DNA of 64,000 nt from assembly GCA_051294905.1 (NCBI GenBank), contig CM119371.1, positions 25,112,001-25,176,000 of the forward strand. The letters are read 5' to 3'. The notes below the pieces were generated by a model. It did not search any database. It was given only the letters and a program-made list of their open reading frames with translations, and had not been told where the DNA came from. This DNA is from Botryllus schlosseri (taxonomy: Eukaryota). Both the position numbers and the translations under genes were made by a program. Of this stretch, positions 1 to 64,000 are shown piece by piece (the stretch's first letter is position 1; each line of letters opens with the position of its first letter).

Positions 1-2510
1 TATATTTGATGTCCCCATCGACCCTCCTATTTTAATAGGGTTACCATGCGGCCTCATTTAGGGGAGTATATGTCCTCCATTTCCCAGATATGTCACCCCA
101 TTCGCCCAAATGTACTATCTTTCTGTCGGTTTGTCCTCCTTGTTAGCTTAACATATCCAAAAAAACACCACGAGTAACGCAAAATGTGGGCCTAGATTAC
201 AAAAGTCGGGTATGTAGCTAAATCGGAAAAATGTCGCTATGATGGTATTGTGCCGGCTATTACGTGGATACGGTGGCCTGTGTAAACATGTGAATAGTAA
301 AATCGCCCCAAACTCCCGTTACATGAGAAAAGATCGAGCGTAATCGACCATGTCGGGCCCACCTTCGTACAGCCAAATGATCCAATTTCGTACCGAGAAT
401 AGCCGGGGTGGTGGTACATCATTCTCACGAGATGTACTTTGGAATGCGTGTGAAATCGTCATCGTCCGCTACTCGACTAAAGCAGAATATAGCTTTGAAG
501 TACTCAAGTAGAAGTAGTTTTAAAAGAAATGTCGGTATCGTGAAATTGCTTTCTATCCTAATTATAAAGAGTAGGCCTCCATAAAACTATCGAGCCAAAA
601 TACAGTTTCGAAGCGACCCGGTAATTTGTAAATCTTATCTATGGGTTGCGCGGTGTGGTAATTGATTAGAGAGAAGCAGACACGGCGGTGCCTGTATAAC
701 GAGGCTGTTCTCAAATCCACATTGTCTTCGTTATTATCGGGGAGATATGGCTTTGCAGCGACATTGAGGTAGTTAAAATATATTGGTTAAATACGATTTA
801 TTCCTCATATATGGGGATCAACGGGTGAATAATGTATGGATTCAGTAATTCGCCAAGTACTTCATTTTCTCCGGCCCGCCGACCGAAGGAGTTGCCCGCC
901 CCTTGTATAACACACATGTAAATGGTACAATAGCGACAGCTAACGGTTGTTAATCATCCATAAATATACAGCTAACCGGTAATACAGCCCTCAAGGATAA
1001 ACTAGGAATATCTGTGTGAGTCGCCTCGATCGACCCATGCGGCAAGTTTAGACACGAAAGTATTTTGAGGTGTGATATAATCCCAGTAATTTTACTGTAT
1101 TTTTCCACGCACACGTACCACAATCGAAAACGGGGTTCGTCCGTCTGATTCCCCGCGTTTGCCTCGAAGAAAAGTATCGGAGTGATCATTGGATCTATAC
1201 GCCAAGTCTGTCCACCACTTTTGAGTAGATATTTGGAAAGACCGGCTCGTGATCACCTCCATACAAGGTCTAATAGTTTTGCGTACAGCGAAACTTTGTA
1301 GCGACCTGCGGGCTGTGCATGTGTTGTTAGTGCAATCGTGTTTAGCCCCACAAGAACGTAATCATTTGAGGATGAATAAAATCTTACCCCACAACGATAC
1401 CAAATTTACCCCCTCAACGACTCCAACGGTATGTATTTATGTAAATTTCATATTTTTATGAAAAATCTAATCGACTACAAGATACTGTTACGTACCATCT
1501 CTTTCGGTAGGGTTTGTTAGTATTGTAAAATGATGATCGGTAGTTGTGGTCTTGACACTAGGTCTAAAAGGGTAGGGGTATTCGTTAGTGATACACCCGT
1601 CTGACGGTGGGGTATTTGACAAAATCACTCTGTTTTTACTACGGAAACCATGATCCCACTTACGAGCTCTCATCACTTGTCGTACGAATGCTTGTAATAT
1701 CGGTGTGATGTACTCAAAACAGCTGTGATCACTCGAGTGTGACGCGATCGAAGTCAGTCCTATCAGCTGTCCGAGGAAACTCGTATACTCAGTAAGAGAG
1801 AGAGAGAGAGTCTTTATTTTCATCCAACCAAAATACATAGCACACGGCAGTGATGGTAGTAAAGAAAATATGCTTGCACAGTATTCGGTATTAGATAGGA
1901 TTGATCGATAAGACCGTGAAGGTCATCTAGTCTGATCACACCAGCATCAAACAGGTACACTTGACTCTAAACAGTCTGGTTGTAAAGGTTGACGGCAATG
2001 CGATATATTTGATGTCCCCATCGATCTTCATACTAATGGGGTTGGCGTACGTCCTCCTTCTCCAGGAAAATATCCTCGCATAAATGTACTCCATTTTGTG
2101 AATTTATCTCCCGTTTTAGCTTAAAATACCCAAAAAGACCGCGAATAACGCAAAATAGGGACCTACGAGAAGCGGGTAGGGTCTATCTTGCTGTTTTCGC
2201 ATAATCCTGTTATTCAAATGTAGGATTTTGGTGTAGGTCTGGTTTATAACTTTGTAAAGTGAGGTAAACTCATTACAAAATTACTTTCTGCTTTTAAAGT
2301 CAAACGTGCAAAGAGTAAGTAATTTCACCTGAAACGGTTGAGGAGTAAGTTACAACGACTTGGATATATAGAACTAGTACCGCGTACTCGAATCAGTAGC
2401 GTCTTTTTACACCATTACTCAACCCAAATCCACAACATACCTAAAAACGTGGTGTTGTTTTGTGTATTTCAGTGAAGCAAATTCAATTCTCAAACCACTT
2501 TTCCTGTGCC
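1..2510. repeat. Left arm of giant inverted repeat (may extend past the window edge)
   Basis: Base 1 onward (tatatttgatgtccccatcg) is the reverse complement of the sequence ending at 7584. The match ends at 2510 (ttcctgtgcc) vs 5072 (ggcacaggaa). Mirror ORF pairs: 237-428/7156-7347, 950-1189/6395-6634, 1249-1461/6123-6335, 1488-1838/5737-6096. Confidence 0.97.
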
Positions 2511-5071
2511 CGATCTCAATAAAAATCGATCAAAACCTGATCACCACCTGCGTAATCAATCCGCTGTGTGTAAAATGGTATACCATGTTCGGGTCGATCG
2601 TATGTTAATTTTGCGTGCGATTTGCGTCGATCTGCTGTCGAACAGATATACTTTTGCCTACCCCTGAAGTATACAGTATTACCACGTGGTCTATATTACG
2701 GTTCAGTGGTTAGACAATACAGATTAGAGACGCCCCGTACTGATCAATATAGTCGGATACTCCCAATCTGCTCAGTCGTGGTTCTTGACTCTCCAAGACC
2801 TCTGTAAGCATCAGTCTATCTCACTGTTTGTAGTGCCAATTTCAAACTTCGTAATAGTGATCACTCGCTCATGTGTAGAATATAGAAATTGACGCCTGTC
2901 CTATTTGCACGACCTCATGGCTTTGGTAAACTTACTGCCAAGTTGGACATTGATTGATAGTTTTCTTGTTAGCGTCGATATTCGCTCGTACGTGCTTTCA
3001 TCTCTTTGAATGTTTGTTATCATCGAGGGTGGTCATAAATAGACAGTGGGACAAATTTGATGCGTTCAACACAATACGCGTTTACCGCATCTCATTCCGG
3101 ACCGTAACCGATCGTTTACCGCACCTTTTATACGATAAATGTCGCTTTTCACTCATAGGTAAGCCGATGATCTGTGAAAACACAGGCGCTAACGTGTCAT
3201 TTCGTTGTTCCTCCAACGTCACATGACCGCCTATGTAGGCTTTTGGGGTGCCCATCAATACAGTGTTGATCCATAAGGACCCCACTGTGTGCTATACGCC
3301 TCAATAAATATGTTTACTCGAGTTTACACCTGGTGTGGAGCAGTAAAGTGGGTGCAAAAAGTAGATTAGACAACACAAACCAGTTGACTACATCGATTAA
3401 TATACGTGGTTTGATCAATTTTGTCAAGTTACTTTTGAATGGATGTTATTTGTTTGTTTTTTGATGGATAAGATTGTATTCAATCATAAACTACTAATAT
3501 ACTTCTTTTGGTGCTAAACCTGATTATACAAATGAATCAAACAGTATTCCACCAATTGGGAGTAGATGCCCGTCGTCGTGATTGACCTCCTAGTTCGCGG
3601 TGGTAACGAAGAATGTATAACACAAGTGTAAATCGTACAATAGCGACAATTAACTGTTGTCAGTCGTCCACAATAATACAGCTAACCAGTATTGCAGTGC
3701 GAATACGTACTCCGAACGAAAGGTATCGAATCTCAATCGTCCTGTGATTAGAAACCCCATAACCAGGCAAGAGTTGATCAAACGTCAAAAATTGAATATG
3801 ATAAACGTAGCTTTTTTCTCACACGTAACCCGATGACGTGCGAAGACACAGCGATAACGTACCTTTGTCGTTATTATCTCAACGCTACACGACAGCGTAT
3901 GTAGCCATTGGGATGCGGTACCCGTCCACACAGTATTGAACGCGATCCACAAGGACCCCCGCTGCGTGCCATACGTTTAATTTAATATTTTTATTCGTTA
4001 CCGACACCTAGCGCGGGTACTGAAGTGGCTACACAATTGGAGTAGCCAATATAAACCGGGGCTTATTATTAGTAATTAATCGTGTCTAGCTGCTTATACA
4101 ACGAACGTCTTTTCCACCATAAACTGGTGATCGATTGCTATTACATAGGAAAAAAAATTAATAAGCGTACACAAATAAGTGTATAGTTGAGCGGTGAACA
4201 ACAGTGAACACTTATCTGTCTTTTTTTCTACAAACAACTTGATACAGATATTGTGACTTACCAGACTTACACAAACCACACCACCGTCGCAATAATGATC
4301 ACTCACTCATGCTTAGAAAGCAGAAATTGACGCCTCGATGATTATTTTTACGACCTCGTGGCCTTGGTAGGCTTACTAAAGCGGAGAAGCCACTGTCAAA
4401 TTGTACATTAAATTGATTTGTGTTCGTTCTCTTGTTAGCGTTGATATTCGTTGGTGTGTGCGTTCACGCTTTTAAAATTTATGCTGGTTTTTGGGGTGCT
4501 CATCAATATTGTTGAACGTGATCTATAACGACCCCACTGCGCGCTATACGCACGACTCGTCCTAGTCGAGTATTAGAAACGAGCATGAAAGTGGGTGAGC
4601 ATATATCGCATATAGCGATAGCCCGTTAAATTAGGCCACAAGCTGTGAAATGTTGTGTGATATGCTCGCCCGCAGTGTAGTGCACACAGTCTTTCGGTAC
4701 ATCCGATAATGCGCGTCCACACTTTCCAAACGCATAGTCACGGGGTATGGCGGGGGACCCGGAAACTCGGGACATAACTTATTAGTAATTTTACCCGATG
4801 ACGTATTTTAGCATGCGGGTCGGTTTTAATGCTTTGCCGTCGTCGTGTTTTGTCTGACGAGTGTAAAATTTCAACTAGATGTACACTGTACAATGTGTAC
4901 GCTGTACATACCCCCGATCAAGCAGTAGCGTTCAAAATGCGTTTAACCCAACGGAATACCGATAATCACGTCACTATTTGAAACTATATACAGAGCGCGG
5001 GTCAATTGGGGGAAATAACATCCATTCAAAAAAGTCACTAGTTATGAGTATGTGTTATGGTCCTGTGTTAT

Positions 5072-7584
5072 GGCACAGGAAAAGTGGTTTGAGAATTGAA
5101 TTTGCTTCACTGAAATACACAAAACAACACCACGTTTTTAGGTATGTTGTGGATTTGGGTTGAGTAATGGTGTAAAAAGACGCTACTGATTCGAGTACGC
5201 GGTACTAGTTCTATATATCCAAGTCGTTGTAACTTACTCCTCAACCGTTTCAGGTGAAATTACTTACTCTTTGCACGTTTGACTTTAAAAGCAGAAAGTA
5301 ATTTTGTAATGAGTTTACCTCACTTTACAAAGTTATAAACCAGACCTACACCAAAATCCTACATTTGAATAACAGGATTATGCGAAAACAGCAAGATAGA
5401 CCCTACCCGCTTCTCGTAGGTCCCTATTTTGCGTTATTCGCGGTCTTTTTGGGTATTTTAAGCTAAAACGGGAGATAAATTCACAAAATGGAGTACATTT
5501 ATGCGAGGATATTTTCCTGGAGAAGGAGGACGTACGCCAACCCCATTAGTATGAGGATCGATGGGGACATCAAATATATCGCATTGCCGTCAACCTTTAC
5601 AACCAGACTGTTTAGAGTCAAGTGTACCTGTTTGATGCTGGTGTGATCAGACTAGATGACCTTCACGGTCTTATCGATCAATCCTATCTAATACCGAATA
5701 CTGTGCAAGCATATTTTCTTTACTACCATCACTGCCGTGTGCTATGTATTTTGGTTGGATGAAAATAAAGACTCTCTCTCTCTCTCTCTTACTGAGTATA
5801 CGAGTTTCCTCGGACAGCTGATAGGACTGACTTCGATCGCGTCACACTCGAGTGATCACAGCTGTTTTGAGTACATCACACCGATATTACAAGCATTCGT
5901 ACGACAAGTGATGAGAGCTCGTAAGTGGGATCATGGTTTCCGTAGTAAAAACAGAGTGATTTTGTCAAATACCCCACCGTCAGACGGGTGTATCACTAAC
6001 GAATACCCCTACCCTTTTAGACCTAGTGTCAAGACCACAACTACCGATCATCATTTTACAATACTAACAAACCCTACCGAAAGAGATGGTACGTAACAGT
6101 ATCTTGTAGTCGATTAGATTTTTCATAAAAATATGAAATTTACATAAATACATACCGTTGGAGTCGTTGAGGGGGTAAATTTGGTATCGTTGTGGGGTAA
6201 GATTTTATTCATCCTCAAATGATTACGTTCTTGTGGGGCTAAACACGATTGCACTAACAACACATGCACAGCCCGCAGGTCGCTACAAAGTTTCGCTGTA
6301 CGCAAAACTATTAGACCTTGTATGGAGGTGATCACGAGCCGGTCTTTCCAAATATCTACTCAAAAGTGGTGGACAGACTTGGCGTATAGATCCAATGATC
6401 ACTCCGATACTTTTCTTCGAGGCAAACGCGGGGAATCAGACGGACGAACCCCGTTTTCGATTGTGGTACGTGTGCGTGGAAACATACAGTAAAATTACTG
6501 GGATTATATCACACCTCAAAATACTTTCGTGTCTAAACTTGCCGCATGGGTCGATCGAGGCGACTCACACAGATATTCCTAGTTTATCCTTGAGGGCTGT
6601 ATTACCGGTTAGCTGTATATTTATGGATGATTAACAACCGTTAGCTGTCGCTATTGTACCATTTACATGTGTGTTATACAAGGGGCGGGCAACTCCTTCG
6701 GTCGGCGGGCCGGAGAAAATGAAGTACTTGGCGAATTACTGAATCCATACATTATTCACCCGTTGATCCCCATATATGAGGAATAAATCGTATTTAACCA
6801 ATATATTTTAACTACCTCAATGTCGCTGCAAAGCCATATCTCCCCGATAATAACGAAGACAATGTGGATTTGAGAACAGCCTCGTTATACAGGCACCGCC
6901 GTGTTTGCTTCTCTCTAATCAATTACCACACCGCGCAACCCATAGATAAGATTTACAAATTACCAGGTCGCTTCGAAACTGTATTTTGGCTCGATAGTTT
7001 TATGGAGGCCTACTCTTTATAATTAGGATAGAAAGCAATTTCACGATACCGACATTTCTTTTAAAACTACTTCTACTTGAGTACTTCAAAGCTATATTCT
7101 GCTTTAGTCGAGTAGCGGACGATGACGATTTCACACGCATTCCAAAGTACATCTCGTGAGAATGATGTACCACCACCCCGGCTATTCTCGGTACGAAATT
7201 GGATCATTTGGCTGTAAGAAGGTGGGCCCGACATGGTCGATTACGCTCGATCGTTTCTCATGTAACGGGAGTTTGGGGCGATTTTACTATTCACATGTTT
7301 ACACAGGCCACCGTATCCACGTAATAGCCTGCACAATACCATCATAGCGACATTTTTCCGATTTAGCTACATACCCGACTTTTGTAATCTAGGCCCACAT
7401 TTTGCGTTACTCGTGGTGTTTTTTTTGGATATGTTAAGCTAACAAGGAGGACAAACCGACAGAAAGATAGTACATTTGGGCGAATGGGGTGACATATCTG
7501 GGAAATGGAGGACATATACTCCCCTAAATGAGGCCGCATGGTAACCCTATTAAAATAGGAGGGTCGATGGGGACATCAAATATA
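5072..7584. repeat. Right arm of giant inverted repeat
   Basis: Reverse complement of 1-2510 with only a few substitutions and two slippage indels ((AG)8 vs (CT)9; one A/T run). Confidence 0.97.
6679..7040 (+). mobile_element. Partial hAT-type MITE inside the palindrome arm (mirror copy at ~545-906)
   Basis: Starts caaggggcgggcaac and aligns by eye for ~300 bp with the TIR/TSD-bounded MITE at 36058-37177. Confidence 0.7.
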
Positions 7585-8197
7585 TCGCACTGTGTTGCTG
7601 ACAACCCGAAAACGCGAGTTTTTGTCAAGTCGCAGATTGATGACTGACAGCGATTGTGTCACGCTCGATTGATCACAGCTGATTTACGTACATCACACCG
7701 CATCGTTGACCGTTGACCGCATGTTGACCGATAAAGTTATTGTCATCGTGATACAATTTTTATCAATATACTCCTTGAGGTGCCAAATCTGATCGCACTA
7801 ATAACACCTGTATAGACGAATCAAACAGAATTCCGCCAAAGGGGCGATACCAAGTCTCTTTGTACGTGAATTATTATACAACGACACCTATATTACAGCA
7901 GAAAAATCTTGTCTGGACGGAGGAGGTCACGAAACATCTCCGGACCCGGCACAGATTTCATCAGTTTTCAGCGAAGCCAGACTGGATGCGGCCAAATGGC
8001 CTTGAGAGTCGGATTTATGCTGTATTTTGCCCTCGCAACATGTGAAAATAACAGGACTTTACGTGCTAGCCGGATTTTTTGGACTTTGAATTAGCAACCC
8101 GAGTATAATCTGTCACAATTCATTCCCATTATTGCACCACCGAGCGCGTTTCAGTCAAATAAGGTCAGCCCATATTGCAGTTCAAGCATGTGCAGTA

Positions 8198-8306
8198 ATG
8201 ATTACGTCATTATGATTGGTAGTTGATTACTCTAGTTATTACGAGAGCGGCTTTGCTTGGTTCCGGTTCAGTAACGCTGAGATATGATTACGTCATTATT
8301 GCGTAA
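8198..8306 (+). promoter_or_regulatory. Duplicated 16-mer with CRE/ATF-like core plus a C/EBP-like site upstream of the death-domain ORF
   Basis: ATGATTACGTCATTAT at 8198-8213 and 8284-8299; TTGCGTAA immediately after the second copy; TATATAA at ~8353. Confidence 0.45.
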
Positions 8307-8407
8307 GTTGATCGCCTTATTTGTTATTGTAGTTGAACCAAGTGCAAGGCAATATATAACGTGTAATATTTATTACATGATTGTTCGCTGTACACTGTAG
8401 ATCGAAT

Positions 8408-8689
8408 ATGTCCAAGATTACTGCTAGTGATATATACGTCACATTGGATCGGATTGACCCGATGAACTGGTATAGGTTTGCACGTGAAAAACTTGAGCTA
8501 TCTGACAATGAAATTGCCGAATGCCAATACACGGATTGCTATAACTTGACTGAGCAACGATATCAAATGATACAGTTATGGATTCGTAAAAATGGTCGTT
8601 ACGCTACGATGAACAAACTTAAAGAATTAGTTTACAGTTGTCTGTATCAGATACCTTCGAATAGCAATTCAACTGTTCTGTTGGATTGA
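8408..8689 (+). CDS. Death domain protein (93 aa; stand-alone gene or terminal exon)
   Basis: MSKITASDIYVTLDRIDPMNWYRFAREKLELSDNEIAECQYTDCYNLTEQRYQMIQLWIRKNGRYATMNKLKELV matches the death-domain pattern W..(F/L)AR.L.L....I......EQ.YQML..W....G..AT...L. ATG at 8408, with a possible acceptor AG at 8399-8400. Confidence 0.85.
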   Translation: MSKITASDIYVTLDRIDPMNWYRFAREKLELSDNEIAECQYTDCYNLTEQRYQMIQLWIRKNGRYATMNKLKELVYSCLYQIPSNSNSTVLLD

Positions 8690-8998
8690 GAGACATAGCG
8701 TACTAAGAGGAGAATAATATTGTGTAGACTGGAGAATAATGAAGATGCTCTCAGAAGACTTCAATATCGGTTTATACGCAATCATATGCTGATCTATGCG
8801 AAACTGGTATTGCTTTCACATCGCAAATCAAAAAAAGGATTCTGATATCAAGAAAGTATGCCAAGCTCTGAAAGAAGCTCTACACCTTGTTCTGGACGAT
8901 TAGTTAATGTGCTTGCCCCGTTATTACTTCAAATAAACTGAACATGTGTATTTAATTGTGTAAAATGTGTTATTCGCACGTGGCGACGATTCCCACAG

Positions 8999-9434
8999 AT
9001 CATTTCTCCTCACTATTTAAGTCAACAAAAAAGCAAAAGGCGGACAAGTACGACAGTATGAGACAGACCACAAGCATCACTTTACACAGCCGGACGTATG
9101 GACACCTAAAACACGCACCAGAATATAACGGATCAGAAGAAAACTATACTGACGTCACGACCGGTAATTATTCCTATGACCCACCGTACACGAAATTGAA
9201 TCAACCGCGGAACGACGAGTCAACCAGTTTGACGGGTTATTGCTCCCAAGCCACGAAATTGTACCACGAGACGACGGGTCAGGGCAGGCAACTATTATCA
9301 ACCCCCGTCCAGGATCTCATGGATCAGAAGAATACTATACTGACGTCACGACCGGCAATTATTCCTATGACCCCCCGTACACGAAATTGAATCAAACGCG
9401 GATCGACAAGTCATCCAGGGGATTTGACGGGTAA
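8999..9434 (+). pseudogene. Tyrosine-motif-rich exon-like segment with an internal frameshifting duplication
   Basis: Acceptor ttcccacag at 8998, then YDSM, TYGHL, ENYTDV, PPYTKL. The peptide GSEE.YTDVTTGNYSYDPPYTKLNQ occurs twice, in different frames (ORFs 8956-9390 and 9240-9434). Confidence 0.4.
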
Positions 9435-9490
9435 TTATTCCCAAGACTCGTCCTTGGATTGACCATGGACCGATAGGTCAGGACAGGCCA
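9130..9490 (+). repeat. Tandem duplication, period 191 bp, about two copies
   Basis: gatcagaaga...tatactgacgtcacgaccgg...attattcctatgac...cgtacacgaaattgaatcaa at 9131 and 9322. Confidence 0.9.
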
Positions 9491-11434
9491 GGTCTCGTGT
9501 CCAGAGGTCAAGCGAGGTAAAATCAGGAGTGGAAAAGTACAAGTAGAAGTACTCCAGTCTCATGTCTGAGTACAAAGGTCAATCCAGATTCTTTGTTCGT
9601 TTTCTCTCTATCGTTAATTATTCCCCCTTTTTTTATTGCCGCACAAAAGGTCATAAAAGTATTGCTGCAAAATTGAGAATGAGCTAATTCTTTCAGTATC
9701 TTTTATATTGATAATTCTTGTTTGTTTAAGTTAAATCGTGTTTTGGCACATTCCGCCCATTTATATACTACTCACGCTTCTCTATTCAAACTTACGTCAT
9801 CACAGCTATAACCCCCACGTAAACTCATATTTATCTAAAATATTCTGATCAGAAGATGCATTAATGATGTATACAAAAATTATTAGCGAAACCGGAGCAT
9901 GCTAAATAAGTCGATATATCAGGAATCGTATGTAGAAATATAGGCTCGGTTTAAAATTGGCCTATATGTCGAATATACAAACATAAATATCAAATTTCAA
10001 CATCATATCTTATAAACAAGTGAGGGTATGATAATAGTGGCAGTATGCACTATTTTATTATAACGCAAAGCAAAATTAATTCAGACTAATATCTCTTAAA
10101 TATTTTTCATATTGCTTTAACTAGTATGTTACTATGGTTACTGTATTTGTTATACATCTGTGATTATTATTTTCTTCTATGTTGCAGACTGTCCACTGTT
10201 ATATTTATTTAAATGAATACACTCGATTACTTCACTGCCATGGAGGTGACGAGTAACGAGGCCTTCATAGCCCATATCGTCACCTCCAGTCAAACTTTTA
10301 TGTTTGACGAAGCAATAAATGTCTGTCTGACTGTCTTTTTTACCAGCCGGAAACTGCTCGCAAGATAAGTTTGAATGCCGAGACGGAGGTACATGCATTC
10401 GTGTTTCGGATTTCTGCGATGGAATCAAGCAGTGCAAGTATTATAGTTGATTTCAGCATTTTCTGAAGCATCTCTTTTCTTAGTGTGCACATCGTAAGTA
10501 GAGGTCAGCGGTAGGGTGTCATTTGGAATGTCCAGGATGTCACGAGAAGACGTGATACTACGCCCAATCATCTTAAATCTGTTACGTGCGTATTTTATGT
10601 ACTGAAACCCATTGATGTTGCAATTCAGTTTGTCCTGACGCCAGGCCAATGATTTCTGACAGCATTATTGAATGATGTTTACATTTCTCGGATGAACGCG
10701 ATAATAAGTTTTATAATTCTTATGTTAGCCGAGTTTCCGTGTACATCAGTTTTCTCACATCCCAGTTATTATATCGGATTATTGCAGGCAGACACCAGCG
10801 GTACATGTTGAAATTAATCGCCAGGACTTTATTTGAATATTGTCGTATAATATTTCAGAATAGCTTTTTTATATAAGAAACCAACGCATTAATATTGTAA
10901 TATTATACTAAGGTTACCCTATGTCCTCAGTTAGCAGGATTCTCTCTCCTATTTTAGGAAATAGAAAATGTCCTCAGAGGATGCCTAAATGTCCTCTGTT
11001 TTTGAAATTTGTCTTCCTTATAGATTTGAAAGGCTTAACTGAAACGCCCTAAATGACGCGAATCTGTAATGTGGACGTTCCAGCGGGTCATTCTGGAGTA
11101 TAGGACCGGAGTATGACTTTTTTTAATTTTGCACAGGATTATCGTTAAAAAGTTGGAAATTCGGGCGACGAATCGGAATTACGAATGTTCTTTTAATCAA
11201 CACAACAAGATTTCCAGTATGGGTTTAGGAATCTGCAGATTTCTAGTGTGCGCCTGCAATAAGCTCACAGGAAAGTCGTTAAGATTTGTCTAAATGCGTT
11301 TGAAGTGGCTGCTGTAAAGTGGGCGTACCAGCGACCATAGAACGGCGAGAAGACTAGTAATCACGAAATCACAGCGCTTGATTGGGTAATCGGCTATGCT
11401 TGAATGATTACCACAGTGGCGGTTTGCTGATCAG

Positions 11435-12616
11435 TAGGGCGATTTTTTTTTGACCTAAAAAACGGATGATTTTGACCTAAAAAATCTAAATTTTGACTTT
11501 TTTTGACCTAAAAAAACTGAAATTTGACCAAATTTTGACCTCACGTATGCAAATTAGGTGTTTTCGCACATAATGTTAAAATTGAACTACTTATCTTCAT
11601 TTCTGGATGGAACTGTCTGTCCTTACAAAGTAGATTGGCCTGAAAAAACGTTTTTGGCTCAAAAACTGACAAATTTTTACATGAAAAAACTAATATTTTA
11701 ACGAAATCTGGCCCTATGAAGAATTGCAGTAGTTGCATTATGTATTATGGTGGAATAATTAAAATTTGTTGTAGTACAACGAAAGATACTTTCCTACATT
11801 CTCGGGTGAAAAGTGTTTGTTTTGTTTGTTTGTTTTGTGGTATTCATGGTGTGTGTCAACTACTATGGTCATTTACACAAGGCCGATATTCATCATTATT
11901 TTCCGTAACTGTCAACATATAGCACGGCCCACCTCTAGTCTTTTTTGTAAGACACCGCTTACGCGGATGAGGTGGCGAGGCGGAGCCTAGGTAAACCTCC
12001 AACACTTAGCTATCGGAATTATGAAGTCGACCTCGGTCGGAATCGAACCCACACCCATTGGTGTTGCAGCCGCGGATTATACCACTGCGCTATCTCGGGT
12101 AGAAAGTGTCTGTTCTTACTAAGTAGGCTAGCTTGCCAAGAATGGAGAAAGAACGTTCAACAGCAGCAGTTGTTAGCTGACAAAACTGAAGTTGTGTGCA
12201 CACTGCTTGCTGGTGATGCACCGTGTTGCTTCATTCTGACAATGTTGTCTATATCACAATTTTTCAGCTTGCGCTTCTTGATGTAAGAACCATGCAATGC
12301 CCAAGCAGTCTTGCTTCAGTTAGGATATTGCGGTACGTTGACCATAAAACCATGCCACTATTTGTTTCATTTGATCGTTTATGATTCACAATGAGCAGAC
12401 GATGGGCCGTTTACAACGGTAGGCCTATAAAGTAGGCTACAGGCTGTAAATTATCAAATGATAAGTTCACAGACAGCGCAAAATCTACGATTCAAACGAA
12501 ATGTAGAGGTCAAAAAATGTTTGATTTTGTAAACAATTTTGACAAATTTTGACCTAACGCTACAATTTTGACCTAATTTTGACTTTTTTTGACATGTCAA
12601 AAAAAAAATCGCCCTA
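11435..12616. mobile_element. hAT-type MITE with subterminal ttttgacc repeats, carrying a SINE
   Basis: TIR tagggcgatttttttt / aaaaaaaatcgcccta; perfect 8-bp TSD CTGATCAG (11427-11434, 12617-12624). Partial second copy at ~43454-43920. Confidence 0.9.
11816..12095 (-). mobile_element. tRNA-derived SINE
   Basis: (TTTG)n tail, A/B-box head on the minus strand, flanking direct repeat tctcgggt(g/ag)aaagtgt; same family as the copy at 15962. Confidence 0.85.
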
Positions 12617-12649
12617 CTGATCAGCTGTTCAAGGAGTCTGGCAACGGCG

Positions 12650-15600
12650 ATTCTCGAAAATGTTGGGTATAAATGTCTCATTCTATAGCTTATTGATAAA
12701 AAAACAGCAATGAGCCTGAAATAAGCTCACAGGAAAGTCGTAAGATTTGTCGCAAAGCATTTGAAAGTAGCTAGTAACTACCGATGTGTGGGCGTGCCAG
12801 CGACCATAGAGCGGCAACAAGACTAGTAATCACGAAATCGCGACTCTCGATTGGCTAATTGGCTATGCTTTAATGATCACGACGGTGGTGGCTTGCTGAT
12901 TAGTTGTTAACGGAGTTTGCTAACGGCGGTGATTCTGTAAGCGCATTATAGGTTGGCTGGCAGATAATGATTTAAACTAAATTCAGGACATGTTGAACTA
13001 CTAAATACATGATGATGATGATGAACAAACAACAGCTGCTTAACACAAACTCAAAGCATGACTGTCTTATTGTGAAGGAAACCGCCTTGGCCTACATGTA
13101 TGTTTTGACCGAGGGAAAGCACAGAACGTGCGAAGAAATATTGCAAAGGCGCGTATGCAAATGGCGAACGAACTTCTTGTTTCAGAAGGGATGCATCATC
13201 ATTTAATACAAATAAAAAGCTTACCAATGACAATGATCTTATTAGGTTCCAGTCGTGGTATATAATTGAAGTCCAGAATGCCTTAAGGATTGGCTGAATC
13301 AGCCGTTTATGGTGGGGACTCTTACAGCAAAATGAAATCACTCGTAAGTGATGTTGAAGTCATCAATGATGCAGCACAAGGAGCTGTAGGAGTACAACCA
13401 CAGACTATGCTGGCATGACCATTAAAATACAGTTTGCTTGTATAACTTAGCCTTAGAGAATTGCAGGCATGATAGAGGTGAAACGGCAAATTATTGTGCA
13501 CTAAATATAAATCCAAGAAATACCTAGTTATGGTTGCAATTACGTCTGTGCTCCAACTTTTCTGGGCGTAAGTCAAGTATATTAGTCATCGTGAACTGGT
13601 GCAGCACACCATATGTGAGATGGTTGCCGCAAAAAATCTTATCTGCTCAGAAGATGTTATATGGGCTTACCAGATAGCTTATATAATGGAACCCCGACGA
13701 AATGTAACTATCGCTCCGCTTCAATGGATTTTAAGCTCGTTTTATATCAATGTCTGGTGTGATTCCAGCATTTGTAGTGTTGAAGCCGGTACTGATTCAA
13801 GATTCATTCAAGGTATGCTAAGATATACCAGCAACCTGTATTTTTGCTGCAGCCACACCAGCATAGTCTGTGCTTACCTTTACACCTCTTTCTACGGCAT
13901 CATTGACGACTTTGACAGCATTTTTGAATTCATTTTGCTGTAAGAATTTACTAAGTACCCGGCATAAATGGCTGATTCAGCCAATCCTTATAGCATTAAA
14001 GACTTGAGTTATACAGCAGTGTCATTGTTAAGCTTTGTATTTGTATTCAATTATGACGCATCCCTTCTGAAACAAGAAATTCGTTCGCCACTTGCATGAG
14101 CGCCTTTGCAATATTTCTCCGTGTGTTCTGTGCTTTCACTCGGTCAAAACTGACATGTGGGCTACTGCGGTTTTCTTCACAATAAGACAGTCATGCTTTA
14201 AAGTTCATGTGAAACAGCTGTTGTATGTTCATCATCATCAGAGCCGTAACAGCACTTGGTCAGCCCCCCAAAAAAAACTTTGGTCTTGGGCCCCCTATAG
14301 GGTTATAGGCCGAACTTCTGGGGGGCTTCGCCCCCCAGACCCCCTCCAGTGGTACACTGTTTACATATATTGATCTTATTCATTGGGAATTGGTTTAGTG
14401 AAAGCCTTTGTCGCCTAAGCGCGCGAAGCGCGGAAAATTTCTAGAATTCATGATTGAATCGGTCAGTATGATCGGGAATTGCATATATATTGTTATTAAT
14501 TTTTATCTTCTCTCTGCTCACGTAATCAGATTTGCCGGTAGAGCTGAGTGAGGTGTTTTTGAAAAGGTAGGACCACTCAATAATAATTACACATCTTCGG
14601 GCGTAGACCCGTTGGCAGGAACGAAACAGTACCTCGTCAGGCCCCAAAAAACGTGGGTCTTGGGCTCCAATAGGGTGTAAAACGAACCCCCATCACGCTG
14701 TTCGCGTTTGTCACGAAATCATCTGTACTGTATTGTGAGGCAGCGCGAAGCGCGGACCCGTTGATATGACTTCGTTACGTGATGTTATTTCGTGACGTCC
14801 ATTCTACTATATCAAAAAATGTAGAATCGCCCAAACGTAGGCTTCTAAACTAAGAGACGCCCACGATTTCAAATTGGCATTTCTTCACTGGCATACAATT
14901 TTTCCCAGCGGGATGGTATTTGTCTTGTGAGGTTCAGATTGCAAAGACAGGAACATTTGGTGCCAGTCATTTAGGCGCCTATGGACAATTAAACCTATAT
15001 GTATTTTGTATATATAACGAAGTCTTCGGTCAGCATACGGGCATAGACCTTTTCGGCCAAGGTTTTCTCGCTGCCGATCGTTCTGGCACACTTCTTGGAG
15101 TCGCATGTTATACGGCCTAAAACTTGATTGTATGTCTTGGTGGGTCGTGGCGCGGTAATGGCCCAATACCCAGTAATAAAGAAAAACGGCTACTTGAATT
15201 TGAATTTGAAATTTGAAATTTGAAAAAATTGCGTAAATTTTCAAAAAATACTCTATGATTTATGCTAATTCACGAAATAATTTTGGGCCCCCGTTGAGCT
15301 CGCCCCACCCCCCAATTGGGGGGTTTGGGGTGCGGCAGTTACGGTGCTGATCATCATGTATTTACTAACTCAACATGTCCTTAATTAATCTTAAACCAAC
15401 ATCTGCCAACCAACCTGCAATGCGCTTACAGAATCACCGCCGTTAGCAAACTCCTTTAACAACTAATCAGCAAGTCACCACAGTCGTGATCATTGAAGAT
15501 CAGCCAATCGAGAGTCGCGATTTCGTGATTACTAGTCTTGTTGCCGTTCTATGGTCGCTGACACGACCACTCGTCGGCAGCTACTTTCAAACGCTTTGCG

Positions 15601-15725
15601 ACAAATCTTAACGACATTGCTATGAGATTATTCCAGGCTCATTGCTGTTTTTTTTATCAATAATCTATAGAATGAGACGTTGATACCCAACATTTTTGAG
15701 ATTTTCCAAATTTAGGACAACCCTA
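12650..15725. mobile_element. Foldback non-autonomous element with inverted arms holding hAT-like transposase C-terminal remnants
   Basis: 12650-13410 is a diverged reverse complement of ~13860-14238 plus 15350-15700. Arms encode VEVINDAAQGAV (+, ~13350) and VKVVNDAVERGVKVSTDYA (-, ~13860-13920). Right terminus ggacaacccta. Confidence 0.75.
14239..15349. mobile_element. hAT-type MITE
   Basis: TIR cagagccgtaac / gttacggtgctg; perfect TSD ATCATCAT (14231-14238, 15350-15357); inverted homolog at 21133-22339. Confidence 0.9.
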
Positions 15726-15961
15726 ATATATATATATGTATATTGTACATGTACACTAGGGTTGTCCAAAATTTGGAAAATCTCAAAATGTCTCCGTGAA
15801 TGTGTCTCATTCTATAGATTATTGATAAAAAAAAACAATTAGCCTAAAAGAAGCTTACAGGAAAGCCGTTAAGATTTCAGACAAAGCGTTTGAAAGTAGC
15901 TGCTCAAGAATTGGCGTGCCACTGACCATAGAACGGCGAGAAGACTAGTAATCAAAAGTCG

Positions 15962-17808
15962 TGGCGAGATAGCGCAGTGGTATAATTCGCGGATGCGACA
16001 CCAATGGGTGCGGGTTCGAGTCCGACCGAGGTCGCCTTCCGAATTTCGATACCTAAGTGTTGGAGGTTTACCTAGGCTCCTCCTCGCCACCTCATCCGCG
16101 TCAGCGGTGTCTTCCAAAAGCCTAGAGGTAGGCCGTGCGATAAGTCGGCAGTTGCGGAAAATAAGAAGAATATCGGCCTGGTGTAAATGACCATAGTAGT
16201 CGACACCAGAGTTGGATCAATTACATTATTTCAGTTCAATTACAATTACAATTACAATTACTTTCATGCATGTTTCAATTACATTACAATTACAATTACT
16301 CCTTGCTAAAAATATCAAATTACAATTACAATTACAATTACTCCTTAAATGCTTCAATTACATTACAATTACAATTACAATTGCTGCTGTTGAACATGTA
16401 ATTGAATAATCATAAATTCAACCGTGCTCCTTGACAACCGTAGCGTCGTATTTAACAACAATTCAAGTCTAGTTCAGATTGTGTAGTAATAAATGCGTTT
16501 ATGTGCGTACAGTACATAGTATGCTATGTAAGATGTCACTGTGACGTAATATAAGCGTGTTTTGTATGCTCGGTAATTATGACTCATGTATTTGGAAATG
16601 TAAAATGTTATTTACCTAATTTCCTATGGGTTAGGATTAAGCATAGGGTGCAGTATGTCATTAAAAAAGATTTATAATATATGCACGTGTTGGATTTGCG
16701 TATATAGTATATAATTAAAGAAATAATATTATTTTTATCGAGGGACGTAGGAATTAGGATGAGGAGTAAAAACAAAACCGTGCTTTGTCAGATAAGACGT
16801 TATATAATATCCAGTGGTCTGGTTAGTTAGCCAGACGAAGTAACGATGCAGCATCGTGATCTGAAATCGTATTATAGATTGCCAACCCACGGATAGATGC
16901 GCAAGATGTGAGTCCCGGATGAATGTACCGACAAACGTACTGCAGAGCCGGCTAAAAGCAGCAAACTTCGTAGTCCTAGAACTGGCGATCCATGCGTTCA
17001 AATTTGATGCATCTGGTCTTTATCGTAAGCTATTGATGTACTAATTCCGAAAAAACAAAATAAAATCTCGTCAGGGCAATGTAACTGCTCCAAAATAGCC
17101 GTTTAAGGCCGACTGTTCTGAAAAGTGAGAGCGCTGCAGCAGCATGACCACAACAATTACCAATTACGCCCAGCGATTGTTCAGAACAATGCCGATTCCC
17201 AGACTTTCCCGACTATTTTGGGATGGTACCATTGCCTGGAAATATACTTTTATTGCGGAATCAGTGCGACAGTAGCTTTCGATTAGGACCATACATGTCA
17301 AATTTCGACGCATGGATCGCCAGCTATGGGACCATCAATTCTGCTGCTTTTAGCCGGCTCAGCAGTTCGCTTCTCGGCGTATTCAATCGTGAGTAACGTG
17401 TTGCGAATCCATCCGTTGGTTAGTAATTTAAAAATTGTATACAATGGCAGCCGAGGCCAGCATAGCGGTAAAAATGAAAAAACTTCGCCCGCAAGGGCGC
17501 AGTCAAGGGCTTTTCCGAATGGATCCACCAAATTCCTTGTCGACATTTAAAGAGAATGCATTATAAGTCAATTATTTCATGTTGTGCTTGTCAGGTCTCA
17601 ATAGCAATTTAATGTAATTGAAATTGTAATTGAGCAAAATTTTTGTCAAATTACAATTACAATTACAATTACACAAAATAAAAATGCTTCAATTACAATT
17701 AAATTACAATTACATTGAAAAATGTAATTAATTACATTCAATTACAATTTACAATTGATCCAACTCTGGTCGACACACACCACGAATACCCCAAAAACAA
17801 ACAAACAA
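15962..17808 (+). mobile_element. tRNA-derived SINE interrupted by the MITE at 16207-17768
   Basis: A box TAGCGCAGTGG, B box GGTTCGAGTCC, (CAAA)n tail at ~17795-17808, TSD actagtaatcaaa (15944-15956, 17809-17821). Confidence 0.9.
16207..17768. mobile_element. hAT-type MITE with (TTACAA)n subterminal arrays
   Basis: TIR cagagttggatcaatt / aattgatccaactctg; perfect TSD GTCGACAC (16199-16206, 17769-17776). Confidence 0.92.
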
Positions 17809-20800
17809 ACTAGTAATCAAATAACCATGGCTCTCGGTTGGCTAATCGGCTATGCTTCTATGACCACGGCAGCAGCAGCTTGCTGATTAGGTGTTCAAGA
17901 AGTCTGCTACCGGCGGGGATTCTGAGTGTGAATTGTTAGTGGTTTGGCAGGTGGTGATTTAAGATTAATTCAGGACATGTTGAGGTACGAAATACATGAT
18001 GAACAAACAACACCTGCTTCACAGAAGCTTTTACAGCATGACTGCTTTATTGTGAAGGAAACGGCGTGTCGTGTTTTGATCAATAGAAAGCAAAGGCGCT
18101 TATGCAAGTGTTGAGCGAATTCACCGTTTCAGTACGGATCCACCATCAGTGAATACAAATATATAAAGCTTAACAATGACACTATACTTTGTATGATCTT
18201 ATTGAATCCAAGTTGTAGTATATAGTCGAAGTATTAAAGGTTCTAGGGATCGACTACTGAATCGGCCGGTTATGCTTGGCAGTTATACTTACAGCAAATT
18301 GAATTCACTTATAAGAGTTGTCAAAGTCCTTAATGATGCTGCAGAAAAGAGGTGTAAGGTAAGCACAGGCTATGCTGAATATGATATCCATACTATGCTG
18401 GATACTATATGCAACATAGTCTGTGCTTTTCTTTACAGCTCTTTTCTGCGGGGTCAATAGAACTTTGACATACCACATCCAGCATAGCCTGTTCGAGTGT
18501 GCGTACATGAACATCTCTTTTCTGCGTTATTATTAAGGGCTTTAACAACGCCGACAAGTGATATCAATTTGTTGTAAGCATATGATAAGTGCCAAGCATA
18601 ACCGGCTGATTCCGCCGATCCCTAGAGCATTCAAAACGTCACCTATATATAGCTTCAGCCCAATAAGATCACACAAAGTATAGTGTCATTGTTAAGCTTT
18701 ATATATTTGTATTCAAGTACACATCTTATAGTTTACAGTTTTCGGTACTTTTATAAGCCATTTTTAAAGAGGGTATCACGTACCCTTTCTCGGAAAATAT
18801 TACTTGTGCTCCAACTTATGGAGCTAGAGCTATTTAAAAAAGTCACGGGTCGGGCATACCGTGCGTTGACATATGATCGAGTTTGGTAATCATCAATCGA
18901 TTTCGTTCCGGTGGTAACTTGTGTGCGTGAATCACATAATTCCTAGCACAGTGAACCGAACGTTTACTGAGCATGTCGACATCATTCAGCATGTTGTTTA
19001 ATGATTGCCTGACGCACAAGCAGTTCCCCAATTATGCATTCAATCACGTATTATCAAGATGTATACTCATTTGGTTTTATTTCATATCTTGAAGATTACT
19101 TGAAATCTTGAAAATTTACGTGAGTATGGTCAAAGGTCACGCAAGGTTGGACTCCAGCAATTGAATCACTGAATCGAGTTAACATAAGCGTATTATAAAA
19201 GACATTGATGTATACTGCATAGTTATCAATAAATAATGAAATTGATAGTTTATCGCGGTAGCGCAGCTAATGATATACGAACAGGCAATGGTGCATGCAG
19301 GACTAATATATTTGTATTGTGGATTATTACTAGGAATATTGTCATAGTTTGTAATGGATCAAAGAAAATTTCGTTGAGAAATAGTTCCAAAAATATGATC
19401 AGGAAACCACAGAATTCTAAGAACAGAGAAGAAAAGAGTTTGAATTCACTAATACGTGATATTGGATCTGTGCATCTGCCTTGCTAATCTTTACTAAATC
19501 TTTACGAAACTATAATAGATTGACACGTCATTGCGAAGTTGTTTGGAGCAGTTTTTACGCGTTAAAGTTTGTGAGGTACAAGCGTCATATACTTGTCACA
19601 AACTAACACTTGACGGAACTGCTTTGCATAGCTTTGATATCAATTTCCAACACCGTTTTTACTGGGAGGCTTTTCATGGTATCGCCACACAACAATATTC
19701 ATTCTGTTTTAGCCTACAATTCGCCGTGACTAACAAATTCGCATTTGCGATTTTTTTGTGGTGCGACTCTTTGAACACCGAGTTTTGTGATAGGCCTATA
19801 CGGTTCGAGCACGCAACTGGTCTAGTCATCGATGTTATATCAAAACGGCGATTCCATAACGATCTATGCGAGGTGTCTTGCTTTAATTGTAAACTATTGT
19901 AGTGAAATATTCCTTTGATAAAGCGGGTGGAAATGAGCAAATTTCTGAAGTTAATCATGATTGTCTCACGGATCACTACTTTCAGAGGTGGGCAATTATT
20001 CTTCCAGACGGGACAAATGAGAAGAAAAAATAGCTTGGCGGGCAAAGCCAAACGTTTAAACCAGTGGTTCTCAACCTGGGGCCCGCGGACCCCTGTAGGT
20101 CCGCGAAGCATTTTCAGAGGGTCCGCGAAGATTCTATACTTGCAAAATGATTGATTATTACTGCTACAGCTACATGACTCACATCAGCAGAGTGGCCGTC
20201 TTAGATGAAATATCCTACTGTGCAAACTCATTTTAATTGCCAAATTGCCAACAGCCTACTGATAAAACATATTGCCGTTTAGAGATGTTTTGTTGGGGTG
20301 TGTGAAAAAAATGATAGAGTTGGAATATTAATGTCAATCAGTGTGACTTCAAATGTTTGCATGAATCCATTCTTCCGGTGACATACATAACTACTATCCC
20401 AGAACGACTTCAAGATGATTTGCTAGATATAAACGACTGGGATGAACGTTATATGTTCAATGAAAAATCCGGGTTTCAATTTCGGTGGTGTTTATGCTGC
20501 GGACATACTCGAAGGGGTCGTCGGTGCACGTTATTATACCATTCGTCACCACCTATTTTTGTAGACATAAATGTTTACCACTCATTCATATCAAATAGAA
20601 GGGGTGGATTTTCAAGATACGACCACGTATTTCAAGAAATGCAGCTGCGGAATTCGCTACCGTCCACCAAATTCCCGCATAATTAGTGTGATGTTAATAT
20701 GTTGCTATTTGGCTCTAGCCTGCAATCACTTTCGCAAACACAGATGACGGTTGTACGATAATTGAGATTATTTTTGGTATTCATGGTGTTTGTCGACTAC

Positions 20801-20861
20801 TGCTGTCATACTCACCAGGCCAAATTTCTTCATTACTGTTCCGTTGCTGCCGTCTTATAGC

Positions 20862-23231
20862 CAGGGCATGGTATGGTATGGTATGGAACGAGGATTTTCC
20901 ATACTCCATACTTGCCTTACTCTCTCCATACCATACTTGCAATATTCCATACCATACCAACATTGTTCCATACCATACTTGATACATATTCCATACTTTC
21001 AAATACTTCGATATCATAAGTATAGTACCTTTTCTAGCACCTGTATTATTGATATTTCGGATCAAATTATTGCTTAAACTAGCCATGATGCGAGTCTCTC
21101 TGTTTTTGTGAGGTTTAGTTCATGGTGATGAGCAGGGCCGTAACTGTCGCACCCGAACCCCTCCCCCCTCCCATTTAGGGAGGCGAGCTCAAAGGGGGCC
21201 TAAAATTATTTCGTGAATGAGCATAAATTACGCGATTTCAAGTTGCCAAGTATTTTGATTTTGGGGTACTCTTCCCCCAAGAAAAAATACGCAAGATTTA
21301 TAGAAATAGGCATATCGGCGTTGGCCACTACCGAGCCACGATGCCCCAAGACATATAAAGTTTTAGGCCGTGTAACAACTGTAACATGCGACTCCAAGAA
21401 GTGTGCCAAAACGATCGACAGCGAGAAAACCTTGGCCGAAAAGGACTGCCCTTAGGCTGATCGAAAACTTCGTTATATACAAAATACACGCCGAATGTTC
21501 CTGTCTTGGCAATCTGAACCTCACAAGACAAATACCATCCCGCAGGGAAAAATTATATGCCAGTGAAGAAATACCAATTTGAAATCGTATGCGTCTTTTA
21601 GCTTAGTAGCCTACGTTTGGGCAATTCTATCTTTTTGATATAGCAGACAGGAGGTCACGAAATAACATCATGTTACGGAGTTATACCAACGGGCCCTACA
21701 GTTTCCATAACACCTCACTCAGCTCTATCGGTAAATCTGATTATACGTGAGCAGAAAGGACAAGAAATTGATAGCAATATATATGCAATTCCCGATCTTA
21801 TTGACCGATTTTATCATGAATTTTTGGCAATTTTCGCGCTTTGCTTTGCCCGGCTAGTTACGTGGCAAAAGCGAATAACGTGATTGGGGGTAGGTTTATC
21901 ACTCTATGGGAGCCCAAGACCCAAGTTTTTTTGGGGGGCCTTACGAAGTGCTGTTTCGTTCCTGCCAACGGGTATGCGGCCGATGATGTTTAATTATTAT
22001 TGAGAGGTCCTACCTTTTCAAACACACCTCCCTCAGCTCTACCTGTAAATCTGATTACGTGAGCAGAGAGAGGATAAAAATTTATATCAATATGTATGCA
22101 ATTCTCAATCATATTGACCGATTCAATCATGAATTATAGAAATTTTTCGCGCTTGGCGCGTGCAGGCTGGGGAAGCTGACGCAGCTAACGGCCCCAATGT
22201 AGATAAGTAGCGATAAACAGTGTATAACCTAAGAGGGTCTTGGGGGTGAGGCCCCCCATAAGCTCGGTTTATCATCATATGGGGGCCCAAGACCAACGTT
22301 TCATGGGGGGGGGGCTGACGAAGTGCTGTTACGGCCCCGGTGGCGAGGTGTCGTGTGCGTCTACTCTACAGCTTCCGCGAGCCAAATGAACTGGCCAGCG
22401 GATTGTTATCTAGCTAGGACCGTCCACAAGAATATCATCGCATTTTCGATACATTGGCATGAGGCACATGCAAGTTTGAAGTAAATATTCGCAAAATAAT
22501 TTATGATATAGGCGCACCCATAAAATATTATAGCTGCAGGCGATCAATACTGCAGCGATCTGCGTGATTTTTAGTACAGTATTTGGTTGGGGTTAGCGTG
22601 GCGATAATTTCAAACTATATCTACCCCACTCCCTGATCTATAATCCTAATGCGAGAGCGTTTGAAATACGACTAATAAGATATCTTGGTATGTAAATAGC
22701 GTAAATGTGGCGGACAATGTTTCAGAAGAAATGAAATTATCAATCACATAGAGCTATTAGTACATTGCAGCATGATTGCTCGTAAGCTGTCGTCACTCAA
22801 GGAATGAGGTAGTTGGATTAGCCTACATTACCAATTATTGCGCAACATGATAGACTATGCTCAGAGACGTCGTGTATTGATTCGATAGAATATGGGATCA
22901 ACATTAATGTTGTTATTATTACATCACAAAATAATGTCATTCCAAGTACTCTTAAATCCGTTGCACAAGCGTGTATTTGTTCCTGTACACAGCGTTCAAT
23001 AGTTCACACATAAGCGATTGTATTTCGTGAACAGCGAACAGCGTACGCTTCATGAAGCTCGCACAGATCACGATAAAATGTATAAAACACCAAAGTATGG
23101 AAATGTCGTTCCATACCATAGATTAAAATCTTCCATTCCATACCATACTTGCATTGTTCCATATTCCATACCAAAATATCGATCCATACCATACCATACT
23201 TCCATACCATGCCAAACCATACCATGCGCTG
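20862..23231. mobile_element. hAT-type MITE with (ATGGT)n / (CCATA)n subterminal repeats
   Basis: TIR cagggcatggtatgg / ccataccatgcgctg; perfect TSD CTTATAGC (20854-20861, 23232-23239). Confidence 0.9.
21133..22339. mobile_element. hAT-type MITE (family of 14239-15349)
   Basis: TIR cagggccgtaac / gttacggccccg; degenerate TSD GTGATGAG/GTGGCGAG. Confidence 0.85.
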
Positions 23232-26187
23232 CTTATAGCATGGCCCAATACTATATTTTTATAAGACAACGCTTACACGGATGATATATGGCGAAGAGGA
23301 GCTTAGATAAACCTGCAACACATTGGTAGGTAATCTGGAGTCGACCTCGGTCAGATTGGAACCCTCAACCCCAGTGGTGTTTCAGCTCTGGATTATACCA
23401 TCACGTTATCTCGCCAAATTGAGGTAAATTTGAACTAAAATTTGGGGGGTCCGAGGGGTCCTTGGCGGTACAAAAGCGGTACGCGAAGACAGAAAGCTTG
23501 AGAACCACTGGTTTAAACTAAGTCTGTGTGGTACAATTAGGCTATGAGAAAGTGAGAGTTAATTCACACAAAAAATACTATTCATTCGTTCCGTGTCATT
23601 ATTTAAATTTAAAACGAAGCGAAAACTGAAACGTTTTTATCATACCCCAGACCCTTTTTTCTATGGAGACGTCAAAATGTATATGAGATATTATAAAGCT
23701 GGTCTTGATCCAGACCTGCGGGTCGTGTAGATTGGTGTTTAGCCTTGTTGTTTTGACAGCATCGCTGGCAGATGCCTGGAAATCCGCGCTCTCTAGGCCT
23801 CAGACAGCCAATCCCAACGACTGCCATAGTGTTTCACTTCCTACAGTACACGAATCCACTTTTGCGAGATAATATCATAATTAAAACTTTATAAATATGT
23901 AATCACTAGGGCAAGTTTTGCGACTTTTTTTACAGCTTCCGGAAGTTTCCCGAATACTCGGAAGATATGTAGTATGGTGTTTTAAGCTGTTTGGAGGAAT
24001 CTTAAAGTGCAACTTTCTGCAAGTTTTTGTCGATTTTTCATGCAAATATTCGGTACTATATGTAAATAGATCGCTTGATTATTTCACCGTCGTTTAAATT
24101 CTGGGTCATTACTGATTTGACATACATTCAGGCTAAACCAGTGAAAATTATATTTCCACTGGGTCAATGTTTTCAGCAGGCTATTGATTTTGTTGAAGTC
24201 GACAACACTGAGTTTTACTACAGTGCCTTGGATACGTATTGAATCGAGTATCTCATACCCTAGTTATTTCAAGGAACTTGTCCATAAATGTACCTTTTAG
24301 TGCAACTTTTGTGAAAAATAGAGGCAACTTTTTATTGCAACTTTTACGAAAAATAATACGACTTTCCTCGGATTCGACTGCAACAAAAACTTACCCTAGT
24401 AACACCTAAGGTTACCAATCGCAGTCCGTACCGAATCAAATAAATGTTTTTGATAGTGATGGATCGGATGAGCCCCAGTATGCAACGACCAATGATGATA
24501 GCGTAACGCTGTGCAGAGGGACATCTGTTGCTCATTCAGCGCTTTGCATTCTGCCCCAGTACTTGGACAATGACAGGAGCAGACTGTGCAGAAACGGTAA
24601 TTACGACGTTTTCGTGAGTACTCACTGGAAGACTGGAAAATAAACTACCTATCCATATAGCGTAGGCCACTTCCAGTCCTCCACAAAGTGCGACTTCCTC
24701 TTCGGAAACGTTATGTGTGCCAATGAATCCACTGACCATTTAAATTGATTAACTACCTTTTTTTGCAATCCAAACACCTCTGGCTAGGGTAATCAGAGAA
24801 CCTCCTTACTAAAACGAACTGGAGACATGACATGCTTCTTCCATTTGTACCTCATTGTGAACTATTCTAGTTTCTGAATAAATTTTGCAAGTCTTTATAA
24901 ACTTTATGAAATTGAACCGTATATTACGATTTCCCAGATATCATAGCTTTCCAGAAAGCAGTAACGCAAAAGTATATGTACGCAGAGCAATAGCTTGCAA
25001 TGGAGATGACTATCGTCTACATTTTAGAAATCCAAGTACTTGACTACTTGACTAAATTTAGGTGCCACATTGTTCAGATTTGAAAGCTTAAAATCCAGTC
25101 TATAAATGCTCCAAAAACCCGACAATACACATCAAACTCCACTACCATATCACCTTCGAACGCTACCATGCGGTGGAAGATCTATACTGTTACGTCACTT
25201 TGCTTATCCATGATGGTAAAATATGATCCGTATTTTGATCCTGATTTAAAATTGTGACTTGGACGTGGGCGCGACCTGCATTAGAATTAATTGGACTGCG
25301 ACTCGGTGTAAAATGAAAATCACTCGAGTTGACTCGGGTCGAACACTAAAATAAGGGAATGACTAGTGACTCAGTACGCCTATACTTTGCTACAACCACG
25401 GACGTAATCATTTTTTTAAGTGTCGTGGGGAATAGTAATAGATCAAAAAGGCGTAACTTCTTTCACTCTCCAAGCAATTCGTTGTGGTAGAAATTAGCAT
25501 TCTGTTTCCTCTTGGTGTAGAGTTAATTACAAATTTGGTGCACTTGAGACTGTCTGTCCATGGTATCATCTCCAATTAAAGGTGGCGAGTAGCGAGGAGG
25601 TACGCACCACCGCGGTACCACTGTGGATTTTTCTGGTGATAGGACATTGGTATCACTATGACACATGAACTATTATATATATATTGCTATTTTCTGCCAG
25701 CCTATTCACTCCTCAAATGCTGTGATATCGGCTACCTTTGTTATGCTATTCCTCCTAAACGTTTGACTCGTCAAATGTCCACAATATAGCTGCCAATTAA
25801 ATGATATGATTTAATTATGATAACATGATGCATTTGTTCTCTCGCATGGTGTCTACGTCTCAAAATTTTCACAAATTATGCGCATTCTGTACCAGATAGA
25901 ACAACTATTTTTTGTTCAAATATTTAAATATGTCATTTTTTACGCTAGGCGTGAATTTCTACAGTACTAAATGACATTTTCACAGTGTGTGTGGAATGTC
26001 AATCCGCAAGGTCCCGTCACACAAGGCTCACTTGGAAACGTTGAATAATCCTATTTTTAATTCTGCAGCCGCGGCGTCATCAAAACTAGGAAATTGGCCT
26101 GCAAGCACATTTGAGTTTTAGACCTCTGGTTTATCTAGTATCAACAATAATAGGAGTGACGGTAAGTTCCGATAAATATTTCTACAG

Positions 26188-27287
26188 GTACAGCGTGTAC
26201 CGAAAAAGAGTTCACATGCCACGACGGATCATTTTGTCTCCATGTTGAGTTGTTTTGCGATGGAGAAACAAAATGTCGGTAAGTTTAGCGCGATCGCAAG
26301 TTCAGAGTTATCTGATGGTATTGTATCTAGTTGATTCCATGATACCTATGTGTTTGAGTCGGATTACTGCAAACGTACAGCATTTTTGTCAAAGGTTAAT
26401 ATTGAATATGTTCAAGTAAACACCGATATTTCAAATAAACGGCGGTAATACGCGATGAAGTAAGTCATTCTATAATCATGGTAAACCTCTGTAGCAAAAC
26501 GACAAAACGCATGTCCAGCATTGTACAATAGGGCTGTTCAAAAATAACCTTTTTTCCTGAATCTTGCTGGTTACTTGATTAAATCGTTAGGTTGCCTTAA
26601 AAAACGACTCACACCATATTTGAATTCATTCCAACCAATATTCGCGGATTTCGTAGAGTTTGAAAATTGTGAATTTGCCTAAAAATGCAAACACAATTTA
26701 TTTTCAAATTTTTCTGCCGACGCCATGAAATTGTTGCGCTGTCTTCAAAAACGATGCAAAACAAATTTGACTAAATTCGAAGCCGTAGAAGTGGAGTTAT
26801 TTCAGTTTTTATTTGATAATTCTGGGATTATCCTTGATTGGTGGATCATCCCAGAATTATCATAAAAAAACTTGAATATCTCCGCTTCTGCAGCTTGGAA
26901 TTGAGTCAAAATTGTTTTCCATCGTCTTTGAAGACACCGCAACTAACGGCAACCTAACAACCTAACGATTTAATCAAGTAACCAGCAAGAATTAGGAAAA
27001 AAGGTCATTTTTGAACAGCCCTATTGTACAATCATTAAAGATCTGCAATCAAATACTGAAAGAGCCGTATGCGGCCGGGGAGCCACGGTTTGCCCCCCTG
27101 CTATATACAATATGTCATCTATCAAGGCGTATTCTGTTCAGTGATGGAACCGACGAAATAACATCATTACCAGATGGTAATTCCCTGTATCGATCTTGTA
27201 CGGGAAGACAATCAGTAGATGCTACAGTTCATCAATGCCTGCTGAAAGAAGAATACTTTTGTGACGGGGAAGGAATATGCGAACAGG
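26188..27287 (+). CDS. GPCR exons: LDLa modules 1-2
   Basis: Spliced: TACTEKEFTCHDGSFCLHVELFCDGETKCR|DGTDEITSLPD|VHQCLLKEEYFCDGEGICEQ, joining DMDECSC at 35838. Confidence 0.85.
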
Positions 27288-30200
27288 GTAAGAATTATAC
27301 CGAGAGGAGCGCAACGAACATCTCATGAGACTTAGGAAATCAACATAAAATATTGGATAATTTGAGTTCTTAAATGTAAGACAGCAGCTCACAGTACTTT
27401 CATGCTTTCGTGCAATAACGATAATTCTCATCCGGAATCATATGAAAGCAGGGGTACGTGTCATTAACATGGTTTCGGTCCAATTTTCGAACTTAGTAAG
27501 CACCGCGGTCCGCAGCTTAACACTATTGTTGTCTATATTCTCATTTTGGGAGAGCTTGAAATCTGATTCTGCTGTTCTCTAGCGGTTCCAAAATTTTACA
27601 ATTATAATATCGACTTTACACTGTAAAATAATTATGAATTCTAACATAGAAATGACATGAGAAATCACATGTTAATTCCATGAAAACGCAAAGACGGTAT
27701 TTAAAACTCATGCTCACATATGAGAAAGCTTCTACATGTCAATGGAAATCTGACAGCCAACGTAAATGTTACTATTCCCGAATTAGAAACGTATACGTAT
27801 ATGTAACGGATAGCCACATTTACAGAGCTTCCGATATGCCGCAAGACGTCAGACGTGATGGATTACATAACTCCCTTACCCTGACTCTCAATTGTTACAT
27901 TGAAACCGTATCTGACAACAGGTTATATGCACATTGGTTGGGGTGAAAGGTCAAATTTAATCATTATTTAGTCATGCATTGATGCATATCATCTTTGGTG
28001 GAAACATGGGTTGAAACATATCATGTTATGTAGAAACATGGATGTCAACAGGTTGATGTGGGCATTAAAAGTTTTGTTTCATGTCTAGACATGACACAGG
28101 AGGGATCAGGTCTCGATTATGAGTTCAACTAGGTTTATCTTTTACAGTGTATTGACTGACGATTAAGTATTGTATTTTATGCAGGAAATTGTTTCGTAAA
28201 GCAATTGTTGGAAGTTTATACCAAAGATGATGTCGCAGTATATCTTAACCTGGTCTCCTGCGCCCAACAAGCGCAAGTAAAAGAAAGGTCTTAGTATAGA
28301 TCAGCTAGCACTAACATGTTGTAGCGCTAGAAAAAAATATTCCAGGATAGCTTGGACTGATATCTGATGGAAACATGTCATGTTAGTGAATACAGATAAC
28401 CTGAATACAGATTTAATAAATGCAGTACACGGCAATACGTCGAGCCCTTCGACCCCGCCGTAATTTTCATTTACCTCATGCCGAAACATAACAAGATCAG
28501 CTGATACGAACATACAAAGATCAGCTGGTACGTGGTGATGGAAGGAGTTTATCGTTGCTGCTTATCTTTCATACATTTTGACCGTGCAATTATTACCTTT
28601 GCAGATTAATATATACTCTGATCAATTCGTACTGAAGATATCGCCGTCAGCTCACTCTAGTCATTCGTATTATATTTTCTGCTGATCTAGATGTAATCTG
28701 AAGTCTTGCTTATTTTGGTCCAGGTTACTGCTCGCAAGGACTGTAATATGTTGCGATGCTCTTTTGCATGGTATATCCAAATATAGCACAAGCAAGTACA
28801 TATAAATTACAGTGAGAATTACTGACTCACGTGGAAAGAAATCATCCCACTTATAGGGAACCCCGGGAAACACATCCAGATGCGGCGTCCCTCCAGTGAT
28901 GTAAATTTATCCATCATACAGAAATCCAGAACTGAAATCTTTATTCCATCAAGATTACCTACTACTCGTGATGTGCTACATCGGTTCGTATTTTACTTGA
29001 AAGTAAGCAAAACTAAGCATAAAGATGCATTAAACTCTGTTTGGAAGGAGCTTATAGCTATTTGGACCAAGCTTGCTGGAAGAGCAACGCCGGATACATC
29101 TGCCATCAAAGTAGAATTCAGATTACGGACAAACTAAAGAAGTTATGGAATATGTACCGATTAATTCAAGTTGTTGGTGTTGTTGTTGTTGCTGTTGTTG
29201 ATTATTATTTGATTGATTAATTCAAGTGCAAACTGGACAAGATACTACCATTACGAGAAAATCAGAAGAATCATGGCAAGAGTTTGAAAGTATCTTAAGT
29301 AGTTTATTTGATATCACCAAGAGAGATGTCATGAAACACCTGAATGAAGAGGATCGCGCATTTTTTGAAGATCAGCGTGGGCCACGTATATATACATTTG
29401 GTACAGTAGACATAGCTCTACGCAAACGACTCGAACACAAGCTAGCCGCTTTGGATGACGAAATAAACCGTAAAAAAAGCTGATGAAGAGATGCTGATGG
29501 TTTCTTCAGTGATATTGTCGGACACAATTGTCACTATAGTAGCGACACAGAGGATGCCTCTGTTTCTCAAATATCAACTGAAGATCAATGTTCCCTCTAA
29601 GCTGCGCACGTGCGCAAATGCGCAGTGCTGACACGGTCTCTGCTCACGGAAAATCTAAGTTGCGCACAAAAAATCCGAAGTGATGTCCTGTTTTTTAGCC
29701 GTTACGCACTGCTGTCCAAGGATCTGCGCAGTAAGTTGGTGAGTGTGCGCAGACTCGTGAAAAATTGGAGGGAACATTGCTGAAGATGATATGCTTGGCT
29801 GCATGGGTTTAAACAGGCCTAGTTTTGTTATGTTGAACATTCCAAAAAGAATTTCAGGTCCGTATCGAGAAATCGCTGCGGCTGATCGACACAAAATTTC
29901 GAGTAATGGATTGAACGATATTTTGTTCTCACTTATTGCAATATGAGATGGTAATATTGACGATTTTGTGCTGAGCACATCAACAACATTAGGATTGTGC
30001 GCAGTGAAATGTTTTCGGATATCAAGTATGAATTCAAAGTTTCATCAAAAGTAACAATTTATTGGGATGAGAAGCTCCTGAAGACGAGGAGTGCCATGCT
30101 TGGCAAGGAGCACATCGCTATATTGGTGAGTTTTGCTCATCACATCAAGCGTCTTGGCACAACATCTTTACAATCTGGAACTGCTTTGAATCAATCTCAT

Positions 30201-33200
30201 GGAATATATAACATAATAAATGTGTGGTTCTCAGCCGGGGCTCCGCAAAGCATTTTCAGGGGGTCCACAAAGCCTCTAAATTTACGAAATAGTTGATGAC
30301 CTTTTTCGCAGTTTCGCCTCATTATTAGTAAAATCCCAGAACTCACATCAATAGAATGACCGTCTCAGAAAAAATATCCTGCTGTGCAAATTCATTTTAG
30401 TAGCTAAATTATCCATGTAGCCTACTGATAATAATATATTTTGGTTACTAGAGATATTTTGTTGAGGATTGCGAAAAATAAAAAGTCGGATGAGTGAAGT
30501 CAATCACGCTGATTTCGAAATTCTAAGAAAAATCACTTTCTCCTGTGATATAGCCTACACCACCATTTCTCCATTATAACTTCAAGATGAGCTGTTTGAT
30601 GGAAATGACCAGGCTTGACATTATATATTCTTATGTTATTCAATTTTGATGCCATATTTTTTGCGAACTTGCGATCATACCAAAATGTGTGGCGGAAGCG
30701 TTACGCGTTATCATTACATTCGCCACCACCTATCTTTGTGGAAATGGATTTTCGGCCCTCGTTCAAATCAAATCTAAGATGCGGATTTTCATGACACGAT
30801 AATGTATTTCAAGAAATGCAGTTGCAAAATTCACTTTAAAATAATAACAGTCAACCCAATTTATTCATAAATAGTTTGATGTTTTTTCGAGAAAAGTCAT
30901 TTAGTTGCTGTTTATCACTAGCCTACAGATATCATTTGAACGAGACAGATGACGATTGCAAGAGGATTGAGCTAAATTTGAACTAAAACTTTGGGAGGTC
31001 CGCGGGGGTCCGTGACGGTCCAAAAGGGGTCTGCGAAGATACAAAGGTTGAGAACCACCGTTCTAAATAAGCGGGACACCCCGGACCATTGCTTAGCATT
31101 GTGTTTTGATACATCTTCCAACACCGGCAAATTAGATGGAGCATGTATTGTGCACGAAGCTCTTCTTGGTCACCTTCTTCTCTGTACCGCTTGTCGTCAT
31201 CACGTGTTTGAAATAATTATATCAAGGGTGTTAAAACATATTTTCGATGCATCTACTGGGCCGAAAGTGGATGCATTTGAAACTTTGAAGAAAAGGTGGG
31301 AATCTCTGAATCTCGAAAACGAAACCAAATCATTTGGTTGTCGAATAAATTATTGAAAAGGGCGATGCGTTGCATGCAAAATCATCAGGAGCAGAAATTC
31401 ACATTCCGCGGAATGATAATGCCGAGCTGTTTCATCTTTTCTTGTTTTATATTGAGCAAAACTCAATTTCTCATTTGAAATTCCGTAAACCAGGGGCGCA
31501 TCACAGGCCAAGATAGATGTCGTCTGCAATATACATTTTTAAAGTGATACTCTTGAATGACCAGCTACAGCTATGAAGCTATGTAGAATAAGATGAAGCG
31601 CTTTTGCGACCTCGTTGCATGTTTCTATACTCAATATTGGTTGCGAGATCCTCTTCCATTCGAAGTTGCATTTAACGATTTAAAGCTGTACAAAAATGCT
31701 ACAATTTCAGGTGGCGGAATGGCCCCATGAGGGAAATTGCTGCAACAGTTATAAAAGCATTCAACCGTCATTTATGGTATATGGCGGAAGAGCTCATTCC
31801 GTTTTCTTTACGCTCCAAGAATTTACTACCTGGAGAAAAACAAATGGTTGCAAAGAAAATTTATGAGGCATACAAATAATGTATGGAACTATCAATGCAC
31901 CCTCAGAATCCTGTGTTCCCTGATATTTCAGAAGGAACACAACTGAAACATCTGGTTGGTGACAGATCTTCTCGATTTCACTCTACAAGACATCCAAAAT
32001 ATTGTGACATCTTTGGTCAATGATCCCGCCGAAACAGGTATTCATCTGCTAAACCAGTGGTTCTCAACCTTTTTGGCTTCGCGGAACCCTTTTGACCGTC
32101 ACGGACCCTAGCGGACCCCCTCAAGTTTTAGTTCAATTTTAGCTTAATTATGGTGCAACTTTCATCTGTCTTGTGTAAATATGAACTGTAGGCTTGTGAT
32201 AAACAGCAAAATAGTGATTTAAAAAAAACAAAAAATCATACTATTTATGTAGAAATTGGTAGACTTTTATTATTTCAAAGCTAATTTTGCAGCTATATTT
32301 CTTGAAGTACGTGGTAGTAAATCTATTTCCGCAAAGATAGAGGGAGGCTAATGCAATATTAACGCATAACGCTTCCGACGATACTTTTGATGTGATCGCA
32401 ACATTTATGGCACCAAAATTAAGAAACATATATTTAATGAACATATCACGTCCAGCCTAGTCATTTTTATCAAACATCTCATCTTGAAGTTATTCTGGGA
32501 TAGTGGTTATGTATATCACAATCACATGCAGCATAAAATGGATTTCGTGGCGAGGTTTTAATCCCTTCATTGGGACAAATTAGGGAAAATGCTTCCGAAA
32601 TTTGTATTTCTGACTGACAACTTCAAATCGGAAAGGTTTCGCAAACATTACGAAGTCACCCTGATTGACCTTACTATACCTCCATATTTTTATTTTTTCC
32701 ACAAACCCCAACAAAACGTATCTAAACAGCAATATGTTTGTATCAGTAGGTTATTGGCAGTTTGGCAATGAAAATGAATTTGCACAGTAGGATATTTCAT
32801 GTTAGACGATTACTATGATGATATGAGTCATGAGGTATAGCAGTTGTGGTGCGAAACTGCCTCCTGCTTTCACAAATTAAAAGAAATTTAACATTAGTTT
32901 ATCGATCATTAAAAAAATTTAGCGTTTTCGCGGACCCCCTGAAATTGCTTCGCGGACCCCCGGTTGAGAACCACTGTGCTAAACGAATATGAAGAAATCC
33001 GGACCCAGGACTCTTATCAAAGAAACCTACTTTTGCAGTGTGTGGAACACATTAGCAAACATCGCCCGAAGTTTAATAAATCTACTTTAGCAAGCTGAAT
33101 TTTACAATTGTCAAGAACATTTTCAATCTATGTAAATATGTTGTATGACTTTGGTTTTACCTTATAGTGATTTCCATTTGTATTCTTGATTCAAACTTGC

Positions 33201-36200
33201 AAAACATTGCATCGACTATTTCTTTCAATAAAAATTCGTTAACTTCCCATGACATTGCTGTGAATTCCGATTTAATCAACATTTTACCTGCTGCATGCGC
33301 TGACCAAGTCCCACCGTTACGGGCCAAGGAAAGGCTGGTAATGTATGCTCACACTTAACCAAAGCGACCATAGAAAGTACCGATACCCGCCATCAACAGC
33401 GCGACGTGTCTTTGGAGTCCTACACAACAAGCGGGCTAAGCCAATCGATATCATAATAATCTGACACGTCCAATGTAGACAACTACTTAGACGGTGAGAT
33501 CTCTATAAGCTGAAGTATAATGCGCGAAAATTCGTAGGGCGCTAATACATTCTGTGGACCAAGTTCACCGTTACAAGTCAAGGAAAGGCTGGGAATGTGT
33601 GCTTGCTTCTACCTAAACGCCAAGAAAAAGTATCAACAGCGCAGGGTTTCCCTGCTACGCGATTGCACTTAGAAACACAAGGTCATATTGCCCATTGCCG
33701 CGACGCCAGCTGAGCGCTCTCATCTCACTCGCGCCGCTCAGCCACATCTTAGCTCCTGAGCTACTCTCTCGTTTCAGCAGACAGAATTGTTGCGTCACAA
33801 TACCGATGTCAATAACAATGAATAATTTAGGGCTGATTGTGGGGGATCCAGGGCCATGAACGGAATAAAATTTATATTTTCGTAATCAGTACAGCGTCAG
33901 CCTTCAATTGATACCCGTTTTATCAAATTTAATGCTCGGCAAGTCGGTCAAACATTACCGTCAATTTGCCTTTGACCAAAAGGAAAGTATGACGTAGAGT
34001 CGTAGACCAATTTCACTGAGCCTTGAGATTTGCTTGTGTCCACAGACATCATACAGGACACTATGCTTTAAGTGCTGTGACACGCAACCTCACATGAATG
34101 TTATATAATATGGATTGCTTTGTTCGTAAAACATTCATGTGAGCAAAGATATGTACTACTACCTCATTTGATTTATTAGTCACGAAAAGCAATAAAAACA
34201 AAACCCAATACAATTAACGACCATTGTATTGCCAGTCACAGAGGTGAATTCAGGATGTCTACATCGGGCTCGAACCAGATGGTATGAGCTAGGGATGGTG
34301 TGAACGCGCGGTTCACGTTCGCGTTCTGTGTGTGAGCCTCGTGAATTTGGAGGTTCGCGTTCACAACAGAACCTTGGTAGGTTCTGCACAGTGAACCTTT
34401 TTCATATATTACAATTTTCACTTCATGATGACATCTTTGGTTCGAATTTATTGCATTTCAACTGCAGGCCACTCTATGAATGACGCAGGCAGCATAAATA
34501 AAAACTCAAAACGAGCATCCAGTTTGACAATTTCAAAGAATTTACTTGCTTTGTTACAAAGATTTTGCTCTAAATATCCAACTTACCGTTTGTGAATATA
34601 TAGTGACTCTCTGCTGTGAGCTGACCCGCAATCACATAACATCACGAGCGACATACATAACATGTAGAGAGCGATTCAACCAATCAATGAGATTGATATC
34701 GTTTTTTGATGTGACAAATCTAGCTAGCGTACAGGGTCTATCTTCACTTCATATGTTTACTGTATCATTAAAACCAGATACGTGCGATCGAGGTGTTGGC
34801 TACAGCTGTATAACTTTTGGGGTAGCCTAATATCGTTAGCAAGTATAAAAACCTGTATTACACTCTGCCCAATACCAATGTAGCAATACTCATACACGAA
34901 TACATTGCCTGGTCTGGTCAAGACCGTTAAGGCGTAAGCTAAGAGGCAACACTTCTTCAAAATTATTGGCAAAGCCACGGATGATATTGATTTTATGGGA
35001 GTATCATATGATTGCCCCAGTTGGTACATTTAGCGACGTTTAAATCTCCAAAATGTACTTCAGTATTATGGCATTATGTGACCCCAGTCGTCGCTAGGTA
35101 TCGTGTACATTAATATAGGCTATCACTTCATTGAAAGATAGGGTTGGAATTAGCAATATGACGTCACGTGACGTCACGAGGTTCACGTTCGCGTTCACAC
35201 AGAACCTTTCAAAAAGGTTCGCGTTCACACGAACCTGAACCTTTCAGAGGTTCACACCATCCCTAGTATGAGCCTGTACCCGATGGTTGCTACTTATAAT
35301 ACAACAACAACACTGATATCATTCCTTCATCTAGCGTAAATTCGTCAGGTGGTCCTCGGGCACGATTCAAGCTATTTTCAATTGTGAAATACATACCCGA
35401 AAAAATGACCGGACTTCGAACTCCTAACCCTTGTTTTTACCATCATCATTGGAATATGAGTGGGGGCGTCAGAACTATAGTCAGTTTTCGAACAGGGGCG
35501 CTGCAGGAAAAGATTATGGACCACTATTGTAGATCCAGAATCCTGAGTCAAGACCGTAACAGTCACACCCCATAACAGCTGGGGAGGACGAGAGAGCTCG
35601 ACAAGGTTTTGCAAATCATCATCATTTTTTGCCAGATTCATTCTTGTTTTGTGATTAGTATTGTATATATAGAGAGCAATACCAAAATGAGACTCATAAG
35701 AAAGGGCATGGATAATCATACGGTCGCCCCATAACGAATGTGTTTTTGAGGAATCGGACTGACAAAGTTCTGTTTTATTCCTACCAGGCTTTGAGAATCG
35801 TGCACTTATATCGAATAATGATTATCGTCATTTTCAGATATGGACGAATGCTCGTGTGGAAACGACAGCAAAGGTAATGTGCAAGAAAAAACAATATTTT
35901 CACTATAAGTACCTAATTTTTCAACTGTGGCATAAAGAAACGTTAATGGTCACTAGCCATAAATACTCCAGTAATTAGAGCTGGCTCAGGCTCAAGAAGA
36001 TGAATCAAGACCGAACCTTCCTCGGAGCGGGATGCGCGTGCTCTAATAAATCTATGGCAGGGGCGGGCAACTTCTCCAGTCGGCGGGCCGGATGTAGGAA
36101 AATTAAGTACTTGGCGGGCCAGATTGCTGAATCGCAACATTATTCGCCCGTTTATCCACATATAGGCTACAAGGAATAAATCGTATGTAATGAATGTATT

Positions 36201-39200
36201 TTAACGACAGCAATGTCACTTCAAAGCCATTTCTCGTCGACAATAACGAAGACAATGTGGATTTGAAAATAGCATTGTCATACAGGCGCCACCTTGTCTG
36301 CTTCTATCAGATCAATCAACACACGGTGCAATTCTTAATTAGGATTTCAATGCGTTCTATAAGCCGGTACCCCAAATTTACCAAGATTGATTACCAAGAT
36401 TTACCAAGATTCATTAAGCTTGAGTAGGTGACGAGATAGCGTCGTTGTTCACATGTATGGCCTAATAATCTCGATATTGAATGCATGCCCGCGTCCTCTA
36501 CGAAATTTGAAAAGTGGCCCGCGACCCGTTTTGAGCGTATAAGCGGTGTGATATAAAAGCCCATAGAAGTGTGCCGTGCTACAAGTCGGCGGTCACGGAA
36601 TCAAAGATAAGAAATATCAGCCTGGTGTAAATGGCCATTGTAGTCAACAAACACCATGATTTCCACAAATGACATTAGGGTTGAGTACATCGTAAATATC
36701 AATAATGCAAGTTGTTGTTTGTGATATTTGTCGACTACTATGGTCATTTACACCAGCAAGATATTCATTTTTTAATCCTTATCTAACGACTTGTAGCACG
36801 GCCCACTTCTATGCTTTTATTAAGACACCGCTTACGCGGATGAGATGGCGAGGAGGGGCCTAGTTAAAACCTCCAACACTCAAGTCGAAATTCTGGAGTT
36901 GACCTCAGTCGGACTCGAACCCACAGCCCATTGGTGTTGTAGCAGTGGATTATACCACTACGCTATTTCGCCACATATAATGCAAGTCTTCTCGCTTCGA
37001 CGAACCTACGCGTAAGCTCCGCTCGCGCACGCTGCGCATCCACGTATATAATAACATACAGTCACTAAAATTTGACGTACTAAGCAAGTAGTGGGGAATC
37101 TAGGCAGACTGGGGCCGCGTGTCACATTATCATGTAAGACAGAAAACTGTCCGCGGGCCGTATGTTGCCCGCCCCTGATCTATGGGCATAAATAGCCGAT
37201 TGAAACAACATGTTCCTATATTTATTTTACCAACTTCCGGGGGGGGGGGGGCAATAAATACGATATTTACTTTGACATTGATGAGTGGGTTCTTTAAATC
37301 TGAGACATGCAGGACCGCACGACAAAAATTTTTTTTCGGTGTATTGGAACACGAGTAACACATTCCATGCGCCAAAAAAATGTTAAAATGCATAATGTAC
37401 GGTAATCAGACACCACGAAAAGCGAGCTCACCAGCCTGTATTCATGTCAATGTGCGACTGTATATGTAATATCCTTACAGAATATCTTGACAAAATTTGC
37501 TTTCGCTGCTTAAAAAATTCCACGACCTACATCCCAATCTCAAAGTTGTGCGATGGAGCTTGGGATTGTCCAGATTTAACTGACGAATGCCTTTGCCAGT
37601 CGGCAAACCGCCCTGAAATCTGTGAGAGACTTATATGGGGTACGAATATGTTTGTTTCTAAGTCAGAAACATGCCCTACTACTTTACATGTGTATAAAAT
37701 CACAGAACGACAAGAGCCGTTCCTTCGGTGCAAGGAGCCAAGCATTTCGGATAGGATTGACGTGAATATGGAACAAGTCTGCAGCGTGAAGTAAGAAAAA
37801 AATGTCACATATTGCAGTATTATAAATGTTGACGACTGAAACCTAAGCTCTCTCTCATATATATCTTCCTATTGTCATCCCGGTATGTGGGCTACTAAAT
37901 GTGCATACCCGTATTGTTTTAAGCTGGTATAAATGATACCATTTAACATAGATTTGCTTATAAAGCCATTAAATGATTTGATCACTGAACTTACGGTTGT
38001 AAACTATCCTGTATTCAACTTTCTACTCATCTAACGGATAGGATTCGACGACGGACACATAATAGTTTTATCCAATATAGTATACTATTTTTTCGATTGC
38101 AGTGCGAACTGCAACTTCGGCGACAATGTAAAGCATTGTCAAGAAACCGGTGAGTAACCCATATTTCTATTTTATTTTTATTTGAATTCGCATAATGGAA
38201 CACGTATCTTTCATCGATCATTTTGCCCAGGTTTAACATATTTATTACGTTTTCATTCAGGGTATTCAGCACCTTATTGCGTGTTCCCCGGACAGCGTAA
38301 GTATCGTTCATATATTGTTATTCAATGATATCGTCGGCGTTTGTAAATTTGAAAAGGTACGCCGTGTTTTACTCCAAATAAAATAAATTCGAGTAAGCCA
38401 ATTTATTAACATCTTCATAGTATTGTTCTATGGATTAAAGGTTATGTTACTTTCATGTTAATCGGTATTGAGAGGTGCTTTCATAACCCCCAATATATAT
38501 TTTGCTCGACATCAAAAGAACGAAAAATTCTTCTGAAACGAATTAATAAAATGATATATTTACGCAATATTCTACCTTTTTAGCACTCGACCCTCTTAAG
38601 CGGTCATTAAGTGTTTTTCGTACCCCATATCCAGCACTTTGTCAAGCCACCCCAAAACACTGAACGTGGGCCCCAATAGGGTTTGTAACTCACCTTATTT
38701 GGATTTCGGGAACAGGAGACATTTATGTGAATGTGGGTGGATATTAGTATCGAAGGTTTCGCCGAGTTGTTGTGATTTTCGGGTCAAACTGTAAATCGAA
38801 AATGCCCCAATATTGCACAGGTCTTGACGTATAATGGGGTGGAATTTACGGCTGGTGCCGAAGTGTAATCATATAGTAATATAGCATCACATGACGTGTC
38901 CTTATCCGGAAAATATGAATTTGACTATTTCGAGCGTTAGACTTATTTTAGCGGACCATCCTTGAAATTACATGGACAAAAACATGAAATAAATTTTCCG
39001 ATTTTTAGAAGTAGTATTTGTATTTCTCTTTCAATTCCCAGTGACATACATTGAGTTCTAATTAAGGTAAGTTATTTTGTGTGGAGAAAATACAAGTTGA
39101 AGTATATAAGCGAATAGTAATAGTAAGCCACTATTTTCGGAAAAGAAAGCTACACTATATAGCATTTTCACCATTCGCCATATTTTTTTATGAACGTATG

Positions 39201-42200
39201 CTAATAGCGTTACCGCTAAGTGTTAAAACCGTATCCGATACAACATCTCGGTATTGCTTTTCGACCAAACTACATGCCTTATAATATGGGGGTGGGGCAC
39301 CAATTCATGATATTTTATAAAACGGTGTGTTCGAGTAGCAAAGGATTAGTATCGCATTTCCATATCAATACTATCATTTGGATACAATGATGCGTAGTCT
39401 ACTAATGCTTATACCATCGAAAATTGATACACCCTGGAATGCATCAATAGGAATCAAGCTCTCTACACCTTTCGCATACCTCAATTTGTATCTTTCCACA
39501 GTACATGCGAACGAATTACCACCGTTTTCACAACTGCTTAGTAACTTGAGTCGGTTTGTAGTAATTCACTTCTACGTCAACTTCAGGTAGTTTTAGGCAG
39601 CTTTTTAATGACTACTTCAACTCGTACTTGAGTAGATTTTTGCGTAGCGTTATGGACTACTTTGACCCCCTCTGGTAAATAGTCACCCGTGATTCCCATC
39701 CGAAAGGATATTGGCTTAGAATTTATACCTAAGTACTAACAAATAACCTCAGAAAAGATCATGTATAGTTAAAACCTAGAATGAATCTCTGAATGTCCCA
39801 TAAGACAGAAGTCGGCTTTTTCGTGTCGCGCGCAATGAGGTTTGAAGCATTTTCAATTTACATGGCAATGCTATTTCAAATATCTATATGGATGCATTGT
39901 TCGTAACAGCTCCGTTGATTTACCAACGCAGTTATGCAAACCTATTACATTAATACTGGGCTGAAAACAACTTGAATTATTCCTCATAAAACAACACAGT
40001 CTGCCGTATGGGACATATCCTTATTTCGGAAGTACCGCAGGGCCATCTCTCGACGGAAATGCAGCAATAAAGTTATACGCTAGATGTCCGTAAGTGCAAA
40101 GAGATTACAGTAGTGATTTGGTATTATATACAGATATCTTGTTGATTTGATGAATCACAACCGAAATTAGTATTGCGGAAGTACGTTGTGAAATTGACGT
40201 TGTGAATCTCACCGACAGCAATTGATGTACCGGACTTGGTGGCGTGTGACTACTTCATTGATTCAGTTTCCTTTTCTTCGTGCCTATCCGACGACATCCA
40301 TTGTAAAGCCCTCTTGCAGGACGCTGAAGTGTAAGTATAATTTATCAGTTAAACTTCTTTGAAATGTGTCTCGCAATGAGACTTATTTGACGCAGACACC
40401 TTGGTCAGGCGATTAAACTTCGAATCACAAGCGCATTATTCATTGCAACGCCACCGATTGAGCACTCTCTCGTCGTGCATCTGCGCCCTTGCTTCTGAGT
40501 TGTGGCGTATAGTAATTCCAGACGGCATGGTTTCGCGATAATACCAAACTCAATCACAATGCAAAATGCGAGTCTAATTTTGGCGGTTCCATGGCCATGA
40601 GCAAAAAAATGTTATATTTCCGTAATCTGTGCAGTGTTTTATCAGACTTGGCGCTTATATTATATTTGTTAATGTAATTGACTAGGCTACTCATTCTTTG
40701 TTGTGTTCTAGTTTTTTGATGTATGCTCGAGCCGATTGTTATTGGTTTGAATCGGTATTCGGCTGGACTATTGTTCAAGAGAATTCCGCTGTGTAGAACA
40801 AGTTTAAGAGTGTTTCACTCACCACGAATGGTTTGAAAAGAAACAAGAACAAGGAGCGGGAAAATAAACAGAGAAAACTGGGTTTGTAACTCTGCGTGCA
40901 AAAGTGAATTTGCTTTCTCAGATATAAATGGAAAACTGATGTGTCGTATACGTCGAAGAACAATTACCGTAACGAAACGTAGAAGCTTATAATAATGATA
41001 CCGAGACCGTTTCTTCAGTATAGTTATACAGATAGCGTGATCTTAGAAAATGTTACCAGCTAGGTGTCAAGCAGGAAATCCATATTTAGGGGCGTTGGTA
41101 AAATTGCCCACGACGTTACAGACTCATCGTTCAAAATCGCTTGGTATATCATTAAACCCAAGAAATATGCTAGAGAAGGTGTTATTTCAATTAAACTATA
41201 ACATACTGTGCGAATATTCGCTTTTTCCGTATCTTAGCAACAAGGACAATATCACCTGACAAATTTCGAAACTACAGTTATCTGATTCAACCGTGACCAG
41301 AAGAGTTACAGCAATGCCAGTTAATCTTTTATCGCATGTTCTGAAACACGTTGCCGCATATAGATTCACTTTGGCGGCCTAGTCTTGGACGAATCCTACC
41401 ACTCCACAGACAATACATAGTTATCTGGGTGCATTTTATTGGAGTGGACATATTTGCAACAGAGTAAATGCTGGCAGGGCAAACGCGGCAAGGGCACCAA
41501 CGTAAATCATCATCTTGACCAAGTTTATTTCTGTAACTATTGGCGCAGGGCTCCAGCCATGGAAGGAAAGGAGAAGGATGATTGATTTGCTAAGAAAGAC
41601 CCCGAACGCCTGACTTCTCCCCATATCACGGAGAGCTCAAAGTGATAATTGCCTTGCCTCTGTCACGAAGAAGTACCCATAATTTTAAACGTTCTCGCTT
41701 ACGCGTTGAAACATACAGCTCGGTTATGTAGTGAAAGGGTTGGTTAAAAGGTGCATATACCGAATGGGCAACGAATGCATTGCACGCTCCATTACGTGCG
41801 CCGCTCGAAGAAACGTATTGTCACAAAAATCTGCAACCACAAATTTACGAACGCTGTCCATCAATGCCTTGGAATGCATAACAATGTACTAAATCCCCGT
41901 ATACGACTGGTAAATAGGCTACAGTAGCCTAAATTTAATAGTAGCCCATAAATATATGGTAATTATGCTCTGCGGCCGGCGGCGTTTTTTTGCTGTTAAA
42001 ATGCGGCCCGTTCTACAAGGGAAGTTGAGAACCCCTGGCCTTCAATATTTGCTATATGTATTAGATTAGCCAATCACTTAATTAAATTGGTACAACAATG
42101 TAACTTATGACATATGTTTAAGTTTACAACGATTCAATAATAGCGTATATAGATTTATGCTGGATTGGTGCTTGGTAACTCCCAAATGGTACACCCAGCT

Positions 42201-45200
42201 CGAAAATTAGATAGCAACTGATGATTTTCTTATGTTCGTAAGAATGCGACAACCCGGGATAGACGCGCATGAATATTAGATCATTGCTAAACGGTCCTTA
42301 TATACGGGATATACGAACTTTCAATAGAATTTGTGGTCCAGTAAATGGTGAATATGAACAAATTGCAATTTACAATAGGTACCCAAAGCAACCGATCTTC
42401 AATTCCTCGCTGCGATTTAGGACTTGCGCTGTGGATTTTGACGCCGCAGAACATAACGAAACAGCTGAATCATGTTTTGTCAAGTAAGTGCTAGCTCTAT
42501 TTGGATGCTTAATATGGAGGGAACGTATCAACGGATCCGAAAACAGGTCATATAATCGAAAAGATTATATATTCACCCAAGTCTGATCGCTGGCGAATTT
42601 ACTAAAAAAAGGACATTTTTCCGTGGTGGCAAGAGCTCGTAAAACCGGTTCCCGCGTCTACGTTTCTTTGACTTGACCCTTTTATCACTTCATATGCAAA
42701 ATAAGCCGTCTTCTCGTGCATTTGTGACCGTGGTAATAAAATATATCTGATAATTTCAAATATTTCTACTATTTCCGCCCCCAGACATCACCTTGCTTCT
42801 CAAAATCGCCTTCTTGGTCGATATAGCCCACTTTGGGAACCACTGTTTTCAAGTCACGGTGAATTAATTCTAAAAATGAAAACTTTAAAAATCATGTAAC
42901 ATTGTTCCCTCAACTTGAAAATCATAGTACTGGACATAACTGAAAGTACGTACATTCCAATGTACCATAGTCAGTATGCTCTATCACCTTTATTATTCTG
43001 ATTACTCGAGACTTTTTGAAAAGTCTTGAGCCACTGCCATAAAATGTCTAATGTCCGAATCCATCGCAGTTACGAACAAAATTTATTACGCTGCATTTGA
43101 CCGACTCTTGCTACCAATTGTCCTCACCGTCGGATTAACATCTTTTCACTTAACTCGGAGTTTGGTAGCACGTCGTACACTAATAACTGAAATATTTGCA
43201 GTTACACCTGTACCGATGTGCCATATCAGGAATTGTCGATCATTAAGGATTGTAAAAATCATGTGAGTATTCAGTCGCACCGATGTCAATAATTCACGAT
43301 TCGTGGCGCTTGAACCTAAATAAGCCTTCTCGTCTCGTCATGTTTCACATAAAGATATGCGTACAGCTTTAATATTATTCCATGGTGAAAATTTCAAAAA
43401 AAGGGTCGCATGTGCCTATAAATCACGACTCTAATACATTATTATTGATCAGTAGGACGATTTTTTTTGACATGTCAAAAAAGTCAAAATTAGATCAAAA
43501 TTGTACCGTCAAGTAAAAAAATGTCAAAATTGTTCACAAAGTTAAAACGTATTGAAACCTGCATTTTGTTTGCGTCGTTGATTGTGCACTGTTGGCGAAC
43601 TTATCATTGACATTCTACAGCTCGTATAGCCTACTTTATAGGCCTACCGTCTTAGACGGCCCATTGTCCGCTCATTGTGAATCATAAACTTTCAAACGAA
43701 ACTAATAGGTTGACATGGTGGTATGCTCAACGTACCGCAATATCCTAACTGAAGCAAGATTGATTGGGCATTGCAAGGTTCTTATATCAAAAAGAGCATG
43801 AGGAAGAATTGTGATGTAGACACCATTGGCAGAATGAAGCAACACGGTTTGTTCCAGCAGTGTACGCACAACTTCAGTGTTGTCAGCCAACAACTGCTGC
43901 TGTTGAACGTACTTTTTCTGATGCGGCCGGAGCCGGATTGGTACTTTTTTACTAAGAATATGACAGCCTTGCCCTCTTCCACCCTCGAATCAATAGTTAA
44001 AGTGAAACGTTCATGAAAATGATCCACATGCTAAGTCCAAGTTGACCTGATTACTCCAGTTAAGGGTTGGGGTTGGCCTTGACATTTGAGTTTTTGATCT
44101 TCTGTTTGAATTGTTTCAATCAATATTCAATGTCATCTTACGATTAGATAATTATTATTGGAGTTTTTCGGACCGGATCACGATCAATTCTAGAATCCGG
44201 CATAGGAGTCGGACCAGAGCCGAGCCAGAGCTTTGAAAACAGGATCGGAGCAGAAACAAATAATTTTCGATCCACTTCGCACTAACTCACAACCCAAAAA
44301 AGGGTACAAGAAAACCGAAGCTGTCTTATATTTCAATCCCATCTCTCTTTCTCATCCTAGGGCTTTCGATCGCATATTTCCCCGGACCAATCTGTTAGAT
44401 AGTTACACACTGAACAGCATTTCTTATTTGCATCGGCCAACTTGGTTATTTGACGGTTTGAGTCAATGCATACATCCAATCGCTAACTGTGTTATTGGCG
44501 GAAAAGACGCTTGTAATATTTCCTAGGTGAAGCAATGTTAGAAATTACTACGTGCCCAAGTGCACAACTTGTTAGTCTCCTACGCTCCTTCGTACTCAGT
44601 TTGTTTGTTTGTTTTTGGGGTATTCATGGTGTTTGTCTACTACTATGGTCATTTACACGCAGGCCGATATTCTTATTTTCCGTAACTGTCGACTTATAGC
44701 ACGGCCCACCTCTAGGCTTTTGTAAGACACCGCTTACGCGGATGAGGTGGCTAGGAGGAGCCTATAGGTAAACTTCCAACACTTAGATATCGGAATTCGG
44801 AAATCGACCTCGGTCGGACTCGAACCCGCACCCATTGGTGTTGCAGCCGCGGATTATACCACTCAGTTTGTGGTTATTCTATTTACAAAAATGTTTTATT
44901 TGATGTATAGCGTGATATAATTCGTACATATTTCGTAGCCCGTTTATTACAATTCTGCGGGTCGTTCAATATTTCGCAGAAATGTCGCTTCAGTTTTCGT
45001 TCGTACCTTTAACTTACCGTTTACGATGTTGAGATTTTTCCAGAGCCGCGTCTCATTCTCTAATATGACATAACTCATCGGGGCAGCAAACCGAAAAATC
45101 ATGTTTTAATACTGTACTCGAATCATTACCAGGAACACTGAATTTGCATTCTCGAATCATTGTGTCCAGCCTTTGATTTTATCAACTTTTGTGATAAGTC

Positions 45201-48200
45201 AAATGACCTCCATATACATTTAGGATATCAATTGTACGGAGGGAGTTTGTAGAGCCAATTGCAACTGTACCTTTTTTAATTGCGATGGTGTTGTCGGCGG
45301 AAAGTACATTCACGGAGAAGCGGTAAGAAATAGCCTAATGTTATATTATAATTGATGAATGTGCATTTGTGCATCGACTCGGACCCCTAGCGATGTTATC
45401 ATAGTAAGCGTTATGTTTTGATATTGATAGTCATAGGTTGTCCGCTGAGAAGACCAGCCTGGCATAAAGGAGTCTAATTGATGACAGATATGTATATCGT
45501 TTGTACGTAGACCAAAAACGGCATACCGATAATAAGCTTTCAGATAATATAGAGTACTGGGTAACATTATAATCCCAATCCTTCAATCCCTAAAACTACA
45601 ATATCTATTCACCCTGAAATCTAAAGGTTTCTAATATTTACTGACCCGTGTGACACCTACAAAATTTTTGCGAAGTCATAGAAATAAAAACATACCACAA
45701 TACACATCTAATACATCGTCATAAATTTCTGGTGCACAAAATAGCCTACACATCAACAGAGGGTTAATAGAACAAAACCGTTATAATATGATATTTGCGT
45801 AAAACAAAAACGGTATAATGAATATTTATCGAAAATTAGAGTGACTTTTGCTATTCGTCATCAGATGTTATCAGTCCAGAAATACGAGGCGTCACCATGG
45901 AAAGTGCCATTGTATTGTTCGATCGAATCGCAACGGCGTGATATTAATTCCCTAATTCCTAACACGATCATGAAATTTGGGGTGAGATTTGTAATTTCAA
46001 AGGGACGGGGTTTCTGCAGCCCACAATAGCCAAGATCGGTATGTAATCATATATCATATGAATGAGTAAAATGTGTCTCTTTTACTCAGCGGAACCCTTG
46101 AAACTGGCTTGCTTAACCCTCAGTGTTCCGTGGAGCACGGTATGAGAAACACGGACTATCGTTATGGTCATTATGCTGCGTAGTTGCGATTGTTTAGAAC
46201 AATGCCGATTTTCAGACTTTGAAGGCTATTCCAGGGTGGTTCCATTGCCTTCATGAAACTTTAATGTATATTATCAGAATCAGCGCGACTGTAGCTTTCG
46301 AATATTATCAATGTTGAGCGCTCGGGTAGTCATCTATGGGATTAGCAATTACGTTGCCGTTTCATGCTATGAAGCGACAACAAATCTCCCACTATAGCAT
46401 CACTCGACCGTGAATCACGTGGTGCGCATCTATCCGTAGGTTAGTTATCTATAGTATACCGTTCTTATCGAGCTGGCCCGTTTCTGTTCATTTCTGCTAT
46501 TAGCTGTTGCTTTTACGGGCTCATAAATTAATTGGTATTTGACATTAATTATGCTCAAACCTGATGTCATGGACTGTGAAGAAACTGTTTCAAAATATGC
46601 AACGCACATCTACTAATTCTTTCACATCAACCGCGATTACTTCGCGAGTCTATGCATATCGTTATATCAGATATTAACCATGCTATAGGTGCTTGCTTCA
46701 ATTCACATAGAAATATCAATCACTTGGTTCCGACAGACTTGTCCTTGTTATTGACACAATCAGTCCTTCACAGAGACTGATACAACTCGACGGCGAGTTG
46801 GACTGGAGCAATCGCTGCGAGTATAACTGACTACGATTCATAACTGACTGCATATAGTCCGGGCACAATAAGTTTCCCTTTGTGTGAATTGTAGAATGGC
46901 GATCAAACAACCCAGACTATAGCATATCGTTAAAATATACGTTGGCAAATACTCTAAATGAGAAATTACATTAATTAGAGTCAGATTCAGAGCGTCGTGG
47001 AAGCCCTGTTTACGGTACGACCGCTTTCGGAAAGAATGGTTCGTGGTTGCACTTCTTCTCGCATCCGACGAGGTGACTCGAGCGTGACCAACCATAGATA
47101 CAGACCAAACCACCGTGACAAGACTAGTTGTCAAGACTGTTGAGTATTTGACTCCAGCACGAGAGCAGAAGCAACTATTTCTAATTTGATTTCACACCAC
47201 TACCATCATTGTTTAGATATGCGATGAACACAAGGATTGTGCATCTGGAATCGACGAATGCCAGCCGGGCTGCATACGCAGTGCATTTTCCGATGAGCAG
47301 TCATTGATTACAAACAAAGGTGTTCTCGTGCTGGTTTGGATATTTAGTAAGTCATTTTTAGGCGAATTCAAGGCATCGCCAGCGTACAGAATAATCAATG
47401 ATCATATTCAATTGCCAGTCGAAACAGTTCATAACACAACTCAGTACGCTGTAAATTAGTGGCTTATGCATAATTGGTCAGTTTGAACTGAATGGGGCTA
47501 AGCGAAAAGATTCTAAGATGCAAGCGTGAATCACGCCTATTTGAATTTAAGAACCGCAGAATAACTTACGTGTGCATGTACATTGTACATCTGTACAATT
47601 TCAGGTATTTTCGCAATAATCGGCTGCACCGTGGTCGTTGTGTCAACTTTGCATGACATCGTGGAGACTGCCGGGCGGGCTGACAACTCACCGCATTCAA
47701 ATATAAGCAAATTGCTTATACTAAGTCTGTCCATTTCGGACTTACTCGTTGCGGTAACAAATCTTAGATGTGTTCTGTAAGTAATATTTGAAATTTATTT
47801 TGTGTCATGATTATAGGTTTACACCATTTCGATATGCATCAAAGCCGTGGAGGTGGAGGGTCGATATTGCACTATTGATTTAGAATGGAGGACTAGCAGC
47901 ACTTGTTCAATTCTGGGTGCTTTGCTGATCATCGGGTCTGAACAATCCGTTCTGACGATGGCTTTGATAACAATATATCGGTTGCGTGGTGTCATGAGGT
48001 AACGTGAGTCTATACGATGTTGGAAAGTTGATTTTTCGAAGCTGTTTTATGATGATTCAATATGCAGTAGTTAACAACAAATTAAAATTTTGAGGATTGT
48101 ATGCTTGAGATATACAACCGAGCTTCTTTGTCTATTTCATCCTTCCATTGAAACTCTATTGAGATACATACATCAATAGCGTGGCATAAAGAGACATATA

Positions 48201-51200
48201 ATCGGTCAAATATATCTGTCGTTGCATATATGACGAATCGTGATATACGGAAAAAACTGAAGTCTACAATTCATCGTTTCAATATGTTGTTGTTTGTTGC
48301 TGAAAGCAGGACCATAGCTATACAAAATACGCTTTACAGAGTCCGTGAACGCCACAGTTAAGGAGATGGAGAGCACACCTTGATCAATAGTTTTTGCTTA
48401 GCAAAAGGGCGCAGCTACTAGCTGACTGTTTCGATTCAGAATTGAAAATTAGGCCTCGCATCGACGGAAGCGTGAACACATCATGAGGTTATACGCGTGT
48501 GCGTTTAATACGCCCCTTTTTAGTGATGAAAACAAGTTTTATGTACATATTTATGTTGGAGATGGGACTATGGGATGCCGTTTCAACATGCATGCATAGT
48601 CATATTATCCATATTTTGTGTGCTGTCATATGGACAATCATCTTGGCCCCAAGGCTTAGCAGATAGGAAAAAGTATTAGTCAGTTATAAAATAGTCCTCA
48701 GTCGCGAATCATTGTGCCCAGGAAATCTATCTATGTTTAGTATAGCAATAGCATATCAGTTGGATTCTGAGAATTTCCGACATAATATTTGTCATAACAT
48801 GGACGACAGGATCCCACGTTCGAGCTTCAGTCAATCATGAAGGAAGTTTGGCACTGGGCAAGTCTAGTTGGTCCGCATTACTGATCTTAACGTTTGCTGA
48901 TATTTACCATAGAGTTGCCATGATACATGGAGCAGACTGATTGCCATATATATTCGTCTTGCATTCATATTATCACGAACTATAGCATGATTAAAGTTAG
49001 AATATCAGAAAATTGATCGTATCGCGAAAGATCGGTATCCTACGCGCCCGCCGTTGAAATTACCGTTTTAGTCAGGGATGTAATGGCTCGAATCGCTAGT
49101 TTATGCTGACTCGACTTGATTCGAGTTATTTTCCTAAATTAGGGAAGTAGACTCGACTCGGCCTGAATGAATTCGTGTATTAAATCGACTTGTACTCGAG
49201 TCATTGCACATGACGTGTCTCAGTCACGTGACTCGAGACTGGAGCTGTCAAGATAGTCATTTCGTAGTACCTTCGAAGAATAATGAAGATAACACATTAT
49301 TCGTTATCCTCTATTACTACTGGTACTTGAGAAATAGGGTTAGAATCTGCCCAAGGCGGGGAAAGTAGCATATTAAAAGGGCAAAGCATTCTACGTAACC
49401 ATGTCCTAGTGTTGCTGTACGTCCGGAATTTCTCGGTCATGTCCAGAATGTCACTGTTCAGTGTTCAAACTACATCCAGCAGGAAATTCTAAAATATGTC
49501 AAAATGCCCGGCATTTTTAGGGTCTGAAATAGGATCAATTTTTTTAGTAAATCATTTAGTAAAATATTATTTTGAGGCAGATTTATGCCACTTGAACTTT
49601 TTATTCGCGGTGCGCGTGAATTAATGTCACATTCATTGATTTTAACATGTGAACCACCGCCCTCGCAAAAACATAAAATAAAAATTACTAACAATGACCT
49701 CATGATGACTTCAGGCCCCCAGTCAGTTTGACAACCACAGATACAGATGCTTTAGTCAAAGATAGTGACTCTAAATCTGAGGGTCATTTGTCTTCATTAT
49801 GGGGTTCGCGAATATGTTGAACGTAATCCGTTTCCAAAATAGGCCGTGAGTGAGTCTGACCAATAGTGCTGACCGTTTTTCAGTAATAATTAAGCTTATC
49901 AAGAGTTGAGCTTGGCCATAGACCACCTGATGTGCAATCTGCTGTTGTGAACAGGCATTTAGGCTCATAAATAGTCTCATCCGTGTGATATGACATGACT
50001 TTACCATCTATAACTAGGCTCCATGCATTTTCGAACTCATCACCTCCACCAGCCATGATCATGTGGGCAACTATGATCATGTGGGCATAGAGAGGATTTG
50101 AAAATGTTAGAGTGATACATGAAAAAACCAATATTATGGACAGATTTAATGCACAAAATTTGACTACCAAATGTATATAGAAACCACATGAATATAGTAG
50201 GCCCCCAGAAGTCGATTACCTTATGGTGAGTTCAGGATCAGTGTTTATTTGGACGGTGGATAGATGGGGAGAGGGGTGTAGGGGTGGTGGTGGAAATATT
50301 GTTTCGATCTTGGTCTCGGTTACAACACCCAACCACATAAATGCACCGACCTAACCGAACCACATGAATGCACCGATCTAACATTATGGCGGCTCCCAAT
50401 CCGGATCGTGACCGCCTCTGGTCGATAGCCAAGGTCTTGCTAATGTGACGCCATAATAACAGACAATGTGTCATACCCCATCTAATAATGCGCTATGGGG
50501 CGCTAAAAATTGCCCTTAATTTGCTACACAAAAATATGGTAACCGTACCCTATCCGAGTTGTGAAAACGGTGGTTAAACATGAAACTGAACAGTGAACAC
50601 ACTTACTCTAGTCTCAACACCATTTGACTCGGGCTTGACGCCCTGATCCCTGACTTGGACTTGGACTTAACTTGGTGGTGAAATGAAAATGAATTTACTT
50701 GACTTGAGTCAAAGTCATAACACGGAGATTGCTTTGTGACTCTACTAAACCTTGTTAATTGGTACAACCTTGCGTTTTAGCTCGTCATCGAATTTCATAT
50801 GTTATATCCCACGTGTCCTGGTCCTACCAAAAATACTTTAATTTATTCCAGACCATTTTCAAAGCCAAAGATGAAGCGAGCACTTATGGCAGTTGCAACT
50901 ACCTGGATGATATCCATACCGTTAGGATTGATACCGATAATTCCTGCCAACGAGGATTACTTTCTCAAACATATATCGTAAGTGAATTAGGCCTACACCG
51001 AAATTCTCAGCAGTGTGGAGGGTGCAAAATGCACGACGAATGCAACTCAGTAATTAACGAGGATGCTTTCCAGATACTTCATGGGTTGACCAGTTCACAC
51101 ACCTCATATCAATCTCATGAAAGCTGTAGAGACCGAAATATTGGTATATAGGATTTGTAATCAAGCAATCGAATGGAGTAACACATACTTCTTACACCTA

Positions 51201-54200
51201 TGGTCATTGGTCATTGTCCGTTATTTACCAAGATGCACCAGGCAATTTTATAACTGTAGTAGCGAATGACTACAACATTATCGAAATACCTAAGTAGATA
51301 TTGTCCGCTTTCCATATTTACACAATTGGATAAGTATTGAGCCACTTCGACTTATATACTGAACAGTATATTGGAAAATTACTTACCAATCGTACTTTGG
51401 ATTCAGAAATACACAAATCAGTCTTGGATTGAGTATGTGACACGTTTATGAGTGAAATTGTCGCAAGAAACGCATGAACGGACCAAAATATATGTTCATA
51501 GAAGTCACATATTTGTAATTTCATTGTTAATTTTCACCTAGTTGCGAAGATGCATCTTGCAATTTTAAATTTAGCCGCCTTCCATTAATTGCTAAAAGTA
51601 TGAAATCCTGCGATCATACCTACTTCTTCGAACCGGGCGTACTCACTGAATTGGTTTTCAACCTTTCATAGTCTACATCTGAGGCAGCGAACCCGAGATA
51701 AGGTTTTCGAGGGGCCAGCGAAGTAATTTTCGAAAATAGGTATATTACAAAAAATATAATTACCCTAGTAATTTATCATGAACTTGCAAGGCTAACCAAA
51801 AAGCTGAATAATCCGACGGCGAAATCTTGGATGTTGACGACTACAATATCAGTTCCGACGCATTTATTAGGTATGACCATAAATTACGATATTTCATGAC
51901 ATGTTTATTGGACTTGAAAATGTTCTTGGCACTTCGCGCGATTTCTTGCCTTTAGTATTGGCTTTTAAATATTGAAAATTAAAATATAAGCCCAATTTAC
52001 AGAAATGAGTTGAACTATATTATTCGCAATTATGAGAAAACGTGTCGTCCAACATACGACTTCGGGTCTGCACTCGCAGAAAGATCGTCGGCGACGAAAC
52101 CTTTTCCCGAAATGATAGCCGCATGTTCACCGAAATCTTAGACATTGATATCTCCAAGTGCCCAATTGGTATGTCCTTGCGAAATGAGACCCGCCGTATA
52201 CAAAGGAGACCCGCAATATATGCAATAAAATATATTATTGAGCGGATTCATTGTTTAACATTAAAAAAATTTCGCGCTCGGCGGAGCTAGGACTTTTCAT
52301 GACATCGCTGTTTATTGCTTTTTATGCGCAACAAGATCAGTCGTGCGTTCACCGTTACCTAATCCGGCCCAGTCCCATTTAGCGACTAATGAATGTTGAT
52401 CAACATTTAAGTGGCCCGCGCAATTATTTGTAAATCTCATGTAGCCTGCTCGCCGAAAAGGTTGGCTATGCCTGGTTTACATTCACTAGGAGTAGATGTA
52501 CGATGTGTTGAAAATCGCGACGTGTACATGTAATTACGGTAGAATTCACTGCATTACTTCTATTGCTACTCGGGTATCAACCAATGTTCCCTCTAATTTT
52601 TCACGCGTCTGCTCGCATTCACCAACTCACTGCGCGGTCGCTTAGACAACAGAGCGTAACGACTAAAAACAAAGGTCATTACTTTGAGTGGATTGTCGAA
52701 TTACCCACTATTCTCGTGAATTGTGTGGTTCGACTAAAAATAGGTCATCACTTTGACTCTCTTGCGTGCTGCTTAGATTTTATGTGCGCGCAGAGACCGC
52801 GTCATAATGCACAATTGCTTGCGCACGCGCGCAGCTTAGAGAGAACAGTGGTTTCAACGATGATTAATCCGAGTACCTCTTCATCTGCGATTCATTGGTG
52901 GTGGCCAATTGGGTATTTTATCAATTATAATTCACTTTGTATACAATTGGCGGGTATATTCCAAGACTATTTAACGGTCACAAAACATTTACTAGACAGA
53001 GTAGAGACGGGCAACATTTTTGATCAAACAGCACATACGGGTTTCCGAACAATTGCGCGGGTCACTTAAGTGTTTTGGCCTGTTATGTCGCTTGATATTG
53101 ACGAGCTAAAAAGGGTAACGGTCAGCGCATGAGTTATCGTGATACGAATCTAATCGTGGACATTTACGTTATGAAAAATCAGTGTACATTCATGTTATAG
53201 CCGCGCGAGGCACGAAAATACTTCAAAGTACAATTCGGGCAATGCTATTGGTACTTCCATAATTGCGGGTCAAATTTGCACCCCATTGCTCAAATCGCAA
53301 GGACAGAGGTGGCCTATTAGGCGCCCGTATATATTATTATATCATCTGAGGGCTACGTCAATGGGTTAGAGCCGATTTATGAGTCATCAAATTCTCAAAT
53401 CTCTCAGTCTTTCTATGGTCATTTTCAGTTGAAGTTTAAATTACGTCGATAAATAGTTCTGTTATTATTATACATTATCTCGACAATGACAGTGCGGGTC
53501 ACGGATTGACCACCCCTAACACGGAGAAACCAATATTCAAAAACACGTCAATTGTGTCAGCAGTCAGATAGTTCTCTATTGAACACTCATCATTTTATTA
53601 GGTCATAAATATGATGAAAATAGCGATAACAAAATTGACCGGCCATACAGGAACACTGATGATACCAGTTATCTATTCGAATAGGTTCAACGACACGTCG
53701 ATGTTCAAAACAAAAGTAAGTCAGACCGATAAGGACCGCATTCTCAACTGGTTCGGCTTAATGAACAACGGCACGAACCATTTGAACATGGACAGGTAAA
53801 AACAAACCTATTGACTGATGATTACGAATTCTAGGTCACGAAAGTCTTGTTTGATTTATACAGCAGCACGCAGTGGGCTAAACTAAGACGATTGCTCGCT
53901 CAACTCAGTTCCAGTCGGCCCATTACACCGACCTACGAATTCGGATACTACTCAAGCCACACAGTGTGTCTACCCACACTGTTTCCAGACCGACAAGACA
54001 CTTCATGGATGTACTCGTTTCTTTTTCTAATGATCAATTTCCTGGCATTTTTCATGATGATGGTCTGCTACATCGCTTTGTACAGGTTCGAAGATATGTT
54101 AGGAAATTAGACAAACTATTGGTGTTCATTCTGTACCAGTAAAACGTTTGGGAATTTTTCTGAAAGACAATTTACGGTCCGATAAAATCATGGAAATCCT

Positions 54201-55955
54201 CAACAATACTTAATCACAAGCTTATTAAAAATAATAAAGAATAGCTTCGACTAAGCTGCATGACTTGAGGGAGTTATTAAACCGATTGGACGGATTTTTC
54301 ATAAGATGGGTCATTGTCAGAAACTCACGAGAAAGTTAGCAACCTTGTGCATACAACTATTTTCATTTCATGTAGGCTATTTACAGAGTGTGAGGTCGAA
54401 CTCCACTAAACATGACATGTTCCGTTCTATTTTTGGCAACAACGACACCACATTCATTCTATTTATCGCAGAACAATCTCCGGTCCACGAGAATACAAAT
54501 GTGCTATTTTTAAAATGAGCCAGATATACCGTCATATTCTAACTGGAAAAATTGAACAGGAAGGCTAACAATAACAAAGCCTTGGAATCGGAAGCCGAAC
54601 GTGACAAAAGGAACAAACAAAGCGCTGCCATGCAACGCAAAGTCACCAGGATCCTCGTGTCCGATTTTCTCTGCTGGATGCCTGTCTGCGTCATGGGTTT
54701 CTTACAGATAGCAGGTGCCTATGATATGGGGCGCCAATGTAATCCATACACAAGACAGAATGGGTCTAATCAATCAACGACGCTACTCAGGTCGAAGTGG
54801 AAGAAATACCGTAAATTACTTCCCAAGAATAATAAAACGTATATATTTCAAATAAATGTCAAAGATTCATCAAGTAGAAGTATAAATGAAAGGTCTGAAA
54901 GTACTCAAGTAAGTATTTGCCTAAAGTAGTTTTGTCAGATGTATTCGTATATTTTTTGCTTTTGATTATGAGATGGAGCTAGTTTTGTAAGGGCTATACC
55001 TATACTCGCGACTAACTTAAATGACAATTGCGGCCTATTTCAGCGCGAGTGCTGAAATCAGTAATCGCTGGTATTCAGATAGAAGTAGAGTAACGTAGAT
55101 TTATATCCATGTACCAAAAGAAGTTGCGATTTATAAGTATCCTATGCCTGGATTTTCTTAGGAAACTGAAAGTGGAAGAAGCCCTAAATTATGTACCGAC
55201 TCAAGTACGTAGTGCAATTGGGCATAACGCACTCGGTTTCGTTGGAAAAATAGAAGTACTCCGTTAGAGACCATCTGTTTTTGTGACGATTTCACATGTA
55301 GACGAGATGCGAAGGTATGATAATAACATTAAACTTTTCAAAATTCAAATTATATAGTAAGTAAGTAAGTAGTCAATACTGTTCAAGTAGTGCGGCAAAG
55401 TAGGGTAAACTCATAGCCACCTGAGGAAGTAGTGCAAGCAAATTATAGTAGGACCCACTTCGAAAAAGCATAAATTGTTCGCTACTGACAACATCTGACG
55501 ATATATTACGATAATCGTACGCAAAATTTCGGATGCTACATTGAGTATGATCCGAACTGACTGTAGTAACACGGATTAAGGGTGGTAACTTGAGAACTAA
55601 ACATGAATATATCCCTGATAAGACTTGGTTTTCTTTTGCCATGTATCTTCCGGCAGGTCTTTTCCCCTCAGATAAGCAATTTTGAGATAATGTAGTGTTT
55701 TGCGTCGGGCATATTAAAACTTGCCAAATTTTCAGCCCGTAATATAAGTCATGTTATTAATAATTGTTTTATGTTTCAGGCGTTGATATTCCGAACGACG
55801 CGTACCTACCAACAGGCTTACTCATCCTTCCCATCAACAGCGCCCTCAACCCATTTCTCTACTCAAACCTTCCTGATATCATTTTAGCTCAAAAGAGCAA
55901 AATTGTGTCGCGGATTGCGGAATCATTGCGTAGTTCACGGGTCGGAGGTGAGTGA
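26188..55955 (+). CDS. Multi-exon LDL-receptor class A repeat rhodopsin-class GPCR (relaxin-receptor/GRL101-like 7TM, no LRRs found)
   Basis: Phase-compatible GT-AG exons. LDLa region: 26188-26278, 27142-27176, 27228-27287, 35838-35873, 37481-37639, 37706-37790, 38103-38149, 38261-38296. Tentative middle exons: 40000-40089, ~40219-40330, ~42280-42483, 44361-~44523. Last LDLa and 7TM: 45224-45322, 47217-47346, 47605-47753, 47817-47998, 50852-50977, 53685-53795, 53864-54085, 54560-54714, 55780-55955. Motifs: CTEKEFTCHDGSFCLHVELFCDGETKCRDGTDE, LSISDLL, WRTSSTCSILG, DFLCWMP, PINSALNPFLY. Start exon unresolved (candidate ATG at 25168). Confidence 0.85.
26529..27023. mobile_element. Palindromic (hairpin) MITE in a GPCR intron
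   Basis: TIR tagggctgttcaaaaat / atttttgaacagcccta; perfect TSD TTGTACAA; inverted symmetry runs nearly to the centre (~26840). Confidence 0.92.
29586..29779. mobile_element. Short MITE inside the transposase
   Basis: TIR caatgttccctctaa / ttggagggaacattg; perfect TSD CTGAAGAT; homolog at 52582-52850. Confidence 0.88.
30222..31060. mobile_element. hAT MITE inside the transposase (family of 20062)
   Basis: Degenerate TIR gtggttctcagcc / ggttgagaaccaccg; interior aligns with 20062-20760. Confidence 0.8.
32055..32976. mobile_element. hAT MITE inside the transposase, opposite orientation to 30222-31060
   Basis: TIR cagtggttctcaacc / ggttgagaaccactg; perfect TSD TGCTAAAC; removing it restores GIHLLN-EYEEI. 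Confidence 0.93.
34290..35265. mobile_element. hAT-type MITE with ggttcacg/gttcgcg subterminal repeats
   Basis: TIR tagggatggtgtgaac / gttcacaccatcccta; perfect TSD GTATGAGC. Confidence 0.92.
36058..37177. mobile_element. hAT MITE containing two SINE pieces in opposite orientations (~36540-36670 +, ~36715-36972 -)
   Basis: TIR caggggcgggcaac / gttgcccgcccctg; perfect TSD ATCTATGG. Confidence 0.9.
37481..38296 (+). CDS. GPCR exons: LDLa module 3 and degenerate module 4
   Basis: CFRCLKNSTTYIPISKLCDGAWDCPDLTDECLC, then FLRCKEPSISDRIDVNMEQVCSVN|ANCNFGDNVKHCQET|GYSAPYCVFPGQ; splice phases agree. Confidence 0.8.
44600..44862 (-). mobile_element. tRNA-derived SINE, slightly 5'-truncated
   Basis: (TTTG)n tail, B box ggactcgaacc, TSD actcagtttgt (44594-44604, 44861-44871). 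Confidence 0.88.
45224..55955 (+). CDS. GPCR exons: last LDLa module and seven TM helices
   Basis: FFNCDGVVGGKYIHGEA|ICDEHKDCASGIDECQPGC...VLVLVWIF|SIFAIIG (TM1) through PINSALNPFLY (TM7); nine exons join in frame without stops. Confidence 0.92.
51678..52474. mobile_element. hAT-type non-autonomous element (family of 61887-62729)
   Basis: Interior (ttggatgttgacgactacaatatcagttccgacgca ... cgtccaacatacgacttcg) aligns with 62030-62720; ends aggttggctatgcctg. Left end approximate. Confidence 0.6.
52582..52850. mobile_element. Short MITE (family of 29586-29779)
   Basis: TIR caatgttccctctaa / ttagagagaacagtg; TSD GTATCAAC/GTTTCAAC. Confidence 0.85.
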
Positions 55956-58685
55956 AAATGATTAGCGGAAGGTGGGTACAATAATAGATATAAAGGCGCA
56001 ATGGTACATCGTGAATATTTTTGGAAACGAAACAGGAAGAATATACATCGTTTCGATGATTTAGTAGTGTCATATCAACCGTAATCCTGATGTGGTTTGA
56101 TTTTGGCAGCGTCGCCGCCTTTGTGAGATAATGGCGATTTGCTAAATTTCGCTAACCTGCGTAAATTTATATCGCTACCTTTCTATCGTGTTTTAGGTGA
56201 GTATTATCTCCCTCGTTTGGTTTGCTTGAAATCACTACACAGCATATTCAGAGCAGTTATCGTCGCACTGTATGCTAGTTTAGGTGCAGGATTGTGATTT
56301 TAAAATTTTGGCGGCATTTTTGCACTTAAGAAGTGGTTGGGGCACATTGACACAATTACGTTGCGACACAATAGTTCATTGATATCCAATCCAAATCTGA
56401 GAAAATAGATAATAATTAGTAGAGGAGTGCCCAGAGGCAGAATCGTCACCAAAAAAACATCTCTGGAACTGTCACGCAATAAATTTAAGACATTAAGCTA
56501 ATTTCCCCCCGTTATAATCAATGTGGACTGATAAGATGGCAACTAATGAGTTTCATTTCGATTCCAAACTTCGGGATGTAAACTAAATCTAGTCTAGGAC
56601 GCCTGCTGACCCATCATTTTCTTCAACAGATCTCAGTTTCTTGTTAACTGATGCGCTGGTAATTTTTTTAATATATTGTCCCGTTTTCCCCATCGCTTAT
56701 GCCATTGTACCTCGCTTATGGAGAACAATGGAAATAGAAAGGTCGGTTTTTCAATTGGATGTGCTTTCGCAATTTCTTCGTATCTTCAAATTCCTTTCTT
56801 GGAAATATGGGTTGTATGTTAATTTATCGGACCTGGCGTTTCTGGATTTGTAATATTATTAAGACCAAAAATTTGATTTTTGGCCCATTGTGCCCCTTGT
56901 TCCTACACTTAATGCTGAATACTTAACTTAACAATGACTCGACTATTAATCTTATTCCAAGTGATGTAACCTACTGTTTTAAGAGTCAGCGGTAAACACA
57001 CTTCCTACACGGGACGGAAGGATACAGACGATTAGTATCGGAAAGAACAGAGAATAAGTAATTTCGGAAATGAAAACCTGAACGAGTACACTGGAACGAC
57101 AAAAATAGATCTTGTGAATTGTATCAGATTTCGTTTGAGATATTTTACTTGGTAATAGTATTGACATTATGTGATAGATTTATTTAAACTTGATTTAAAT
57201 TGAGTCTGCGTAATTGATATTGTCATATGTGTTTTAAAAATGTCATCTGCCGCCTATCGTTGTTGTTGCACTCTAATTTCTTGCTTTATTATAGCTCGAA
57301 GGATCATAATTTTATTTTCGTTTCGTGTTTGCGTTCGTTCTTTTCATGCACTCTTTTTACCCCGTTCATGGATATCAACTTGGTGTTTCGGTGATATGTC
57401 TAATATTTTACATCATTTACGAAGGTTTGGAGTCGCAACTGTCTGAATGCTGATTGCTTTATAGGACGAATTCGACCGACATTGAAAATTTCGAGGCAGG
57501 CGTGGCTTTGCGTTCCTTCCGAATGTTGTGTAAATGACTGCATATAGAATTGTTTATATTCTAATTGAGTATGGGCATCAAAATGGAATGAGACATGTGT
57601 CGGAGATGTGTGAGGAGTAATATTACTCCTTCTTCTGTTCCTCTTCCCTCCTCCTCCACGAGACATACAGAAAAAGGCTCAAGCGTAAATGAAGTTTTTG
57701 TCATAGGTTGTTGACAGTTAATTTGTCGGTACTGCGAATGGAAATCCTCAATACGAGATCTCGATTTGCTTACAATGCAGATTTCGAATAAAACAATAAG
57801 CACTTCAGTGTCGATGCCGACCGGACCGCATTTTTGATGCACAAACGACTGAGTTAATATTGTTTTTATTGCTACTAGTTTTTTGTCGAATTTTCTACAC
57901 AAGTCAATTATTCCGTGATATTGTCATTTAATTGTCAGCACAACGAATAAAATATTTTATTCGAAACATAGCCATATAGGATCCGAGTAAATTAATCGAA
58001 AAAATGAGTCCTCTAAAAAAACGGTGTTTATTTGTATATTACAAGCCGCGAATCTCAAAAATATATCTTTTAACAATATAAGTTATGCACAATACGATAT
58101 ATAAATATTGAGAATAGGTCCATCCGGGAAATCGTTTTGCAGCAGTCGGCCTCCCACACCAGAGTAAAAATAACTCATGCTCAGTTAAAGTTCTAACGAT
58201 ATCGCGAAATTCATAGGTCGTCAGCCTATCAAAAAACCAACACCAACAAACCAAAACGTGACATCATTTGGCGAGTCAGGAATACCGTGCAACACAATGC
58301 ATCGATTTCGCATCGAATATATAAGAAAATCATGCTACGCTACGTGTTTGTAATAACGTAAAACCTGGCTAGTGATGTACAACAGGCATTGGCTGTTTTA
58401 CGGCAGATAATCGCTTTAGCATTCAAATTATATTCACGCGAGCAAAACTATTAGAATGAACGTGATTTCTCATACTGCTATTCACATGGACATCGAGTTA
58501 TATATGAGGGAAAAGAACTCTCAAACTGTATGGATTACTGTGAGTAAATCTCGTTTGAACATTCATTATAAAACAGATTTATTTAAATGAACTATCCGAA
58601 TCACGGTTCTGAGCCTGGGAGTCGACTTAATCGACAAACGTTCATTACATATAGTCGTCTAGTATATTGAAGTCTATCATTCTTT

Positions 58686-60959
58686 TCATAATCTTGTGCG
58701 AATCTTCAGCTCTGTGTATTTGAGGCTATTGGTGGTACCTTCGTGAAACCACCAAATTCCTTTCGGGCCCGTTTTGCTGAAGTTTCCATTGAGATTTACG
58801 GGGCCGCAGTCGGTATACCACCAGCCTCCTTCGAGGTGAGAGGCGCAATTCAGTGACTGATGATCATCGTTATCCTTGTCTTTCGTTGTAAATTTTCGAT
58901 TGTTATTATAAGAGAGACGATCGCTTGTGTTTCCGGAGTATCCGGATACGGTCAGCGTATAGTTGTCAGAACCGGGCCCGACTTGGAAATTGCTGGGAAA
59001 TAAGAATCTTCGATAATAGCATTTATGACTGCAAGAAAATTCTGTCGTCAACTAGGGCTGGGATGCCTTGAGATGTTGAGACTACTCAAATGTGAGATCA
59101 CATCTTAGCGACATTTTCTCACGGATAGACTGTTTTGTTGGTGCGAATTTTGCAATGCGTTTTCATTTCTCTGTATTTGATAATATCATAAAGACTAAGA
59201 ACGTATTCTAATTCCTGCTGATGGGACGCGGAATGTTTTCAAAATAGAATGTGGGTAAGAGGACCACTGCATCAATCTTACCTGTATCTGGCCACTGAAT
59301 AAATTCCTGTATCTTTTTCGATCACGTTAACTTCCAATTCCACATTTCCTTCCTTTGTCCTTTCATGTAATTTCTCAAGTCCTAGAGACAAACGTCGCGA
59401 AAATATGAAAATCGTGAATTTTGAATCCATCTACTTCCCAGAATCTGCTTCATTACCCAGGTTATAACCAAACTGTCATCGGCAAATTCCTACAACCTTG
59501 TGGAATCGAAACAAAACCTTCCTACCTTGCCAGAAATCCCCTCGACAACTCCCAAATCATTTCACGTAATCATCCCATCCACGGTAGAAATCCACATCTC
59601 CATTCATTCTTCGCTGGAAAACCTGTAACGGTATTCAACAAAAGAAATCTGATGATTTCTGTCTGAGTGCGTTCAAGGCTGTGACGGTTACAACGTTATT
59701 TAGACTAGGGGTGTCGAACATATGTTTGGTTGGCCGCATCCGGTCCGCGAAGCAATTCCCAATAGATTGAAAAATGCTTGTATTATCCAGCGCATTTTTA
59801 ACAAATTATGGAATTTTTAGTAAGATTTACTTCAAATAAATAATATCTTGTGACAGCAAATGTAGATATTATTCATAGGCCACATTATACCCAGCCGATT
59901 GCGGTGTTGTTGTTTCTCTCTATTTAGGAACAATTCGCTAACATTGTCACTCAATTCCGAGATAAAGACAAAAAGTTGATACAGAGTTCAGAGTTTTCTG
60001 GCAAAATGGACCCACAACTAGTTAAGTTAGTCTGCAGGATAGAATTAAAGAGTTACACAGATATATAAGTCAAACGTCTGTGACTGCACTGTTATATCAC
60101 TTCTAACTCAAAAGGTCCCGGCCTCGAGAAAAATCCAAGTCGCGATTTCATATTAATGAAGCGAATTCCAACTTCCACGTTTGCAGTTGAATTTATTGTG
60201 TTCCACACAACGCAGCGGGCTGGCGCCAGTATAGCCTAAAACAAAGGGATCGTTGAATATGACAACTTTTATCATGGTTAAGGCCACTGTTTTAGGGGTT
60301 AGCTACTGTATTCAACCGCCCAGTTATCGTATGATTGCTAGTTTCATTCTTTACAAATAACGATGTAACCACTATGATCTGTAATAATAATGTAATAAAC
60401 TGTTTTGTATATTGGCTTGATAATATAGGTATTCAAATAAAAATCAATGGCATGGAATTTGAGGTAATATTTCTTATTCATTGGAGTGGTGCAGTCGGCG
60501 AGCGATCAGTTTCAATCCGGCACGCGGCGCAAGTTGAGTTCGACACCTCTGATTTGGACCTTTTGTAAATCTGCAAGCTAGTTGCTATCAGCGCAGTAAA
60601 CGCTCCACGTCTGAAAGATTTCGATTTCGACTTACAGTTCATTCCTTATCAGCTACACATTTCTTCTCATCCACTGCCCTGAGCTGAGTTTCCTTCTGCA
60701 TCACCGATATCCTTTCCGGAACCTTCATGAAAGCTACACAAAAGAAAAGGTTCAGTGACGACATAAAACTGCTACTTTACCAACCTCACAATCCCCCTGT
60801 GAAATCCATTTCCCATTTATGTATTGCCTCAGGCAAACTGCCGCTGCAATGGAGAAAGTGGAATCCGATTCATATTCGAACACAATTTAATCGTACCTGA
60901 AGAACGCGGGTATATCAAAACGAATCCAAACACAAAAATATCCAAATCTTGAACGGCAT
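58686..60959 (-). pseudogene. Secreted fibrinogen-related domain (FReD; ficolin/tenascin/angiopoietin-like C-terminal domain) gene with inactivating lesions
   Basis: Exons 60959-60897, 60843-60781, 60733-60636, 59622-59526, 59381-59282, 58992-58686. Motifs VFQRRMNGDVDFYRGWDDY, DFWQGLEKLH, FTTKDKDND, NCASHLEGGWWY..C...NLNG. TGA at 60639-60641 and 59557-59559; 1-nt frameshift in exon 1. Confidence 0.88.
59706..60551. mobile_element. hAT MITE in a FReD intron
   Basis: TIR taggggtgtcgaac / gttcgacacctctg; TSD ATTTAGAC/ATTTGGAC. Confidence 0.8.
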
Positions 60960-61500
60960 TCCAGAAGCAATTTGGTATTGAATATCAGCAACCGCGCCGT
61001 TGCGTATACTGCTCGACTCAATAAATAGATAGTGGTGGATAGAAGAACATGCGCGAAAATATAGCTACTAAGCCACAAGCGCAAATGCTTTTCTAGATTA
61101 TGTGTCCATCAATTTATTTCGAATTTCATTTTTCTACACAAACATCTATTGCAATGCGTTTGCAACGACGATATGCTACACTACGGTGCTGAATATAATA
61201 TTGGGGAAGTCAGATCATTGATTGTTATGAAATACGTGGAATCGCGTTTGCAAGTAAACTCAATCTATGAAGTAATATACCTGACATTTTAACCTAACCT
61301 AAACAAAACATTGCACCACAACCACCACACAACCAAAAACAATCAATATAAGCAATTGGATGACATGACGTGACCTTCTGATGATACTGGTTTACTGCTT
61401 GGCTATTATCAACCCCTTTCCAGGAAGTGAACCAGGAAGCTCACTTGATGAAACTCAGTACCATTAAATTACGTGAAAATGTATAAACAAAAGTTTAGAT

Positions 61501-62943
61501 CAGTGGTTCCTAATATTTCTGACCTCGTGGACCGGTAAAGCTTCAAAACAAGTGTTGCGGCCTTGTGAACCTTCAAAATCAAATTATTGAAAAATATAAT
61601 TGTATGTGGTTCGACTGAAGTTTCCACAACGCAAAGCTCGCAAAGTTCTGATAAAGACCACTAAACTGATTGTGACCGTTCGCTATCCTTCGAAAGAAGT
61701 GCGACGTTGCTATCTGCTATAGCCTCTGTTATCCTGTCAAGTTTCGCTTGATTGCACGGTAGTAATTTAACGAAGTTCGCACAAAATTATGCGTAGCTTT
61801 CACATATAACTTGTCCGAAACGAGCTGTGTGCTACTATTAAACAGTTTCGTAAAACAATCGCACCTCCGTGACGTACACCCTAAGTCAAGGGCGGCCAAC
61901 CACGAGTAGCTTTTGAGTGGCCCGCGCGGTTATTCTCGAATTTTTTATATTGTTAAAAAATAATTATTCAAGTTATTTATTATGAACTTTCAAGGCCCAC
62001 CAGTAATTCCATTATGGTGACAACGAAATTTGGGATGTTGATGACTAAAATATCAGTTCTGACGCATTGACGTAGCAAGGCGCCATCCACATTTTTTTGT
62101 AAATCTTCGTTTATGACCATAAAAGTAGAACATTTCTTGGCGGACATATTGGACTTGAAATTTTTCTCAGCACTGCGCGTGATTTATTTCCGCTTGATTT
62201 CTTGCATTCAGTGCTGGTACCCCTCATGAAATTTAAAATACGTTTAATCTGCAAAAATGAGTCTGACTATATTCGCATTTATGAAAGAGCACGTCGTCCA
62301 ACACGCAACTTCGCGTCTGTACTCGCAGCAAGATCGAAGGCGATGAAACAAATGCACAAAATTATAGATGCATGTTCACCGAAATCTTCGATATTGATAT
62401 GTCCATTGTCAATATCCAAGCGACGAATAATTCTGTCCTTGCCAAATGAGCCCAGCGATATACAGAGGTGGCCCGAAGTATATGCAAGTAACAATATAAT
62501 TGAATGAATTCATTCATGAACTTTCAAAAATGTCCGCGCCTTGCGCGACTAGGTGTCTTCATTACATAATTGTTATCCATTTTGATGCGTATTAAGATAA
62601 ATCTTGTTGTCACAATTACCTAATCCGGCTCACTCATGTCGGACGACTAAAAATGGACGTCAACACTGGCCCGTGCAATGGCTCGTAAATCTAATGTGAT
62701 CCTTTGGTCGAAACGGTTGGCCACCCCGGCCCTAAGAAGACCTCAACTCTCTATTACGACACTATGCCCAGCAATAAGTTCCAGATCTATAAATAAATTT
62801 TTTTAAAAACACAATTATGTTGCATTTCTCTAAATAATGGAAAAGAGTCCAAGTTGTTGCATTTTGAAAGTGAGATATAAAATTGTAGTATATTTAGCGG
62901 ACCCACAGGAAACTTGCCACGGACCGGCGGTTGGGAACCACTA
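61501..62943. mobile_element. hAT MITE with a nested element
   Basis: TIR cagtggttcctaa / ttgggaaccacta; degenerate TSD GTTTAGAT/CTTTAGGT. Confidence 0.7.
61887..62729. mobile_element. Nested hAT-type element
   Basis: TIR caagggcggccaacc / ggttggccaccccgg; TSD CCCTAAGT/CCCTAAGA. Confidence 0.75.
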
Positions 62944-63954
62944 CTTTAGGTGACAATTATTGTTAGTGATGCGCGTCAGTTTGTGCATTAAGTACCAACA
63001 TTAATACTCTCGGACCCGATCTATATAATTGAATATTCACGAGATATAAAATCTTCTATTCGTGCTTACATAGGAGATATATCCCGAGCGGACATTCAAA
63101 TAGTTTAGTATTTCAACCAATATTCGTTTGCAATTGGGCAATATGCAGCGCTATTTGAAATCAGGCATATTAAATCGAATCAGGTACTACGAATAACTGA
63201 TTGAATGTTTCAAACCGAATCAACAGGACAAGTACGCTGCAATTACGTTGCATATTCTCATTGGCCATATGGGTTTCAATAGACATTAACCATGATGACT
63301 GACGTGTACCAGAGGTAGGCTACTCAACTGGCTTTATTTCATATTATATCATACAGTTCCTTAACAGCTTTTTAGTCAAAAATACTTGCTGTCACGCAAT
63401 ATATTTTGTAAAGCAGGAATTTATGATATTATGTCAGCACTTCTAAAATCTTACCTCTATGCAGCATCATTAGTTTGGCCTTAGTTGTGAAGATGCACGC
63501 TGTACCTTTACTACTAGTGCATTAATTCCTCTCTTCCACCCATATCAGAAATTCCGACCACGTCTATTCGTGATAACTGTACTGTTCTGCCTATCTCGCT
63601 TCCGGGTTCCATCTCGATGCGTTTCATTAGTTACAGAGTTCGGAGTCTTAGTGGTAACACTATTAAAATTTATCAGCTACACTCCAGATACTATTTAACA
63701 CCAGACAACATCCAACATAGAACAAGTTTATTTTAACATCAAATGTCCGAATATTAATAAATCTTACGTAATATTGCATAAAACACGAAGAAAAAATATT
63801 TTGAATACAATGATATTCCCCGCAACGCCGTATTTGACAAAGAAGGTGGTTTTTGGAGATATTCGGTAGAATATAAATATCATTGAGCCAACTTTCATTC
63901 TCTTGTCGAAATGCGATATGTAGTCATAGACACAGTTGAAGTAACACTTTATAT

Positions 63955-64000
63955 CAGTGGTTCTTAACCTTGTCCCACGCGCCCCCCTGGGGGCGATTTG
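63955..64000. mobile_element. Left end of another cagtggttc-type MITE, cut by the window edge
   Basis: cagtggttcttaacc TIR-like start. Confidence 0.55.

Follow-up and report, generated by a model that had tools for sequence, protein, structure and literature searches.

Background

Copy-back defective viral genomes, known mainly from RNA viruses, have a short unique middle flanked on either side by a copy of one end, and they depend on a helper. Non-autonomous Polintons of zebrafish are listed in repeat databases. The vertebrate Maverick/Polinton elements described in the cited parts of Barreat and Katzourakis 2021 (PMC8097293) end in 5'-(AGT)2 // (ACT)2-3', with (ACT)2 as the commonest form, and generate a 6-bp target site duplication (TSD). 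Among insect polintons, a preprint (bioRxiv 10.1101/2025.02.07.637071) describes, in the part cited here, elements whose terminal inverted repeats (TIRs) are 2 kb long and bear genes and others that are mobile without polB, while the cited section of Starrett et al. 2021 (PMC8502044) records Bcl2 and IAP homologues in adintoviruses. For human fold-back inverted duplications, the cited portion of Hermetz et al. 2014 (PMC3907307) gives spacers of 766-70,466 bp (median 3,428) and inverted microhomology of 2-8 bp.

A near-perfect inverted repeat within multi-copy DNA

We analysed a stretch of 64,000 nucleotides of Botryllus schlosseri (contig CM119371.1, positions 25,112,001 to 25,176,000), hereafter the window. 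Its first part is organised as follows.

1..2510, + strand: left arm, visible part (self-alignment), extending beyond the window edge
2511..3960, no strand: spacer, high-copy part (X1 bins 4,058-10,331), contiguous with the left arm in further copies of the family
3961..5071, no strand: spacer, lower-copy part (X1 bins 361-846, X6 496-1,668, X14 0-2.4)
5072..7584, - strand: right arm, part with its mirror in view (self-alignment)
7585..9772, no strand: presumed outer part of the right arm, continuous with the high-copy unit (X1 bins 9,204-25,164 up to 9710, then 1,205)

Comparison of the window with itself by BLASTN returned a single alignment for the arm pair, 1-2510 against 7584-5072, with 99.60% identity over 2,513 columns, 7 mismatches and 2 gap openings. 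This bears out the original prediction of a near-perfect inverted repeat around a 2.56 kb spacer (2511-5071, 2,561 bp of distinct sequence). The roughly ten differences that had been estimated by eye came to nine events, namely substitutions at left-arm positions 254, 331, 367, 619, 679, 1101 and 2027 and indels of 1 nt in an A-run at 158 and 2 nt in an AG run at 1794 (left-arm coordinates); the T/K, L/R, G/C and K/T changes and the AG-run frame shift reported earlier were all seen in the mirror open reading frames (ORFs). The alignment starts at base 1, as had been claimed, and the arms are indeed far more alike than any other repeat pair, since the runner-up pairs (at least 200 nt) have about 90% identity by BLASTN. 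The inner 483 bp are identical between the arms (P 0.15), and the differences are weakly graded toward the outer end (mean-position P 0.034, from a test picked post hoc). Modules in 2849-3381 recur in diverged form (66-78%) in the spacer at 3961-5071, and the frames matched by TBLASTX among the internal modules are interrupted by stops.

Depth was taken from the contigs only of three DNA-like runs (X1, X6 and X14), in which summed depth is not equal to copy number. Contigs of X1 and X6 stack over all of 2461 to about 9770, and those of X14 over most of it; beyond, depth collapses (from bin 9461-9710 to bin 9711-9960, from 25,164 to 1,205 in X1, from 28,525 to 2,263 in X6 and from 54 to 0.9 in X14). 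The multi-copy state is clear in all three runs, and the inverted-repeat DNA is not unique. By identity to the window, X1 contributes 8,087 contigs at 99% or more, 9,120 at 95-99%, 7,674 at 90-95% and 1,165 lower. The depth check of arms against spacer gave no clean 2:1 ratio. In X1 the inner arm (about 5,000-6,700, insertions aside) lies below the high-copy part of the spacer (8,000-10,300), and the family is therefore structurally mixed. RNA support is slight (661 matched reads, from about 6% of one run, 97% of which continue into unlike sequence). None of the listed runs that contain the sequence is recorded as RNA, which has no bearing on expression.

At all 14 listed sites of family variation, drawn from 40 of 463 rows, the two arms agree on the window letter, in place of which many or most family contigs have a different one, and none of these sites coincides with a difference between the arms. 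Because all 14 letters are common to both arms, one arm appears to have been copied from the other.

The inner junctions

The left inner junction, 2510/2511, is spanned by a contig of X6 (record 17, 2461-2589, depth 2,117) and likewise by one of X14 (record 9). For the right junction, 5071/5072, no spanning contig was present among the 24 of 31,145 pieces listed, and X14 is almost without cover over 3961-5071. Neither a terminus nor a TSD was seen at 5071/5072, where the following feature is located.

5061..5080, + strand: 8-bp hairpin with a 4-nt loop across 5071/5072 (-7 kcal/mol, z -4.35, 0/200 shuffles)

This hairpin is found at the right inner junction only and is overlapped by a 10-nt direct repeat, and 5013-5031 is a 19-nt inverted copy of 3433-3451. 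Stem and direct repeat occur together at 0.013% of window positions, by criteria set after the junction was seen.

Right boundary and candidate terminus

A 444-bp contig of depth 10 covers, with no mismatches, the flank starting at 9744. Because this contig breaks at 9744 and the words have 31 letters, the contig table places the repeat edge within a few bases of 9772-9774; the break could instead come from a nearby heterozygous site. Two features fall at this edge.

9767..9772, + strand: candidate right terminus, ACTACT = (ACT)2, at the boundary bracketed by depth and matching the Maverick end motif given in the cited part of PMC8097293
9773..9778, + strand: predicted 6-bp TSD, right copy, CACGCT, with the TSD length taken from the same part of PMC8097293

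The motif ACTACT occurs 25 times in the 64 kb, which corresponds to a chance of about 0.003 within 7 positions and 0.025 within the 65-nt bracket, and a 6-nt motif is weak evidence by itself. With up to 3 mismatches allowed, the 16-nt terminal pattern matches the window at 9757-9772 alone, and the terminal 19- and 20-nt patterns have no exact match in viral and metagenome contigs.

No Maverick core gene (protein-primed polymerase, integrase, ATPase, protease or capsid proteins) was detected when 2511-9772 was translated in six frames, with X in place of stops, and searched against Pfam at E up to 1, a search in which Death was the sole match and which badly decayed remnants may escape; 1-2510 was taken as covered, being the mirror of searched sequence. 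PHROGs matched 0 of 9 ORFs, and Rfam and tRNA scans of the whole window gave 0 matches.

A death-domain gene near the candidate terminus

8408..8689, + strand: intronless 93-codon death-domain ORF pointing outward to the terminus (Pfam Death, 1.1e-10)

This ORF scores 41.9 bits against PF00531 (cut-off 22.6) and is the only Pfam match in the repeat unit 2511-9772. It lies within the high-copy unit, so the suggestion that the mirrored DNA might take in the death-domain gene holds as far as the unit is concerned, whereas the coordinates given earlier end at 7584 and miss the likely right end by 2.2 kb. A database copy of the ORF (P0001) has 83 aa and is 96% identical. The closest relatives are the N-terminal domains of death-domain caspases, which provide three of the four top matches outside the family; one of them (P0002) is 49% identical across residues 1-75, in an alignment that begins at the first Met. 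In the tree, P0002 is nearest by path, and no supported branch joins it to the ORF. A structure model of P0001 reached a pLDDT of 85.8 in the best of five models and 54-61 in the other four. Death domains fill its top Foldseek rows (best E 2.7e-3, with no row at or below 1e-3), and it aligns with the TNFR1 death domain at a TM of 0.69-0.75, with a helical death fold. Viral structures gave no match to this model at E up to 0.001, and none of the 3 pattern matches in viral contigs or the 115 in metagenome contigs was confirmed. There is no caspase domain after the ORF in the window. A second, decayed death domain suspected by eye at about 8700-8900 was unsupported by a profile of 16 homologous domains.

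Repeats and open frames inside the arms

5596..5790, no strand: very high-copy insertion of ~194 bp ending in a TC run (X1 bins 143,000-332,000; X6 joints 5594>5788 and 5596>5791)
6681..6954, no strand: short dispersed repeat within the arm (mirror 630-903), with a similar sequence at 36059-36347 (78% over 289 columns)
9118..9445, + strand: direct repeat in two copies, 87% alike and spaced about 191 bp apart (X6 joint 9305>9492)

The ~194-bp insertion is present in both arms (mirror about 1795-1988) and absent from some family copies, and the repeat at 6681-6954 has raised depth and loose contig ends at 6681 and 6714. The mirror ORFs have no match in Pfam, PHROGs or the atlas, and ORF 1488-1838 begins within the small high-copy insertion; the mirror ORFs are therefore probably not genes. 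A Tyr-rich frame at 8956-9390 was likewise rejected as a gene, having no Pfam, PHROGs or atlas match, and the sole protein 90% identical to these frames (P0026) shifts frame relative to the window, which speaks against a conserved protein in either the mirror ORFs or the Tyr-rich frame. The open frames at 9118-9445 match no family. The window as a whole is rich in small hairpin-shaped repeats and decayed transposase-like frames.

Origin of the palindrome

On balance, we favour a non-autonomous Maverick/Polinton-type palindrome formed by copy-back, about 12 kb long with 4.7-kb arms, multi-copy and helper-dependent. About 9.8 kb of the element would then probably lie in the window, out of roughly 12 kb in all, most of which would be a single inverted repeat. 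The predicted layout is terminus, 4.7-kb arm, 2.56-kb spacer, 4.7-kb arm and terminus, and its geometry would put the left end upstream of base 1, at a distance of about 2,188 bp. Synthesis starting at one end of a parent element would have crossed the arm and then the spacer before stalling at the small hairpin near 5071. With the help of 8-9 nt that match at the inner edge of the arm, it would have switched to the strand it had just made and copied back to the starting end, giving a palindrome. Such a product would have two identical origins and integrase sites, and its replication and integration could be provided in trans by autonomous Mavericks. The left inner junction is spanned by the depth-2,117 contig, as copy-back would predict for the native side. 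The arms are 99.6% identical while family contigs are often only 90-99% alike to the window; pairing in replication, or conversion after insertion, may keep the arms alike, and the 9 arm differences would be changes since formation. The death domain would be host-type cargo, end-proximal and doubled by the copy-back.

Three readings had been offered before: a very recent inverted duplication, arms homogenised by gene conversion, or the long TIRs of a large foldback or virus-like element. The last fits best, with the unit ending in a Maverick-type motif at about 9772. Recent duplication or homogenisation accounts for how the arms match (14/14 variants) and fails as a duplication of ordinary single-copy DNA.

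The best surviving alternative, which we consider improbable, is a one-off chromosomal fold-back inverted duplication inside an inserted repeat, whose mirror would stop just left of base 1 with no second terminus or second death-domain gene. Its 2,561-bp spacer and possible short inverted junction match fit the human fold-backs in the cited portion of PMC3907307, and the right junction (5071/5072) was found in no other copy among the contig pieces listed. However, a fold-back requires a normal-copy spacer, and the spacer here is multi-copy in X1 and X6; even its lower-copy part by the right junction has a summed depth of 361-1,668 in these runs versus 10 in the flanking unique contig. The entire structure also lies within one repeat unit with a transposon-like end, whereas chromosomal fold-backs are accompanied, in the same portion of PMC3907307, by terminal deletions or translocations.

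Somewhat less probable still is a large foldback/TIR element of a cut-and-paste superfamily, in which ACTACT would have arisen by chance or as part of another end motif. Sola2, for example, has a 4-bp TSD and would put the end one base further out, and the data fix the boundary no more closely than to a few bases. The many hairpin-shaped repeats and decayed transposase-like frames of the window suit such an element, and the cited part of PMC4455052 uses termini and TSD jointly to classify non-autonomous elements, with only the right flank visible here. Against this, a published Maverick end is matched exactly at the boundary, and the size and the host-type death cargo suit Mavericks.

We regard as very unlikely an assembly artefact, in which a chimeric read had folded back or near-identical copies or haplotypes of a high-copy family had been joined wrongly. 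High-copy repeats are prone to mis-joins, the best DNA run contains 0.64 of the sampled words, and the read evidence consists of contigs, none of them across arm-spacer-arm. However, substitutions rather than run-length errors make up 7/9 of the differences, the spacer consists of distinct sequence over 2.56 kb, the left junction recurs in independent runs, and the hairpin and short repeats at the right junction resemble template switching. A young subfamily could have inserted twice, independently and in opposite orientation, with the right-hand copy truncated at 5072, as the family is abundant and has contigs at least 99% alike, but this is most unlikely of all given that both small insertions and all 14 listed variant letters are common to both arms and that 5071/5072 has no terminus or TSD.

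Returning to the copy-back Maverick derivative, a death-domain protein, if made, might most plausibly act as a decoy blocking the death-domain assembly of a caspase, a role that we put forward as speculation. With similar reserve, we raise the possibility of a class of copy-back satellite Mavericks in the animal germ line, palindromes free of core genes, whose arms stay identical through the way they replicate, that spread captured cell-death genes; the decoy, derived from the front part of such a caspase with a death domain, would be kept functional to block death signalling in cells in which the helper replicates. A literature search returned no description of such Maverick palindromes or of death-domain cargo in Maverick/Polinton elements. 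If the left end confirms the prediction, the locus would be a helper-dependent, mostly palindromic Maverick derivative, the shared arm variants would offer a means to test the mode of Maverick replication, and the death-domain cargo would illustrate a way for death-domain genes to multiply in the genome of an invertebrate.

Comparison with known systems

Copy-back defective viral genomes would be similar in layout and helper dependence, the mechanism at this locus being one that we infer. The human fold-backs in the cited portion of PMC3907307 share the arm-spacer-arm order, a kilobase spacer and possibly, at one junction, a short inverted match, but have a normal-copy chromosomal spacer beside a deletion or translocation, whereas everything here is multi-copy. 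Death-domain caspases (P0002, P0004, P0005 and P0013) and the TNFR1 death domain are alike in death-domain sequence or fold; here no caspase domain comes after the ORF in the window, and the tree does not firmly place it with caspases. Adintoviruses, as presented in the cited section of PMC8502044, are likewise Maverick-like carriers of a host-type cell-death gene, here a stand-alone death domain instead.

The vertebrate Mavericks in the cited parts of PMC8097293 are alike in (ACT)2 at the one visible end and in an intronless accessory ORF near the end. The predicted length of ~12 kb is just under the 12.7-24.6 kb of intact vertebrate Mavericks given there, and the inverted arms, 2.5 kb or more in view and 4.7 kb by prediction, exceed their TIRs of 46-1,447 bp, a point against the Maverick assignment; those elements have core genes, whereas none was found here. 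Insect polintons, in the cited part of bioRxiv 10.1101/2025.02.07.637071, retain most core genes, whereas none was found in the element here, which would be mostly inverted repeat if the prediction holds; they would resemble it in long inverted arms that double a gene and in mobility without the full gene set.

Inverted repeat and its arms

The inverted repeat is a real feature. A single pair, 1-2510 and 7584-5072, dominates the off-diagonal matches of the window's self-comparison, with 99.60% identity over 2,513 columns (7 substitutions and 2 indels), bearing out the original prediction of near-perfect arms with about ten differences. The alignment runs to base 1, as had been claimed, and the amino-acid changes and frame shift described between the mirror ORFs are present in the ORF list.

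1-2510: left arm
2511-5071: spacer between the arms, from the self-comparison
5072-7584: right arm
2849-4551, 5417-5883, 6190-6271, 6597-6680, 7390-7844: old internal repeats from the window comparison, some in opposite orientation

Among the 40 variant rows listed (of 463 between family contigs and the window), 14 fall within the right arm. The left arm carries the right-arm letter at all 14, and at 10 of them another letter makes up at least 95% of depth in both X1 and X6 (DNA-like contig sets); since rare variants can be lost from contigs, and the individual assembled is not necessarily the one sequenced in these runs, these letters are candidate rather than proven private variants. Both small insertions occur in each arm. 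Sharing of all 14 listed variants is unexpected for two random family members, so one arm is probably a copy of the other. Arm and spacer also form a patchwork of the old internal repeats (65-85% alike; 0 in 3 shuffles).

A multi-copy family

The inverted repeat belongs to a larger multi-copy unit, whose family has many members of mixed structure. The stretch 2511-10000 is present, whole or in part, in 20 of the 24 public runs listed, and four of the 24 were aligned to 2461-9960: contig sets X1, X6 and X14 and the raw RNA run X23.

Summed depth in X1 (summed depth is not copy number, so values serve as contrast only)
2461-3960: about 4,000-10,300
3961-4960: 361-846
right arm outside the two small insertions: about 5,000-17,500
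7711-9460: 9,200-15,700
9461-9710: 25,164
9711-9960: 1,205

The profile has the same shape in X6 and, at low depth, in X14, where 3961-5071 is almost empty. Single X6 contigs within the unit reach depths of 2,117 and 3,984; a 444-bp contig of depth 10 covers 9744-9960 without mismatches. Many aligned contigs are only 90-99% alike to the window sequence, and contig joints reveal copies that lack the 194-bp insertion 5596-5790, skip 5911-6446 or 2936-4412, or link the outer arm straight to a spacer module. X14, which bears a different organism label (organism B), also contains this family; its contigs cover the left junction and the death-domain ORF, with little of 3961-5071.

Right end and predicted geometry

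From the depth drop, the right boundary falls between 9710 and about 9774. The contig that ends at 9744 can be read as placing the edge within a few bases of 9772-9774, assuming that contigs reach 30 letters into the repeat; a heterozygous site could also cause such a break. ACTACT, the Maverick/Polinton end motif, lies at 9767-9772; it was sought once Maverick-type ends were already suspected, and with 25 occurrences in the window the chance of a match is about 0.003 within 7 positions and 0.025 within the 65-nt bracket. PMC8097293 gives (AGT)2//(ACT)2 as the commonest vertebrate Maverick end motif, with 6-bp TSDs, and ties the end repeat to jump-back priming. If mirroring persists to the end, the predicted arms measure 4,701 bp within an element of 11,963 bp, whose left end would fall roughly 2,188 bp upstream of base 1 with a copy of 9773-9778 just before it.

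Between 2511 and 9772 we counted 8 distinct TGATCAC sites (11 over both strands) versus 3 in the remaining 54 kb (300 shuffles: mean 1.4, maximum 6), for a motif picked post hoc; of these sites, two belong to duplicated modules and a third is inside an insertion.

Coding content

A Pfam search of 2511-9772, translated in all six frames with X for stops, returned one family, Death, and none of nine ORFs matched PHROGs. Lacking core genes, the element is not an autonomous Maverick.

8408-8689, toward the terminus: intronless death-domain ORF

This ORF has 24 matches among 1.84 billion representatives. Its database copy (P0001, 83 aa) is 96% identical with a shorter tail, and the next best, P0002, aligns from Met1 at 49% identity (E 2.4e-9). 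A caspase domain was found in 5 of 19 scanned sequences from the 23 non-family matches, including three of the top four; no caspase remnant was found downstream of the ORF in the window. In a tree of 20 domains P0002 is nearest by path and no grouping is supported, which leaves a caspase-prodomain ancestry as no more than a lead. Among solved structures, the TNFR1 death domain comes closest in both sequence and fold (sequence E 2.1e-5; Foldseek E 2.7e-3).

X23 (about 6% of one RNA run) has depth below 10 over 8461-8960, and 97% of its aligned reads continue into unlike sequence. At 8604, eighteen reads (8597-8640) depart from the ORF into a diverged variant that stays in frame and has no gaps (ATIGRLAELA versus ATMNKLKELV, translated by eye). 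These reads point to expression of a relative elsewhere, which may be the donor gene.

P0002, P0004, P0005 and P0013 are caspases with an N-terminal death domain, an architecture that may merit a separate look; the available text of PMC10923776 mentions only CARD and DED among Ciona caspase prodomains.

Other features of the window

LDLa, weak 7tm_1 and fibrinogen-C exons, GC of about 40% and the absence of CpG depletion indicate animal DNA.

26996-54929, + strand: probable LDLa-bearing G-protein-coupled receptor gene, scattered exons (LDLa 37396-37794; weak 7tm_1 53835-54110, 54543-54929)
58686-59051, - strand: fibrinogen C-terminal domain exon (E 1.4e-19)
50759-51151, + strand: weak phospholipase A2 match (E 0.006, below cut-off)
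28826-31356, 51705-52466, 61911-62721: decayed transposase-like frames, by eye
15526-15954, 16872-17433, 18150-18715, 18319-18470, 26733-26943, 36540-36834: imperfect hairpin-shaped, MITE-like repeats, 150-600 bp (66-82% self-complementary)
11821-12097, 15961-16206, 36727-36974, 44600-44863: dispersed 240-270 bp repeat (82-91% alike)
16237-16382, 17649-17756: degenerate arrays of a 6-nt unit

The last two transposase-like frames are 67% alike; Pfam gave no match in 7 frames scanned over 28826-31356 and 51705-52466.

Origin of the palindrome

The left junction (2510/2511) is spanned by an X6 contig (depth 2,117) and an X14 contig and is thus the family's normal continuity. No piece spans the right junction (5071/5072) among the 24 listed of 31,145. 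The right junction lies within an 8-bp hairpin (5061-5080; -7 kcal/mol, z -4.35, 0/200 shuffles), overlapped by a 10-nt direct repeat, with a 19-nt inverted copy of 3433-3451 lying 40 nt upstream; the same folding test gave no hairpin signal at the left junction (z -0.26). Such asymmetry is the trace that copying back on a new strand would be expected to leave.

With moderate confidence, we consider a palindromic non-autonomous Maverick-type element formed by copy-back the best explanation, drawing on the arms, the multi-copy unit, the motif at the right boundary, the junction asymmetry, the missing core genes and the death domain; the absence of a 2:1 arm-to-spacer depth ratio in the run data counts against it. 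Copying back from one terminus of a parental Maverick-type element would generate the palindrome, replication and integration would be supplied in trans, self-pairing or conversion would maintain arm identity, and the death domain may act as a decoy.

A local chromosomal fold-back leaves like junction asymmetry, according to PMC3907307, so this trace cannot separate it from copy-back; we consider it unlikely. A TIR element of another superfamily is quite unlikely, and an assembly artefact very unlikely. Two separate insertions are highly improbable, as random family members should not share those arm variants.

Relation to known elements

The proposed copy-back element behaves like a non-autonomous Maverick and is a candidate member, seen from its right end alone. 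Most likely it represents a new family of Maverick derivatives that are palindromic, depend on a helper and carry a death domain as cargo. The literature searched, to which most subscription titles are external and which includes accessible parts of PMC6431247, PMC3014272 and PMC4455052, holds no matching description of palindromic, copy-back or satellite Polintons or of death-domain cargo, and the supplementary figures of PMC8502044 may list further adintovirus cargo. The element's published neighbours are adintoviruses that carry Bcl2 and IAP homologues (PMC8502044) and, in insects, polintons that bear genes in 2-kb TIRs or lack polB (bioRxiv 2025.02.07.637071).
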